Notes: generated by a model from the sequence alone, not told the origin. Counted from the first letter of the stretch, positions 1 to 64,000 are shown. The stretch is DNA of 64,000 nucleotides from an uncultured Chloroflexia bacterium (GCA_963816905.1 CAWFMQ010000020.1:1862-65861), one strand, 5' to 3'. A program made the numbers and translations.

Positions 1-1
1 T

Positions 2-1375
2 GTGGACAAGAACGGCGTCAAGATTCAGGAAGACAATACCTTGGTCGGGAAGGGGAATTATTACGTCGTGAAAATCGTATCCGAGAAATACGGAGAGAAG
101 ATCGGCATCCTGTCTATCGGCCAGGCAGGGGAGATGAGAATGGCCGCCGCCAATATTTCCGTGAAAGATCCTGACGGCAACATTCGCAGCCATGGTCGCG
201 GTGGCTTAGGTGCGGTGATGGGTTCGAAAAAGATCAAATACATTACCGTTGACGCGACGGACGGCCCCGGGGTCCAGATTGCGGATAAGGAGAAATTCAG
301 GAAAAGTTCTGTTCCCTTTGCCAAGGGGCTCGTAACGCATCCCGTCAGCGGAGAGTCCCTGAAACTGTACGGCACGGACGTGCTGGTGAATATCATGAAT
401 GAAGTGGGAGGACTGCCGACCCAGAATTTCAAGACCGGGCAATTCGCAGGCCATGAAAAAATAAGCGGCGAAACCCTGCATGATGTGATCGTCGACCGAA
501 AGGGCAATCCCAGCCATGTTTGTCATAAGGGGTGTGTGATCAAATGCTCCCAAGTCTACGTTGACAAGAATGGGAATTATGTCACGTCTGGATTTGAGTA
601 CGAGACGATTTGGGGATTTGGCGCGAATTGCCTCATCGACGACCTGGATATCATCGCCCAAGCAGACCACATCATGGACGATGTCGGGATCGACAGCATA
701 GAAACAGGGGCGGCCATGGGGGTTGCCATGGAAGCGGGAGTTCTGCCCTTTGGTGACGGCGCCGGCGTTCTCCGATTGCTGAAAGAAGTCGGCACGGTAC
801 GCCCTGGGCCGCATTCTCGGGTCGGGGACTGAAGGGGTCGGCAGAATGTACGGCATGATCCGGGTCCCGTGGTCAAGGGACAGGCGCTGTCTGCGTACGA
901 CCCCAGATCCGTAAAGGGCATGGGCATCACCTACGCCACCTCAACCATGGGCAGCGACCATACGGCAGGGTACTGCATCCCCGTCAACGTCTTGAAAGTG
1001 GGCGGCTTTGTTGATCCCCTGAAAAAGGAAGGGCAGGTAGATCTCTCGAGGCGGCTGCAGATGCGAACGGCATTGGTGGACAGTACCGGCCTCTGTATTT
1101 TCATCGGCTTCGCGACATTGGATGATCCTACTATGCTGACTCATTTGATCGGCATGCTCAATGCGAAGGATGGCGTGAATAAGACGGTCGATGAGTGGCT
1201 CGAGTTGGGAAAAGGGATTCTTTCGGCTGAGCATGAATTCAACCTTGCTGCCGGATTTACGAACAAGGACGACCGCCTCCCGGAATTCTTCGAGTACGAA
1301 CCCGTCCCGCCGCACAATGCCGTGTGGGATTTCACAGGGGAGGAGATCGACGCGTTCTGGAATTTCTTGAAAGAG
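2..1375 (+). pseudogene. aor: Aldehyde:ferredoxin oxidoreductase (tungstopterin AOR family), 5'-truncated by the window edge; frame broken by two compensating frameshifts (~795 and ~868)
   Basis: ORFs 2..832 and 869.. carry AOR-family sequence (GRGGLGAVMGSKKIKYI, MGSDHTAGYC, RLPEFFEYEPVPP). Between ~795 and ~868 the expected LGRILGSGTEGVGRMYGMIRVP reads only in another frame, so the TGA at 833-835 is a frameshift product. G+C is markedly lower than in the rest of the window. Confidence 0.8.
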
Positions 1376-2224
1376 GTCATCGTCATCGACAAGGACCGGA
1401 TGGTGACCTTCGCGAACCGGCTGGTTCCGCCGCGCTGGTCCGACGAGGCCAACCTGTTCGAGACCAGCGTCGCCGAGTCGTTCGGGGGCTTCCTCCGGGG
1501 GCAGGCGATCCAGGGCCTCGCCTACGGTGCGATCGCGGCCGTCGGCAGCGTGGTTCTCGGGATCGACTACGCGCCGGCCACCTCCGCCGCGGTGGCGCTC
1601 CTGCAGATGATCCCGTTCTTTGGTCCGTTCTTCTCCTGGTCGCCGCCCGTGATCGCGGCCGTCCTGACCAAGCCGGACGCACTGGTGCCGATCATCATCG
1701 TCATGGCCGTGGGCTGGTTCATCGTCATGAACGTCATCTCGCCTCGCGTGATGTCCGACTCGGTGCACATCCACCCGGTGGTCGTGCTCGTTTCGGTGCT
1801 CATCGGGATCAAGCTGCAGGGCGTCCTGGGCGCCGTGTTCGCGATCCCCGTGGCCGCGGTCATCTCCAGCTTCTTCTTCTTCTACCTCGGGAGGTCGGCG
1901 GGCGGGCAGAAGGACGTGGCCACGCGCGCGGCCATGCGCGTCGGCCAGCGCGAGGGTCGACGGGTGCGCGTCCCCACGCCCCCGCCGGTTTCGGCCGCGG
2001 GGTCCGCCGACACGTCCGTCGGCGCCGGGATCGCGGGGATCGCCGGGGCGGCTGTAACCGGTGCGCCACGGCCGGACGGTACCGGCGGAGGCTCGACCAA
2101 CGGAGCTGCGACCGGCGGAGGTCTGGGCGCGGAGAGCGGCCTGGGCGCGGAGAGCGCCTGGCTCGACGACAGTGGCGCCTCCCCGGCTGATCCGGTGGCA
2201 ACCGACCCGGCCGGGCGCTCGTGA
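1376..2224 (+). CDS. AI-2E family transporter (PerM/UPF0118-like), C-terminal ~280 aa only; the 5' part is replaced by AOR sequence
   Basis: Second half of ORF 869..2224: GFLRGQAIQGLAYGAIAAVGSVVLGIDYAPATSAAVALLQMIPFFGPFFSWSPPVIAAVL plus further hydrophobic helices typical of AI-2E permeases. It ends in a Gly/Ala/Ser-rich tail with a short tandem duplication (LGAESG x2, ~2121-2158). The abrupt G+C rise starts here. Confidence 0.7.
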   Translation, partial: VIVIDKDRMVTFANRLVPPRWSDEANLFETSVAESFGGFLRGQAIQGLAYGAIAAVGSVVLGIDYAPATSAAVALLQMIPFFGPFFSWSPPVIAAVLTKPDALVPIIIVMAVGWFIVMNVISPRVMSDSVHIHPVVVLVSVLIGIKLQGVLGAVFAIPVAAVISSFFFFYLGRSAGGQKDVATRAAMRVGQREGRRVRVPTPPPVSAAGSADTSVGAGIAGIAGAAVTGAPRPDGTGGGSTNGAATGGGLGAESGLGAESAWLDDSGASPADPVATDPAGRS

Positions 2225-3291
2225 CCGACGAGCCGGCCCCAGAACCGCGCCCGCCCGTGCGAGACGCCGCACCGGGTGCCGGCGGACCCATGGAGCGCAA
2301 CCGCTCCGAGCGCCGCGATGTGGACCGCGAGCGAGGCGAGCCACTCGCCGCAAGGGAGCGACGAACGCCCTCGCCGCGAGCGACCACCCAGAAGGCACGG
2401 CCGCTCGCGTCCTGGCCGTCCCGGCCCCGAATTCTCGTGACCAACGACGACGGGATCGAATCGCGAGGGCTGCTGGCCCTCAAGGTGGCGCTCGAATCCA
2501 TCGGGAACATCTATGTTGTCGCACCGGAAACCAACCAGTCGTCCGTCGGCCACCAGAAGACGCTCATGCGTCCGCTGCGTGTCAGGGAGCGCACGCTCGC
2601 GGACGGATCCACCGGGTGGTCGGTCGACGGGTCTCCCACCGACGCGGTGAGCCTGGCGTTCCTCGGCTTCTTCGACGTCGACTTCGACCTGGTCGCGTCG
2701 GGCATCAACTACGGGGCCAACCTCGGCGACGACGTGACGTACTCCGGCACGGTCAGCGCCGCGATGGAGGCGGTGATCAACGGCTGCCCGGCCTTCGCGA
2801 TCTCGCAGGAGTACTACGAGCACCCCGATTTCGCGCTCGCCGCCAGCATCTCCCACCTCGCGGCAGCCAACATCCTGGAACACGGCCTCGGGCCGGGGGA
2901 GCTGCTGAACATCAACGTCCCGGCGCTCCGCGCCGAGGACTGCGAGGGCGTCGAGGTGACGCGCATGGGAAAGCGCATCTACCAGGACGAGCTGATCGAG
3001 CGACGGGACCCCCGTGGCGTGCCCTACTACTGGATCGGCGGCCAGCCGCCGTCGGGACTCGCTGAGCCGGGCACCGACTTTCACGCGGTCGTCAACCGGC
3101 GGGTGGCGGTCACCCCGATCCAGTTGGACCTGACGGCCAGGAGGCTGCTCGGGCGGCTCCACGGCTGGTCGTGGGCACTCCCGGGGCGGTCGGCGACGCC
3201 GGCCGGGGAGGTTGAAACCGCGACGCTGGATGGCCGACAGGCCGGCCCACAGGTGACCGCGCAGGTCGAGCCGGGCGACGGGCGCCACTGA
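2221..3291 (+). CDS. surE: 5'/3'-nucleotidase SurE with an Arg-rich N-terminal extension (start uncertain)
   Basis: ILVTNDDGIESRGLLAL...VVAPETNQSSVGH...SGINYGANLGDDVTYSGTVSAAMEA is the SurE signature. The GTG at 2221 overlaps the upstream stop (GTGA). Confidence 0.9.
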   Translation: MTDEPAPEPRPPVRDAAPGAGGPMERNRSERRDVDRERGEPLAARERRTPSPRATTQKARPLASWPSRPRILVTNDDGIESRGLLALKVALESIGNIYVVAPETNQSSVGHQKTLMRPLRVRERTLADGSTGWSVDGSPTDAVSLAFLGFFDVDFDLVASGINYGANLGDDVTYSGTVSAAMEAVINGCPAFAISQEYYEHPDFALAASISHLAAANILEHGLGPGELLNINVPALRAEDCEGVEVTRMGKRIYQDELIERRDPRGVPYYWIGGQPPSGLAEPGTDFHAVVNRRVAVTPIQLDLTARRLLGRLHGWSWALPGRSATPAGEVETATLDGRQAGPQVTAQVEPGDGRH

Positions 3292-3668
3292 GGAAGGCGC
3301 CCACGGTTCTGCCCGCGCGGATCCGTGAGGCGGTCTCTCGGGTGGGAAGCATCGAGTCGTGCTCACGGCGGGAGACGCATGAAGACCCCGTCCTCCGCTC
3401 CTCGACGCGCTCATTGCCGAGGCCGAGGCGGGATGACGGCCGACGATCTCACCACGCGCGTCGAGACGGCCCTTGGCGGACTGGAGGCCGCCGGCCATCA
3501 CGTTGGCCGGCGGCTGCTCCGGCCTCTCCCCGCCGTCGTAACGCCGTGATCACGGTGGCCGTGGAGTCGGAGCGATCGGCGAGGCCGCCGTTGGCGGGCG
3601 GCGCGCTCGCGGAGACCCCGAGCGATGCGCGTCGCGTGGAGCGGTGTGGGAGGCTGCCGACGCGGCTG

Positions 3669-4688
3669 TCAGTCCATGTAGCCGAGCAAGCGCAGCTGCG
3701 GGCCGCAGATGGCCGACACCGCCGCTTGCTCAGACTCGGTCAGGTCGCGGCGCCACCGTCCCAGGGAAGTCGTGAAGACGGGCCCCCGATCGCGACCGAG
3801 ATGCGGCGCCCGCTGGCTGTTCGTCGTCACCGGCACTTCAACGCCCGACAGTGAGGTTGACGTCGGACGGCCGGCCGCCGTCACCATCGACGTGGGCCGG
3901 CCGGCATCAGCCGTGCTCGCGAAACCCGGGGTCCGCGCATCCGGGTCGGCCGCCAGCAGCTTGGGATTAAACGTCACGCCGACGAAGTCGCAGAGGGTGC
4001 GGAGGGTCTCCTCTGGCCGACCTACGAGGTCCTCGTAGCGGAGCTCGTGATACCGGGAGTAGCCGCGGAAGCGCAGGCCGTGCTCCGTGTCGCGCACCCA
4101 GTCGTGGGCATACCGCTCGATCGGGCGTGGGTGATGCACCCACACCCATCGGCCGTTGACCCAATGGCGGTCCGGATGCTCGCGAGCAGAACACACGACG
4201 TCGCGGCCATCGCGGATGACATGGACCAGCCGCGCCTCCGGGAAGCGCTCCGCGATCCACGCGAGATGACGGACGTTACGCGGCGTCTTCTCCGCCCAGC
4301 GGTCCTTCTGCTGCACGGCCCGAAAGCGCACGGAGAAGGCGTCGACCATGGCACCCTGGGAGGCACTCGAGCGGATCATCTCGCCAAGGGTCGGCGCGTC
4401 GATGCCCGAGAGGGCCGCCAGCGGCTCCAGCTGGAACCGGACCGGCAGGAACAGAGCCATCTCGGGCCCGCAGCAGATGGACGGGTGGCGGTCGAGGGTG
4501 CGGCGCAGCAGCGTCGTGCCGCTCCGAGGGGAGCCCCCGATCACGATGTGCGCCTCGTCACTGCGGTACGCGCGCATGCGCCAGCGGTGCTGCCGCACGC
4601 GTGCGGTGCGGTTGCGCAGCTTGTCGAGCACGGTCACGTCCGGCCCGCCCGCGGCGTGATCGCCAGTGTCACGCCGCGTCCATCCCAT
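3669..4688 (-). CDS. Sulfotransferase family protein (PAPS-dependent type)
   Basis: VIGGSPRSGTTLL (5'-PSB-like loop), WAEKTPRNVRHL, HVIRDGRDVVCS (3'-PB-like motif), and C-terminal SLGRWRRDL...LLGY. Confidence 0.85.
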   Translation of the reverse strand: MGWTRRDTGDHAAGGPDVTVLDKLRNRTARVRQHRWRMRAYRSDEAHIVIGGSPRSGTTLLRRTLDRHPSICCGPEMALFLPVRFQLEPLAALSGIDAPTLGEMIRSSASQGAMVDAFSVRFRAVQQKDRWAEKTPRNVRHLAWIAERFPEARLVHVIRDGRDVVCSAREHPDRHWVNGRWVWVHHPRPIERYAHDWVRDTEHGLRFRGYSRYHELRYEDLVGRPEETLRTLCDFVGVTFNPKLLAADPDARTPGFASTADAGRPTSMVTAAGRPTSTSLSGVEVPVTTNSQRAPHLGRDRGPVFTTSLGRWRRDLTESEQAAVSAICGPQLRLLGYMD

Positions 4689-4882
4689 CGCGCCAGCGGT
4701 AGCCGTCGCGCGAGGCGGAACGGTCTGGTCCTCGACACGGGGGCTACGATGATGGTCGCCCAGCGCACGCTGCGCAGGGCAGTCGTTTCCGGTCGCAGTG
4801 ACCTACCCCGACTGGGCGGGTCCGTCTGGGTGGTACAGATGACACGGATCGATCCACCCCACGTCGGTCCCGGTGGCCCAAC

Positions 4883-5887
4883 ATGATCCACCGGCGGGTG
4901 TGGCTGGATATCAAGAACTCCCCGGAGGTCCTCTTCTTCCGGCCCATCCTCCGGCGCATGCACGACGCGGGCGTTGAGACGGTCGTCACGTCGCGCGACT
5001 ACGCTCAGACCCTCGGGCTCCTCGATCTGTATGGCATCCCGCATACGCCGATCGGCCGGCACGGCGGCGGCGCCGTGGGCGGCAAGGCGATCAACCTCGT
5101 GCGGCGTAGCCTCGCTCTCGCTCGATTCGGCCGGCGCGGCGGCTTCACCCAGGCGGTCAGCATCGGCTCGAACGATCTCGCCGTGGCTGCTCGCCTGCTG
5201 CGCCTGCACAGCACCATTATCCAGGATTACGAGGGAGCCGAGCTGGAGCACCGGGTCAACTTCCTGCTCGCCGACAAGGTGATGTTCCCGGACGCCGTGC
5301 CGTTCGCCTCGCTCCGAAGACTCGGGCTCGACGCGCGGAAGTATCGGCCCTTCCCGGGGCTCAAGGAGCAGGTCACGCTCGCCGACTTCGAACCCGACCC
5401 GGACGTACCGGTGCGCCTCGGCCTCGACCAACGACGCCTCATCGCCGTGATGCGCCCGCCGGCGACCCTGAGTCTGTACCACCGCGGGATCCACAACACC
5501 ATCTTCGATGAGGCCCTCTGGTATCTGCTGGGGCGTAGGGTCCAGGTCGTGCTCCTGCCCCGCACGCCGGACCAGTCGCCCCGGTACGCGCAGGCGGGCG
5601 CGCTGATCCCCGAGCATCCGGTGGACGGCCCATCGCTGCTGTACGCTGCCGACGCCGTCATCAGCGCGGGCGGGTCGATGAACCGCGAGGCGGCGGTGCT
5701 CGGTGTCCCGACGTGGACGACCTTCGCCGGTGCCATGGGCGCGGTTGATGTGATGCTCATCGAGCGAGGGCGCATGCAGGTGCTCGACCGAGTGGGGCGA
5801 CTCGATGGCATCACGAAGCGGAGCCCGACGATGCCGTCGATCGAACCGCTCGCGGATCTGGTCACCGCGGAGATCCTGCGCCACTGA
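4883..5887 (+). CDS. DUF354 family protein (GT-B / epimerase-like fold, glycan clusters)
   Basis: VWLDIKNSPEVLFFRPILRRM...VVTSRDYAQTLGLLDLYGIPHTPIGRHGG...SAGGSMNREAAVLGVPTWTTF matches the DUF354 pattern as I recall it. Confidence 0.75.
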   Translation: MIHRRVWLDIKNSPEVLFFRPILRRMHDAGVETVVTSRDYAQTLGLLDLYGIPHTPIGRHGGGAVGGKAINLVRRSLALARFGRRGGFTQAVSIGSNDLAVAARLLRLHSTIIQDYEGAELEHRVNFLLADKVMFPDAVPFASLRRLGLDARKYRPFPGLKEQVTLADFEPDPDVPVRLGLDQRRLIAVMRPPATLSLYHRGIHNTIFDEALWYLLGRRVQVVLLPRTPDQSPRYAQAGALIPEHPVDGPSLLYAADAVISAGGSMNREAAVLGVPTWTTFAGAMGAVDVMLIERGRMQVLDRVGRLDGITKRSPTMPSIEPLADLVTAEILRH

Positions 5888-5900
5888 CAGTCCGCCGATG

Positions 5901-7232
5901 TCAGATCGTCGGTGATGGATCGAGCGCGAGCGCCGTTGAGAGCCGGTCATAGAGCTCAAGCAGCGTGGCTGCCTGGCGACGCCATGAGAACGGTCCGTGT
6001 GCCGCCGCGAAGCATGCTGCGCGATATTGCTCGCGGCGCGCCGGATCGGCGTCCAGGATCGTCCGGATGGCCCGCGCGATGTCGGCGGGGTCCGTCGGGT
6101 CACAGAGCTCGCCGCAGCCCGTCGAGCGGACGATCGGGGCCATCCCCGGGAGATCGCTTGCGACGACCGGCGTGCCTGCGCCCATGGCATCGAATAGCTT
6201 CGTGGGCGTGTTGAGGCGATGGTTGAGCGTGTCCCCCCGAACAGGCATCACGGCCACATCAGCCGCGGCGACGAGGGGCAGGACGTCCGGCGCAGGCACG
6301 GCGCCCGGGAATGCGATGCGGTCCGCATGCGGCAACGTCGCCGCGTGATCGCGATACCGCTCGTAGTCCGGGCCGTAGCCGGCCACGACCAACTCCGCGT
6401 CAGGCACCAGCGACATCGCGTGACAGAGCTCCCTGATCCCTCTCCCCGGGATCGCGAGGCCCAGATAGAGGACCACCGCCCGGTCGTCCGGCAGGCCCAG
6501 CAGCGCGTGCCAGCGGCGTTCCGGAGGGTCGCCTGGCATGAAGTCCGGCGGCCCGTTCCAGACGACGGTGGGTGAGCGACCCCATGCCCTGGCGAGTTCC
6601 TCGGCATACGGTGCGGACGCCGCGATCGTCGCGTCCGCAGACCGCGCCCATGCTCGTTCGCGCCATGCGAGCAGGGCGCGCCACGGACCGGGCAAGCGGG
6701 CGAAGCCCGCACTGTGCACATCGAGGTCCCTCGCGTCGTGCACGACGACGCCTCCAAGACGCCGCCGGAGCTCGAGGGCAACGGGCAACATGACCAACTC
6801 CTCGGCCTGCCAGATGTCGACCGCGGGGATCGACCGCCCGATCGCGTCCGCCCAGAGGTGCGCGAGGCGGAGGTACCGCACCGCCTGGATCCCCCGGCCG
6901 AGGCTTTCCGACACGACACGTCGGGCTCGCGGCGCGACAGCGCCAAGCCGTCCATCACGGCTGACAACGGGGGCCGATCGCTCGTGCACCGAGAGGCGAA
7001 CGCGCGGCAGCCGTGCCAACGGCGCGGGCTGCCTGAGCCGCACCACCGCGACGCTGCCGTCGGTCTCCCGTGACGGCTGTCCCTCGGCTTCGCGTGCCAC
7101 GACGGTCACCGAGTACCCAGCATCCGCGAGCGTGGACGCGATCTTCCGGCACCGCGTGTCGGCCACAAACGGGTTGTTGACGAGGATCGCCACGGAGCGC
7201 GACCGGCGATCCGTTCTGGTGGCCTCCGTCAT
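5901..7232 (-). CDS. Glycosyltransferase family 4 (GT-B)
   Basis: N-terminal VAILVNNPFVADTRCRKIASTLADAGYSVTVVA. C-terminal GT1/GT4 core: ...AADVAVMPV...NTPTKLFDAMGAGTPVVASDL. The ATG overlaps the upstream stop (ATGA at 7229-7232). Confidence 0.85.
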   Translation of the reverse strand: MTEATRTDRRSRSVAILVNNPFVADTRCRKIASTLADAGYSVTVVAREAEGQPSRETDGSVAVVRLRQPAPLARLPRVRLSVHERSAPVVSRDGRLGAVAPRARRVVSESLGRGIQAVRYLRLAHLWADAIGRSIPAVDIWQAEELVMLPVALELRRRLGGVVVHDARDLDVHSAGFARLPGPWRALLAWRERAWARSADATIAASAPYAEELARAWGRSPTVVWNGPPDFMPGDPPERRWHALLGLPDDRAVVLYLGLAIPGRGIRELCHAMSLVPDAELVVAGYGPDYERYRDHAATLPHADRIAFPGAVPAPDVLPLVAAADVAVMPVRGDTLNHRLNTPTKLFDAMGAGTPVVASDLPGMAPIVRSTGCGELCDPTDPADIARAIRTILDADPARREQYRAACFAAAHGPFSWRRQAATLLELYDRLSTALALDPSPTI

Positions 7233-8611
7233 GGCACCTCGTCCGCGAGCCGGCGATAGAGATCCACGAGTCCTCCGGCGTTGCGTTCCCAGGTGTATCG
7301 CGTCAGGGCGACCGTCCGGCAGTGGTGACGGAGCGCGAGCCTCTCGTCGGCCGGTCGGTCGATCAGTCCGGCGAGCGCGAGCACGATGGCATGCGGGTCG
7401 TCGATGTTAGCGCAGCTCCCGACGTGCTCAGCCGTGACCAGGCGGCACTGCTCATTGCCTTCGGCGACGACCACGGGGACCCCGGCCATGAGGCTCTCGA
7501 AGAGCTTGTTGGGCAGGTTCAGGCGGTGGTTGAGGGTACGGGGCGGCTGCCCGACGAACGAGACGTCGGCGCTCGCCGTCCAGTCGAGCAGCTCGGCGAC
7601 CGGGACTGCGGGCAGCACATGGAGGCGACCTGGCCACGCTCGCGCCGCGTTCTCCAGGTACGCCTGCAGACGACCGTACCCCATGAACACCAGCGCGACG
7701 TTGAGGGCTCGGATCAGCGGGTCATTGACGGCCGAGACGAGTTCCTCCAGCCCACGATCGATGCTGAAGCCGCCTTGGAACAGCACGATGGGCCGGTTCG
7801 GCTCGAGCGCCAACGCATCGCGCAGTCGATCCGAGTGCGGCGGTCCAAGCTCTGACGGGCGCCATGCCGGAGGGCAGTTCAAGAGCACGGCTGGGCGCTC
7901 GATGTGCCACCGGGTCGCGACCAGGTCGGCCACCGGGTCACTGACGGCGAGGAACCCAGCGGCGTCCCGCACCCACGCCTGCTCACGACGCCGGACGATG
8001 GCGCGAACGAGTCGCGGCATCCGAGCTACTCGCTCGGCTTCGGAGTGATAGTCCGCCACGTCGTAGACGAAGCGGGCGCCGCTGCGGCGCGCGGCGTCGT
8101 GCGCGACGGGCAGCGCGACGAACGACTGGCAGTGGAAGACGTCGGTCTCCGCGACCGCGCTGACGATGGCGTCGGTCCATGGCCCGACCCGACGAGCGAT
8201 CGCCACGATCTCCAGCGAGCGGCGGATCGGGTGACGCAGGCGGTCGAACCGGCGGGGAGTGGTCGGTGGTAGCGTCGCGATGTCTGGATCAAGCCCGAGG
8301 AGGCGCGAGACCACCCGCCGGAGCGAGCGGGGAAGGGGCTTCAGTGCGTCGCTGATCGGTCGCGAAACGTCCAACCTGAGAAGCCTCACAGCCGGCGCCA
8401 GCTGCTCGTCCGAGGGTAACCCATACCCTGACCAGGCCGCGACCGTGACGGCGTGGCCATCCTCGGCGAGCGACTCGGCCGTGCGCAGGAAGCGCGAGTC
8501 GAACTGGAATGGGTTCGCCGCGATGATAGTCACGCGCAGCGGCCGACGCGGCTTGAGCGTGCGGTCGATGGCCGTCGCCGACGTGATCCTGGAGACCGGC
8601 GGGCTACTCAC
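7229..8611 (-). CDS. Glycosyltransferase family 4, paralogue of 5901..7232
   Basis: RVTIIAANPFQFDSRFLRTAESLAEDGHAVTVAAW...NLPNKLFESLMAGVPVVVAEGNE. The GTG start at 8611 overlaps the wecB stop. The longer 507-aa ORF would overlap wecB and is unlikely. Confidence 0.8.
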   Translation of the reverse strand: MSSPPVSRITSATAIDRTLKPRRPLRVTIIAANPFQFDSRFLRTAESLAEDGHAVTVAAWSGYGLPSDEQLAPAVRLLRLDVSRPISDALKPLPRSLRRVVSRLLGLDPDIATLPPTTPRRFDRLRHPIRRSLEIVAIARRVGPWTDAIVSAVAETDVFHCQSFVALPVAHDAARRSGARFVYDVADYHSEAERVARMPRLVRAIVRRREQAWVRDAAGFLAVSDPVADLVATRWHIERPAVLLNCPPAWRPSELGPPHSDRLRDALALEPNRPIVLFQGGFSIDRGLEELVSAVNDPLIRALNVALVFMGYGRLQAYLENAARAWPGRLHVLPAVPVAELLDWTASADVSFVGQPPRTLNHRLNLPNKLFESLMAGVPVVVAEGNEQCRLVTAEHVGSCANIDDPHAIVLALAGLIDRPADERLALRHHCRTVALTRYTWERNAGGLVDLYRRLADEVP

Positions 8612-9728
8612 CTGTGCGACCTCCGCGCAACCTGTCGATGAGCACAGCTGCGATGCGCTCGGACGAATGACCGTCGCCGAAGACCGCTCGCGGTACGGCC
8701 ATACGCTCGTACTGCACCGGGTCCCGCAGCAACTCAAGGGTCCGCGCCACAATCGCGTCAGCGCCGCGCCCGACCAACAGAGCGCCCCCGGCCTCGACGG
8801 CCTCGGGCCGCTCGGTCGTGTGGCGCATTACGAGCACTGGCGTGCCCAACGCGGTCGCCTCCTCTTGCAGGCCGCCGGAATCGGTAAGGATCAGATAGGC
8901 CCGGCGGAGCAGCGCGACCATCTCGAGGTACGGCCGTGGTGCGAGCAGCGTCACGTTGGGGATCGCGGCGAGGCGCTCCCGCACCGGACCGTCGACGCGC
9001 GGGTTTGGATGCACGGGAAAGACGATCCTCACACTGTCGGGATGCTCCAAGGCGATCCTCGCCACGGCGTCACAGATCGACCGCAGTGGTGCCCCGAAAC
9101 TCTCCCGGCGATGCGCGGTCACCAGGACGAGCCGCCGCCCTGGCTCAAATTCCGCACATACCGGTAGTTCGCCCAGGGAGCCCTCGGTGGCCAGCCGGAG
9201 CGCGTCGAGCCCTGGGTTCCCGGTGACGTAGATGGTTCGACCCGCGACACGCTCGGCGAGAAGTCGCGCCCGCGCCGTCTCCGTGGGCGCGAAATGGATG
9301 GCGGCCAGGCTCGTGACGATTCGGCGGTTCGCCTCCTCCGGGAAGGGATGACGCAGATCGAAGGAGCGCAGCCCCGCCTCGACGTGAGCGATGGGGACCC
9401 GAACGTGGAAGGCGGCGATCGACGCCATCAGCGTCGTGGTCGTATCGCCCTGCACGACCACCCAGTGTGGTCGTTCGCCGGCGAGGATCGGCTCGATCCC
9501 TGCCAGGATCCGCGCGGCCAGGGCGTTCAGCGATTGCCCGGGCGTCATCGTATTGAGGTCGTGATCGGGGACGATCGAGAACGTCGCCAAGACGTCATCG
9601 ACGAGCTGGGCATGCTGCCGCGTGAGGCAGACAATCGTCTGGACGTCAGCCGCGCGAGACCGCAGGCCCAGTATGACCGGCGCGAGCTTGATCGCCTCGG
9701 GTCGTGTTCCCACGACCACCAGGATCAC
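8604..9728 (-). CDS. wecB: UDP-N-acetylglucosamine 2-epimerase (non-hydrolysing)
   Basis: VILVVVGTRPEAIKLAPV...HWVVVQGDTTTTLMASIAAFHVRVPIAHVEAGLRS...HPFPEEANRR...LLTDSGGLQEEA. GTG at 9728 preceded by GGAAGG. Confidence 0.9.
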   Translation of the reverse strand: MILVVVGTRPEAIKLAPVILGLRSRAADVQTIVCLTRQHAQLVDDVLATFSIVPDHDLNTMTPGQSLNALAARILAGIEPILAGERPHWVVVQGDTTTTLMASIAAFHVRVPIAHVEAGLRSFDLRHPFPEEANRRIVTSLAAIHFAPTETARARLLAERVAGRTIYVTGNPGLDALRLATEGSLGELPVCAEFEPGRRLVLVTAHRRESFGAPLRSICDAVARIALEHPDSVRIVFPVHPNPRVDGPVRERLAAIPNVTLLAPRPYLEMVALLRRAYLILTDSGGLQEEATALGTPVLVMRHTTERPEAVEAGGALLVGRGADAIVARTLELLRDPVQYERMAVPRAVFGDGHSSERIAAVLIDRLRGGRTGE

Positions 9729-10389
9729 GGCCCTTCCACCGCCGCCGGCCCGACCGCATCGAGAAGAGTGGGACGCGGCGCGTCGGCATCGCGGGTCCAC
9801 TCGCCAAACCTGCCGCTAGCCCAGCGGGCCGCGCAGCGGACGCAAGCCAAGCATCGCGCACGAAGGAGAGTGCGGCCCGAGCCGGTCTCGCTCCATCACC
9901 ACCGACCACCGACGTTCGCGCCCGCGGCAAGCGGCGGGCTGCACACGAACTCGTCGATGACGAGGCGCGCCGGCCAGGGAAACCCTTGCCGGCGCGGATG
10001 AAGACCGTGCCGCTCGTCGACCATGTCGGCATATGGCAGCCACCGGCGCACGGCGGCGGTCGGCCCGCATGCGGATATTCTTGGTTCGCATGACCTTCCC
10101 CCAAGGATCGAATCCGCCCATGGACCCGCGGTCCAATTCCATCGCGCGGCGATAAGGAAGTCAAGCGGTCGGATTGCAGTTTCGTTCGGTCCCGCTGGCG
10201 AGGAGGGCACCGCGGATCGCCGCGCAGCACCTCCGAGGCGACGTGCGCCGCCACCGGCAGGCGCAGGATCTCGACGGGCACGAGCGCGCCGATCCGAGCA
10301 CGAACTTTCGGCTACAAGCCACTGGTGAAGGGGGATGAGGCGCCGGGCGAGGCGCTTCGGGGTCGCCCCGATCGCCGAGGGGTTGTGGG

Positions 10390-11265
10390 CTATTGCACCA
10401 GCTTCGTGACCGAGAGGTCCCCGTTGGAGGTGCTGGCGTGGATCGTGGCGCCACCCGTGCCGACCTGGCCCGACAGCCCGTCCTTCGTCGTGGTGAGCGG
10501 GAAGTCGGTGCGCACCGTCCCGTTCGAGGTGTGGGCGTCGATGCTGAACGAGGCCGCGGACGGCAACTGGAGCGTCAGGCCGGCATTGCTTGTCCCGAAT
10601 GTCTGCTGGGCCGCGGCGAGCGACCCGTTGAACGCAATATGGCCGTTCGAGGTTTGCACCGTCGCCGTCACATCCGTTGCGCCAAGGACATCCACGCTGC
10701 CGTTGCTCGTCTGCAGCGACAGCGAGCCGGTCGGGTTGGCCGCCGTCACCGCGCCGTTGGAGGTCTGGACGTCGATGCCGCTCCCCTGGCGGGTCGTCAC
10801 GTCACCGTTGGACGTGCGGACGGTGATCGAGCCGGTCACGTTCACGGCCTCGACGCGGCCGTTCGACGTCGTCAACTGGAGCGACGAGGCGCGTGGCAGG
10901 CTGACAGTGACGTCGGCGCCGCTGTTGGTCGCGTTCGGCTGGTCGGTTCGTTTCGCCGTGACGGTGATGGTGTCGCCCGACTGGTTGATCGACACGGCGA
11001 CCTTGGCAAGGTCGCTGTCCGCCTCGGCCTGCGAGTTCCCGGTTCCGCGCGACGTGACCGTTACGCTCGCCGTGGCGTCCGGGCCGGCCGTGACGTTGAT
11101 CGCCCCGTTGAACGTCTGCACGACGAGGTTGGTGGTGGCTCCGACGGTGTAGGTCTGCTGGTCGGTCCGCTTGGAGGTGAACAGTTGGACGGCCGAGCAT
11201 GCGGCAAGCGCAACGATGACCGCGACCAGTCCCACCGCGACGATCGCCGCTCTTCCCTGCTTCAT
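10390..11265 (-). CDS. DUF4097-type beta-strand repeat lipoprotein (putative adhesin-like)
   Basis: MKQGRAAIVAVGLVAVIVALAAC lipobox, then repeated TSNG(x)V/I motifs (TTSNGRVEA, RTSNGDVTT, QTSNGAVTA, QTSNGSVDV, QTSNGHIAF, HTSNGTVRT, STSNGDLSV). GGAGG lies 6 nt upstream of the ATG at 11265. Confidence 0.8.
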   Translation of the reverse strand: MKQGRAAIVAVGLVAVIVALAACSAVQLFTSKRTDQQTYTVGATTNLVVQTFNGAINVTAGPDATASVTVTSRGTGNSQAEADSDLAKVAVSINQSGDTITVTAKRTDQPNATNSGADVTVSLPRASSLQLTTSNGRVEAVNVTGSITVRTSNGDVTTRQGSGIDVQTSNGAVTAANPTGSLSLQTSNGSVDVLGATDVTATVQTSNGHIAFNGSLAAAQQTFGTSNAGLTLQLPSAASFSIDAHTSNGTVRTDFPLTTTKDGLSGQVGTGGATIHASTSNGDLSVTKLVQ

Positions 11266-12890
11266 CGAACGTCCTCCAGTACAGCACGGGCGGCATTGCG
11301 CCCCGGCAGGCCGGTGATCCCTCCGCCCGGGTGGGCACCCGAGCCGCACAGGTACGTGCCGGCAAGCGGCATCCGGTGGCGCGCAAGGCCGACCAGCGGC
11401 CGCCAGGCGAACCACTGGTCCAGCGACGGCTCGCCGTGCATGGCGCCGCCGCCCGTCAGCCCGTACTCGGCATCCATATCGAGCGGCGTGACCACCTGTG
11501 CTGCGAGCACGAGGTCCCCGATGCCCGACGCCACCGCGTCGAGGGTGCGGATCGCGAGGTCGCGGAGCGCGTCGCGACCGGCGTCCCAGGTCCCGTCACG
11601 GAGCCGGTACGGGGCGGACTGCAGCACGATGCTCATGACGTGCCGGACGCCTGCGGAGCGGGCACCGTCGACCAGCAGCGGGTCGACCAGGCTCGGGATG
11701 GTGGCCTCCAGCCAGGGGGCGTCCGAGACGCGCCCGTACTTGGCGGCATCGGCGGCATGGTCGAGGTATGCGACGCTCGGCGCAACGATGATGCGGCCGC
11801 GCAGCCGCAGCCGGCCTTCCTCCCCTTCGAGGCCGGCAAACCGCGGCAGGTCGGACAGGGCCAGGTTGACCTTGGCGGTCACGCCGCCCATGCGAAGACC
11901 CGCCACCTCACCAGCGAGATCGGGGTCGGCGGCGTCCAGGGCATCGCGACCGAGGAGCCCGAGCAACAGCCGTTTCGGATCGACGCCGCCGACCACGATG
12001 CGGGCGTCGATCTCCGTCCCGTCGGCCAGGGCGACCCCGATGGCGCGGCCGCCGCGCCGGCGGATCGCCACCACCTCCGAGGACGTGCGCACTTCCCCGC
12101 CGAAGCGCTCCACTGCCGCGACCAGGGCCTGCGCCAGCGCTCCCGGGCCGCCGCGGGCGTAGACCGTCTCCCCTGCCAGGCCGCTGCCCGTCCCGGCGGC
12201 GTCGGCGAGCATGACCTGGGTGGTGCCGGCCGACCGCGGCCCGAGGGCGGTGTACCGGGTGCCCCGGGTCGCCACGAGGGCGCGCAGGGCGTCCGTCTCG
12301 AAGCGATCCTCCAGGTAGTCCGCGATCGGCATCGGCAGGGCGCGGAGGAGCGTCCGGGCATCCGCGGTCCGGAGACCCCCGAACCGCAGCCCGAGCCGAA
12401 GGCCGGAGATCGCGTCGCCGAGGTCGGGATGGGAAAGGTCCGGGGGGATCGATCGCATGAGTCGATCCAGGAGGCCGGCCAGCGCCCGGACCTCGCGGTC
12501 GGTCTCGGGCCACGCGACCGCGTCGCGCGCCGAGATCCGCACCAGTTCCGCGGCGGTGCGGCCCGGATCCCCCCAGGTGGTGATCGGTGGGCCGTCGGGG
12601 CGAACGGAGACGGCCCGAGCTGCCGGTTGGACGAGGCGCAACCCCGCCTCGCGCAGGCCGAGGTCGCGACTGATCGACCCGCGCAGCCGCCCGACCGTGT
12701 GGGCGAGCACCGGCACCCGCGCGCCCGGCAGGATCTCGGCCGTCTCGAGTGCCCCGCCGGCGATCGAACGCCGTTCCAGCACGACCGTCCGCAGGCCGGC
12801 ACGCGCGAGATAGCCGGCACAGACGAGCCCGTTGTGGCCACCGCCGATGACGATGGCGTCGAATGCGTGCGATGCACCGGGCCGGGTCAT
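11262..12890 (-). CDS. Phytoene-desaturase (CrtI)-family NAD(P)/FAD-dependent oxidoreductase
   Basis: MTRPGASHAFDAIVIGGGHNGLVCAGYLARAGLRTVVLERR (Rossmann GxGxxG), C-terminal YLCGSGAHPGGGITG. The ATG at 12890 overlaps the upstream stop (ATGA). The rest of the 895-aa ORF is out-of-frame read-through of the neighbouring gene. Confidence 0.85.
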   Translation of the reverse strand: MTRPGASHAFDAIVIGGGHNGLVCAGYLARAGLRTVVLERRSIAGGALETAEILPGARVPVLAHTVGRLRGSISRDLGLREAGLRLVQPAARAVSVRPDGPPITTWGDPGRTAAELVRISARDAVAWPETDREVRALAGLLDRLMRSIPPDLSHPDLGDAISGLRLGLRFGGLRTADARTLLRALPMPIADYLEDRFETDALRALVATRGTRYTALGPRSAGTTQVMLADAAGTGSGLAGETVYARGGPGALAQALVAAVERFGGEVRTSSEVVAIRRRGGRAIGVALADGTEIDARIVVGGVDPKRLLLGLLGRDALDAADPDLAGEVAGLRMGGVTAKVNLALSDLPRFAGLEGEEGRLRLRGRIIVAPSVAYLDHAADAAKYGRVSDAPWLEATIPSLVDPLLVDGARSAGVRHVMSIVLQSAPYRLRDGTWDAGRDALRDLAIRTLDAVASGIGDLVLAAQVVTPLDMDAEYGLTGGGAMHGEPSLDQWFAWRPLVGLARHRMPLAGTYLCGSGAHPGGGITGLPGRNAARAVLEDVR

Positions 12891-14512
12891 GGCCCGTCCT
12901 CGCGACCGGCACGCCCCTGCGCCGACGAGCCGCCGCGCCGCGCCCGCAGCACCTCCATCGCCGCGAGGCGCCCGGGCGCGCCCATGATCCCGCCGCCGGG
13001 ATGCGCCGATGAGCCGCAGAGCCAGAGGTCGCGGATCGGTGTGCGGTAGCGCGCATGGCCCGGGACCGGGCGGCTGAAGAACAGCTGCTCCAGGCTGAGC
13101 TCGCCCTGGAAGATGTTGCCCTCGGTGAGGCCGATGGTCCGTTCGAGGTCGAGCGGCGTCACCACCTGGCGGCCGATGATCAGCCCGCGGATGTTCGGAG
13201 CACGTTCCGCCAGCGTGTCGACCACGGTGTCGCCGAAGGCGTCGCGCTGGTCGTCCCAGCTCGCGCCGTCGGCCAGCCGGTATGGCGCGTACTGCACGAA
13301 ACAGCTCATGACGTGCCGGCCGGGTGGGGCCATCGAAGGGTCGAGCAGGGTGGGGATGACGACGTCGATGTACGGCCTGCGGCTGAACCGCCCGGCCTTC
13401 GCATCGTCGTAGGCGCGTTCCATGTAGTCGACCCCGGGCGAGAAGCTGATCGCCCCGCGCAGGTGCGGCCCACCTCCCGGGAGGCAGGTGAAGTCCGGCA
13501 GGCCGGCGAGCGCAAGGTTCACCTTGCCGGACGAGCCACGGAAGCGGAAGCGGCGCACGCCGTCCTCGAATTCGGGGTCGAGCGTCCCGGGCTCCAGGAG
13601 GTCGAGAAACGTCACCTTCGCGTCGGTGCCCGCCAGGACGGTCCGGGCGGCGATCTCCTCGCCCGATTCCAGCACGACGCCCGTCGCGTGTCCGCCCCGC
13701 ACGGCGATCCGGGCGACCGGCGCCCCGGTCCGAATCTCCGCGCCGAACGCCCGCGCCGCGCTCGCGATCGCCTCGCTGACCGCGCCGGTGCCGCCTCGAG
13801 GGACGCCCCAGGCGCGGAACTCGCCGTCGATCTCGCCCATGTAGTGGTGCAGGAGGACGTATGCCGTACCCGGCGACCGCACGCCCAGGAAGGTCCCGAT
13901 GATGCCCGACGCGGACATCGTGGCCTTGAGCGGATCCGTCTCGAACCACTGGTCGAGGAAGTCGGCCGAGCTCATGGTCATGAGCCGGATGAACGTCGCC
14001 TGCTGCCTGCGCGGAAGGGCGGCGAACGCGCGGAGCATGCGGACCGCCCCGAGCGCCTCGCGGGGGTCCGGGCGGCGCGGGTCGACCGGCACGAGGTCCA
14101 GGATCGGCTTGATGAAGCGCGCCATCTCGACCATCAGCCGGCCGTAGTCGTCGTATGCGTCGGCGTCGGCGGGCGACCAGCGACGAAGCTCGCGCTGGGT
14201 CTGCGCGTGATCGTCGGTGCGCCAGAGGTAATCGCCCTCGAGAGGCGTGAACGTGCCGTCCAGCGTCAGGAGTTCCAGCCCACGGCGATGGAGGTCGAGG
14301 TCACGGATGATCTCGGGGCGGAGCAGGCTCACGACGTAGCTCGCGACGCTGAAGCGGAACCCGGGGATGATCTCCTCCGTGACGGCTGCACCACCGAGCA
14401 CCTGGCGGCGCTCCAGGACGAGCGTCCGCATGCCGGCCCTCGCGAGGTACGCGGCGGCAACGAGGCCGTTGTGGCCTCCGCCAACTACGACGGCGTCGTA
14501 TGGTTCGCGCAC
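12887..14512 (-). CDS. Phytoene-desaturase (CrtI)-family oxidoreductase, tandem paralogue
   Basis: VREPYDAVVVGGGHNGLVAAAYLARAGMRTLVLERR...WLCGSSAHPGGGIMG. GTG at 14512 is the only in-frame start candidate near the Rossmann motif. Confidence 0.85.
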   Translation of the reverse strand: MREPYDAVVVGGGHNGLVAAAYLARAGMRTLVLERRQVLGGAAVTEEIIPGFRFSVASYVVSLLRPEIIRDLDLHRRGLELLTLDGTFTPLEGDYLWRTDDHAQTQRELRRWSPADADAYDDYGRLMVEMARFIKPILDLVPVDPRRPDPREALGAVRMLRAFAALPRRQQATFIRLMTMSSADFLDQWFETDPLKATMSASGIIGTFLGVRSPGTAYVLLHHYMGEIDGEFRAWGVPRGGTGAVSEAIASAARAFGAEIRTGAPVARIAVRGGHATGVVLESGEEIAARTVLAGTDAKVTFLDLLEPGTLDPEFEDGVRRFRFRGSSGKVNLALAGLPDFTCLPGGGPHLRGAISFSPGVDYMERAYDDAKAGRFSRRPYIDVVIPTLLDPSMAPPGRHVMSCFVQYAPYRLADGASWDDQRDAFGDTVVDTLAERAPNIRGLIIGRQVVTPLDLERTIGLTEGNIFQGELSLEQLFFSRPVPGHARYRTPIRDLWLCGSSAHPGGGIMGAPGRLAAMEVLRARRGGSSAQGRAGREDGP

Positions 14513-14606
14513 TGCTCCCTCGAAATCACCCGGGCCTGGATGGGAAACGCCGAGTCGCCGGGCGGCGAGGTCATGGTACCCGGCCGGACGGGCGTCGGGC
14601 GCGCGA

Positions 14607-15332
14607 CTACGGACTGGGTGATTGGGCGCCGGGAGTTTGAGTAGCGCCGTTACCCAGCGAGTCGACGATTTCCTGGAGCGGCACGAGCCCGTCCAGCGGC
14701 GTGACCACCATGTCATCGGCGGTGATTGCCCAAGCCTCCAGAAGGGAGGGGCCGTCGGTCGTGGTACCGAGGTAATAGACGGCCCTGGTGCCGACCGCCG
14801 CGTCCAGTGGGTCGCTGACGCTGAACGTATCGCACCCGACGCGGCCTCCCAGGACAAAGACGGAGCCCAGGGTGGTCGAGTCGCCGCGGAGCGTGCGCTC
14901 GACGGCGATGGAAACGGGGCGAACGATGGACAGGCCGTCGGATCGCACCTCGTTCCACGTCGGCCGGTGCCCGTCGGCGGTCGACCACCGGTCCGGCCCA
15001 TACCCGACGAGCGTCCCGACGACCACGATGTCCGAGAAATCCGCCGCGTTTGCGATCGTCGGAGGAATCGGCTCTCCGACGAACGATATCTGGATGCATG
15101 GGCTCTCGGTCACGCGGGGGTCGGTCGGCTTCCTCGGTCCCGGTGACCTGAGGTCCGGAACCGACGTCGGCGTGGAGGTCGGCTTTGGCGACTCGGCCCT
15201 GGCCGCAGTGGGCTCGGGCTTCGGCGTCGGCTCAGTCGAGCCGGCGAGCCGGCAACCGGCCGGACCCACGACGATGGTCGACAGCAGGAGGATGGCGGCG
15301 ACCGACCGCCTTCGATGGCATCGGAAAGTCAT
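14607..15332 (-). CDS. Hypothetical secreted lipoprotein with Pro/Thr-rich linker
   Basis: MTFRCHRRRSVAAILLLSTIVVGPAGC (signal plus lipobox-like Cys), then a PTPKPEPT...linker. Coding-like composition; first gene of the CrtI-like operon. Confidence 0.6.
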   Translation of the reverse strand: MTFRCHRRRSVAAILLLSTIVVGPAGCRLAGSTEPTPKPEPTAARAESPKPTSTPTSVPDLRSPGPRKPTDPRVTESPCIQISFVGEPIPPTIANAADFSDIVVVGTLVGYGPDRWSTADGHRPTWNEVRSDGLSIVRPVSIAVERTLRGDSTTLGSVFVLGGRVGCDTFSVSDPLDAAVGTRAVYYLGTTTDGPSLLEAWAITADDMVVTPLDGLVPLQEIVDSLGNGATQTPGAQSPSP

Positions 15333-15434
15333 GTCGTCTCGTCGGATCACGACATTGGCCGTAGAGCTGACACGAAATGCGGGGCGACTTTACCGGTTGG
15401 CGCATGCTTCGGACAGAGCCGAACGCAATGATCT

Positions 15435-15893
15435 GTGAACGACCAGCGCGAGGTAGCCATGAGCACAAACGCCGTCGCCGACCCTGGGGCCGAGCGCCAC
15501 ACGTTTCCCATCAGCCTCGGCCGTCTGTCGAAGCTCTACCTGCTCTTGTGGGGCGTCCGTCCGAGCCGCGCGGTCGTGGCCGTCGACGACGCCGAGGTCA
15601 CCATCCGGTTCGGGTTCTTCGGCGGTCGGATCCCGGTCGACCAGATCGAGCGTTGGGACATCACCGGGCCCTACCTCTGGGTCAGGGCGATCGGCATCCG
15701 GCACTCCATCGGCCAGCCGGACATCAGCTTCTGCGGCGATTCCCACGGCGCGGTCCGCCTATGGCTGCGGGCGAAGCGCCACATCGCATGGGTCAACGTT
15801 TTGCAGGTGTACGTCGGCGTCGCCGATCTCGACGCGCTGACAGCCGAGCTGACGCGCCGCGGAATCCCGGGCCAGGACCTGCGCGGGCGCTGA
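15435..15893 (+). CDS. Hypothetical protein
   Basis: 152-aa ORF with balanced, non-Arg/Pro-biased composition (…VTIRFGFFGGRIPVDQIERWDITGPYLWVRAIGIRHS…). No family recognised. Confidence 0.45.
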   Translation: MNDQREVAMSTNAVADPGAERHTFPISLGRLSKLYLLLWGVRPSRAVVAVDDAEVTIRFGFFGGRIPVDQIERWDITGPYLWVRAIGIRHSIGQPDISFCGDSHGAVRLWLRAKRHIAWVNVLQVYVGVADLDALTAELTRRGIPGQDLRGR

Positions 15894-15955
15894 CACCCAG
15901 TGTGTCGGAATGGAATACTGGACATGCATACTGTCTCTCATACAACAAGGAGTCC

Positions 15956-16211
15956 ATGCCGATGGTGATGGTCCGCACCACGATCACCCTGCCGGACGAC
16001 GTCCTCGAACAGATCGACGCAATCGTCGGCTCGCGCGGCCGTAGCGCCTTCATCGCGCAGGCTGCCGCAGATCGTGTCAAGCGCGAGCGACTCCGACGCG
16101 CACTGGACGAGACGCGGGGCGCCCTCGTCGGCAAGCCCGTGGATGACTCCGGAGGAGAGCTACCGCGGGGTGCGAGAGCAACGCGACATGACAGGCGACG
16201 AGACGGAATGA
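15956..16211 (+). CDS. vapB: Ribbon-helix-helix (CopG/VapB-like) antitoxin; apparent 1-nt frameshift near 16136
   Basis: MVRTTITLPDDVLEQIDAIVGSRGRSAFIAQAAADRVKRERLRRAL is an RHH fold signature. After ~16136 the paralogue-like tail PWMTPEESYRGVREQRDMTGDETE* reads only in the +1 frame and ends in an ATGA overlap with vapC. Confidence 0.75.
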
Positions 16212-16603
16212 GATACCTCCTGGATACGACCGTCATCGTCGACCACGTTCGAGGTTATGGAGGCGGCAGCGACCTTTTGGCGCGGTTGTTCGAGCAGACC
16301 GCGGATCTCTGCACCTGCGACGTTGTCACCTGCGAGGCGCCCTCGCGTGGTGACGAAGAGGAGCGGCGCACTGTCAGGGCGCTGCTGGAGGCACTCGACT
16401 TTGTCGCGGTGGATCCGGAGGCAGCATGCTGGGCAGGTGACCGGCGTCGAGAGTTGCTGGCAGCCGGCCGCCGGCATCCTGTCGGTGACTCGCTGATCGC
16501 CGGCCTGGCATGGCGGATCGGTGCCACGGTAGTAACGCGGAACGTCCACGACTTCGAGGCGTTGGGCGTTCCGGTCCTCGGTTACGGCGCGCCCAAATCG
16601 TAG
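16208..16603 (+). CDS. vapC: PIN-domain toxin VapC
   Basis: MRYLLDTTVIVDH...CDVVTCE...GDSLIAGLAWRIGATVVTRNVHDF has the conserved acidic PIN residues and the typical C-terminal T(R)N..DF. Confidence 0.85.
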   Translation: MRYLLDTTVIVDHVRGYGGGSDLLARLFEQTADLCTCDVVTCEAPSRGDEEERRTVRALLEALDFVAVDPEAACWAGDRRRELLAAGRRHPVGDSLIAGLAWRIGATVVTRNVHDFEALGVPVLGYGAPKS

Positions 16604-16693
16604 GTCTGCCGCGTCCGGTGGCGATTCGGTCTGCGTGCGGTCTGCTAGCCTCGGACGCAATGCGCGAGTGCCCGTGGTTCGATAGGTTCGGCG

Positions 16694-17219
16694 ATGCGTG
16701 AGGTCTTCGATGTGCTCGAACGCCTTGGTTTTGACCATTTCCTGACCGGATCGGAGGCCGGGTCGCTCTACGGGTGCGTGCGGCAGAGCTTCGACACGGA
16801 CATCGTGGTGGATCTCGACGCCGCGCGGTTCGACCTCGTGGAACACGAGTTCGCCGCCGGCTATGCCGTTTCGCCGCCCCTCGACTTCGGGGACTTCTCG
16901 ATGGCCTCGATCATCTCCACGCAGACGGCGGAGAAGGTGGACCTGATCATGCGGCGGCCGAGCCCGTGGGCGGTCGAGTCAATGCGTCGGCGGCGGCGGC
17001 TCGAGCACCCGGATTTCGGTCGAAATCTGGGTCTGCTCGCTGGAGGACCTCGTCCTTGCCAAGCTCACCTGGTCGGAAGGAACGTCCGAACTCCAGCTGC
17101 GAGACTGCGCGACGCTCCTCCGCGTCAACGCACCGGCGATCGACTGGCCCTATCTCGAGCGCTGGGCGCCCGTGCTCGGCCTCGGCCGGCTGCTGGATCA
17201 GGTTCGTCATGCGCCCTGA
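16694..17219 (+). CDS. Minimal nucleotidyltransferase-fold protein (MNT/DUF6036-like); one frameshift near 17020
   Basis: LTGSEAGSLYGCVRQSFDTDIVVD fits hG[GS]x9-13Dx[DE]. After ~17020 the C-terminus ISVEIWVCSLEDLVLAKLTWSEG...DWPYLERWAPVLGL reads in another frame and stops at 17217-17219. Confidence 0.65.
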
Positions 17220-17541
17220 CCCGGGTCGCCCGATCCAGGAACGCGTGCTTTCGGCAATGTCAATGACCGCCCGCGCAGCAGCTGCGGCCCGACTGCGCGA
17301 CCGCGGCCGGCGGATCGTCTGGCAGCAGGCGAATGTGGCCGGGTCGATGTCGGAGCTGGACCGTGCGATGTTCATCCTCGATCGCCTCTACCCGGGGATG
17401 CCGGCGCGGGCCCGGGAGCAGGTCCGAGCCCGGCTGGCCGCCGACGGAGCAGCCGGAAGCTGGCACGGTTTCGACCGCGACGTGCAGGCCGGCACCGCGA
17501 AGCATCCGCACCGCCCGGACCAGGAACCCACCGATGGATGA
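17209..17541 (+). CDS. Small hypothetical protein (110 aa), translationally coupled on both sides
   Basis: The ATG at 17209 overlaps the upstream stop (ATGCGCCCTGA). Its own stop overlaps the next ATG (ATGGATGA). No recognised domain. Confidence 0.45.
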   Translation: MRPDPGRPIQERVLSAMSMTARAAAAARLRDRGRRIVWQQANVAGSMSELDRAMFILDRLYPGMPARAREQVRARLAADGAAGSWHGFDRDVQAGTAKHPHRPDQEPTDG

Positions 17542-19159
17542 CCAACACGCGCCGCGCAGGAGGGTCGTCCGGGAGCGGATCGATCCACGGCTGACCGCCT
17601 CGCTGTTCGCCAACTACCGGAGCGCAACCGATGCGCTGCTCGAACTCGTCGACAACGCCGTCGATGCCCGCATCCCAGGGCAGGAACTCCACGTCGACAT
17701 CACGCTGCGACCTGGAAGCCTGGCACTCACTGCTGTCGGCGGTGCTGGCATGGGCCCCACGCAGATCGAGCGCGACTACCTCCACTGGGGCGCGTCGCCC
17801 AAGCGCGGCGGCGAGCGCATCGGCCGCTACGGGCAGGGCGGGAAGGCCGCCATCGGGCACCTCGGCAACACCTTTGAGATCGTCGCCAGCCCGGCGGGCG
17901 ATGCGAAGGCCTACGCGTTCTCCGACGACGCCTACCGCGATCGGTCACGGCTGCGCAGCTACGAGGTCCACGAGCGCCGCAAGCTGGTCGAACCCGGGCT
18001 CGGGTACGTACACGTGGAGATCGGCGAAGTCGACAAGCGGCTCGACCAGCTGCGGGTGCGGACGCGGCTGGCCGAGGTATACCGCCCGATGCTGCTCTCA
18101 CGGGAGGTCACGCTCCGCGTGAACCGAGCAGTGGTGGAGCCGCTGCCGTGGCCGCTCGTGGAGGAGCAGCCGATCTCGGTCCGCGCAGGAGGACGCCTCG
18201 TCCGCGGCTGGTACGGGCTGCTGCCCGACCCTCCTCCGGCCGGCCTCCCGCCCGGGTTCCGCATCTACCACCTCGGCCGGCTGGTCGGGGAGCCGGTCTG
18301 GTTCGGGCACCAGGGTCCGGCGCTCCACCCCGCGCTGGCGCGGCTGGTCGGCGAGGTGGAGGTGCCGCACGTCCCGATCACCATGAACAAGAGCGACGTC
18401 GAGCGCGATTCGGCCGAATGGGCGGCCGTGGAGGCCCGCCTGCACCGGCTGCTGCTGCCGATCGTGCGGCGGCTCTCGCGCGACCCGGGGCCGAAGGCGA
18501 CGCCCCAGGCGCTCCGCACCGCCGACCAGGTGCGCAGGATCCTGGCCCGGGCGCTCCGACTGCTCGAGTCGGGCCAGTTGTTCGAGAGTCCCACAGCTGC
18601 CGGGACCGAGGGGCCGGAGGGTCAGCTCACGCTGGATCAGGCCCGCGCACACCGCGAGGGAGAGGCACCGACGATCGGGGACGACGAGCCGGCGCCCGGA
18701 GCCGACGAGGCGTCGGAGAACGAGGGGGCGCCCGAAGCCGAGGAGGCGCCCGAAGCCGAGGAGGCGCCAGAGGAGGGCGAACCCCCTGCCGCCGAGCGGC
18801 TCCCACGGGCTCCGGCCAGCCCGGCGACGGCGAGAGGCGGCGGCTCGAGGCGCGGCTTCGGCGACGTTGTCATCCGGGCACTTGACCCGCGCGTCCGGAG
18901 CGCGATGGTCGAGGAGGACGGAATCCGGCAAATCGTCATCAACTCGCAGTTCCCGCTGTACGACGTGCGGGACGGCGACCTCTGGTACCAGCTCGAGACC
19001 GCACTCCGGGAGGTCTGCGTGGCGATCCCGGAGGCGACGGTCCCGGAGTTCGAGCGCAAGGTGAACGAGTTGATGCTGGTCTCCCTCTCGCTGACCGAGC
19101 GCCGGCGGCGCGGGAAACGGCGCGCCGCGAAACCGGCTCGCGGGGAGTGGGCGAAGTAG
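17534..19159 (+). CDS. GHKL-superfamily ATPase (HATPase_c_3 / paraMORC-like ATP-binding protein) with acidic repeat linker and unknown C-terminal domain
   Basis: Bergerat-fold motifs ALLELVDNAVDA (N-box), GGAGMG, GRYGQGGKAAIGHLG. The middle region (…ITMNKSDVERDS…) resembles prokaryotic MORC-like proteins. Tandem APEAEE repeats at ~18720-18780. Confidence 0.8.
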   Translation: MDDQHAPRRRVVRERIDPRLTASLFANYRSATDALLELVDNAVDARIPGQELHVDITLRPGSLALTAVGGAGMGPTQIERDYLHWGASPKRGGERIGRYGQGGKAAIGHLGNTFEIVASPAGDAKAYAFSDDAYRDRSRLRSYEVHERRKLVEPGLGYVHVEIGEVDKRLDQLRVRTRLAEVYRPMLLSREVTLRVNRAVVEPLPWPLVEEQPISVRAGGRLVRGWYGLLPDPPPAGLPPGFRIYHLGRLVGEPVWFGHQGPALHPALARLVGEVEVPHVPITMNKSDVERDSAEWAAVEARLHRLLLPIVRRLSRDPGPKATPQALRTADQVRRILARALRLLESGQLFESPTAAGTEGPEGQLTLDQARAHREGEAPTIGDDEPAPGADEASENEGAPEAEEAPEAEEAPEEGEPPAAERLPRAPASPATARGGGSRRGFGDVVIRALDPRVRSAMVEEDGIRQIVINSQFPLYDVRDGDLWYQLETALREVCVAIPEATVPEFERKVNELMLVSLSLTERRRRGKRRAAKPARGEWAK

Positions 19160-19265
19160 GACCCCTCGCATCGGCCGCTTCATCGCACTCCGGAGGCGCG
19201 GTTGTCCTCGGTCCGGCCGGCGCAGAGGACCGCCGGGCGACGGCCGGGCGGTCGACTCGGGCGCT

Positions 19266-19284
19266 TTGAACACCCGGCGTTCAA
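19266..19284. repeat. Palindrome TTGAAC-N7-GTTCAA (copy 1)
   Basis: ctTTGAACacccggcGTTCAAacc read directly. The flank GGCGTTCAAACCGACC recurs in inverted orientation at copy 2. Confidence 0.7.
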
Positions 19285-19494
19285 ACCGACCAACGAGGCC
19301 CCGGCGTTCCGCTCGCCGGCTGTCCGAACCGGCCGGCGGGTCATCGCGAAGGGCAATTCGGCGGGTTCGCCGCCTCGGTTGGAACACCGCGCGTAGCAGA
19401 ACGACCGACGGGGCCCGGCTTCCTCCCCTTCGCCTCCTGCCCGAGCGGCCGCCGGGCGTTCTGGACGCGCGTCTCGGCCGTCCGGCGGGTCCGT

Positions 19495-19513
19495 TTGAAC
19501 GCCACGCGTTCAA
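19495..19513. repeat. Palindrome TTGAAC-N7-GTTCAA (copy 2)
   Basis: gtTTGAACgccacgcGTTCAAtc read directly, ~230 bp from copy 1 in the convergent intergenic region. Confidence 0.7.
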
Positions 19514-19586
19514 TCACCGGGCAGCGGTTCCGATCGAGTGCCCCGGCGCGTGTGCTACCTCCCGGTCGGCCGGTGTGGAGGTCGGG

Positions 19587-20492
19587 TTACCAACCGCGTA
19601 TGAGGCTGTGGGGTGGAGGTAACAGCGGCGGCGCGCCCGTGATCGCTGGCACGAACCGGGGATCGACGCCGTAGACCGTCCGGATCCGGTCGGGCGTCAG
19701 GACCTCGAGCGGCGGTCCGTCGGCCACCAGCCGGCCGTGGTCGAGCAGCAGCAGCCGCGGGAAGAATTGCGCGGCGAGCGGCAGGTCGTGGAGGACCGCC
19801 AGGATCGTCAGGCCGTCGCGCTCGTTGAGGTCGGCCAGCAACTGCATGACCGCCACCTGGTGACGCAGGTCGAGATGCACGGTCGGCTCGTCGAGGATGA
19901 GCAGCCGCCCGCCCTGGGCGACCGCCATCGCGATCAGGACCAGTTGGCGCTCGCCGAGCGACAGCTCGCGGGCGTCGCGGCCACGCAGGGAGCCGATCCC
20001 GACGCGGTCGATGGCGGCGTCCACGGCCGCGCGGTCGGCACCGGCCGGCCCGAGCAGCGGGTGTTCGTGCGGGATCCTTCCGAGCGCGACGACCTCCTCG
20101 ACCCGCATGGCGAACGGCAGGGTCACCTGCCCGGGGACGACGGCGATGCGACGCGCGATCCCGGTCCGCCCGATCGCTTCGATCGGTTCACCGTCCAGGG
20201 CGATCGAGCCCTGATGGCCGGGCGCGAGGCCGGCCAGGCACCGGAGCAGGCTCGACTTGCCGGCCCCGTTCGGGCCGATGAGGCCCAGGCGTTCGCCGGG
20301 GGCGATCGACAGCGTCACGCCGGCGAGGGCATCCCGGGCGCCGTAGGCGAGCCCGACTCCGTCGAGGTCGACGCCGAGCCCGCGCCCCGAGCCGGCCGGC
20401 CCGGGTGCCGGGTGCGCCGGCGGTGCCGCGCGGTCGGAGGACGGCCGCGCCGGCGGCACCGGGGAAGGCTCGGACCAGCCGTCCCCGCTCAC
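19587..20492 (-). CDS. btuD: ABC transporter ATP-binding protein (FecE/BtuD class)
   Basis: LIGPNGAGKSSLLRCL (Walker A), LSLGERQLVLIAMA (signature), LLILDEPTVHLD (Walker B). GTG at 20492 overlaps the permease stop (GTGA). The upstream part of the 662-aa ORF is artefactual. Confidence 0.9.
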   Translation of the reverse strand: MSGDGWSEPSPVPPARPSSDRAAPPAHPAPGPAGSGRGLGVDLDGVGLAYGARDALAGVTLSIAPGERLGLIGPNGAGKSSLLRCLAGLAPGHQGSIALDGEPIEAIGRTGIARRIAVVPGQVTLPFAMRVEEVVALGRIPHEHPLLGPAGADRAAVDAAIDRVGIGSLRGRDARELSLGERQLVLIAMAVAQGGRLLILDEPTVHLDLRHQVAVMQLLADLNERDGLTILAVLHDLPLAAQFFPRLLLLDHGRLVADGPPLEVLTPDRIRTVYGVDPRFVPAITGAPPLLPPPHSLIRGW

Positions 20493-21568
20493 AGCTCGTA
20501 CCCGGAACGGAAGCGGCGCAGAAGCACGAGGAAGAACGGCGCGCCGACGATCGCCGTCACGATCCCCACCGGGATATCGCCCGGGATGCGCGCCACGAGG
20601 TCGCAGAGGACCATGAACCCGGCGCCGTACAGGGCCGAAAGAGGCAGCACCAGGCGGGCGTTCGGGCCGACGACGAGTCGCAGGATATGCGGCACGACGA
20701 GCCCGACGAACCCGATCAGCCCGGCCAGCGCCACCCCGGCCGCCGTCACCAGGGATGCCAGCACGAGCAGGATCGTCCGCTCGCGCCGCACGTCCAGCCC
20801 CAGCGTGATCGCCGTGTCCTCGCCGAGCAGCAGCGCGTTCAGGGAGCGGGCCCGAAGGCAGATCAGGATCGTCCCGGCGAGAATGATCGGGAGGCCGAAC
20901 ACCAGCTGCTGCCACGAGACCGTCGCGAAGCTGCCCAGCAGGTAGAAGAAGATCTGCCGCAGGTTCTCGCCCGCGAGGTACATGGCCATCGACAGGCCCG
21001 CGGCGAGCAGGGACGCCACGGCGTACCCGGTGAGCAGGACGGACGTCAGCGATCCGCCGCGCGCACCGCCCGACAGGCGATAGACGAGGGTCACCGCCGC
21101 CAGCGCGCCGACGAACGCGAAGATGTTGACGAGCCCGAGCCCGAGGAGGGCAACCTGGACGGGGAGGAGGACGGCGATCGCCGCTCCGAGCGCCGCGCCG
21201 CTCGCGGTGCCCAGCACGTACGGGTCGGCAAGCGGGTTGCGCAGCAGTCCCTGGAAGGTCGCGCCGGCAACGGCCAGCCCGGTGCCGACAATCGCCGCGG
21301 TCAGGACGCGCGGCAGGCGAAGCTCGATGACGATGGTCTCGGACGACGCCGGCCACGATGCGGTCGACGGCCAGCCGAGCAGCCGGTGACCCAGGATGGC
21401 CAACGTGTCGCCCAGCGGCAGGGGCACGTTGCCGAGGACGATCCCCGCGACGATCGCCGCGCACAGGAGCGCAATTCCCCCGCCGACAAGCAGGACCGGA
21501 CGCCGCCGCACCGTCTCGATGCGGCCGAGCCGCACGGCGACGAGATCCGGCGCCAGTCCGGTGCTCAC
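20489..21568 (-). CDS. btuC: FecCD-family ABC permease (BtuC-like)
   Basis: …ELRLPRVLTAAIVGTGLAVAGATFQGLLRNPLADPYVLGTASGAALG…GAPFFLVLLRR, typical FecCD/BtuC. Confidence 0.9.
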   Translation of the reverse strand: MSTGLAPDLVAVRLGRIETVRRRPVLLVGGGIALLCAAIVAGIVLGNVPLPLGDTLAILGHRLLGWPSTASWPASSETIVIELRLPRVLTAAIVGTGLAVAGATFQGLLRNPLADPYVLGTASGAALGAAIAVLLPVQVALLGLGLVNIFAFVGALAAVTLVYRLSGGARGGSLTSVLLTGYAVASLLAAGLSMAMYLAGENLRQIFFYLLGSFATVSWQQLVFGLPIILAGTILICLRARSLNALLLGEDTAITLGLDVRRERTILLVLASLVTAAGVALAGLIGFVGLVVPHILRLVVGPNARLVLPLSALYGAGFMVLCDLVARIPGDIPVGIVTAIVGAPFFLVLLRRFRSGYEL

Positions 21569-21596
21569 GGCACAACCCCCGGGGCGGCCACGGCGC

Positions 21597-22637
21597 TCAC
21601 GGCGCGGGCGACGCGTTGGCCGACGCTGCGGCCGACCCGGGCGAGGGCGCAGAGGCGGTGCACATCGGCGGATCGGCCGGCTCGTCCGGCAGCGCCAGTC
21701 CCGGGTGAATCGCCCGGGCGAGCGACGACAGGCCCTGGTCCAGCCGTGGGCCCGGCCGCGTGATGACGGTGTCGTTGACCGGCCGGACCGCTCCGTTCTT
21801 CACGGCGGCGATCGCCGACCAGCCGGCACGCGACGCGATGTCGGAGGGGCAGGTGCCGTACAGCGCGTCGCCGAGGAGGATCACGTCCGGATTGGCCGTC
21901 AGCAGTTGCTCGAGCGGGATCGAGAAGACGTTGGGGTCACTCGTCGTGATCGGGGTACCGCCTGCCTTCGTGATCAGGTCCGCGAGGAAGGAGTCGGGCG
22001 CCGGGCCGTAGATGTCCGGCCCGTAGCCGATCTCGTAGAAGACCTTCGGGCGGGCGCTCAGCGCGGCGACTGCGGACGTGATCGAGCCCATCCGGGAGCG
22101 TAGGCCGGCAGCCAGTGCGTCTCCCGCGGCGGGAAGCCCGAGCGCACGCCCGACCGTCCGGATGTCGGCCACGACGCCGTCGACGGTCTTCCCGTAGAGC
22201 ACCACGACCGGGTAGCCCAGCTGGCGCAGCCGGGTGATCGCCGAGTCGGGCGTGAACCCGTTGCCGGCCGCAAGCACCAGGTCGGGCGACAGCGCCGCGA
22301 TCTTCTCGAACAGCACCGACCCGGACGTGACCACGTGCGGCAGTGTCGCGGCGGCCGCCGGGTAGTCGTCGGCGTCCGTGCCGCCGACCATCCGGCTCCC
22401 GCCCCCGAGCGCGAAGACGATCTCCGTGTTCGCCGGGGAGAGGCTGACGATGTGCTGCGGCGCCGCCGGGATCGAGACCGACGTCCCCTCGTCGTCGGTC
22501 AGCGTCAGCGGGTAGTGGACGGCCTCCGTCGACGCCGGCGGGGTCGTGGGAAGCGAGGCGGCCCGGAGCGATGGCTGCGGCGTCGCACCGGCAGCGCACG
22601 CAGCGAGGAGCAGGGGGAGGACCGCTGCGAGGACCAC
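21597..22637 (-). CDS. btuF: Periplasmic/lipoprotein substrate-binding protein (BtuF/class III SBP); start uncertain
   Basis: LLLAAC lipobox, IVSLSPANTEIVFALG...PDLVLA...VKNGAVRPVNDTVITRPGPR. The only in-frame start near the signal peptide is the GTG at 22637. A better-looking N-region (MPAVQRLSRLARS) lies in another frame, so a hidden frameshift is possible. Confidence 0.8.
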   Translation of the reverse strand: MVLAAVLPLLLAACAAGATPQPSLRAASLPTTPPASTEAVHYPLTLTDDEGTSVSIPAAPQHIVSLSPANTEIVFALGGGSRMVGGTDADDYPAAAATLPHVVTSGSVLFEKIAALSPDLVLAAGNGFTPDSAITRLRQLGYPVVVLYGKTVDGVVADIRTVGRALGLPAAGDALAAGLRSRMGSITSAVAALSARPKVFYEIGYGPDIYGPAPDSFLADLITKAGGTPITTSDPNVFSIPLEQLLTANPDVILLGDALYGTCPSDIASRAGWSAIAAVKNGAVRPVNDTVITRPGPRLDQGLSSLARAIHPGLALPDEPADPPMCTASAPSPGSAAASANASPAP

Positions 22638-22769
22638 CCCGCTTCGCTCGCGGACCGGGCGAGACGGCTCAGTCGTTGCACGGCGGGCATGGATCGGCCC
22701 CTTCCCGATCGAGCCGGAAGGGGCCGGCTGGAGGTTCGTGAGCGGTCCATGGGTGCTTTCCCTCTCTCT

Positions 22770-22895
22770 CGAAGGTAGGAGCACGACCGTGGCACCGGCG
22801 ACCGGACTTCCAGCCCTGGGGCTGGTCACCGTAGCGGGACTGTGCCGGAATTGCACCGGCTTCGCGGGACCCCGGTCAGCTGTTCGGTTGTCAGG
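22770..22895 (-). promoter_or_regulatory. Cobalamin (B12) riboswitch upstream of btuFCD
   Basis: Minus strand reads GGTCCCGCGAAGCCGGTGCAATTCCGGCACAGTCCCGCTACGGTGACCAGCCCCAGGGCTGGAAGTCCGGTCGCCGGTGCCACGG. This matches the conserved GAAGCCGGTG..AATCCGGC..G.CCCGC.AC.GTGA core and the AAG.C.GG...CC.G.C B12-box region. Confidence 0.8.
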
Positions 22896-22970
22896 CGGCA
22901 GTGTACGCCCGCGCCCACCGTCCGCCGGGGACGAGCGGCTCCTGGGATGCTGCCGCGTTCAGGTCGTCGC

Positions 22971-23244
22971 CTACTCGCCGACCGCCGCGATACAGGGAAG
23001 AACGACGTCTGCGCATCCTCGGGAAGCATCTCGCCGAGGATCTTCTGCATGGCCAGGATGTGCGCGCAGGTTGCCAGCTTTCGAAGTAGTGGCAATTGCA
23101 TTGCCAGCCATCGGCGTCGAGGCTCAGGCGATGGGTGTCGTTGTCACCCTGGAACGTCACCGCGATGCGGTCGACCGTGATGCGGTCACGCTCGCGCGCG
23201 TAGCGATTCGCCTTCTCGATCTTGCCGATGACGCTGGAGTGCAT
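22971..23244 (-). pseudogene. Small SWIM-type zinc-finger protein, frameshifted near 23077 (3' end uncertain)
   Basis: MHSSVIGKIEKANRYARERDRITVDRIAVTFQGDNDTHRLSLDADGWQCNCHYFESW in one frame continues as LATCAHILAMQKILGEMLPEDAQ in another. Together they give the CxCx(n)CxH SWIM motif. Confidence 0.6.
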
Positions 23245-23456
23245 CGCGTCAGACCCTCCTGACGGGGGCCGTCGACGGGTCTCGTCGGGCCCCCCTGGTG
23301 GCGCCGGGCGGCGACCCCGAGTCGTCGCAACCGACGCCGATCGATCCCGGTAGCCTACATCAGCCAATCGTCTCCGACCATCGATACGATTGTTCACGTT
23401 CGCCCGTGTTCGAACCCGCGGCTGCGCGGATGGATCGCACTGTCGGGCCGGTCTTC

Positions 23457-24688
23457 TCAGGCTCCGGCGGAACTCTCCGGCCGGCGGACGTCCAGGTCGG
23501 CCGCGGCCAGCGCCTCCTTGATGCGCCGTCAGCACCTCGATCGGCGTCGGGTCCATCGCCGTACAGCAGCGCGAGGTATGCGCGTGACGTAGTCGCCCAG
23601 CACGATCGCCGACAGCGCCTGGGCAAACGCGCCGTCTCCCGGAGACGCCGACCTGGCTGTGGCCGATGTGCGCGTCGTCGAGCGCGGCGATCGACAGCGC
23701 CGCCCGCAGCCGGTTGCGCGGGTGATCCAAGGGGCTCTCCAGGAACACCACGGGAGGTGGTCGCGCGAGGACCTCCGGGTGCGGGTAGCCGACGACGGTG
23801 TTGTGCGTCGCCTCCGGCAGTGTCCTCCCACGCCGCGCTCGACTTGCCGTTCTCGTTGAGCTGCGTCTTCCAGCGGCGCGCCACCGGGCGAGGAACCCGC
23901 CCGCCTCGACGATCGGGAAGCGGTCGAGCAGCGTCCAGGCCAGTTGCTTCGCGGGATTCAGCATCGGTCGGGACGTCCGGCCCGAAGGTCGCGATCGCCG
24001 GCCCGTGCCGCCCGCAGGCCCCGGTCGACCTCGTCGATCGCTGAGGTCCAGCAGGCCGGCCCGCTCGAGCAGCCCGCCGAGCAGCATGACCGAGTAGCCG
24101 ACGGCCGCCCGCGGCATGCCGCCGCCCGGGAAGTCGAGCAGCGGAAACCCGGCGCGAACGGCGGCCTTGCGCAGGGCCCCGCCCGTCGTGATCGCGACGA
24201 TCGGGCAGTTGCGCGAGCACCGCCGTGCCCAGGGCGCTGATCGTCTCCTCGGTGTTGCCGCTGTTGGAGCTGGCGACGACGAGCGTCGACGTGGTCCACC
24301 CAGGCCGGCAGGTCGTAGCCGCGCACGACCGTGAGCGGCGCGCGCAGCCGGTCCGACCAGATGCCGGCGACGAGGTCGCCGCCGATCGCGGAGCCGCCCA
24401 TGCCGAGCACCGCGATCGTCCGCAACGCCGCGATACCGGTCGGCCAACTGCAGGTCGCGCGTCCGCTTCCAGGCATCGGCGACCTGGTCGGGGATACCGG
24501 CGATGACGCCGAGCATGTCGCCCCGGTCGATGCTCGCGCCGCAGGATCGCGTCGTCGAGCGGGTTCGACCCGGACGGTCCGGCGCCGTCTCCGCCGTTGC
24601 TCCTGGCTGCGCCATCCTGGGCGTGGTTCACGCGGTGCCTCCCTGGTTCGTCGCCGTTCCGGGGTGCGGCCCCGTCCATCCCGGTCAT
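23457..24688 (-). pseudogene. Bifunctional phosphoglucose/phosphomannose isomerase (SIS domain), at least 8 frame switches
   Basis: Conserved pieces are spread over three frames: SIDRGDMLGVIAGIPDQV / IAVLGMGGSAIGGDLVAG...VRGYDLPAWV / STLVVASSNSGNTEETISALG / CPIVAITTGGALRKAA...FPGGGMPRAAVGYS / NPAKQLAWTL / RWKTQLNENGKS / PEATHNTVVGY / AYLALLYG / DPTPIEVL. The ATG at 24688 overlaps the PMM stop. Confidence 0.8.
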
Positions 24689-26165
24689 GCGCCGGTCACG
24701 ATCCGGGTGCCCTCGTCGAGGAAGGCGTCACGCAATGTCGCGCTCGTCGCCTCCGCGTAGACGCGGACGAGGGGCTCGGTGCCGCTGAAGCGCACGAGCA
24801 GCCACGAGCCGTCCTCGGTCCAGAACTTGAAGCCGTCGCTGGTGTCGAGAGCGATCGAACGCACGACCGGCTCACCGGCGATCGACTCGGGCGCGTGCTC
24901 GCGCAGCTCCACGAGCAGCCGAGTCCTTGAGCGCGGGATACGCGGCGCGGTCCGCGTGCACGTCGCGCCGCAGGTAGAACGATGGTCCCGCGATGTCGTG
25001 CATGTGCGCGACGGCCGCCGAAACCGGCCAGCGCCCCGCTGCCTTCTCGCGGATGAAGAGGTCGAGCAGCATCAGGTCGGCGTAGATGCCGTCGCGCTCC
25101 GGAAGGTGCATGCCGAAGCCGTAGCCGCCGGACTCCTCGCCGCCCATCATGGCGCCCGTCTCGATCATCTTCGGCCCGACGAACTTGAAGCCGACCGACG
25201 TCTCGTGGACCGGCACGCCGTACATCTCGCCGAGTCGGAAGACCATGGACGGTCTCGTTGATGGTCGAGACCACCGGCTAGTCGCATGCCGCGGTGCTCC
25301 AGCAGGTGGTACATGAGCAGGCCCATGACCTCGAGCTGGTGGATGAACGTCGCCCTGCTCGTCGGCCGCGCCGGCTCGATCGGCGTCGCCGTCGAGCAGC
25401 AGCCCCAGGTCGTAGCCGCCCGCGGCCAGGAGCGCCAGCGCCTCGTCGATGTTCGGACGGATGGGCTCCGGGTTCACGCCGCCGAACCACGGGTTCCGCT
25501 CCGAGTGGATCTCCGTGACCTGGATCCGGCCGCCGGCGAGCAGCCGCGGGATCCAGCCGGCTCCGGAGCCCCACATCGGATCGACGAGCACGCGCAGGTC
25601 GGCCGCGCGGAGCGGTTCGAGGTCGAGCGAGCGCTCGAGGAACCGCCGGTAGCCCTCGAACGGGTCGAAGAGTTCGACCTTGCCGGCTGCAAGCGCATCG
25701 GCATACGGGCGGCGCGGCGGCGGCGTCCCGGCGCCGTCGCGGATGGTCCGCTCGAGCGTGGCGAGGATCTCCGGGCCGGCCGCGGCCCCGGTCGGGGACT
25801 TGACCTTGAAGCCGTTGTCCGTCCACGGGTTGTGCGAGGCGGTGATCATCACGCCGCAGGCGAAGCCGTGTTCGACCACCTCGTAGGAGGTCATCTGGGT
25901 CGGGATCGGCTCGGACGCGATCGACACCGGGATGTCATGGGCGAGCAGCACTTCTGCAGCGGCCTGCGCGAAGTACTCCGACGAGAACCGGCGGTCGAAC
26001 CCGATCGACGACGCCCTTCGCGCTCGCGCCCTGGTCGCGCACGTACTGCGCGACGCCCTGGGCGCAGCGGCGGACGTTGTCGTAGGTGTACTCCTCGCCG
26101 ACTCGGGCCCGCCACCCGTCGGTGCCGAAGACGATCGGCGGAAGGGCAACGGCTCTGTCGGACAC
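24685..26165 (-). pseudogene. manB: Phosphomannomutase/phosphoglucomutase, about 5 frame switches
   Basis: MSDRAVALPPIVFGTDGWRARVGEEYT..., GVMITASHNPWTDNGFKV (active-site Ser loop), LLLDGDADRAG (Mg site), FIHQLEVMGLLMYHLL, VVSTINET, GGEESGGY, LVRFSGTEPLVRVYAEA. Frame changes near 26008, 25345, 25285, 25250 and 24925. Confidence 0.85.
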
Positions 26166-26356
26166 GGGCGATCCTCCTGGTGACTGCGGTCGTCCGACGG
26201 CTCTCGCCGAGGACGAGTCCGCGGGGGCGAGTGAGTCGCAACCGAAACCTGGGCCTGCTCTGCGACGATGGTACCGCCCGCGGCGCGTCGTATGCTTTGG
26301 CGCGGACGCAGCGATCGCCGGGCGATCGGATCGTGCCGCAGAGGGAGGCTCAAGGG

Positions 26357-27142
26357 TTGGGAACCGTTGCCGAGCGGCCGATCTTCATCATCGGCTCGGC
26401 GCGCTCGGGCACGACCCTGCTCCGCATGATGCTCGACTCCCACCCGCGGATCAGCTGCGGGGAGGAGACCAAGTTCCTGGCGGACCTTGCGCCGATCCTG
26501 GGCGACCACTGGCGGCTGTTGAGCCGCTACGGCTTCGAGCGCGACTGGTGGCTCGAGCGGATCCGTGACTTCTACGGGGGGTTCCAGGCGGCATACCTCG
26601 CGAAACGGGGAAAGGGGCGGCGCTGGGCGGAGAAGACGCCGGGCTACACGCTGCACCTCGCCTTCGTCGACGAACTGTTCCCGGACGCGCAGTACGTGCA
26701 CATCATCCGGGACGGGCATGACGTGGTGGCGTCGTTCCGCGAGCGATGGGGGTACCGTGCCGGCGTGCGGGCCGCCAACTCGGTGTGGGCGCACTACGTT
26801 CGGACGGCGCGGACGTTCGGAGCGACGCTCCCCGCCGATCGGTACCACGAGTTGCGCTACGAGGCGCTGGTCGGCGACCCGGAGGGGACGATGCGCGCGC
26901 TGCTCGAGTTCCTGGGTGAGGACTGGGACCCGCAGGTGCTGCGGTTCGACGAGATCCCCCACGACACGACGGACCACTACGCGGCGTTCACGGCCGAGCG
27001 CCGTGAGGTCGGCGGCGATCGCGCGGCGATCTACCGCTCCCGGGTCGGGGTCGGGCGCCGGCGGCTGGACCCGGTGCTGCGCGGCCTGCTGTATCGAAGC
27101 TCACGCTCGCTGCTGGCGGAACTGGGGTACACGGGGCAATGA
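26357..27142 (+). CDS. Sulfotransferase family protein
   Basis: ERPIFIIGSARSGTTLLRMML, WAEKTPGYTLHL, HIIRDGHDVVAS. TTG start at 26357 preceded by AGGGAGG. The stop overlaps the next ATG (ATGA). Confidence 0.85.
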   Translation: MGTVAERPIFIIGSARSGTTLLRMMLDSHPRISCGEETKFLADLAPILGDHWRLLSRYGFERDWWLERIRDFYGGFQAAYLAKRGKGRRWAEKTPGYTLHLAFVDELFPDAQYVHIIRDGHDVVASFRERWGYRAGVRAANSVWAHYVRTARTFGATLPADRYHELRYEALVGDPEGTMRALLEFLGEDWDPQVLRFDEIPHDTTDHYAAFTAERREVGGDRAAIYRSRVGVGRRRLDPVLRGLLYRSSRSLLAELGYTGQ

Positions 27143-28398
27143 CGGAGGTACGAGACGAGGTGGAGGCGAGCGGCGGGGAGCAGGCGCACGGCGGGGATGA
27201 GCCGCTGACCGGGGAGCAGGCGCACGGCGCTCGGTGGGCGGCCGGTCACGGGCCGACGCACGGCCATTGGCTGATCCACAGCCATGCGACGCCGCATGGC
27301 GCGCCACGCCGGCGGGTCTCCGATCGGCTGACGGTCGGGTTCCTGCACCTCGGTGAATTCGACAGCGGCGTGCGCAGATCCAGCGTGATCCTCGCGGATG
27401 CTGCGGCGCTCCGCACGGACCTGACCGTCGTGCAGGCAGGGACGAGCGGGCGCGACGCGTCGCTCGCGGACCTCCGGCGGGCGGCCCGGCGCCTTCGCGT
27501 TGCCGACGTCGTGCATATCCAGGGGAAGCCCGCAGACTGGGGACGCGGCTACCGCTCGCTGGCAGCCCTCGAGGTGTTCCTGCGGGCATGCGGCAACCCG
27601 GTCGTGGTCACGCTCCACGATGTGTACCCGCGGCGCGGGCTCTCCGACCGGTGGCTCCGGAGTGGCGTCCTCGCCGTCCGCCGGCTCGGGCTGGCTGCGA
27701 GCAGCCTCGTCGTCCACGGCGAGGAGGAGCGCGCCCGGCTGGCGGGATTGGTCCCCAGCGCGAAGGTGGCGATCGTACCCGTTGCCGTCGAGTATCGGCC
27801 CGAGTTGCCGGACCGGGAGGCGTCGAAGCGCGCACTCGGGCTCGAAGGCCGGCGGGTCATCACGCTGCTCGGCCACATCACGAGGCGCAAGGGGCACCGG
27901 CTGGTGCTGGAGGCGCTGCCCCGGCTCTCGCCCGACGTCGTCGCCGTCTTCGCCGGATCGCCGATGGAGGGCAGAGAGGCCGTCGGCCGCGAGCTGGAGG
28001 CGCTGGCGGCTGACCTGGGCGTGGCCGATCGAGCCCAATTCGCCGGCTTCGTCCCGGATGATGAACTCGAGGCCGTGCTGGCAGCCACGGACCTTGCCCT
28101 CTGCCCGTTCCGGGACATGTCCGCTTCGGGGGCGGTGTCAACCTGGATCTCGACCGGGCGTCCGATCCTGGCGTCCGACCTGCCGGCCTTCCGCGAGTAC
28201 AACGCCCTGGTGCCCGGCGGCCTGCGCATCTTCTCGCCGTACACGGCAGAGGCGCTGGCTGACGCGGTGACTGCGGCGCTCGGGGCCGGCAGTCCGGCGG
28301 TCGACCCGAACGTCGATCGGTTGCGAGACCTCCTGGCGACGCCCCACATGATCGAGCACTACCTCGAACTGTATCGGGCCGCCGTCGGACGACGCTAG
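27139..28398 (+). CDS. Glycosyltransferase family 4, coupled to the upstream sulfotransferase
   Basis: …VVHIQG…VVVTLHDV…VITLLGHITRRKGHRLVLEAL…LALCPFRDMSASGAVSTWISTGRPILASDLPAFREY. The N-terminal extension contains a 19-nt direct repeat (GGGGAGCAGGCGCACGGCG x2). Confidence 0.85.
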   Translation: MTEVRDEVEASGGEQAHGGDEPLTGEQAHGARWAAGHGPTHGHWLIHSHATPHGAPRRRVSDRLTVGFLHLGEFDSGVRRSSVILADAAALRTDLTVVQAGTSGRDASLADLRRAARRLRVADVVHIQGKPADWGRGYRSLAALEVFLRACGNPVVVTLHDVYPRRGLSDRWLRSGVLAVRRLGLAASSLVVHGEEERARLAGLVPSAKVAIVPVAVEYRPELPDREASKRALGLEGRRVITLLGHITRRKGHRLVLEALPRLSPDVVAVFAGSPMEGREAVGRELEALAADLGVADRAQFAGFVPDDELEAVLAATDLALCPFRDMSASGAVSTWISTGRPILASDLPAFREYNALVPGGLRIFSPYTAEALADAVTAALGAGSPAVDPNVDRLRDLLATPHMIEHYLELYRAAVGRR

Positions 28399-28420
28399 GT
28401 TCGGCGGCCGAACCCGGCCT

Positions 28421-29437
28421 TCACCCGGCTCTCCATGTCTGAAGACCCAGGGGCTCGAGCGCGATCTCGGACGGCTCACAACCGACGGCACGCAATGCAT
28501 CGGCTACCCGATGCTTCGTGCCGTCACGGCAGTACAGAAGCATGTGTCCACCACCGCCGGCCCCGGTGATCTTGCCCCCGGTGGCCCCGGTCCGCCGGGC
28601 CAGCGCATACAGCTCGTCGATCTCCGGGCTGGAGATGCGGTCCGACATCCGCTTCTTGTGCTCCCATTCCTCGTGGAGCAACTCGCCGAACTCATCGAGG
28701 CGTCGACGCAGGAGACGATCCTTCATCTCGATGGCCAGTCGCTTGATCTGCCGCAGGGCATCCACGGACGCCGCGTCACGGCGTTGGTAGCGGCTGACCT
28801 GGTCAGCAATGATGTTGGAGGACAGCCGGCGGCGCAGCGTGTCAACCAGGAGCAGGTTGTACTCGAGCTCGTTGATGATGTCGCGCGTCAGCTTCAACGA
28901 GTTCACCACCACTCGATCCGGGAGAAACTCGATGAAGTTGACGCCGCCGAAGGCGGCCGCGTATTGATCCTGCGTGCCGCCGCTGATCCCGAGGTCGACC
29001 CGTTCAACCTCGTATGCGAGTTCCGCGACCTCGTAGTCCGTCAGCGGCAGGCTCTTCCATTCCTTGAACAGTCCCACCAGCGAGACGATCATCGCGGAGG
29101 AGGCACCCAGCCCGGACCCCGGCGGCGCGTCAGCATGGATGTACAGGTCGTACCCGGTGGTGTCCGCACCGGCAATGCGGGTGATCGCCGCCTTGGCCAG
29201 ATCGAGCCGGCCGTCCAGGACCATGTCGGCCCGGGACGAGAACGACAGGGATATGCCGATGTCGCGCGACTCGATGCGGATTCCGGAGTCGTCGCGCGGG
29301 CGCAGCGATCCCCACGCGTACCGATTGATGGTGGCGGACAGCACGCAACCGCCCTCCTCCGCCGGAAACGGAGGGACGTCCGTGCCGCCGCCGGCAAAGC
29401 TGATGCGGAGGGGTGCCTTCGCGCGAATGGACATCAT
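28421..29437 (-). CDS. GHMP-family sugar kinase (HddA / fucokinase-like, e.g. D-glycero-D-manno-heptose 7-phosphate kinase)
   Basis: APLRISFAGGGTDVPPF, HADAPPGSGLGASSAMIVSLV (GHMP motif II), KITGAGGGGHMLLY (motif III). Confidence 0.85.
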   Translation of the reverse strand: MMSIRAKAPLRISFAGGGTDVPPFPAEEGGCVLSATINRYAWGSLRPRDDSGIRIESRDIGISLSFSSRADMVLDGRLDLAKAAITRIAGADTTGYDLYIHADAPPGSGLGASSAMIVSLVGLFKEWKSLPLTDYEVAELAYEVERVDLGISGGTQDQYAAAFGGVNFIEFLPDRVVVNSLKLTRDIINELEYNLLLVDTLRRRLSSNIIADQVSRYQRRDAASVDALRQIKRLAIEMKDRLLRRRLDEFGELLHEEWEHKKRMSDRISSPEIDELYALARRTGATGGKITGAGGGGHMLLYCRDGTKHRVADALRAVGCEPSEIALEPLGLQTWRAG

Positions 29438-29447
29438 GAGGCTGCCC

Positions 29448-30521
29448 CTATAGCGATTCCCGGCGCCCCTCGGCGGAGAGGCGGTCCACGATCCGACGCA
29501 CGTCCTGCGACGCGTCCTTCGCGCAGACCAGGATCGCGTCCGGCGTGTCCACGACGATCACGTCCCGCAGCCCGACCGTCGCCACGAGCCGGCCGCCGGC
29601 GGCGTGCACCAGGATTTCGCGCGAGCCTTCGTCCATCGAACTGCCGCCCGCCTGGTCGATCCGGACGGGTTCGCCGCCGGCCTCGCCACCGAGCAACTCG
29701 AGGAGCGCGGCCCAGCTGCCGACGTCGCTCCAGCCCATGCTCACCGGCACGACCGAGATGCCGCCGAACGCCGAAGCCGGCTCCATCAGCGCATAGTCGA
29801 TCGAGATGCTGCGCAGCGGCGAATATGCGCCGGCAAGATCCCCCTCTGCAGCCACCGCGGCACGGATCGGTTCGAGGATGTCCGGGGCGTGGCGCTCGAG
29901 CCCGGCGAGGACCACGTCGCGCCGCCAGATGAACATGCTCGCGTTCCAGTAGGCACGCCCAGAGGCGAGCAGCTCGCCCGCACGCTCGAGGGTCGGCTTC
30001 TCGATGAAGCGGTCGACCGGGCGCACCACGCGATCCCCGAAGCGGCTCTCGCCCTCGCCGGCCATCACGTAGCCGTAGCCCGTCTCCGGGTGCGTCGGCT
30101 CGATCCCGATCGTGACCATCTCGCCGGCGGCCGCGCATGACCCGGCGGCCGCCAGCGCGCTCCGGAACGCGGCCTCGTCCGCGATGCGGTGGTCCGCGGC
30201 GAGGATCGCCATCACCTCGTCCATCGGGCGGTCGATCGCGACGGCGGCGAGCGCCGCGGCCGGCGCCGTGTTCCGCGCCACCGGTTCGCAGATGATGTTC
30301 TCCGGCGGCAGTTCGGGGAGTTGCTCACGGCACAGCTCGGCGAACCGGCCGTCCGTGACGATGAAGACGTCGCGCGGCGACACCATCGGGGAGAGGCGGT
30401 CGACGGTCGCCTGGAGCAGCGTCCGCTCGCCGAGCAGCGCAAGGAATGGCTTCGGGTGGCCTGCCCGGCTCAACGGCCAGAGGCGGGTCCCTCCACCGCC
30501 GGCGAGGATCACGGCGTACAT
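29448..30521 (-). CDS. manC: Mannose-1-phosphate guanylyltransferase (GDP-mannose pyrophosphorylase type, no cupin PMI domain)
   Basis: MYAVILAGGGGTRLWPLSRAGHPKPFL...EPVARNTAPAAALAA...IEPTHPETGYGY...FIEKP...WNASMFIW...SIDYALME...WSDVGSW. Confidence 0.85.
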   Translation of the reverse strand: MYAVILAGGGGTRLWPLSRAGHPKPFLALLGERTLLQATVDRLSPMVSPRDVFIVTDGRFAELCREQLPELPPENIICEPVARNTAPAAALAAVAIDRPMDEVMAILAADHRIADEAAFRSALAAAGSCAAAGEMVTIGIEPTHPETGYGYVMAGEGESRFGDRVVRPVDRFIEKPTLERAGELLASGRAYWNASMFIWRRDVVLAGLERHAPDILEPIRAAVAAEGDLAGAYSPLRSISIDYALMEPASAFGGISVVPVSMGWSDVGSWAALLELLGGEAGGEPVRIDQAGGSSMDEGSREILVHAAGGRLVATVGLRDVIVVDTPDAILVCAKDASQDVRRIVDRLSAEGRRESL

Positions 30522-30623
30522 CGGTCGATTGTATGGCCGCGCCGGAGCCCGGCGTCGGTCGCTATCATCGTGACCGGCCTGCCGCCCCCGGCCCGCCTCA
30601 ACCCGATCGACCAGAGGGATGCG

Positions 30624-31664
30624 ATGACGACTGCCTCCTCGGACTTCGAACGGCATGACACCGCAGGTGGCCTCCCGCTCGAGCCCCCGGGTGGAACGGC
30701 GCACTCCGCCGGTGCCGACGCGGACGCCGAAGCCGACGTCTCACCCACGCCGATCGCCTGGTACAACCTGTGGCGCTGGGCCCTGGAGACGTACAAGGAC
30801 GACCGGATCCGCTATGGCCGCCTGCATCGGCCCAGGCGATGGACGAGCGCGTCACTCTCGGCGTCGATCTTCCCCGACCTCGACCGGCCGGTCTTCATCA
30901 TCGGGGCAGCCAGGTCCGGCACCACGTTCCTTGGCAAGTGCATCGGCGCCCTGCCCGAACTCAGCTACCACCACGAGCCGATCGCGACGAAGGCCGCCGG
31001 CCGCTACGTCTACGAGAACCTCTGGGGCTTCCGCCGCTCCCGCTGGTTCTACCGGAGCGTCGCCACGTGGCTGCTGCGGGTTCACCGGGACGGCGGCCTG
31101 CGCTTCTGCGACAAGACGCCCACGAACGCGTTGCTCATCCCGTTCCTTGACGAGGCGTTCAAGGGTGCGCAGTACATCCACATCATCCGGGACGGTCGAG
31201 ACGCGGCCGCCTCGCACATGAACAGGCCGTGGCTGCGGGCCGACGCGAAGGGCTCGAAGGAGCGCGAGCCGGGCGGCTACCTGCACGGACCGCACGCGCC
31301 ATGGTGGGTCGAGCCGTGGCGCCGCGACGAGTTCGAGACGACCAGCGACGCGCACCGGATGATCTGGGCGTGGCGGCGCTACGTCGAAGCTGCGCAGCGC
31401 GACGGCGCTCCGCTCGGTCCGGATCGCTACCTGGAGGTCCGCTACGAGCAACTCGTGGCGGATTCGCGCGGCGAGGGTGACCGAATCCTCGAGTTCCTGG
31501 GGATCCGGCGGGCGAGGTCGCGGGAACTCCTGCTGACTGCGCTCACCGGGGCCGAGGGCCGCTCGGTGGGCGCGTGGCGACGCGCGTTCAGCCTCACGCA
31601 ACTGGCCGAGATCGAGGCCGACTCCGGACGACTCCTCCGGGCGCTCGGGTACGCGGACGCATGA
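30624..31664 (+). CDS. Sulfotransferase family protein with ~90-aa N-terminal extension
   Basis: DRPVFIIGAARSGTTFLGK, CDKTPTNALLIPFL, IHIIRDGRDAAAS, C-terminal VGAWRRAFS...LGY. The stop overlaps the next ATG (ATGA at 31661-31664). Confidence 0.85.
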   Translation: MTTASSDFERHDTAGGLPLEPPGGTAHSAGADADAEADVSPTPIAWYNLWRWALETYKDDRIRYGRLHRPRRWTSASLSASIFPDLDRPVFIIGAARSGTTFLGKCIGALPELSYHHEPIATKAAGRYVYENLWGFRRSRWFYRSVATWLLRVHRDGGLRFCDKTPTNALLIPFLDEAFKGAQYIHIIRDGRDAAASHMNRPWLRADAKGSKEREPGGYLHGPHAPWWVEPWRRDEFETTSDAHRMIWAWRRYVEAAQRDGAPLGPDRYLEVRYEQLVADSRGEGDRILEFLGIRRARSRELLLTALTGAEGRSVGAWRRAFSLTQLAEIEADSGRLLRALGYADA

Positions 31665-32839
31665 CGGCGGACGAGGCTCGCTCCGCCGCCCCGCCCGACG
31701 CCGCCGGGAACCCGCCGGCGCCCGACGCCACGAGCCTCCCCGGGCCGGCCCGCGACCGACGGCTGCGAGTCGGGATCCTGCACGTCGGCCGCTCCGACAG
31801 CGGCGTTCGCCGCTACGGCCTGATCCTCGCCGCCGAGACCGCACGGCGCCCGATGCTCCGGGTCACCGCCGTCGATGCCGGGGTCCTCGAAGATCGAGCC
31901 GGCGGCCTCGCGCGGCATGGCCGCGAACTTGCCGAGTGCGACGTCGTCCATCTCCAATGGAACAAGCAGGGGTGGAGCGGCGGCCCGCGGGCCATCGAGC
32001 GGCTGATGGACTTCCGGCGGACCTGGCGCGGACCCCTGGTCGTGACGTTGCACGACGTACTGGAACGGCGCGGATTGCGCGGCCGGTGGCTCGACACCGA
32101 GATGCTGGGCCTGCGCGTCGTCGGCCGAACCGCGACCCGGATGGTCGTCCATTCGGAGGCCGAAGTCGGTCGACTGCGCGGGTTCGTGCCCCTCGACCGG
32201 GTTCGCGTGATCCCGCATTTCGTGGAAGAGCGCCGGCTCGCGTTCTCGCCGGCGGAAGCGCGCGCGAAGCTCGACGTGGAGGGCCGGCGGATCGTGACCC
32301 TGCTCGGGTTCATCTACGGGCGGAAGGGCCACCAACCGATGGTCGAGGCGATCCGCGGGCTCCACGAGGACGTGCTCGTCGTGTTCGCGGGCGGCCCGAT
32401 CGCCGGCCGGACGGCCTTCGTCGACCTCCTGCGCGAGCGGGCGCGCGATCTCGGAGCCGGCCCCGGCCGGCTGTGCATTACCGGGTGGCTGACAGAGGAA
32501 GAACTGGAGACCTGGATCGCGGCGACGCATCTCGCGGTGGCACCGTTCAAGCGCCTGTCCGCCTCAGGCTCACTGTCCACGTGGATCGCCGCCGGGAAGC
32601 CCATCCTCACCAGCGACCTTCCCGGCTTCCGCGAGTACAACGCGCGGGTCCCCGGCGCGCTGCGTCTGCTCGAGTCGCTGGCCCCCGGGCCGCTCGCGTC
32701 GGGCATCAACGCACAGCTGGACGCGGATCTGCCCGATGTCGATCCGCTCGTCGTCGCGCTGCGCGAGCAACTCACGGTGCCTCGAACCGTCGACGAGTAC
32801 GTCGAGATCTATCGCGAGGCGATTCGCGACGCTGGGTGA
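31661..32839 (+). CDS. Glycosyltransferase family 4, paralogue of 27139..28398
   Basis: Collinear with 27139..28398: VVHLQW…VVTLHDV…IVTLLGFIYGRKGHQPMVEAI…LAVAPFKRLSASGSLSTWIAAGKPILTSDLPGFREY. Confidence 0.85.
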   Translation: MTADEARSAAPPDAAGNPPAPDATSLPGPARDRRLRVGILHVGRSDSGVRRYGLILAAETARRPMLRVTAVDAGVLEDRAGGLARHGRELAECDVVHLQWNKQGWSGGPRAIERLMDFRRTWRGPLVVTLHDVLERRGLRGRWLDTEMLGLRVVGRTATRMVVHSEAEVGRLRGFVPLDRVRVIPHFVEERRLAFSPAEARAKLDVEGRRIVTLLGFIYGRKGHQPMVEAIRGLHEDVLVVFAGGPIAGRTAFVDLLRERARDLGAGPGRLCITGWLTEEELETWIAATHLAVAPFKRLSASGSLSTWIAAGKPILTSDLPGFREYNARVPGALRLLESLAPGPLASGINAQLDADLPDVDPLVVALREQLTVPRTVDEYVEIYREAIRDAG

Positions 32840-32916
32840 CCGTTTCCCGATGCCCTCCGGCACGATCCCGCCGCGCGTGGCTCGGCGAGATCATCCCCTC
32901 GCGATTCGCCCGGCGA

Positions 32917-32940
32917 GGCCGCGACGCTTCAGTCGCGGCT
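32917..32940. terminator. Hairpin between convergent GT4 and metK (possible bidirectional terminator)
   Basis: GGCCGCGAC-gcttca-GTCGCGGC(T): an 8-9 bp perfect GC stem in the 105-bp convergent gap. No clear U-tract. Confidence 0.45.
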
Positions 32941-32944
32941 GGGG

Positions 32945-34180
32945 TCAGGCGTTCGCCACGGTCTCCGCGCGGGCGGGCAGCGGCAGGCCTGCCGCATCGG
33001 CGAGCAGTGCCGCCTTGTCAGTTCGCTCCCACGCGAGATCGAGGTCCGACCGGCCGAAATGCCCGTACGCGGCAGTCTGGCGGTAGATCGGCCGCCGGAG
33101 GTCCAGGGCCTCGATGATCGAGGCCGGCCGCAGGTCGAAATGGGATTCGATCAGCCGCTGGATCTCCTCGTCGGGGATGCGCCCGGTGCCGAACGACTCG
33201 ACGGAGAGGCTGATCGGGTGCGCGATCCCGATCCCGTATGCCACCTCCACCTCGAACCGGTCCGCGAGGCCGGCTGCGACGACGTTCTTCGCGACCCACC
33301 GGGCGGCATACGAGGCGGATCGGTCGACCTTCGTCGGATCCTTACCGGAGAATGCGCCCCCGCCATGCCTCGCGTACCCGCCGTAGGTGTCGACGATGAT
33401 CTTTCTGCCGGTCAGTCCGGCGTCACCCATCGGGCCACCGACGACGAACCTGCCGGTCGGATTGACGTGCATGATCGGGTCCGTCTGCCGCAGTTCCCGA
33501 TCGATCGTCGGCAGGATCACCCGCTCGATGATCTCGCTCCGCAGGCGTTCCGGCCGCACGTCCGGGTCGTGCTGGGCGGCGACGACGACCGTGCGGACGC
33601 GCTTGGGGACGCCGTGCTCGTACTCCACCGTCACCTGGGTCTTGCCGTCCGGGCGCAGCCAGGGCAGTTCGCCGCTCTTGCGGACCTCCGCGAGGCGGCG
33701 AGCCATGCGATGCGCCAGCTCGATGGGCATGGGCATCAGCTCGGGAGTGTCGCGGCAGGCGAAGCCGAACATCATGCCCTGGTCTCCGGCCCCGAGCTCG
33801 TGGTGCGGCGTTGTGTCGTCGCGCACCTCCAGGGCCTCGCCGACGCCCATCGCGATGTCGGGTGACTGCTCCTTGATCGAGACGAGCGTCCCGCAGGTGA
33901 GGTAGTCGAACCCGTACTCGGCGTGCGTGTAGCCGATGTCGCAGACGGTGTCGCGCACGATGGACTGGAAGTCGACGTAGGTCGAGGTGGTGATCTCGCC
34001 GAGCACGAGCACGAGGCCCGTCGTGGTCGCTGTCTCGCATGCAACACGGGCGTCGGGATCGTCGGTCATGATCGAGTCGAGGATGGCGTCGGAGATCTGG
34101 TCGCACATCTTGTCCGGGTGGCCCTCGGTGACCGACTCGGAGGTGAAGAGATAGTGCGGGGCGTCGACGATGCTGGTCAT
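32945..34180 (-). CDS. metK: S-adenosylmethionine synthetase
   Basis: [27 protein letters not shown]…[12 protein letters not shown]…[19 protein letters not shown]; start at MTSIV (34180). Confidence 0.95.
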
Positions 34181-34321
34181 TGGACTCCTCGGGGTGGGCC
34201 TCGACCGAAGGGTAGCACGGGCTCCCGAACCGACCGCGATGCCCTCAGGACCGCCGACCATCGGCGCCGGCCAGCGCAATCGGACGCCTGGGGTAGACCG
34301 CTGCGGTCCCGGCGGCCGAGT

Positions 34322-35242
34322 TCAGTTCGTCGCCGCCTGGTTCGTGTTCCCGCGGCCGAGCTTCGCCGTGAAGAAGGCCACGATCTCCTTCTGAATCGCT
34401 GCCTTCGAGGGCGACATGGTGCCGCCAGATGGGTGCAGCCCGTGTTCGGCGTGGTGCACGACGGTGAACTTCACGGTGTCGTCCGCTGCGAGAAGAGCCT
34501 TGTACATGGCGCGCGATTGCCGAATGGGCACGACCGTGTCGCGGTCGCCGTGGACCAGGAGGAACGGCGGGAGATCGGGCCGTACGTACGAGATCGGGCT
34601 CTCCGAGGCCCACAGGTCGTCCGGGCCGAAGATCTCGGGAAGGATCTCCTCGTCGCTGGGCGCGAGGTTGTGCTGCGTCAGGTCGTTCACGCCCCAAAGA
34701 TCGACGACGGCCTGCACGGCGCTCGATTGCTTCGCAAATCCGGCACCCACGAACATCGCGCTCCCGTCGTCAACGCCGAGCATCGCGGCAAGGTGGCCAC
34801 CGCCACTCATCCCGACGGCTCCGATCCTGTTCTTGTCAAGGCCGAATTTGACGGCGTGGGCGCGCAGGAAGCGGACCCCACAGGTCAGGTTCCGTATCTG
34901 CGCAGGAAATCGCTTGGACGGTACGGTGGAGAAGTTCATCGCAGCCACCATGAAGCCCTTCGCCCGCAGGAGTGTCACGAGGCCGTCGTTTGCGGCCTGG
35001 CTCTTGTCGCCGCTGATCCACGACCCGGTGTGCACGTAGACGACGACCGGATCCGGCCCGGGAGCACCATTGGTCGGCTGGTAGAGGTCGAGTTTCAGTG
35101 GCTGTCCGCCGGTCGTGCAGTACGTGATGTTCCGGTGGACCGTCCCCGATGTCGCGCGCACGACACCCGGCAGCCCCCAGGACGATGCCAGCATCGTCAG
35201 CGCGATGAACAGCACCCTGCCGGCGCGAATTTGCCAAGTCAT
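34322..35242 (-). CDS. Secreted alpha/beta-hydrolase (BD-FAE / carboxylesterase-like)
   Basis: Signal-like MTWQIRAGRVLFIALTMLASSWG; VVVYVHTGSW (oxyanion HGG-like), GAVGMSGGGH (GxSxG), LLVHGDRDTVVP. The start could also be 35281 or 35344. Confidence 0.8.
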   Translation of the reverse strand: MTWQIRAGRVLFIALTMLASSWGLPGVVRATSGTVHRNITYCTTGGQPLKLDLYQPTNGAPGPDPVVVYVHTGSWISGDKSQAANDGLVTLLRAKGFMVAAMNFSTVPSKRFPAQIRNLTCGVRFLRAHAVKFGLDKNRIGAVGMSGGGHLAAMLGVDDGSAMFVGAGFAKQSSAVQAVVDLWGVNDLTQHNLAPSDEEILPEIFGPDDLWASESPISYVRPDLPPFLLVHGDRDTVVPIRQSRAMYKALLAADDTVKFTVVHHAEHGLHPSGGTMSPSKAAIQKEIVAFFTAKLGRGNTNQAATN

Positions 35243-35376
35243 GACGCCCACGCCTGCGACCATAGCGGATCGAGCGGCCATGTTGTCCTCGGACACCGAG
35301 CCACGGCCGCCCATCGCCTGCCGGAGGGTGCAGGCTTGCCGCACGCAACGTTGACGGAGGCGCTATTTTCATCCCC

Positions 35377-36282
35377 GTGCGCATCCGTGAGTGCCGCCGG
35401 AGCCGTGCCGGCTGCGTGCTGCTGCTTGCCGTGGTCATCCTGGGTTCGGCGTGGGCGTCGACAACGACGGTCGAGGCGCAGTCCGGTGGGGTCTTTCGCG
35501 ACATCACCTACTGCCTCGAGTCGGGACAGCCGCTGAAGCTCGACCTGTATCAGCCCACCAATGGGGCCGGCGGACCGCATCCCATCGTGCTGTGGATCCA
35601 CGGCGGAACGTGGATGTTCGGCGACAAGAGCGATGCCAGATCAGATCCTGTCGTGGACATGCTCCGCGCCAGGGGCATCGCGGTGGCCGCCATCAACTAC
35701 GCGCTGGCACCCACCTACCGCTTTCCCGCGCAGATCCAGGACCTGACCTGTGGCGTCCGCTTTCTCCGCGCACACGCCTCGAAATACGGGATCGACAGGG
35801 CGCATATCGGGGCGCTGGGCATGAGCGCCGGCGGGCACCTCAGTGGCATGCTGGGCGTGGACGACGGCAGCAGCATGTTCGTGGGCGGCGGATACGCGAA
35901 TTGGTCGAGCGCCGTGCAGGCCGTCGCGGACCTGTGGGGCGTGAACGACCTGACGCAGCACAATCTGGCCCCGGGTGACGAGCGCGTCCTTCCGCAGATC
36001 TTCGGCCCCCAGCGTCGCTGGGCCTCCGAGAGCCCGATCACCTACGTCCGGGCCGGGCTGCCTCCGTTCCTGCTCATCCACGGCGACCACGACACGGACG
36101 TGCCCATCCGGCAATCGCGCTCAATGTACAAGGCGCTGGCCGCCGCGGGGGACCCGGCGACGTTCACCGTCGTCCACAACGCCGGGCACAGCCTGGCACC
36201 GACGGGGGGCACCATGTCGCCATCGATCGGCACGGTCCGGAAGGAGATCGTGTCGTGGTTCAAGGCCCAGCTCGGCGGATAG
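35377..36282 (+). CDS. Secreted alpha/beta-hydrolase, divergent paralogue of 34322..35242
   Basis: MRIRECRRSRAGCVLLLAVVILGSAWA signal; IVLWIHGGTW, GALGMSAGGH, LLIHGDHDTDVP. Collinear with the neighbouring esterase over the whole mature length. Confidence 0.8.
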   Translation: MRIRECRRSRAGCVLLLAVVILGSAWASTTTVEAQSGGVFRDITYCLESGQPLKLDLYQPTNGAGGPHPIVLWIHGGTWMFGDKSDARSDPVVDMLRARGIAVAAINYALAPTYRFPAQIQDLTCGVRFLRAHASKYGIDRAHIGALGMSAGGHLSGMLGVDDGSSMFVGGGYANWSSAVQAVADLWGVNDLTQHNLAPGDERVLPQIFGPQRRWASESPITYVRAGLPPFLLIHGDHDTDVPIRQSRSMYKALAAAGDPATFTVVHNAGHSLAPTGGTMSPSIGTVRKEIVSWFKAQLGG

Positions 36283-36455
36283 CTCGCGGCCCGGCCGCGT
36301 CGGTCGCCATGGCCGCGCGCCCCAGGTGGCCCGGTGCATCCGAGACTCGTCGCAATCGCGCGCGTCGACCCTTCTGCGACGACCGCGTGCGACTATGCTG
36401 CGAGTGGCCACGCACGACGAGGGGCGAGGGGGGCGAGGGGGGCGAGGAGGACGGC

Positions 36456-39044
<2,589 letters not shown>

Positions 39045-39073
39045 CTTGTCGGGCACGGTTGCGGTAGGACCTG

Positions 39074-39948
39074 TCACTCGGGACTCCTCTGTGCGGGTAA
39101 CCAACGCCGGAACGGCGAGACGATGCTATCCCAGAGGGCCCCGCGACGGTGCACGAGGCGTTCCTCGAACCGGACGTGCTCGCTGTAGCCGAGCGCCCGG
39201 TACGCGGCGAGCGCGGGCGGGTTGTCGGAGCGGACGTTGAGCACGACGTGGTCGCAGAACCGCAGCAGGTCCTGCGTGACGGCCCCGTGGTGAGCTTCGC
39301 GTAGCCCGCGGCCGCGGTAGTCTGATGGGTCATCACGTTGCCGACGACGGCGAGCCGTGCCTCGCGGCTGACGACGTGGGTGCCGGCGGCCGCCACCAGC
39401 CGCCCGCCGAGCCGAACGCCGTAGTAGATGCCCGTTGGCGATCGATTCGGCCGGCAGCCACGACGTGAAGCCGAGGTTGTACAGGCGGTTGAGATCGCCG
39501 ACGTCGGCGGGGACGAGGCGCGACGGCCACACCGGTGACGGGTCGGAAGCCGGCACGATCCACCCACATGCGGACCATCTGGCGGCCCGGGATCGACGCG
39601 GTAGACCCGCTCGATCTCGCGGCAAGCTGCTCGCGGTGCACGGCCAGGTACGCGATTCGCGGCCGGATGAGGTCGCGCAGGAGTGCGACGATCGACGGCG
39701 TCTCGCCCATCACGAAGAGCGGCTGCGGCGCGGGCCCGGTGTACTCGAGGGCGACGGCGGTGGGCCGTCCCCGACAGTGCGACGCCCCAGCGCGTCCGGG
39801 CGAACTCGCGCTCGTCGAGGTCGCAGAGGGCGTAGGCGGAGAAGAGGCGATCGCCCTCCAGGAACTCGCGGAGGAGGACGCGGTCGCGGGTCGAGCGCAC
39901 CTCGATCCCGGGGGCGCGCAGTTCCCTTGTCCGCGCGACGGCGGCCAT
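39074..39948 (-). pseudogene. GNAT-family N-acetyltransferase-like protein, about 6 frame switches
   Basis: Pieces in three frames: MAAVARTRELRAPGIEVRSTRDRVLLREFLEGDRLFSAYALCDLDEREF / GETPSIVALLRDLIRPRIAYLAVH / VPADVGDLNRLYNLGFTSWLPAESI / IYYGVRLGGRLVAAAGTHVVSREARLAVVGNVMTH / DYRGRG..AVTQDLL…VVLNVRSDNPPALAAYRALGY (GNAT motifs A/B). Confidence 0.6.
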
Positions 39949-41690
39949 CAGGCGTCACCCACGCCCGAGGTGCCGCGCGGCGGAGGCGCGACGCGGTCGT
40001 CCGGCCAGGGGGCCGAGTGGTCGGACGGCGCCGCGAACTGCTCGAAGGGCGCGTCGGCAGCGCGCTCGTCCGGCGGGACCGCGGCCTGGCTGTCCGAGGG
40101 AGCATCGGAGAGGTCGTCCGGCGCAGCCGCAGCCGTCTCCACGGCGGGCACCCGGGGCGACGGCGGCAGCGGCCCGACGGCCGCCGCGATCGACGCCTCG
40201 TACGGAGGCCGCAGCACGCCCAGCTCCGTGACGATCGCCGTGATGCGACCCGCCGGCACGATCTCGACCGCCGGGTTGACCTCGTACTCTCCGCCGACCT
40301 CCAGGCCCGCGACGTAGGTGCCCAGCTCACGGCCCGGTCGCAGGTCGGTCGGGATGGAGAGCCCGTCCATGGTGAGGGGCGCCACCGTCGGCGACGGCGC
40401 GCAGGCGTAGACCGGCACCGGCGTTCCGTCCCGGATGCCGAGCGCCGCCAGTTCGGCGACGATCCGGCTGCCGATCACGTTCGCGGTATCGCCGTTCCCC
40501 GCGATCCAATCGGCGCCGAGCAGGACCGCGTCGATGGGCTCCGCGTTGAGCAGCCAGGCGACCGCCGTGTCCGCCAGCACCGTGTGGTCGATACCGGCGA
40601 GCCGCAGCTCCCGCGCGGTGAGGCGCGCACCCTCGAGGTTGGGTCGGCCCTCGGTCACCCACGCGCGCAGCGGCACACCCTCCTGCATCATCAGCTGGAG
40701 AGCGCCCAGTGCCGTGCCGACCATCCCCGCCCCGAATGCGCCCGGGTTCCCGTGGACCAGTACGTGCACCGGGCCGGATGCAGATCCGACGAGCAGGTCG
40801 GCGAGTGCCCGCGCGGTCCCCGTGCACTGCAGCGTGACCTCCATGTCCAGCGCGTCGGCCGCAGCCCACAGCGCCGCAGCGACGGCATCGCCCGTCGCGT
40901 CGTCGCCGAGGTCTCGAACGGTCCGCTCCATCCGCGCAACAGCCCACCGGACCATGCGGGCAGCAGGCCGCGCGAAGATCAGCTGCTGCACGGCCCGCCG
41001 CAACTCCGAGCGCCGCTCGGACGGTCGCAGCGCCGCCGTCTCGCGCGCGGTCAGCGCCAGGCCGTAGGCGGCAAGCTGCGCGAGGAGCGGTCCTCCCTGG
41101 GCGACCATGGCGCGCGCCTGGAACGCGACATCGGCGGCACGCCGGCAGGCGACTTCTTCCAGGCGATCCGGGAGCGCACGCTGGTCCAGGACGAGCAGCG
41201 TTCCGTCGACGATCCGGAACGGGCTTCGGTACGAAGCGACGCCGCTCGGATCCAGCGTGTTGATCGGTGTGCCGGTGAGGGCGGCGATTCCGCCCGGCGG
41301 AGCGTAGGCCGCGTTGGCCGCGAGCCGCTGGGCGTTCGCGCGTGGGTCGCCGAGACCCAGTTCGACCACGCCCGCGGCGGCAGAGGCGCTGCGAGACATC
41401 GCGTTCGCGAGCCCGGCTACCTCCGCGACGGCGGTCAGCGTCTGGCGGCTGAAGACGCGAAAGAACGACCGACGATCCACGCCGTCGGTCGGCCCGGCGC
41501 CGGCGGGCGCGGCGGGAGGCAAGGACCCTTCGGGCGGCGGGCCTGCCGACGATGGAATGCCCGGAGGAAAGGGCGGCGGCAGTCCGGGAACCACTGCCGA
41601 GGGATCGGGGCCCTCGCCGATCGGGGGCTCGTCACCTCGCAGAATGCCGTCCGGAGGCTGCTCGCCTCGCCGCATTGTCCCGTCCGTCAC
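39948..41690 (-). CDS. eIF-2B alpha/beta/delta family protein (S-methyl-5-thioribose-1-phosphate isomerase MtnA-like) with long N- and C-terminal extensions
   Basis: Core: FRIVDGTLLVLDQRALPDRLEEV…VHGNPGAFG…EGRPNLEGARLTARELRLAGIDHTVLADTAVAWL…VLLGADWIAGNGDTANVIGS. Alternative GTG start at 41480 (MDRRSFF…). Confidence 0.8.
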   Translation of the reverse strand: MTDGTMRRGEQPPDGILRGDEPPIGEGPDPSAVVPGLPPPFPPGIPSSAGPPPEGSLPPAAPAGAGPTDGVDRRSFFRVFSRQTLTAVAEVAGLANAMSRSASAAAGVVELGLGDPRANAQRLAANAAYAPPGGIAALTGTPINTLDPSGVASYRSPFRIVDGTLLVLDQRALPDRLEEVACRRAADVAFQARAMVAQGGPLLAQLAAYGLALTARETAALRPSERRSELRRAVQQLIFARPAARMVRWAVARMERTVRDLGDDATGDAVAAALWAAADALDMEVTLQCTGTARALADLLVGSASGPVHVLVHGNPGAFGAGMVGTALGALQLMMQEGVPLRAWVTEGRPNLEGARLTARELRLAGIDHTVLADTAVAWLLNAEPIDAVLLGADWIAGNGDTANVIGSRIVAELAALGIRDGTPVPVYACAPSPTVAPLTMDGLSIPTDLRPGRELGTYVAGLEVGGEYEVNPAVEIVPAGRITAIVTELGVLRPPYEASIAAAVGPLPPSPRVPAVETAAAAPDDLSDAPSDSQAAVPPDERAADAPFEQFAAPSDHSAPWPDDRVAPPPRGTSGVGDA

Positions 41691-41745
41691 GTCGAATCGT
41701 CAGGTGCGAGGCGCGCGCCCCGGGCGCGCGGTTGGGGCGAGATGG

Positions 41746-42303
41746 TCAGTACTGGACGACGCTGTGAATGTCGTGGTCACGAAGGCGCTCCCGCCCCTTG
41801 AGGAACAGCAGCTCTACGAGGAAGGCCAGCCCGACAACCTCGGCCTTGAGCTGCTTCACCAACTCGATGGTCCCGAGCACGGTACCGCCCGTGGCAAGCA
41901 GATCGTCCACGATCAGCACCCGTTGGCCGGGGAGGATCGCGTCCTTGTGGACCTCGAGCGTGTTCGTGCCGTATTCGAGCGCGTATTCGACGCTGACGGT
42001 CTCGGCGGGGAGTTTCCCGAGCTTGCGTACCGGCACGAAACCGGCATGGAGCTCGTATGCCATGGGGGCGCTGAAGATGAACCCGCGCGATTCCATGCCG
42101 ACGACCAGGTCGATCCCGGCCTCACGGTACGGGTCGGTGAGCAGGTCGATGACCTCGTGAAACGCGTCGGCATCCTTCAGGAGCGTCGTGATGTCGTAAA
42201 AGAGAATGCCCGGCTTGGGAAAGTCCGGGACCTCGCGGATCAGCGCGCGAAGCGACTCGACGGACACAGGGATGGACTCCCTCACTTGAGGTGGCGTTGA
42301 CAT
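41746..42303 (-). CDS. apt: Adenine phosphoribosyltransferase
   Basis: [21 protein letters not shown]…[11 protein letters not shown]…RKLGKLP…[13 protein letters not shown] (PRPP motif). Confidence 0.95.
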
Positions 42304-42421
42304 CTGCAGAGGGGCCAGTCTACCTCACGGCCGAAGCGGGGCGGACGGCTGGCGGCGCCCGATCCCATGGCCTGGAGGGTGGGCAGCTGGCAGGCGCACC
42401 GCTCGGTGCGCCGTACCGTAA

Positions 42422-42451
42422 GGACAGCCCCCGCCGAAGCGGGGGCTGTCC
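42422..42451 (-). terminator. Intrinsic-terminator-like hairpin downstream of the multicopper oxidase gene
   Basis: GGACAGCCCCCGC-cgaa-GCGGGGGCTGTCC: a 13-bp perfect stem ~60 nt past the stop at 42508. The U-tract is weak. Confidence 0.6.
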
Positions 42452-42507
42452 CGGTCGGCCGCCTCGATGAACGGGGCGGCAGACGCAAGGCGGGTAGGTG
42501 GGCCCGC

Positions 42508-45500
42508 CTACGGGTTGATCACCTGGGTGGTGTTGGGGCTCAGCGTCGAGTAGTACGACGCGTTGCCGCCGTAGGAGGCCCGCACCTGGTGCGTGCCGAC
42601 TGGCAGGGAGCCCGGCGGGATGACGAGGGTCGCCACGCCGCCGCTCACGGTGACCAGGGCCCCGAAGTTCACGCCGTCAAGGCGGAACTGGATGGTGCCG
42701 CTGTTGACCGTCCCGCCGCCGGGCGCCGACACGCTGATGGTGGCGGTCCACGTGACAGTTGTGGCCGCGCTGACCGGCGAGGTGAGCGTCACCACGGCGG
42801 TCGTGCCGGCCTTGTAGACGGTCTGTGCGTAGACGGCACTATTTGCGCCGTTGTAGTTGGTGTCGCCTGTGTAGTTCGCTCGGATGTTGGAGGTGGCAAC
42901 GGCGAGCGTCGTCGTCGTGAAGGTGGCCTGACCACTGCCGTTGAGCGCCACGGGGCTGCCCACGTTGGTGCCGTTGACGGTCCACTGGACTGTGCCGGTC
43001 GGCGCGACGCCGAGGCTGTTGTTCTCCGGCGTCACGGTCGCAGTGAAGGTCACGCTCTGGCCGTAGACGGTGGGATTGATGTTGCTCGTCACCGCCGTCG
43101 TGGTGTTGAGCCGGTTGCGGACGGTCTGGGTGAGGTTGTTGCTGGTGCTGCCGTTGTAGGTGGCGTTACCGCTGTAGACGGCGGTGATGGTGTGCGTGCC
43201 GACCGAGAGCCCGGAGTAGCTCAGCGTCGCAACGCCACCGGAGAGCGTGGCCGGGCTGCCGATGTTGTTGCCGTCCGATCGGAACTGGACGGTGCCGGTC
43301 GGCGTGCCGAAGGCGCCGCTGACGGTCGCCGTGAAAACGACCGGGTTGTTGACCTTGGTCACGCTGTAGTTCGAGGTCAACACTGTCGTGCTGGGCGCCT
43401 TCGTGATCGCGAAGGTCCGCGAAACCGGCGGCGCGGCGTTGTAGTTGGCGTTGCCCGCCTGGTTCGCGGTGACTGTGCACGATCCGACAGCGGTCAGATG
43501 GATCAGGCCGGCCACGATCGAGCACTGGCCGCTGGCAGACAGCGTGACCGGGAGGCCGGAGCTGGCTGTCGCATTGGCCGAGAAGTCCGGGGTGCCGATG
43601 ATCTGGTCCGCGATCGGCGGGAATGTGATCGTCTGGTTGGCCTTGGTGATCGTCACCACGCCGGCGACGTAGGCGATCAGGTAGTTGGGGGCGACAGCGC
43701 CCGAACAGGTCGACGGGTAGGTGCCCACCGCCGAGCCGGCGACCGCCGCCGTCGAGCACGTCGGCAGCGTGGTCAGCGAGTTGCCGGGGTTGTCACCGGG
43801 CAGGAACCCGCTGTAGATCGGCGTGATCGCCGGGATCGCCTGGAGGTACTGGACGGTTGGGCTCGAGGCGGTGATCGTCAGGATGGGCGGGGTGACCGTC
43901 ACGATCCCTGCGACGTAGCTGATCGTGTACTTGGTGGACGCAGCGCCCGTGCAGGTCGACGGATAGGTGCCGATCGGCGAGGCGCTGGTGGCGGTCGTCG
44001 AGCAGGTGGGCAGCGTGGTCAGCGAGTTCGCCGGGGTGTCACCCGGCAGGAACCCGCTGTAGATCGGGGTGATTGTCGGGACGGTCGTGCCGCGGACCAT
44101 GCTCGGGCTGGACGCGGTGATCACGAGATGCGGCAGGGTGTGCGCGCTGGCGGTGCCGGACCACAGGGAGTACGCGACCGAGTTCTCGGCGCGCACCTGG
44201 TAGTAGTACGTGGTGCCGTCAGCCGGCGTCGTGTCGGTGAACGTCGTCGGCGGGGTCGGGCCCGGAACCGTGAAGTAGGTCAGGTTCGCGGTGAAGCCCG
44301 GATCGGTCGCCCGCTGGATGTAGAAGTTGGTCGCCTTCGGGGTGGTCGAGTTGTCCGTCCACGTCAGGGTGATGGTGGCCGGCCATACCGTTGACCCTGA
44401 GGCCACCGCCGTTCCGTTCGTCGGCGCCTCCGGCGATACGGCCAGCGTCATCGGCCGCATCATGTCGTTCTCTTCGTGGCCGAGCAGGTGGCAGTGCCAC
44501 ACGTACTCCCAGGCGAAGTCGGTGATCATGTTCATGACGGTGATCGCGTTGCCGGTCGTCGCGTCGAACGTGTCGATCATCGCCGTCTCGGGGCGGGTGG
44601 TATCGATCGAGCGATAGCTGTCGCCGATCTTGAAGGGCAGGATCGGTGCCGCTGGCTTGAAGGCGACGATCGCGTCCTCCAGCGGATTCATCCGGACCGA
44701 TTCCTTCCACCCGAGTTCGTTGGCATCAGGTGGCCTGATCGCACCGTCCCACCCAACCCGGTTGACCAACTGCACGTTGAACAGGTGGAAATGGATGGTG
44801 TGGGTGTCGACCCCGTTGTGGGTGATCTTCCAGATCTGGGTGCCGTCGGTCAGCGTCCCCAGCTGGGTCATGAGCCCGGAGGCAATGAGGTTCTCCGTGC
44901 TCGGCTCTGCATACCCCATGGGGATCGTCGTCTGAGTATTGACGGTCGTAAACGGGAGTTCGAAGCCCAGCGTGGCGTTCATCCGGCCGTACTGCGTCTC
45001 GAACAGCTCCTGGATGGCCTTCGGCTCCATGTACTTCCAGCCGATGGCCACGGCGTCGGCGCCGGTGCCGCCACCGCCGGTGAACTTGACAACCGGTTCG
45101 GTGGTGTACCCCGAACCCGGGTTGTCAACCACGACGCTGGTGACCACGCCGGCCGTGACGACCGCGTGGGCTGCAGCGTTGATGCCACCTCCGCCAATGA
45201 AGCTGACGAGCGGAGGCGTCACCGACGAGTACCCGGTGCCGCCGGTGAGCACCTGGACACCGTTGACCGGGTTGCCGATCCACAGCGAGTGGTTCGTCAT
45301 GCGGGCGTAGTTGTTGTGGGTCACGGTCGGATCCGGATACGGGCCGGTCGGGCCGTTGTAGGCGAGTTCCGGAACGATCGGAGCGGCCTGCGACGCGACG
45401 TACGCCGCGTTCCAGGCGTTCTGCAGGTTGGTGAGATTGAATGCGGCGGCCGGCGTGGTTGCGGCAACCTGGATCTGCATGACGGTGCGCATGTTCGGGC

Positions 45501-48060
45501 CGTAGCCGGGCAGCGTCGACGGCGCGCCACCCTCCATTGTCTGGTCCGGGTCGCCCGTGTAGTAGTCGTAGCGCGTGTCGAACGCCGGGACCGGGGCCGG
45601 GGCGTCGTTGTAGAGGATGAGCGTCTTGCCGGCGAACGCCGAGAAGTCGACGATGACGTCGGCGCGCTCGGCCGGGCCCATGAACAGGGCCCGCTGCGAG
45701 ACGTTCAGGACGACGATGTCGCGGCGGTTGTAGTTGTAGCCGACGGGCTGGTTCTTGAGGACCACCGGCGCCGGCAGGATGCCGCCTTCGGAACCAATCT
45801 GGATCATGCTCGGGCCGGCGGCCCGGACGTCCGGCACACCACCGGCGCGGTCATCGAGCTGATCGGGCACGACGTAGCCCGCCACCGCGGGGCCGGCGCA
45901 TGGGCAGGCAGGAACCATCGGGACTTCGCCGAAGTTCGCATTGGCAAGCGTGCCGTCCGGGTTCCACATCTGGCCGGTGAGTCCGGCGAAGCTTGCCGCG
46001 GACTGGAAGAGCGACAGGTTCAGGTTGCGGTCGTTGCCGGCGTTCAGGATGGAGAGGCGGTATGACTGCGGCTGGACGTTCAGGACCGGGTAGGCCGTGC
46101 CGTTGACGAGCGGCGTGTCCATGAACGACTCAGGCACCAGCGATGGATTCGGGATCCCCGGGTTCTGCGAGTTCTCCCAGGGCGCGGTGACCGGGTTGTA
46201 CAGGGAATTCGCCACCGGGCCGTTCACGAGACCGGTGTAGGGAGGCCAGAACCAGGGCCCGTAGTCCCAGCGGCCCATCATGTTGGCGCCGGATTCGACA
46301 CCCGGGTTCTGGTTGGGCATGTAGACGTGGGGGAACCAGAGATTGCCGTAGCCGCCGTAGGCGGTCGTGTTCCAGGTGGGATCCTCCATCGCCAGCTGGC
46401 TGGCGGACGGGACGAAGGTCTTGTCCTGGATGACCAGCGGGATCTGCGCCGAGGGGACGATCCCCTGGCTCACGAGGCTCGTCGAGACCGTCGTGCACGT
46501 CACCACAGCAGCCGCACTGATCGTGCAGTTCTGGGTGGAGTCGAGAACGGGATCCTGGAGGACAAACCCGGCCGCCTCACCGGCATACACGTTCAGCCGG
46601 GTGATGCCGTACGCATGGTCGTGATAGAACATCAACCGAGCGCTCTGCTGGTTGGTGTAGAAGAACGTCATCGAGCCGTCGCCCGGACTGTTCGAGGCGC
46701 CCGCGACGTTGCAGACGGTCTGTCCCGTGCAGGACGCGATGCCGTTGCCGTTCGCGTCGTACCACATGTCGGGCACGTAATCGGTGCTGACACCCTTGGG
46801 ATACTTCGTGCTCTCACCCGCGGGCGTGGTCCACTGGTTTGGCGTGCCGTCGCTGATCCACGGGGTGAAGCCGCCGTGGAGGTGGACAGTCGCGCGGTTC
46901 TGCGAGAAGTACGCGCAGTTGCCGCCCATCATCCAGTCGCATGACGCGCCGGTGCTGTCCACCGGCCCGGGGCCGGAGCCCATGTCGGTCGTGTCGACCG
47001 GGATGAAGAGGCTGCCGTCGCTGCCGGGGGTCCCGTTGCCCATCGTCGAGTTGGGCAGGTAGTTGTCGAACTTGACGCGGGTCGGCAAGTTCTTCTGCGC
47101 GACGACGACGGGACCGAGGTACGAGGGCTTGTCGACCGCGAACACCGGCTGGCCGGCCTTGTTCAGGATCGGGTTGCCGTTGGGGTACGTCAGCGCGACG
47201 TGGTTGCTCTTTCCTGCGAGCGGCTGCCCGACGCCGAAGACCGGCGTCTCGATCTGCACGTAACCCCGCAGGGTCGTGGCCGGCAGGTCCTTGTGCAGCT
47301 GCTCGGTGTACTGGACGACCGCGATCTCGTAGTAGTCCGCGCCGGGGTAGCTGGTCTGGTCGGCGACCGCAACAGGAATGTAGTTGCCGAGGTCGTTCTG
47401 GGCAGCCGAGCCGAGGCCGGGCAGCGTGTCGACGAACTTGCGGATGCCGGGCACGGAGTTATAGAGGCTGCCGCCCGAGGTGACGGCGATCGCGGTGATC
47501 ACGCCGGCGGTGATGGCCGGCGTCAGGACCGCCCCGGTGCCGCCGCCGCCGACGATGAAGGCGGTGGTGTTCGCAAGTGTGTAGCCGGTGCCGCCGTTGG
47601 TGACCGTCACGCTCGTGATCGCGCCGGTTGTCGGATCAACCGTGGCGGTCGCGAGAGCGGACCCGTCGCCGTCGCCCCAGATCGCCACGCTGGCGGGCAC
47701 TGGGCTGTTGGCATAGTTCGGGATGGACCCGAAGTAGTCGGTGACCGGCGTGGCAGCTGCCGGAGCGGCAGTGTTCAGGCCGAGTGTCGTGAGCTTGCCG
47801 TTGACCTTGACGGTACGGGTCCCCGGCTTGACACCCTTCTTGACCTGCGCTTTCGCTGCGGCCTGGCGCTCCGCATTGGTGACCGTCCCGGCCATCAACT
47901 GTTCCGGAGTCAGTGGCTTTGCGGGCGTTCCGGCTTTCGCTGGTGCCTGGCTGCCTGTGGTGGCTGCCGCGAGCGTGGTCTTTGCCACCCCCGCTTGCGC
48001 CACGCCGCCCGGTGCCACCAACGCCAGGACGACAAGGCATAGAACCACGGCCCGTCTCAT
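42508..48060 (-). CDS. Giant secreted multicopper oxidase (~1850 aa) with C-terminal FN3, 2x MBG-like and ~5 Ig-like (Big_3_5-like) domains
   Basis: Signal MRRAVVLCLVVLALVAPGGVAQA. Cu motifs VHLHGG, FYHDHAYG, HTIHFHLF, WHCHLLGHEENDMM (HCHxxxHxxxxM). FN3-like ITLTWTDNS…YYYQVRAENS. Two IYSGFLPGD…TLPTCST…GTYPSTC…Y(V/I)AG(I/V)VT(V/I)T modules. Repeated …GTVQF…G..IGS…L..G.AT…H.ITA.Y.G…Y..S modules. Confidence 0.85.
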   Translation of the reverse strand: MRRAVVLCLVVLALVAPGGVAQAGVAKTTLAAATTGSQAPAKAGTPAKPLTPEQLMAGTVTNAERQAAAKAQVKKGVKPGTRTVKVNGKLTTLGLNTAAPAAATPVTDYFGSIPNYANSPVPASVAIWGDGDGSALATATVDPTTGAITSVTVTNGGTGYTLANTTAFIVGGGGTGAVLTPAITAGVITAIAVTSGGSLYNSVPGIRKFVDTLPGLGSAAQNDLGNYIPVAVADQTSYPGADYYEIAVVQYTEQLHKDLPATTLRGYVQIETPVFGVGQPLAGKSNHVALTYPNGNPILNKAGQPVFAVDKPSYLGPVVVAQKNLPTRVKFDNYLPNSTMGNGTPGSDGSLFIPVDTTDMGSGPGPVDSTGASCDWMMGGNCAYFSQNRATVHLHGGFTPWISDGTPNQWTTPAGESTKYPKGVSTDYVPDMWYDANGNGIASCTGQTVCNVAGASNSPGDGSMTFFYTNQQSARLMFYHDHAYGITRLNVYAGEAAGFVLQDPVLDSTQNCTISAAAVVTCTTVSTSLVSQGIVPSAQIPLVIQDKTFVPSASQLAMEDPTWNTTAYGGYGNLWFPHVYMPNQNPGVESGANMMGRWDYGPWFWPPYTGLVNGPVANSLYNPVTAPWENSQNPGIPNPSLVPESFMDTPLVNGTAYPVLNVQPQSYRLSILNAGNDRNLNLSLFQSAASFAGLTGQMWNPDGTLANANFGEVPMVPACPCAGPAVAGYVVPDQLDDRAGGVPDVRAAGPSMIQIGSEGGILPAPVVLKNQPVGYNYNRRDIVVLNVSQRALFMGPAERADVIVDFSAFAGKTLILYNDAPAPVPAFDTRYDYYTGDPDQTMEGGAPSTLPGYGPNMRTVMQIQVAATTPAAAFNLTNLQNAWNAAYVASQAAPIVPELAYNGPTGPYPDPTVTHNNYARMTNHSLWIGNPVNGVQVLTGGTGYSSVTPPLVSFIGGGGINAAAHAVVTAGVVTSVVVDNPGSGYTTEPVVKFTGGGGTGADAVAIGWKYMEPKAIQELFETQYGRMNATLGFELPFTTVNTQTTIPMGYAEPSTENLIASGLMTQLGTLTDGTQIWKITHNGVDTHTIHFHLFNVQLVNRVGWDGAIRPPDANELGWKESVRMNPLEDAIVAFKPAAPILPFKIGDSYRSIDTTRPETAMIDTFDATTGNAITVMNMITDFAWEYVWHCHLLGHEENDMMRPMTLAVSPEAPTNGTAVASGSTVWPATITLTWTDNSTTPKATNFYIQRATDPGFTANLTYFTVPGPTPPTTFTDTTPADGTTYYYQVRAENSVAYSLWSGTASAHTLPHLVITASSPSMVRGTTVPTITPIYSGFLPGDTPANSLTTLPTCSTTATSASPIGTYPSTCTGAASTKYTISYVAGIVTVTPPILTITASSPTVQYLQAIPAITPIYSGFLPGDNPGNSLTTLPTCSTAAVAGSAVGTYPSTCSGAVAPNYLIAYVAGVVTITKANQTITFPPIADQIIGTPDFSANATASSGLPVTLSASGQCSIVAGLIHLTAVGSCTVTANQAGNANYNAAPPVSRTFAITKAPSTTVLTSNYSVTKVNNPVVFTATVSGAFGTPTGTVQFRSDGNNIGSPATLSGGVATLSYSGLSVGTHTITAVYSGNATYNGSTSNNLTQTVRNRLNTTTAVTSNINPTVYGQSVTFTATVTPENNSLGVAPTGTVQWTVNGTNVGSPVALNGSGQATFTTTTLAVATSNIRANYTGDTNYNGANSAVYAQTVYKAGTTAVVTLTSPVSAATTVTWTATISVSAPGGGTVNSGTIQFRLDGVNFGALVTVSGGVATLVIPPGSLPVGTHQVRASYGGNASYYSTLSPNTTQVINP

Positions 48061-48449
48061 CAGAGACCCTCCCCATGACGAATCTTCCCCCCAGACCGGC
48101 GCAGGTTCCATCTGCGCTCCTTACGCCGATAGGGCCGAATGGACTATGTGAACGGACTAATAGACCTTGACAGTAACCTCTTCAGAAGCTCGACAGTTCG
48201 CCGGAAACCTCCGCACTTACTCCGGCCGCCGCCCGACCCGGCCGACGAGGAGACTCGCGCTTCGAACGCGATGGGTTCCGCGTACTGCGCCTTGACCCGG
48301 GCAGGTGCTGCCGCCGGATTCAGGCAGGCGCGTGAACGGCGATCGGTCGTCTACCGGTTCGGCGCCGGCAAGGGGCCGAATGCGCGTCGGCGACCTGGCG
48401 CCGAGGAGTTGCGGAGACCTGCCCTATCCGGCCAACACCCCACCTGCGG

Positions 48450-49571
48450 TCACCGAAGCGCCCCGGATGCCGCTGTGCCGGCCGCGGCGGTTCGGGCGGT
48501 CTCCCGCATCGGCATGCCGGATCCTCCGTAGCGCGAGGCGACCACCTCCGCAATGATCGCGAGCGCCATCTCCGCCGGCTCGCGGCCGCCGAGATCAAGG
48601 CCGATCGGGCCGCGCAGGCGCGCAAGTTCGTCGTCGGTCACGCCGGCGGCGCGCAGGCGCTCGCGACGGTCCGCCTGGGTCTTTCGGCTCCCGACGGCCC
48701 CGACGTAGCGGCAGCCACGATGGAGCGCCGCGACGATCGCGGGCTCGTCGAATTTGACGTCGTGCGTGAGCACGGCGACTGCATCGTCCGGGCCGAGACC
48801 AATCTCGTCGGCAACCTCGTCCGGCCATCCGACGAGCAGCCGATCCACGTCGGGAAACCGTTCCGGGGTCGCGAAGGCGGGCCGCCCGTCGATCACCACC
48901 GTCGCGTACCCCAGGGTCGTAGCCAGGGCGACCAGCGGGATCGCGACCTGGACGGCGCCGACGACGACCAGTCGCGGCTGCACGGGAAATGCCTCGACGA
49001 AGTACTGCTCCCCGTCGATCTCCAGGGTCCGCGAACGCCCGCGGAGCAGCACGTCCGCGGCCCCCAGCGCCAGTGCCGTGTCGGCAGCGGGATCGCCGGT
49101 CGTGCCGGCCAGCTGACCGCCCGCATCCAGCACCAGCGGCGCGACCGGGGCGCTCCCCTCCCCGGGTTCCGCCGGCCCGAACGCGGCCGGCGGCGCATCA
49201 CCGGGGAGCGGCGTGATCACGGCACGCCCAAGCGTGCGGGCTGCGTCCTCCACCTCCGGCCGGAGCACCGGCTCCACCAGGACGTCGATCGTGCCGCCGC
49301 AGGCCAGTCCGACGTCCCACGCCTGTTCGTCGCTGATGCCGTAGCGGATCACGCGCGCGCGACCTGTGCGGCGGGCGCGCTCCACCTCCTCGTACGCGGC
49401 GCCCTCAACGCAGCCGCCCGAGACCGAGCCCGCGAGGCGTCCATCGTCCGCCACGAGCAGCGTGGCGCCCTCCTGGCGCGGCGCGGACCCGAACGTTCGC
49501 ACGACGACGGCACGAGCGGCCCCGACTCCCTGGGATCGCCAGGCGTCGAGGTCGGGAAGCAGTTCCTTCAT
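48450..49571 (-). CDS. coxF: XdhC/CoxF-family molybdenum-cofactor insertion accessory protein
   Basis: VVRTFGSAPRQEGATLLVADDGRLAGSVSGGCVE…YGISDEQAWDVGLACGGTIDVLVEP…VVVGAVQVAIPL…IDGRPAFA… typical XdhC N- and C-domains. The ATG overlaps the upstream stop. Confidence 0.85.
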   Translation of the reverse strand: MKELLPDLDAWRSQGVGAARAVVVRTFGSAPRQEGATLLVADDGRLAGSVSGGCVEGAAYEEVERARRTGRARVIRYGISDEQAWDVGLACGGTIDVLVEPVLRPEVEDAARTLGRAVITPLPGDAPPAAFGPAEPGEGSAPVAPLVLDAGGQLAGTTGDPAADTALALGAADVLLRGRSRTLEIDGEQYFVEAFPVQPRLVVVGAVQVAIPLVALATTLGYATVVIDGRPAFATPERFPDVDRLLVGWPDEVADEIGLGPDDAVAVLTHDVKFDEPAIVAALHRGCRYVGAVGSRKTQADRRERLRAAGVTDDELARLRGPIGLDLGGREPAEMALAIIAEVVASRYGGSGMPMRETARTAAAGTAASGALR

Positions 49572-50884
49572 CGGAGGGTCTCCACGGTAAGCGGCACGGA
49601 GGTGGTGCGGCGCGACGAGTCCTCGCTCGCGAGGACGTCGACAAGGCGACGGATGCTGGGGAGGTCGTGGGCCGGGAGGAACACGTCGATCGACGGGTAG
49701 GCCGCCGCCATGCCCTGCGCCAGCGGCTGGTATCCGGCGGAACCCGCAAGGGGGTTGAGCCAGATGAGGCGATGGCAGTTGCGGCGCAGGCGCGCCGTCT
49801 CCTCCCGCACGACCTGCGGATCGCCGCGATCCCAGCCATCGCTCACGATGATCACGATGCCGCTGGACCGAAGCACGCGCCTCGCCCAGCGCTGGTTGAA
49901 CTCCCGGAATGCGCCACCGATCCGGGTGCCGCCCGACCAGTCCCCGACCGCAGCCGAAACCCGCGCCAGTGCCAGATCCGTGTCCCGCCCGCGGAGATAC
50001 GGCGTGATCCGGGTCAGGCGCGTGCCGAAACAGAACGCCTCGGTGCGCACGCGTGAACGGACGAGTGCGTGGCTGAAGCGGAGCAACAGGCGGGAGTGGC
50101 GCTCCATCGAGCCGCTGATGTCGCAGAGGAGCACGATCGACCGCGGCCGCCGCAGCGGACGCCGCCAGAGCCAGGTCAGCGGATCCCCTCCCGTGGCCAG
50201 GTTTCGCCGCATCATCTGTCGGGGCGCCACCATCAGCCCCTCGCGATGGACCTCCCAGCGGCGAGTGCGACGGAGCGGGAGCCGCGGGGTCATGGCATCG
50301 ATGGCACGCTCGGCCTCGCGAAGCTCGGCCGCCGTCATGCGCTCGAAGGCGCGTGCCCGCTGCGAGTCAGTCGGGCTCCAGGCGGTCGGTGCGGCGGTCA
50401 GGGCAGAGGCGTCCTGGTCGGCGCCCTCGTCCGCCGATTCGTCGACCTTCTTGATCTCCCCGCGGCGCTGCGACTCCTCCGCGCCGCGCTCGTCGGCGAT
50501 CCTGAAGTCCGGCGGCAGGACGTCGTCGAGGACCCGGCGGCGACCGCGACGTCGCCAGAACGCCGTGAACGCCCGGTTGTACGGCTCGAGCTCGTCGCGG
50601 TGCCGGACGAACAGCGCGGCACCCGCAGCACGTACCTCCTCGCGATCCCCGACGTCGATGAGTTCCAGGGCCCGGATGTAGTCGAGCACCGTGGCAAGGT
50701 CCGCCGCGAGACCCTCGTCGTGCAGTTCGCGGCCGAACGTCAGAACGTTGCGCAGGAGGCCCCGGCCGTCGACGCGCGGCTCGGGACCGAAGCGACGAAT
50801 CCCTTCCTCGCGGCGCGAGACCGCATCCGAGGCAGTCGCCGGAGCACTGCCGATCGCGTCCGGAACCGCCTTCGGCTCAGCCAT
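49568..50884 (-). CDS. coxE: VWA-domain protein (CoxE family)
   Basis: IVLLCDISGSMERHSRLLLRFSHAL (MIDAS DxSxS)…IVIIVSDGWDRGD…LIWLNPLAG. ATG at 50884 overlaps the coxD stop by 8 nt. Confidence 0.85.
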   Translation of the reverse strand: MAEPKAVPDAIGSAPATASDAVSRREEGIRRFGPEPRVDGRGLLRNVLTFGRELHDEGLAADLATVLDYIRALELIDVGDREEVRAAGAALFVRHRDELEPYNRAFTAFWRRRGRRRVLDDVLPPDFRIADERGAEESQRRGEIKKVDESADEGADQDASALTAAPTAWSPTDSQRARAFERMTAAELREAERAIDAMTPRLPLRRTRRWEVHREGLMVAPRQMMRRNLATGGDPLTWLWRRPLRRPRSIVLLCDISGSMERHSRLLLRFSHALVRSRVRTEAFCFGTRLTRITPYLRGRDTDLALARVSAAVGDWSGGTRIGGAFREFNQRWARRVLRSSGIVIIVSDGWDRGDPQVVREETARLRRNCHRLIWLNPLAGSAGYQPLAQGMAAAYPSIDVFLPAHDLPSIRRLVDVLASEDSSRRTTSVPLTVETLR

Positions 50885-51800
50885 TGTCGATGCCGGCCTC
50901 CGCGAGCATCCGCTCCCCGGAGGCGCCCCGAACGCTCCGCACGTCCTCTTCGTACTTGAGCAGGACCCCGAGGGTCGGATCCAGCACCTCGGGCGTGATC
51001 TCGGGCGCACCGAGCGCCACCAGCGCGGCCGCCCAGTCGAGCGTCTCGGCAACGCCGGGCAGCTTGGTCAGGTCGGCCTCGCGAAGCCGCTGGACGAACG
51101 CCACGACCTGGCGGGCCAGCCGTTCGGGGACGCCGGGCATGCGTGCGATGACGATCGCGTACTCCTTCTCCGCGGTCGGATAGTCGATCCAGTGGTAGAG
51201 GCAACGTCGCTTCAGCGCGTCGTGGATCTCGCGTGTCCGGTTGGACGTGATCACGACGCGCGGCGGGCGCTCGGCCCGGATCGTCCCGATCTCCGGCACC
51301 GTGACCTGGAAGTCGGACAGGATCTCCAGGAGGTAGGCCTCGAACTCCTCGTCGGCACGATCGATCTCGTCGATCAGCAGCACCGGCGCCACTCCTTCGT
51401 GGGCCTCGAGCGCCTGGAGCAGCGGCCGCTTGATGATGAAGTCGGGCCCGAAGATGTCATGCGCGGACGCTGTCGCCGCCTGGCCGCGCGCCTCCATCAG
51501 CCGGATCTCGAGCATCTGACGCGGGTAGTTCCACTCGTAGACGGCGGTGTTGACGTCGAGGCCCTCGTAGCACTGCAGGCGGATGAGTCGCGCGCCGAGC
51601 ACGTCCGAGAGGACCTTGGCAACCTCCGTCTTGCCCACGCCCGCCTCACCTTCGAGCAGGAGCGGCCGGCCCAACCGGAGACTGAGGTAGAGCGTGGTGG
51701 CAAGCGCGCGGTCGCAGACGTAGTCGCGCCGCGCGAATGCGGCCTGCAACCTGTCGATCGAGATCGCCCCCGCAGTTCCCGACGCTTCATCAGCGGTCAC
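50877..51800 (-). CDS. coxD: MoxR-type AAA+ ATPase (CoxD family)
   Basis: RPLLLEGEAGVGKTEVAKVL (Walker A), VLLIDEIDRADEEFEAYLLEIL (Walker B), VVITSNRTREIHDALKRRC. Confidence 0.9.
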   Translation of the reverse strand: MTADEASGTAGAISIDRLQAAFARRDYVCDRALATTLYLSLRLGRPLLLEGEAGVGKTEVAKVLSDVLGARLIRLQCYEGLDVNTAVYEWNYPRQMLEIRLMEARGQAATASAHDIFGPDFIIKRPLLQALEAHEGVAPVLLIDEIDRADEEFEAYLLEILSDFQVTVPEIGTIRAERPPRVVITSNRTREIHDALKRRCLYHWIDYPTAEKEYAIVIARMPGVPERLARQVVAFVQRLREADLTKLPGVAETLDWAAALVALGAPEITPEVLDPTLGVLLKYEEDVRSVRGASGERMLAEAGIDNG

Positions 51801-51920
51801 ATGGCGAATCTACAACGTGCGCCGGAGGGCAGGCACAATGGTCATCGCCGAGGCGGGCGAGACCGGGCTTGACAGGGCCGGCACACACGGCGCACAGTTG
51901 AGACAGACGTTATACATACC

Positions 51921-53243
51921 TTGGACGAGCAACGCATTCCTGTGATTCCGCGGCTCCTCACGATCATGGGCTCTGGCGAGACGACGCCCACGATGTCCCG
52001 CGTCCACCGCGCCCTCTTCGATCGATTCCCCGACGAACCGGTCAACGCCGTCGTCCTCGACACGCCCTATGGGTTCCAGGAGAACGCGGACGACATCACG
52101 GCGCGGGCGCTCTCCTACTTCCGTGACTCGGTCGGTCGCCGGTTCGGCGTGGTCTCGTTCCGCTCGACCCAGGTCGACCCGCTCGAACGGGAGGTTGCCT
52201 TCGCGCGGGTCCGCGAGGCAGACTACGTCTTCAGCGGTCCCGGGAGCCCGACCTATGCCCTGCGGCACTGGGCCGACAGCCAGATCCCGGGCCTGCTCGC
52301 GGGGAAGCTGTCCAAGGGCGGAAGCGTGGTATTTGCGAGTGCTGCCGCACTGACGCTCGGTCGCCTGATGGTTCCCGTCTACGAGATCTACAAGTCCGGC
52401 GAGGATCCTCATTGGGTGCCGGGGCTGGATCTGCTCTCAGCGATCGGCCTCACGGTCGCTGTCATCCCGCACTACGACAACGCCGAGGGTGGCAACCACG
52501 ACACCCGCTACTGCTACCTCGGCGAACGACGCCTCCGGGCGCTCGAGGCCGAGATGCCCGAGGAGACGTTCGTCCTCGGCGTCGACGGGCACACGGCGCT
52601 CGTGCTCGACCTCGACGCCGGTCGTGCCAGCGTCTTCGGCCTCGGCGTCGTGACGGTTCGCCGTCAAGGCCGGAGCGTCGTATTCGACTCCGGCACGCAG
52701 ATCTCGATCGACGAACTCCGGGCGGCTGCCTCCGGCCCGGCGCCGACGAGCGCCGGCGTCCCGGTCACCCCGGAGGCGCGCGCCGCGAATGCTGGTGCGT
52801 TTCGGGCAGGCCGCGAGCCGGCCAACCCGCTCCTGGAGGACGTCGCCGGCGCCGAGCGTGTCTTCGCGGAGGCGATCGAGGCCGGCGATCTCACCGCCGC
52901 CGTTCGCACGATCCTGGACCTGGATGCCTCGCTCCTCGCCTGGTCCCGGGACACGGAGGAGTCGAACGCCCTCGATGACGCCCGAGCCGCGTTCCGCGCC
53001 ATGATCGCCCGCCTCGGCGAGCAGGTCGGTTCGGCCGTAATGGACCCACAGACGCTCGTTGCCCCGTTCGTGGACGCGCTGCTCGATCTGCGGGCGCGCG
53101 CGCGGGCGGCCTCCGACTGGGTATCTGCGGACGTGATCCGCGATCGTCTCATCGCGGCCGGGATCGAGCTGCACGATGGCTCGGACGGAACGACCTGGGA
53201 ACTCAGTCACGACGGGGCACGCCAGCCGGATCGAGTCGGATAG
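51921..53243 (+). CDS. Two-domain hypothetical protein: N-terminal peptidase-S51/class-I glutamine-amidotransferase-like domain fused to a cysteinyl-tRNA-synthetase C-terminal-like helical domain
   Basis: N-terminus: LLTIMGSGETTPTM…YVFSGPGSPTYALRHW…VVFASAAALTLG. C-terminus: …FVDALLDLRARARAASDWVSADVIRDRLIAAGIELHDGSDGTTWEL resembles the CysRS C-terminal tail. The start is ambiguous (TTG at 51921, GTG at 51942, ATG at 51966). Confidence 0.6.
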   Translation: MDEQRIPVIPRLLTIMGSGETTPTMSRVHRALFDRFPDEPVNAVVLDTPYGFQENADDITARALSYFRDSVGRRFGVVSFRSTQVDPLEREVAFARVREADYVFSGPGSPTYALRHWADSQIPGLLAGKLSKGGSVVFASAAALTLGRLMVPVYEIYKSGEDPHWVPGLDLLSAIGLTVAVIPHYDNAEGGNHDTRYCYLGERRLRALEAEMPEETFVLGVDGHTALVLDLDAGRASVFGLGVVTVRRQGRSVVFDSGTQISIDELRAAASGPAPTSAGVPVTPEARAANAGAFRAGREPANPLLEDVAGAERVFAEAIEAGDLTAAVRTILDLDASLLAWSRDTEESNALDDARAAFRAMIARLGEQVGSAVMDPQTLVAPFVDALLDLRARARAASDWVSADVIRDRLIAAGIELHDGSDGTTWELSHDGARQPDRVG

Positions 53244-53448
53244 CGGCGCCAAATCGACGTTGTCTTCGGCGATGCCTGCAGTCGGTGTGGGTCGGGCGGG
53301 ATCAGAGCAGGCGCGACGGCACGGTCGGGGACGAGAACCGCTCGTCGAAGGCGGCGATCCAGTCGCAACCCGCCTGTCATGCTGCGGCCGCGAGGATGGC
53401 GTCGGGTATGCGCAGCCGCCGCGATCCACGGAGTGACCGGTGCGTGCC

Positions 53449-54369
53449 TCACGAACTTGACGTTCGCCCACTCCGTTGGGGTGCGGCTCCCGTGCCTGGA
53501 CTGTCCGCATCGTCCCTCCGGTCCCCTCGGACGCCTTCCCCTCGGCGCGCGTCGAGGGCCCCGCGCCACGATTCCAATGCCGCGGGCCACCATTCGTCGA
53601 TGATCGGATCGGCGCCGTACCAGGGCGCCCCGGTCAGCGGGCTGTGTACCGCGTCATCGAGGACGATGTGCCGGCTGCCTTCAAGGAGCGTGCAGCCGAC
53701 CGGGATGAGCCCGTCGCCGGGGATCTCGGTCCCGCCCGCACCCGGCAGCAGTTCCCGGTAGACACGGAACATCGCGCGTTCGCGCAGGTTGCCCTCGCTC
53801 CGCCCGACGATGCGCCCCGAAGTGACCGAGACGTAGCCGACGCCCGGCGCGAAGTACGCGCCCGGCACATGCTCGTCGGCGAATGTCGACGTCCGGGCGC
53901 TCGCTTCGCCGCGTCGAGTCAATGCCGGCGCCACGACGTGCGGCGTGCCCAGCGTGACGATCGCCCCGATCCGGTCTGCGCCGCCGAGCCGCCGTCCCTC
54001 GAAGGGGGCGCTGGACGTCAGGATCCGCGCGATGATCCCACCGGCCGAGTGCCCGATGACGAGAAGCGGCGCCCCTCTGCTCCGGGATGACTCCCCGGCC
54101 ACCCGGCTCGCACGCAGCAGGGCCCGCGCGGAACGCGTCGCGATCGCGCCTGCCCCGCGGCGTACCGAGAGCATCCAGTCCGGCGTCCAGACATCGGCGA
54201 TCACCACGGCTGCTGCGCCACGCCGCACGAGGCGATCCGGCAGGCGCCGGTAGAAGGGCGGGGCAGCCATGAACCCGCCGAGGATGAGCACGGTCGGATG
54301 GACGTCGCCGGCGTCGATCCAGCCTGGGTGCGTTGGCGTGACGGGCATGCGATGTTCGCCCCTGTTCAT
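53449..54369 (-). CDS. Alpha/beta-hydrolase (lipase/PGAP1-like)
   Basis: TVLILGGFMAAPPFY…PLLVIGHSAGGIIAR (GxSxG)…IVTLGTPH. ATG at 54369 overlaps the upstream stop (ATGA). Confidence 0.7.
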   Translation of the reverse strand: MNRGEHRMPVTPTHPGWIDAGDVHPTVLILGGFMAAPPFYRRLPDRLVRRGAAAVVIADVWTPDWMLSVRRGAGAIATRSARALLRASRVAGESSRSRGAPLLVIGHSAGGIIARILTSSAPFEGRRLGGADRIGAIVTLGTPHVVAPALTRRGEASARTSTFADEHVPGAYFAPGVGYVSVTSGRIVGRSEGNLRERAMFRVYRELLPGAGGTEIPGDGLIPVGCTLLEGSRHIVLDDAVHSPLTGAPWYGADPIIDEWWPAALESWRGALDARRGEGVRGDRRDDADSPGTGAAPQRSGRTSSS

Positions 54370-55634
54370 TGGCGCAGCCGCTGTACGGCTGCACCGAACT
54401 CGGCCGGATCTCGGCGCGAGAACTCGTCGATCCATTGGTCGACGGCCGCCTGGTCCTCGATGTCGACGCCTTCCATCTCCATGACCGCGTACATCAGCTT
54501 TGCAGGACCGAAGCGCTTCGGATCGACGGCGTCGAGCAGGAACCGGTCGGCGAGGGAATCGATCGCGGCGACGGTGGCGGCGATGGCATCGGCCCGGACC
54601 CCGCGCACGCGACCGGCGAAGCGGACCCACTGGCGGAGCACGGCCGGCACGGCGGGCAGTTCGGCGGCGTTGAGCGAGACGTTCCTCGGAAGCGCGTCGA
54701 CGAGCAGGGCCTCCACGGCAGCCGGACTCCAGCGGAGCGGCTCGCCATCGGCCTCGTTGAACTTGTACTCGACGAACAGGCGGGCAGTCTCACGGGCGAG
54801 GGTCATGGCGACGCGCCGAGTGCCGCCGCCCCGATCGTCGCCTGCCCTCGGACGCCGCAACGCCGCGGCTTCCGGGGACGCCACGAAGTCTCGCACCAGC
54901 GCGGCCCGCTCCCTGTCGGTCATCTCCGGCTTCGGCGCCGCTGGTGACGGGGTCGGCAGCCGCCCGAGGCGGGCATGCAGCAGGGCCCGCAACTCGTCCA
55001 CCTCCTCCGACGACTCGTCGGACGCGAAGGCGTCCGCACTCGGCGCGGCGCCGGCATCGAGCGCGTCGCGAAGCCTATGGGCGGCCTCCTCCGCGGGGAT
55101 GCTGCGAAGGGGCGTGCCCGGCATCCGTCGCCAGTCTTCGAGCACGGAATCCGGCTCGGCGGAGAGGAAGGCCTTCTTGATGACGCCGCCGAGATTGTGG
55201 TCGACGAGGACGACGAAGCAATGCTGCCCACTGCCCGGGTATTCGAACGTGACGATCAGCGCATCCTGGTCGCCGTACTCGTCGCTCGACGTCCAGGCGT
55301 CGACAAAGCGGGGTTTGCCGATCTCGTCGGCCCAGCGAGGGGCGCGGACGCGCCGGGCCCTGAGTGCTGTGGCCGCCTGCTGCGCGGCGGTCACCGTGAC
55401 AGGGGCGCCGACGGCGCCCAGCCCGAGCAGGAGCACCAGCGCTTCGGGCGTTCCGCGGCGGGCCAGGTAGTCGATGAGGGCGCCCCCGAAGAGCGCATCG
55501 GGGTCGCCGTCGATGAGCGTCAGGTGGAGCCAGATCGAGATGATCTCGCTCGCGAAGGCCTCGGCTTCCAGCGGGTCGGTGGCGGAGAGCGTCCTGGCGT
55601 CCCTGAGGAGCTCCCTGAAGCTCGGCTCCAGCAC
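54366..55634 (-). CDS. Hypothetical protein (~420 aa), start uncertain
   Basis: The C-terminal ~420 aa of ORF 54366..56324 have ordinary composition (…FVVLVDHNLGGVIKKAFLSAEPDSVLEDWRR…FVEYKFNEADGEPLRWSPAAVEALLVDALPRNV…). The N-terminal 230 aa of the ORF are Arg/Gly/Pro junk. GTG at 55634 is a guess. Confidence 0.5.
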   Translation of the reverse strand: MLEPSFRELLRDARTLSATDPLEAEAFASEIISIWLHLTLIDGDPDALFGGALIDYLARRGTPEALVLLLGLGAVGAPVTVTAAQQAATALRARRVRAPRWADEIGKPRFVDAWTSSDEYGDQDALIVTFEYPGSGQHCFVVLVDHNLGGVIKKAFLSAEPDSVLEDWRRMPGTPLRSIPAEEAAHRLRDALDAGAAPSADAFASDESSEEVDELRALLHARLGRLPTPSPAAPKPEMTDRERAALVRDFVASPEAAALRRPRAGDDRGGGTRRVAMTLARETARLFVEYKFNEADGEPLRWSPAAVEALLVDALPRNVSLNAAELPAVPAVLRQWVRFAGRVRGVRADAIAATVAAIDSLADRFLLDAVDPKRFGPAKLMYAVMEMEGVDIEDQAAVDQWIDEFSRRDPAEFGAAVQRLRQ

Positions 55635-56402
55635 CGACGCCGGATTGTCGGAAGATGGGCCGCGTCCGGAGGTTCGCGGAGTTCGCGGCGTTCTCGTTGT
55701 CCGGTGCCCTGTGGCCAACGCGCTCTCCCGTGCTCGACTCGACTTGTCAGACAGGCGGGATCCCCCGGCGCCGGTCAGGCTACCGCGGGTCGGTCCAGCG
55801 CGACGAGCACTTCCTCGCCCAGCATGTCCGTCTTGCTCATGGTGCCATGCGCGCGGAGACCAGAGACGGCACGCGGCACCGCACGGTCTTCCCGGCGCCG
55901 CCGCGCGAACCTTGCGTTCACCGCGCACCGGCCTGCGCTCGGCGAGGGGAGTCCCGCCTGCGAACCAGGAGCCGGGACGCTTCAGAGCCGATGCGGAGGC
56001 GTGTCCTCGGCTTCCGGCACGGCGCCCGCCGCAGCCACCTGTCACGTTTCCTCCAGATTCCCGCCTGGCGGGCATTACGCGGAATCCGACGCCTCTTCGA
56101 CGCGATCGGGCGCCTGCGTCCCCCGGTCCTGAGCGTGAATTGGCGTGCCCGACTCGAGTGGGTGGGTCGCTGGGCAACCTTCGACGGCCGATCTCCCGGC
56201 TAACGCTCACCCGGCGGGAATCTGGTTGAAGATCGGGACGTTGTCGGTCGTAATGTGCACGTGGTGGGAATCGTAAGGAACTTCGGCCCGAAGTCCGACA
56301 CAGTGCGCACCAGGCGGGAATCACCGGGCGGGGCCGGTCCGCAACGGGGTGATCGCGCCGACGCTCGAGCCAACGATCCAGTCTGCAAGGTATGTGATCG
56401 TT

Positions 56403-56807
56403 TCAGATCAACCGCGATGGGAAGTTCGGCGATGAGAACTTCTCATCGAACGTGGCGATCCAGTTGCACCGCGACGCCGCAGCCGCTGCCGCGATGATGG
56501 CATCCGCGATGTGACGAGCGGACTGGCGGAACGTCGACTGGAGGCCCAGGACCACGCTCGCCTGGTCCGCATCCGAAAGCTCCACGTTGCTGCGCGAGAG
56601 GAACTCGATCAGGCCCCTCGCGAGCGCGGGATTCTCGGCTCCGTGCTTCGTCCGGAGTGCGTGCGCGGCCTCGATGAGGACACCCGTCGACACGACCACA
56701 CGGTCCGGCCCGTCAATGAGCCCCGCGGCGGCGAAGGCCCGGGGCGGATCGTCCCCTGAGAAATAGCGGATGAGGACGCTGGTGTCGCAGAAGACGCGAT
56801 CGGTCAC
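56403..56807 (-). CDS. vapC: PIN-domain toxin VapC
   Basis: VTDRVFCDTSVLIRYF…TGVLIEAAHAL…ADAIIAAAAAASRCNWIATFDEKF. GTG at 56807 overlaps the vapB stop (GTGA). Confidence 0.8.
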   Translation of the reverse strand: MTDRVFCDTSVLIRYFSGDDPPRAFAAAGLIDGPDRVVVSTGVLIEAAHALRTKHGAENPALARGLIEFLSRSNVELSDADQASVVLGLQSTFRQSARHIADAIIAAAAAASRCNWIATFDEKFSSPNFPSRLI

Positions 56808-57097
56808 ACGCTCTTCCCTCCGTGGCGCTGGCTGTCCGACCGCAGGACGTCCTCCAGCTCGGCCGAGCGCTGCTCCCAGACATCGTCGAAGTAGGCCTGC
56901 CAATCGGTGATCGGCGGAAGATCCGGGCGCCGGAAGATGCCCATGAGCGACCGGCTGTGTGGCCTGGGCATGAAGGAAACGACGAGCCGGCCGTCCTCCA
57001 CCCGCTCGATCGCGCGGTCGCCGGGTTGGACGCCCAGCTCATCGCGGACCTTCTTGTCGATGGTGATCTGGAACCGTTCACCGACCACGTTGGCCAT
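56804..57097 (-). CDS. vapB: AbrB/SpoVT/MazE-type antitoxin VapB
   Basis: MANVVGERFQITIDKKVRDELGVQPGDRAIERVEDGRLVVSF is a swapped-hairpin AbrB-like N-domain. Confidence 0.8.
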   Translation of the reverse strand: MANVVGERFQITIDKKVRDELGVQPGDRAIERVEDGRLVVSFMPRPHSRSLMGIFRRPDLPPITDWQAYFDDVWEQRSAELEDVLRSDSQRHGGKSV

Positions 57098-57175
57098 ACA
57101 CTCAGTTCCTCATACGGGGTCCGAACCGCAGTATGGTTCGTGGCAGCGCGTATGACAAGGGCGGACACGTACGTG

Positions 57176-57379
57176 TCAGGTCGGCCCAGCCACGAAGCGC
57201 CGCAGTTGGGCCGCGCGCAGGAAGCGGAGCATGCCCGAACGCGGGGAGGGCGCGCCAACATCCTCACCCTCCACGGCGTAGCTCAGGATCTCGGCGATCG
57301 CTGGAAAGGAGTCATGCGGATATCCAGCCGCGCGCCACCCGGCGACGCGATGAGCCAGCGCCTGGTGCAGTTCCGTCAT
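57176..57379 (-). pseudogene. Possible N-terminal remnant of a type III restriction/DEAD-box helicase-family gene
   Basis: MTELHQALAHRVAGWRAAGYPHDSFPAIAEILSYAVEGE…LRFLRAAQLR resembles, from memory, the N-termini of res-subunit-like helicases. The ORF stops after 67 aa and no helicase motifs follow. Confidence 0.3.
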
Positions 57380-57385
57380 GTCCCC

Positions 57386-57785
57386 CTACGGGAGCGCCCG
57401 GCCGTACCCGAGGACGGGAATGCCAAACACTTCGAAGTCCCGCGCGTTGCGGGTCACGACAGTGGCGTCAAGGCGCCAGGCAAGGGCCGCGATCAGCGAG
57501 TCTCCGACGCTGGGTTTGCGGCTTCCCGCCTCGATCCGCTCTCGACGTCGGTCACTGGCCCAGCGGGCGCCGTCAGGATCGACTGCGACGTATTCCAGGG
57601 CGTCGAGCGCCGAGCGGATGAGCATCCCGCTGCTCCGGGCTTCCACCAGAGAGCGACTCGCAGGTCACGACGTCGCACGTAAACAGCTCACCCGTCTCTC
57701 CGAACAGACGTTCCACGACTTCCCGCCCGGGCGGGTAGTCGTGGCTGATGTCGATGAGGACGGTGGAGTCGAGGACGTACCTCAC
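57386..57785 (-). pseudogene. vapC: PIN-domain toxin VapC (paralogue of 16208..16603) with one frameshift near 57640
   Basis: VRYVLDSTVLIDISHD…CDVVTCESLSGGSPEQR in one frame, then LIRSALDALEYVAVDP…GDSLIAALAWRLDATVVTRNARDF in another. The break lies in a CGGG run. Confidence 0.75.
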
Positions 57786-58036
57786 CGTACATCCTTGTCC
57801 GTGTCCATCTCGCGTTGCTCGCGTACCCAGCGGTACGATTCCTCGGGTGTCATGTACGAGGGTGTCCCGACAGTGACCCCGCGCAGGTTGTCGAGCGCCC
57901 GGCGCAGGCGCTCCCGCTTCACCTTCGCGGCGACAGCATCCGCGACGAACGCGCTGCGGCCGCGCGGGCCGGCGAGCTCGTCCACCTGCGCGAGAAGCTC
58001 CTCGGGGAGCGTGACGTTCGTGCGCGCGAGTGCCAT
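57782..58036 (-). CDS. vapB: Ribbon-helix-helix antitoxin (paralogue of 15956..16211)
   Basis: MALARTNVTLPEELLAQVDELAGPRGRSAFVADAVAAKVKRERLRRAL…YMTPEESYRWVREQREMD. GGGAGG upstream of the ATG at 58036. The stop overlaps the vapC GTG. Confidence 0.85.
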   Translation of the reverse strand: MALARTNVTLPEELLAQVDELAGPRGRSAFVADAVAAKVKRERLRRALDNLRGVTVGTPSYMTPEESYRWVREQREMDTDKDVR

Positions 58037-58176
58037 GTGGCCTCCCGATCGACAGTGTGCAACAGCGTGTGTAAGCGTAGCACACGATCCGTGCGTTACG
58101 ACAGTGGTTCCCGAGGCGCCGGTGGCGCCGGTGGAGCCGGGAGCCGGGAGCCGCGCAGCGCGCCGCACGTCTTCCT

Positions 58177-58773
58177 CTACCAGCGCTCCCAGCGCGCGAA
58201 TTCGGGGTTCGGCACCCAGCCGCGCCTGAGCGACGGCGACCGCTTGTCGGGGAGCGGACGGCCGACCGGGATCACCCCGACCGGGGAGAAGTCGTCGGGG
58301 ATCCCGAGGATTGCGCGCATCCGGACGTAGCCGTCGGCGTCCGTGCCCGAGAATCCGCCGGCGAGCCCCTCGTCCACGGCCGCGAGCAGGATCAGCATCA
58401 CGGTGCAGCCGACATCCATCCACCAGTACGGGATCGGCCAGTCGATCTCGGTGCCGTCCTCCTGCAGTTTGTCCGGCTCTCGGTAGCGGGCGTGGTAGAC
58501 GGCCTCGCTGACACAGGGGATGAAGAGCGCGCCGCTGCGGCTGATCCACGGGTCGTAGCCCTCGCCCGCCATCTCGGCTTCACCGCAGATCTCCGCGATC
58601 CGGCCGCGCATCTCCGGATCGGTCACCACGACCAGGCGCTGGCCCTGGCTGAACCCGGCACTCGGTGCGCGCTGGGCCGCGGTGGCGATCCGGTCGAGGA
58701 CGACCCTGTCGATCGGATCGTCGGCGAAGTGCCGCACCATGCGCCGGCGGCGGACGACTTCCTCGAACTGCAT
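58177..58773 (-). CDS. Nitroreductase-family (FMN) protein
   Basis: MQFEEVVRRRRMVRHFADDPI…APSAGFSQGQRLVVV…LAAVDEGLAGGF…VIPVGRP. Confidence 0.85.
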   Translation of the reverse strand: MQFEEVVRRRRMVRHFADDPIDRVVLDRIATAAQRAPSAGFSQGQRLVVVTDPEMRGRIAEICGEAEMAGEGYDPWISRSGALFIPCVSEAVYHARYREPDKLQEDGTEIDWPIPYWWMDVGCTVMLILLAAVDEGLAGGFSGTDADGYVRMRAILGIPDDFSPVGVIPVGRPLPDKRSPSLRRGWVPNPEFARWERW

Positions 58774-58906
58774 TCGACGTACCTCCGTGCGGTCTCCGAG
58801 CGCCGGCATCCGGCGTCAGCGCGTCCTCCGGTTTGGCAGGACAGGGTGGCTCCGGGGTCACGCGAGTGAATCGCGGGCGTGGCTCTCCCGTCTCCACCGC
58901 TTCCGC

Positions 58907-59995
58907 CTACCCTTCCGGAGCCTCCAGTTCCCGTGCGTACGCCGGCATGCGAAAGCGCATGTCCCGCGTCAGCAGGCCACCGTGGCCCAGGCGCGCGACC
59001 GTTGCCCGGGTCGGCGGATCGCCTGCCAGCAACCAGGGCAGCAGCAGGTCCACGGCCGTGGCCTTCGAGTAGGCGCCGCACGTCGGCAGGCCGATGATCG
59101 TCGTCCGATGCAGCCGGGCCAGCCACAGCATGGAGCCGGGGTGTGCCGGCACGCCGTGGCTCACCACGCGCCCTTTCAGCTGTTCCAGGGCGACGAACAC
59201 CGGGTCGGCAGGATCCGTGCTGCCGGCGCCTGCCGTGAGGATGATGTCAGCACCCGGACTGCCGGCTGCGAGTTGCGAAAGCCGGGCGCCGATCTCGCCA
59301 ACGTCGTCGGGGACGTAGCTGATCTCGGCGAGGTTGGAGCCCAGCCGCTCGACACGGGTGCGAACGCTCGCCTCGAATCGGGCGCGCGCCCCTGGCCCGA
59401 GTGCCTCCCGCACCAGCGCGGCGACGCGCCGGCGATAGAAGGGGCGAACGTCCACCAGCGGCCGGCTTCGCGTCCGGGCGACCGCCTCCGCCCGCTCGAT
59501 CACCGCCTCCGACACCAGGTGCGGCCCGACCTTCACGCTGGCCACGACCGCCCCGGCGTCGACCACCTGCCCGTCGTAGGCGGAGAAGAGAGCGATCGGA
59601 TCGATCCGGTCGATCCGCTCGAGGGCGACGATATCGACACGGAGGACGCCGTCGTGGGCGGCGACGAAGTCGACGCGGCTCTCGACCGGACCACGCAGGT
59701 TCACCCCGCGACCGGCCGATGCGGCTGCCAGTCGCACCGCCGCTTCGTTCTCGTGAACGTCGCCCGGCTCCGGGACCAGCAGCGTCACCTCCGTCGAGTC
59801 GCGAGCCGTCGACGGTTCCGCCGCCCACGGGCCGCGCGCCTCGACCGGTGCGCGCTCCAGCTCGACCAGGTCGGCGGCGGCGAGCATCCGACCCTTTGAC
59901 CACCGCGCCTCACCGACCCGCAGGTCGCGCGTGAGCACGGCTCCCACGAGGCTTCGAGAGAGCTGATCCCCCGGGCGGATGCGCTCGATCCTCAC
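58907..59995 (-). CDS. Molybdopterin-binding (MoaB/MogA/MoeA-like domain) protein, cox-cluster associated
   Basis: …ADIILTAGAGSTDPADPV…SHGVPAHPGSMLWLARL…IIGLPTCG. GTG at 59995, 26 nt downstream of the coxM stop. Confidence 0.65.
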   Translation of the reverse strand: MRIERIRPGDQLSRSLVGAVLTRDLRVGEARWSKGRMLAAADLVELERAPVEARGPWAAEPSTARDSTEVTLLVPEPGDVHENEAAVRLAAASAGRGVNLRGPVESRVDFVAAHDGVLRVDIVALERIDRIDPIALFSAYDGQVVDAGAVVASVKVGPHLVSEAVIERAEAVARTRSRPLVDVRPFYRRRVAALVREALGPGARARFEASVRTRVERLGSNLAEISYVPDDVGEIGARLSQLAAGSPGADIILTAGAGSTDPADPVFVALEQLKGRVVSHGVPAHPGSMLWLARLHRTTIIGLPTCGAYSKATAVDLLLPWLLAGDPPTRATVARLGHGGLLTRDMRFRMPAYARELEAPEG

Positions 59996-60020
59996 CGCCC
60001 GGAGTATGGGATATCGACGG

Positions 60021-60887
60021 TCAGGTGGCGGCAGCGACCGCAGCCTCGAGCGCCCGGCGCGTGTAGACGACCGCCATCGCGGCTCGATAGTCGCGATCCG
60101 CGTGGATGTCGCTGTTGACCTCCTGTCCGTCGGTCGCATGCGCGGCAGCCGCCGCGATCGCCTCCGGGCCGGCATCCGTGTTCAGCAGCGCCGCCTCGAC
60201 CGCCTTCGCCCGGTAGGCCACCGGCCCGACGCCGGTGATCCCCACGCGGACGTGGTCGACGGCCCCCCCGGCCCTGGCGACCACCGCCGCCACGCCGACC
60301 ATCGAGTAGCCCGACGCCAGCTGCGTCAGCTGCCGGTAGGCGGTGCCGGCGCCGGAGAGAAGCGGCCGGAGGTGCATCTCGACCAGCAGCTCCGTCGGGC
60401 GCAGCGCCGTCTGGAACGGCCCGACGAAGAAGCCGTCGGCCGGTCCGACCCGCCGCGCGCTCGTCGTGCGGAGCACCAGCTCCGCGTCGAGCGCCAGCAT
60501 GACGGCCGGCAGGTCCGACGCCGGGTCCGCGTGGGCGAGGCTCCCGCCGAGCGTTCCCCGGTTGCGGACCTGGACGTCGCCGACGTCGCCGATGGCCTCG
60601 ATCAGCAGCGGCCAGCGGCTCGCGACCAGCGGCGACTCGAGGACCTCCCGGTAGGTCGTCCCAGCGCCGATGATCAGCTCGCCGCTCGGGCCCTGGCGGA
60701 TGCCCTGCAGTTCCGCCAGCCGGCTGATGTCGACCAGGTGTTCTGCCGACGCCAGCCGCAGCTTGAGCAGCGGCAGGATGCTCTGGCCGCCGCAGATGAC
60801 CTTGGTCCCTTCGCCGGCCGCCGCCAGGGCGGCGAGCGCGTCGTCGAGGGTGGCCGGGCGGCTGTAGTCGAACGCGGCGGGGATCAT
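60021..60887 (-). CDS. coxM: Molybdenum hydroxylase medium (FAD-binding) subunit
   Basis: [21 protein letters not shown]…VICGGQSILPLLKLRLA…VRNRGTLGGSLAHADPASDLP. The ATG overlaps the coxL stop (ATGA). Confidence 0.9.
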   Translation of the reverse strand: MIPAAFDYSRPATLDDALAALAAAGEGTKVICGGQSILPLLKLRLASAEHLVDISRLAELQGIRQGPSGELIIGAGTTYREVLESPLVASRWPLLIEAIGDVGDVQVRNRGTLGGSLAHADPASDLPAVMLALDAELVLRTTSARRVGPADGFFVGPFQTALRPTELLVEMHLRPLLSGAGTAYRQLTQLASGYSMVGVAAVVARAGGAVDHVRVGITGVGPVAYRAKAVEAALLNTDAGPEAIAAAAAHATDGQEVNSDIHADRDYRAAMAVVYTRRALEAAVAAAT

Positions 60888-63290
60888 GGCTTCACCTCCG
60901 CGGCCTGCATGGCGCGCCAGACGGTCATCGCCGAGAGCGGCATGTCGATGTGGCGGATCCCCAGCGGGCCGAGTGCATCGACCACGGCGTTGACAACCGC
61001 CGGCGTGCTCGCGATCGTGCCCGCCTCGCCGACCCCCTTGACCCCGAGCGGATTCACGGGCGACGGGGTGACCGTCTCCGCGAGCTCGAAGCTGGGCAGC
61101 CAGGATGCCCTCGGCACGGCGTAGTCGAGCATCGAGCCGGTCAGCAACTGGCCGTCGTCGCTGTAGACCGCGCCCTCCCAGAGCGCCTGTCCGACGCCCT
61201 GGGCGATCCCGCCGTGGATCTGCCCGTTCACGATCATCGGGTTGATCTTGTTGCCGACGTCGTCGACTGCGATGTAGCGCACCAGGTCGACCGACCCGGT
61301 GTCGCGATCGACCTCGACGATCGCCACGTGCGTCCCGAATGGCCACGTGCAGTTGGGCGCGTCGTAGTACGCGGTTTCGTCGAGGAACGGCTCCATGCCA
61401 CCGGGCATGTCGAACCCGAGGTCCGTTGCGAAGGCGATCTCCTGGATCGTCTTGGCCCGGTCGGGAGAACCTCGCACGAAGTACTTCCCGGCCTCGACCT
61501 CGATGTCCTGCGGCGCGGCCTCCAGCATGTGGGCCGCCATCTGCTTCGCCTTCTCGCGGATCTTCTCGGCGGCCTTGACGATCGCCGTGCCCCCGACCGC
61601 GGCCGATCGAGACCCGTACGACCCGTAGCCGAACGGCGTGCCCAGTGTGTCCGAGTGCCTGATCTGGACGTCCTCGACCGGCACGCCCAGTTCGTGCGAT
61701 GCGATCTGCGCCATCGTCGTCTCGTGGCCCTGGCCCTGCGTCTGGCTGCCGGTCGTCACCACGACCTTCCCGGTGAGATGGATGCGGACGTTCGCCGACT
61801 CCCACATGGCGGCGCCCCAGCCTTCGCCGACGGCGCCGATCCACTTGGACGGCGCGACGCCGCAGACCTCGATGTAGGAGGAGATGCCGAGGCCGAGATA
61901 CTTGCCGTGGGTCGAGCGCCTCCGACTTCTTCGCCGCGAGGTCGGCGTAGCCGGCCATCTCCAGCGCCTTTTCCAGGGCCGGCGCGTAGTTGCCCGAGTC
62001 GATCGACAGCTCGGTGCCGTTGTGGCTCCGGTAGAGGCCGCTGGCGTTCTTGTGCGGGAAGGCGTCGGGCGGCAGGAAGTTGCGCCGCCGGACCTCGGCT
62101 CGGTCCATCCCGATCTCCGCCGCAAAGAGGTCCATGGCGCGCTCGACGACGTAGGTGGCCTCCGGCCTCCCGGCGCCACGGTACGCATCGACGAAGGTGG
62201 TGTTCGTGTAGACCCCGACGACCTCGCAGGCAACGTTCGGGATCTTGTACGGGCCCGACAGGACCCGGCCGTAGAGCGTGGTCGGGATGCCGGGGCCGAT
62301 GGTCGACAGGCGCCCGCCGAGGTTGGCGTACGTCTTGACCTTGAGGCCGGTGACGGCGCCGTCGCGGCTCCCGGCGATCTCGATGTCGGTGATGTGGTCG
62401 CGCCCGTGGATCGTGCCCTGGTAGTTCTCGCGCCGCGTCTCGACCCACTTGACGGGCCGCCCGCCGAGTTTCTTGCTGGCCCACGCCACGAGCACGTACT
62501 CGGTGTAGAGGAAGATCTTGGTCCCGAATGCGCCGCCGACGTCGGGGCTGATGCAGCGCATCTTGTGCTCGGGGATTCCCAGCACGAAGGCGGTGATCAG
62601 GAGCCGCATGATGTGCGGGTCCTGGCTGCTCATCCAGATGGTGTACTCGTCGGCGCCGGGCTCGTAGCGGCCGATGGCGCCGCGAACCTCCATCGGGTTG
62701 GGGATGAGCCGGTGGTTGATCAGCCGCTGGCGGACCACCACCTCCGCCGAGCCGATGGCGGTGTCGGTCCCGGCGCTGTCGCCGGCAGTCCAGGTGAACA
62801 CGATGTTGTTCGGCGCGTTCTCGTGCAGTTGCGGCGCGCCGGCCTTCGTGGCAGCCTCCGCGTCGACCACGGCGGGGAGCGGCTCCCAGTCGACCTCGAT
62901 CGCCGCGACCGCGTCGGCTGCCTGCTCGCGCGTCTCGGCGATCACCATCGCGACGCCCTCGCCGGCCCACTTGACATCGTCGATCGCCAGCACGCGCGGC
63001 GTGTTCAGGTTGTTCTGGAAGGGGCCGGATGCGCCTCCGGCCGGCCACGCGCAGGGCAGCGCCGGCAACTCGGCCGTGTCCTTCCCGGTGAAGACGGCGA
63101 TGACGCCGGGCATCTCTGCGGCCGCCGTCGTGTCGATCCCCTTGATGCGGGCATGGGCATACGGGCTGCGCAGGATGGACGCGTGGACCATGCCGGACAG
63201 CTTCACGTCGTCGAGGTAGGTCCCGGTTCCGGTGATGAAGCGCGGGTCCTCCTTGCGCTTGAGCGGGGTTCCGAGCACGTCAATGGCCAT
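60884..63290 (-). CDS. coxL: Molybdenum hydroxylase large subunit, form-II CoxL type (AYRGAGR); single frameshift near 61905
   Basis: [28 protein letters not shown]…[14 protein letters not shown]… up to …AAKKSEALD, then continues in ORF 60884..62233 ([16 protein letters not shown]…[12 protein letters not shown]…GSYGSRS…[10 protein letters not shown]). The break is in a CCC run. Confidence 0.9.
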
Positions 63291-63834
63291 CGTTGGTACC
63301 CCCCTCGACCGCCCCGGGCGCCGCCTGGGACGCTTCGGCGGCGACCGGCATCGCGGCGCCCGACGACGCTCGCATGGCGCCCGCAGCGTCCCGGATGGCG
63401 GCGACGATGTTGTGGTACCCGGTGCAGCGGCAGTAGTTGCCTTCGAGCGCGTGCCGGATCTCCGGTTCGCTCGGATCGGGCATCCTCGCGAGCAGGTCCG
63501 TGGCGGTCATGATCATCCCCGGCGTGCAGAACCCGCACTGCAGCCCGTGGCCCTCCCAGAATGCCGTCTGGATGGGATGCAGCCCCGATTCGGGAGCCAG
63601 GCCTTCGATCGTGGTCACGGCGGATCCGTCTGCCTGGACCGCCAGGACTGTGCAGGACTTCACGGCGTGTCCGTCGAGAAGGACGGTGCAGGCGCCGCAT
63701 TGGCTGGTGTCGCACCCCACGTGCGTCCCCGTCAGCCCGAGGTCCTCGCGCAGCAACTGGACCAGGAGGCGCCTGGGCTCCACGTCCACACTTCGCGCGA
63801 CCCCGTTGACGACCAGGGCGACCGAGTCGGTCAC
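63280..63834 (-). CDS. coxS: Molybdenum hydroxylase small (2x[2Fe-2S]) subunit
   Basis: [16 protein letters not shown]…[11 protein letters not shown]…[12 protein letters not shown] at 63834 preceded by GAAGGAGG. Confidence 0.95.
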
Positions 63835-64000
63835 CGTTCATGCCTCCTTCGCAGCGGTGCGCACAGGACGCGACTGGTCGAACGGCTGCCAGGCGCCCCG
63901 CGCGCGATGGCGGATTCGGACTTCCCCCGCAAGGGCCTGCATGGTGTCACGGCACAGGGACGGGGTCAAGGCTGGAACGGTGAGAGCGTGCGGGCAGATC

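Follow-up and report, generated by a model that had tools for sequence, protein, structure and literature searches.

Three overlapping genes on the + strand of a 64,000-nucleotide DNA stretch from an uncultured Chloroflexia bacterium (the window) encode a minimal nucleotidyltransferase (gene 1), a small partner protein (gene 2), and a prokaryotic MORC-family ATPase (gene 3). Our analysis suggests that this locus is probably a composite of independent units, likely to be co-transcribed, rather than a single three-part machine: the first unit would be a pair of the MenAT/AbiE class (genes 1 and 2) and the second a stand-alone MORC ATPase (gene 3). The initial annotation had proposed one three-gene conflict system and had named a lack of synteny in other genomes as evidence against it. 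Genes 1 and 2 were found ahead of the ATPase gene in only 4 of the 56 related metagenomic ATPase loci with enough upstream DNA (5 of 70 when gene 2 alone is counted), and the proposal fails on this point. The accompanying remark that the trio resembles no named system was borne out, as no PADLOC, Pfam, or NCBIfam model covers it.

Organization of the locus

The features of the locus are as follows:

15890..15919, + strand: sigma-70-like promoter match upstream of vapB (CTGACA-18-AATACT, 9 of 12 consensus positions)
15956..16211, + strand: VapB-like ribbon-helix-helix (RHH) antitoxin gene (Pfam RHH_1, 22.6 bits for the reconstructed protein, above the cut-off)
16208..16603, + strand: VapC PIN-domain toxin gene (Pfam PIN, 29.2 bits against a cut-off of 23.6)
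16694..17219, + strand: gene 1, MenT1-like minimal nucleotidyltransferase of 174 aa after frame correction (homologues, fold match, and catalytic motif)
17209..17541, + strand: gene 2, small partner protein and presumed antitoxin, 110 aa here and 90-112 aa elsewhere
17534..19159, + strand: gene 3, prokaryotic MORC-family GHKL+S5 ATPase, 541 aa (Pfam HATPase_c_3, 27.4 bits against a cut-off of 25)
17561..17938, + strand: gene 3 Bergerat (GHKL) ATP-binding domain, with motif I, lid, and motif II
17951..18583, + strand: gene 3 S5-fold transducer domain with the MORC signature (pLDDT mostly >90)
18587..18850, + strand: gene 3 acidic low-complexity linker, residues 352-439 (pLDDT <50), varying in length and sequence between homologues
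18851..19156, + strand: gene 3 family-specific C-terminal domain, three strands plus helices (pLDDT 52-78)

The coordinates and both overlaps of the three coupled ORFs agreed with the initial annotation: genes 1 and 2 share ATGCGCCCTGA (17209-17219), and genes 2 and 3 share ATGGATGA (17534-17541). All the motifs it had quoted were also found in the sequence. The homologues described below mark all three ORFs as genuine genes rather than products of chance, and none of the long antisense ORFs was called as a gene by a codon-usage model. The promoter-like site is the only one within 15100-19700, where shuffled sequence yields 0.1, and no terminator-like site was found in this interval; judging from the consensus match only, the site is a possible start of a transcript running through vapBC, gene 1, gene 2, and the ATPase gene.

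As had been noted, the trio directly follows an RHH-VapC pair, to which we add that the RHH gene is itself frameshifted near 16138, its ORF as it stands reading into vapC. The matches of the VapB homologues from L008, L003, and L092 lie in two different frames, over residues 1-59 and 52-81. The VapC protein matches NCBIfam TA_toxin_VapC at an E-value of 3e-7, which lies under that model's own cut-off, and the start of vapC overlaps the stop of vapB (ATGA, 16208-16211). The upstream pair thus has the makeup of a VapBC module, namely an RHH antitoxin gene followed by an overlapping PIN toxin gene, and the locus is rich in toxin-antitoxin modules.

Gene 1 is a MenT1-like minimal nucleotidyltransferase

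A total of 260 homologues of gene 1 were found, typically of 174 aa (mostly 171-177 aa) and with 50-66% identity. An intact copy is present, for example, in L092 (GCA_019637815.1). In the window the matches of the homologues are split over two successive frames, with residues 1-109 in the first and about 111-174 in the second. Deletion of one C at ~17021 (GGTcGAAATC) gives a 174-aa product of homologue length with every family-invariant residue present, so that the single frameshift already placed near 17020 comes down to one extra base at about 17021. It may be an assembly error, since housekeeping genes of the same window are frameshifted too. The family invariants include S20, D34, D36, D83, K124, and D138, and S/T32, D34, D36, K124, and D138 are kept in all aligned homologues.

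A structure model was made from an intact homologue (P0328; AF2, pLDDT 94). The top five Foldseek matches of this model were MenT1 entries (8an5, 8an4, and 8rr5; E 1.2e-8 to 3.6e-6, TM 0.58-0.70), the best being 8an5/8an4 with an E-value of 1.2e-8 and a TM of 0.70 over about 180 columns; ANT(2'')-Ia and TM1012 came next. MenT1 (196 aa, against 174 aa for gene 1) belongs to the MenAT1 system (MenA1-MenT1, Rv0078B-Rv0078A) of Mycobacterium tuberculosis. In a profile match, S/T32-x-D34-x-D36 of gene 1 falls on T39-x-D41-x-D43 of MenT1, an [ST]xDxD motif whose T39 accepts the phosphate and whose D41 is the catalytic residue (PMC10435456, PMC11375011). From their spacing only, K124 and D138 of gene 1 (14 residues apart) would be equivalent to K137 and D152 of MenT1 (15 apart).

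Despite this likeness in fold, gene 1 differs from MenT1 in sequence, with an identity of about 19% and no significant match to Pfam AbiEii/DUF1814. The enzyme family also lacks a match to Pfam NTP_transf_2 and Polbeta, and the sub-threshold Pfam matches were limited to NTP_transf_5 (E 0.01) and DUF6036 (3 of 28 members, best 2e-4). It is uniformly acidic (pI 4.3-5.5). Overall, the assignment of gene 1 as a minimal nucleotidyltransferase stands, the enzyme being of the pol-beta type, and on the modelled structure it appears to belong with the MenT/AbiEii (DUF1814) toxins; the statement that the system is "not AbiE" was accordingly half right, as gene 1 groups structurally with this class. CBASS was considered and rejected, with no PADLOC match and no cGAS/DncV structure among the 50 best Foldseek matches of gene 1; the nearest protein of the cGAS/DncV kind in that list was OAS3 at rank 24 (E 7e-3).

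Genes 1 and 2 form a putative toxin-antitoxin pair

Gene 2 had been described as having no recognisable domain, and we likewise obtained no match in Pfam, NCBIfam, PADLOC, or PHROG. The homologues share an unvarying N-terminus, MRxDPG, which indicates that the overlapped ATG at 17209 is the start of the gene; R22, R30, W38, F55, R59, and P62 are also invariant. In every context examined, gene 2 lies directly 3' of gene 1, usually overlapping it. The pair occurs without the ATPase in four contexts (L008-10, L011, L093, and L094), and in L008-10 a SAM methyltransferase occupies the ATPase slot after the pair.

Genes 1 and 2 most likely constitute a MenAT-like toxin-antitoxin module. As in MenAT1, the two genes are tightly paired and the small partner carries neither a kinase nor a DNA-binding motif. 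Furthermore, the nucleotidyltransferase decays ahead of its partner, as expected of a toxin: residues 110-142 of gene 1 are gone in L003, where gene 2 is kept, and the window itself combines a frameshifted gene 1 with an intact gene 2. By analogy with the MenT toxins (PMC10435456, PMC11375011), gene 1 would add nucleotides to tRNA 3' ends and thereby halt translation, and gene 2 would neutralise it by binding, possibly inducing auto-phosphorylation of S32. Several features speak against a MenAT-like module. The gene order differs from that of MenAT, with the nucleotidyltransferase upstream, the partner downstream, and vapC as the gene preceding gene 1; the enzyme is acidic and has no significant DUF1814 match; and gene 2 shows no detectable relationship to MenA1 (68 aa), AbiEi, or MenA3, the last two being COG5340 antitoxins.

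The same order raises the question of whether the roles are reversed. In mntA-hepT modules, the nucleotidyltransferase gene comes first and the partner gene overlaps it. Genes 1 and 2 share this arrangement, and they might be a MntA-HepT-like (MNT-HEPN, type VII) pair, in which gene 2 would be the toxin and the nucleotidyltransferase, acting as antitoxin or regulator, would nucleotidylate it. The acidity of the enzyme, which is typical of antitoxins, and the very basic gene 2 product of the window (pI 11.2) fit such a reversal. However, the pI of gene 2 ranges from 4.9 to 11.2 across homologues, which have neither an invariant His nor the HEPN Rx4-6H motif. Gene 1, for its part, is structurally nearer MenT1 (a toxin and its best match), with no MntA entry among its top 50 Foldseek matches, and the missing NTP_transf_2 and Polbeta matches point the same way. 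In addition, the open gene 2 of L003, where the nucleotidyltransferase is destroyed, would be lethal if it encoded an active toxin. We thus regard the reversed arrangement as distinctly unlikely and retain the MenAT-like module as the preferred assignment.

Gene 3 is a MORC-family ATPase

At least 699 homologues of gene 3 were found, the best 120 of which show 61-75% identity over >=94% of the length. Searched against the PDB, the family profile matched MORC4 (3.3e-15), MORC3 (1.8e-13), and MORC2 (4.5e-8), and more weakly SMCHD1 (1.3e-5), TopoIV/GyrB (1.6e-4 or weaker), and MutL (0.026); no Hsp90 match was obtained. The Foldseek search with the AF2 model of gene 3 likewise placed MORC4, MORC3, and MORC2 at the top, followed by SMCHD1 and Hsp90/TRAP1, with about 370-400 columns aligned including the S5 fold. 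The initial annotation had held that an ATPase grouping with MutL or HtpG would overturn its reading. Such an identity was rejected here, as the profile favours MORC4/3/2, MutL is matched at an E-value of only 0.026, and Hsp90/TRAP1 are general fold matches below the MORCs; nor did gene 3 match Pfam MutL_C or HSP90.

In the ATP-binding domain, E37, N41, and D44 of motif I (E37-LVD-N41-AVD, 17642-17665) and the Gly-rich lid G97-RYGQGGKAAIGHLG (17822-17866) are invariant. Motif II reads TAVGGAGMG (17729-17755), without the canonical, adenine-contacting Asp. This Asp is missing throughout the Limnocylindria clade (TAVGGxGM), and more distant relatives carry D, N, S, or E one residue farther from the GxG than in the MORC motif DDGxGM. 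Gene 3 therefore departs from MORCs, in which the four conserved GHKL motifs that bind adenosine and phosphate are all intact.

The S5 domain carries the MORC signature. The segment G241-FRIYHLG-R249-LV (18254-18286) fits GhXhhpXXRhl, the MORC-specific S5 motif of Iyer, Abhiman and Aravind (2008; PMC2292703), and even at 26% identity homologues retain G241 and R249. In a profile alignment, GFRIYHLGRLV falls on GIMMYHNNRLI of MORC4 and GIMMYHKNRLI of MORC3. Moreover, TMNK286SD (18380-18397) aligns with YNKQDF of MORC4, the invariant K286, the conserved basic residue that an S5 domain supplies in MORCs, lying on MORC4's Lys, so that the S5 lysine motif of the family, NK(S/T)D, corresponds to the MORC NKQDF. 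These data agree with the initial annotation in that gene 3 is a GHKL/Bergerat ATPase with a MORC-like middle region, that is, a GHKL+S5 ATPase of the MORC kind. Its label "paraMORC-like" can be sharpened, as the defining motif of MORC proper is present.

The C-terminal part comprises the linker and a family-specific domain. The linker contains the APEAEE repeat, an 18-nt tandem array at 18691-18768 with 4.3 copies (TRF). In the domain that follows, R455, N470, Y485, and E488 are invariant down to 26% identity, and the protein ends in a basic tail (19094-19156). A Pfam scan of 21 diverse members gave no family for the C-terminus, nuclease and TIR domains included. Gene 3 differs from the eukaryotic-type members of the comparison (MORC2, MORC3, and MORC4) in having its own C-terminal domain and no CW, coiled-coil, or hinge modules; its basic C-terminus, together with the disordered region, resembles the DNA-binding C-terminal region reported for MORC2 (PMC11879086). 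With paraMORC families 1-5 (including VcSduA, Shedu type I-D), gene 3 shares the plan of GHKL+S5 followed by a family-specific C-terminal extension, which in the paraMORCs may be an RE-fold nuclease, TIR, or HxH domain. Unlike gene 3, the paraMORCs do not have the MORC S5 signature, and the gene 3 C-terminus lacks PD-(D/E)xK, DUF4263, TIR, and HxH domains (Pfam, 21 members).

Taking MORC family membership as the sole guide to function, gene 3 would most likely form a dimeric, nucleotide-gated clamp on DNA that serves compaction, silencing, or surveillance. The missing adenine-contacting Asp of motif II counts against an ATP-driven clamp, and this role may be wrong in detail.

Gene 3 is inherited with its housekeeping neighbours

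Pairwise identities of the ATPase correlate (r 0.73-0.93) with those of the GCV_T, FecCD, ABC, and binding-protein genes on either side, and its conservation is equal to or above that of these neighbours (about 70-73% against 61-72%). These comparisons of sequences suggest vertical inheritance under strong constraint. A B12-riboswitch-controlled btuFCD-like operon lies on one side of gene 3 and GCV_T/amino-oxidase genes on the other. Gene 3 had no match among plasmids, phages, viral contigs, PHROGs, or PADLOC models, and it would be a stable chromosomal gene of Candidatus Limnocylindria, which are soil bacteria.

The genes upstream of the ATPase vary: elsewhere they are VapBC, AbiEii-like, MazE-type, HicB, a lipoprotein-like gene, or even ribF. 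An intact ATPase is present in L001, where only a 55-aa remnant of the pair is left, and in L004 and most loci, where the pair is missing. The spot around gene 3 thus seems to gather toxin-antitoxin modules. Across roughly 70 loci of the window's clade, the annotated neighbours comprise toxin-antitoxin genes, the lipoprotein-like gene, ribF, an ABC transporter, and GCV_T, and no helicase, nuclease, or DNA methylase was found among them.

This context bears on the idea that gene 3 is an ordinary mobile defence gene, the MORC/paraMORC part of a restriction-type system with partners elsewhere. Prokaryotic MORCs and paraMORCs have been described mainly in restriction-modification neighbourhoods (PMC2292703), alongside an SFII helicase, a restriction-fold or HNH nuclease, or a DNA methylase, and a role in defence has been proven for one paraMORC3-like GHKL-nuclease fusion, a Shedu protein. 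Among the relatives of gene 3, a 33%-identity homologue sits between two serine recombinases, and a 48%-identity sister clade, the only one with such neighbours, adjoins Mrr_cat/DUF559 genes. In the window's clade, in contrast to other prokaryotic MORCs, no SFII helicase, restriction endonuclease, or DNA methylase is annotated nearby, and gene 3 is vertical and syntenic rather than sporadic, with a synteny and divergence equal to those of its housekeeping neighbours. Combined with the lack of plasmid, phage, viral, and PADLOC matches and of a C-terminal nuclease or TIR domain (Pfam), this makes a mobile defence gene very unlikely. Some paraMORC3 proteins, too, are encoded by stand-alone genes without a conserved neighbourhood (PMC2292703).

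The pair and the ATPase gene as probable separate units

A question raised from these findings is whether nucleotidyltransferase modules and the MORC clade are functional partners. In such a partnership, the ATPase would sense or clamp nucleic acid and control, or be controlled by, the neighbouring toxin and its small partner, and the trio would make up a three-part conflict system in which analogues have replaced the nucleotidyltransferase module in situ. More broadly, the window trio would be one version of an undescribed class of tripartite systems, in which a DNA-clamping ATPase is wired to a tRNA- or protein-modifying enzyme plus a small partner and the module has been swapped at least four times (MenT1-like, AbiEii-like, canonical AbiE, and MNT-HEPN-like).

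Four non-orthologous modules indeed adjoin the ATPase. The first is genes 1-2; the second comprises c18 and an AbiEii-like protein (Pfam E 3e-15), with ATGA overlaps linking both of them to the ATPase; the third is AbiEi plus AbiEii, just 3' of the ATPase; and the fourth, in the 48%-identity sister clade, is wHTH-MNT plus an HEPN-like or Mrr protein, a module separate from genes 1-2. By position, nucleotidyltransferase-module genes account for 23/137 genes at -1/-2, 3/114 at +1/+2, and 0/163 at positions 3-5 on either side; PIN genes, in contrast, are spread from -5 to +2. Where vapBC is also upstream, the nucleotidyltransferase module lies between vapBC and the ATPase. The AbiEii-like gene and gene 1 have each co-diverged with the ATPase over long times, and the Mrr and DUF559 nuclease neighbours of the sister clade are a context typical of prokaryotic MORCs.

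The same adjacency argues against a composite locus, because a pure insertion-hotspot model does not predict that modules of four unrelated kinds, in different lineages, directly adjoin the ATPase and are missing from all other positions within five genes. The translational coupling of the genes and the persistence of the trio within its clade over deep divergence (gene 1 identity 47-70%) also run counter to it. However, the ATPase lacks an adjacent nucleotidyltransferase at about three quarters of its loci and is equally conserved there; three distant homologues examined likewise have no such neighbour. AbiE, MenAT, and MNT-HEPN are known as self-sufficient two-gene modules, and the gene 1-gene 2 pair stands alone in four contexts. 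The positional counts go back to only about four to six independent events, which vertical inheritance has multiplied, and ribF and vapC are also coupled to the ATPase by ATGA. A partnership, whether for the window trio or as a wider class, is therefore rather unlikely in our judgement, and we favour the composite of a MenAT/AbiE-class pair and a stand-alone ATPase.

In the ATPase tree, every trio-bearing locus falls in the same clade, a pattern suggesting that the genes came together once and were then inherited vertically. Under the composite reading, a single insertion in one Limnocylindria lineage would have placed the pair between the ATPase gene and a vapBC already resident there, and the pair would have passed vertically to the descendants, decaying in some of them.

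Gene structure of the locus and frameshifts in the assembly

Three overlapping ORFs on the + strand make up the locus, and both stop/start overlaps proved to be exactly those quoted in the initial annotation: gene 1 runs into gene 2 at 17209-17219 (ATGCGCCCTGA), and gene 2 into gene 3 at 17534-17541 (ATGGATGA).

16694..17219, + strand: gene 1, ORF
17209..17541, + strand: gene 2, ORF
17534..19159, + strand: gene 3, ORF

Database comparisons support each of the three ORFs as a genuine gene. For gene 3, at least 699 relatives were found, and the best 120 of them are 61-75% identical across 94% or more of the protein; where a name is given, which is rare, it reads 'ATP-binding protein', and the entry belongs to a Chloroflexota or Candidatus Limnocylindrales MAG. 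The 260 relatives of gene 1 almost all measure 171-177 aa. Because the N-terminus MRxDPG is invariant among gene 2 relatives, the start of this 110-aa partner could be assigned to the ATG overlapping the gene 1 stop; a distant locus has the identical 11-nt overlap, with GTG replacing ATG. For neighbour genes, we used a caller based on codon log-odds and trained on the ATPase genes; this lineage-trained model rejected all long antisense ORFs in the 70% GC DNA. Within the region 15100-19700, one promoter-like site (a consensus match only) was found upstream of vapB and no terminator-like site was found; the genes at the locus are therefore probably co-transcribed.

The suspected frameshift in gene 1 near 17020 was borne out, since homologues align with residues 1-109 in one frame and with residues about 111-174 in the next. 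The lesion is a single surplus base: removal of the C at about 17021 gives a protein of 174 aa with all invariant residues and the length of its homologues. A programmed frameshift was rejected, because gene 1 is read in a single frame in the six loci with a full-length copy beside the ATPase and in all listed homologues. Several other genes in the window are also broken, and the housekeeping ones span 22994-26165 (- strand).

15956-16211, + strand: VapB (RHH) antitoxin gene, frameshifted near 16138; as sequenced, it continues in frame into vapC, giving a fusion ORF of 233 aa
22994-23244, - strand: 96-aa ORF split by a frameshift
23530-24537, - strand: broken PGI-like (bact-PGI_C) gene, with an 84%-identity segment in another frame
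24685-26165, - strand: phosphoglucomutase gene broken across three frames, its pieces carrying Pfam PGM domains I-IV between them

The frameshifted housekeeping genes suggest indel errors in the assembly, and such errors could plausibly explain the lesion in gene 1 too; real inactivation may be the other cause.

A MenT1-like nucleotidyltransferase and its partner

Gene 1 gave only sub-threshold matches to sequence models (NTP_transf_5 and DUF6036), and its predicted structure and family profile both identify it as a MenT1-like nucleotidyltransferase. When the model of an intact homologue (pLDDT 94) was compared with the PDB, MenT1 entries took the first five places (best match: E 1.2e-8, TM 0.70), followed by ANT(2'')-Ia and TM1012. 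MenT1 was also the best PDB sequence match of the family profile, with S/T32-x-D34-x-D36 aligned to T39-x-D41-x-D43. In MenT1, a toxin of M. tuberculosis, the conserved active-site residues are T39, D41, K137 and D152, and T39 is the phospho-acceptor by which the antitoxin silences the toxin (PMC10435456, PMC11375011). K124 and D138 of gene 1 are likewise invariant, and their spacing matches that of K137/D152.

Gene 2 is the constant partner of gene 1, following it directly in every context examined. No domain was detectable in gene 2, and searches of all three proteins against PADLOC, NCBIfam and PHROGs returned nothing usable; no relatives of gene 1 were found in viral contigs. The nucleotidyltransferase decays ahead of its partner both in the window and in L003 (L numbers denote fetched loci with relatives of the window genes), which fits gene 1 as the toxin. 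Assignment of gene 2 to HEPN was rejected, since the HEPN motif is absent. An MntA-HepT-like polarity of the pair appears improbable: it would agree with the gene order and with the acidic pI of the gene 1 enzyme, but besides the missing motif, the fold of gene 1 and the decay pattern speak against it. What is new here is a predicted toxin-antitoxin module of MenT-like type: it is compact, its gene order is reversed, and its partner is new. It would place an unannotated, putative compact branch of MenT/AbiEii nucleotidyltransferase toxins in Chloroflexota and thereby extend this toxin-antitoxin class, which has so far been studied mainly in Mycobacterium and Streptococcus.

A MORC-family ATPase with an altered motif II

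Profile searches and structure prediction agree that gene 3 is a MORC-family ATPase, although its Pfam match (HATPase_c_3) lies just over threshold. The family is of modest size, with 510 clusters at 50% identity in an exhaustive search, most of about 500 aa. A profile built from 21 members (26-71% identity) matched MORC4 (3e-15), MORC3 (2e-13) and MORC2 (5e-8), while MutL reached just 0.026 and Hsp90 gave no match; the protein is not MutL or HtpG. The AlphaFold model (pLDDT 74 overall, mostly >90 in the GHKL and S5 parts) resembled MORC4, MORC3 and MORC2 best, followed by SMCHD1 and Hsp90/TRAP1. In a second matched stretch, GFRIYHLGRLV of the window aligns with GIMMYHNNRLI of MORC4, and TMNKSD with YNKQDF. 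The former corresponds to the S5 motif GhXhhpXXRhl, which separates MORCs from paraMORCs and other GHKL proteins (Iyer et al. 2008, PMC2292703).

No variation was seen in the catalytic Glu, the Mg-binding Asn, the S5 Lys or the Gly-rich ATP lid. One defining MORC feature, the adenine-contacting Asp of motif II (17729-17755), is missing across the whole Limnocylindria clade, which has TAVGGxGM at this site; distant homologues have the Asp shifted by one position. This MORC family may be unusual in its nucleotide specificity or ATP dependence. Past the S5 domain, gene 3 continues with a disordered, acidic linker that differs in length between homologues and contains the APEAEE repeat, and with a C-terminal domain of ~90 aa that is conserved across the whole family (pLDDT 52-78 in the full-length model) and matches no Pfam model; the protein ends in a basic tail. 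The idea of an Hsp90-like chaperone for neighbouring toxin-antitoxin modules was unsupported, as gene 3 is MORC-like by sequence and many loci lack an adjacent module.

Gene 3 as a resident chromosomal gene

Gene 3 behaves as a resident chromosomal gene. In most loci, the ATPase lies between a btuFCD-like operon and GCV_T/amino-oxidase genes, and its pairwise identity between loci tracks that of the flanking neighbours (r 0.73-0.93), with conservation equal to or higher than theirs (about 70-73% versus 61-72%). No ATPase relatives were found in plasmid, phage and viral-contig collections, none of the PADLOC or PHROG models contains it, and its distant homologues are mostly solitary amid housekeeping genes. 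In the window, the flanking operon and gene 3 are convergent, and the operon presumably serves B12 uptake; most related loci have the same operon next to the ATPase.

19587-22637, - strand: binding-protein/FecCD/ABC-ATPase operon
22749-22889, - strand: AdoCbl riboswitch (Rfam, 56.2 bits) heading this operon

Prokaryotic MORCs have been described as sporadic parts of restriction systems (PMC2292703). For gene 3, a mobile restriction-type MORC is very improbable: contexts of this kind do exist in the wider family, as the Mrr and DUF559 neighbours of the sister clade (48%-identity ATPases) demonstrate, but synteny and conservation in the window's clade contradict this reading. Comparative evidence instead points to a novel, vertically maintained stand-alone bacterial MORC, a true family member without restriction-modification partners among its annotated neighbours, with an altered adenine-binding motif and with housekeeping-level conservation across a whole bacterial class. 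Such a stably inherited protein would offer a simple model for the action of the MORC engine on DNA.

Two side observations concern the surroundings of this gene. In a Fimbriimonadaceae genome (L006/L007, 3339-9418), a 33%-identity ATPase homologue lies between two large serine recombinase genes and may be carried on an integrated mobile element. In the window, a spacer of 430 nt (19160-19590) separates the ATPase from the ABC operon, compared with 13-221 nt in related loci. This spacer has no counterpart in the other fetched sequences and includes inverted-repeat arms of 26 nt at 19266-19291 and 19488-19513. The 'tRNA-Gln' called by ARAGORN downstream of gene 3 (19227-19326) is probably a false positive, being 100 nt long and without Rfam support.

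Distribution of the three genes and origin of the trio

The genomic context was sampled in 80 metagenome loci with gene 3 relatives, and additionally in long contigs. Among the 56 loci that extend 850 nt or more upstream, 4 have genes 1 and 2 ahead of the ATPase; for gene 2, the figure is 5 among the 70 that extend 330 nt or more. In a neighbour-joining analysis of the ATPases, all loci with the pair or a remnant of it fell into one clade.

Members of the pair-bearing ATPase clade: window, L001, L003, L012, L013, L016/17, L022, L092

L069 also carries the pair, with an ATPase fragment identical to that of L016; it was left out of the tree, as the contig breaks off within the ATPase gene. Every member of this clade has an intact ATPase. 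Six of the lineages also retain an intact pair; in the window the pair carries a frameshift, in L003 it has an internal deletion, and in L001 a 55-aa remnant is all that is left of it. Elsewhere, the gene upstream of the ATPase belongs to VapBC, an AbiEii-like nucleotidyltransferase with a 93-aa partner, a MazE-type pair, HicB, a lipoprotein-like gene or ribF, often joined to the ATPase by the same ATGA coupling. Conversely, the pair occurs without the ATPase at three unrelated spots (L011, L093 and L094) and, at the same chromosomal spot, in L008-L010. These three related MAG contigs carry vapBC, genes 1-2, a 273-aa SAM-dependent methyltransferase (about 5814-6635) in third position and then the same ABC operon.

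The initial annotation was right in its domain calls for genes 1 and 3 and in the conflict flavour of the locus. Its proposal that the trio forms one system does not hold, given its occurrence in so few loci of a single clade, the pairs without the ATPase and the ATPases that mostly lack the pair. On present evidence, the trio is not supported as a new three-gene defence system and should not enter defence catalogues.

One part of that proposal did survive, namely the recurrent adjacency of nucleotidyltransferase modules to the ATPase. Four non-orthologous kinds directly adjoin it in different lineages.

Modules beside the ATPase
genes 1-2
c18 (93-aa partner) + AbiEii-like protein
AbiEi + AbiEii
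wHTH-MNT + HEPN-like protein or Mrr nuclease
Loci with the three further kinds: L015, L021, L036, L040, L048, L051, L053, L066, L067, L074, L075, L077, L081, L083, L086

Genes of these modules make up 23 of 137 genes at positions -1/-2, 3 of 114 at +1/+2 and 0 of 163 at positions 3-5 on either side, with PIN genes being more widely scattered; moreover, the AbiEii-like gene and gene 1 show long co-divergence with the ATPase. A real nucleotidyltransferase-MORC system, whose modules are replaced by non-orthologous displacement, would account for this pattern, but we consider it rather unlikely. A handful of hotspot insertions multiplied through vertical inheritance would explain the adjacency equally well, and about four to six independent adjacency events are too few to decide. 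The recurring adjacency is nonetheless a testable lead.

The explanation that we favour, with moderate confidence, is that a MenT-like pair was inserted once between vapBC and the resident MORC-family gene in one Limnocylindria lineage and has been carried along with that lineage ever since, its genes being probably co-transcribed with the ATPase yet functionally separable from it. By analogy with MenT enzymes, gene 1 would extend tRNA 3' ends and thus block translation, and gene 2 would neutralise it, possibly via auto-phosphorylation of S32. The ATPase, judging from its family, would act as a nucleotide-gated dimeric clamp on DNA, with a nucleotide chemistry that is uncertain because the motif II Asp is absent.

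Other features of the window

The window holds a further toxin-antitoxin locus and a second vapB, followed by fragments that may be another broken toxin gene. A conserved hypothetical protein (144-152 aa, no Pfam match) is encoded upstream of the first vapB; in L003 and L008, its homologues come after GCV_T.

15435-15893, + strand: conserved hypothetical protein
56403-56807, - strand: PIN gene
56804-57097, - strand: AbrB/MazE-like gene
57176-57646, - strand: two short VapC-like fragments
57782-58036, - strand: second RHH vapB
42508-48048, - strand: very long ORF of 1846 aa with a strong coding signal
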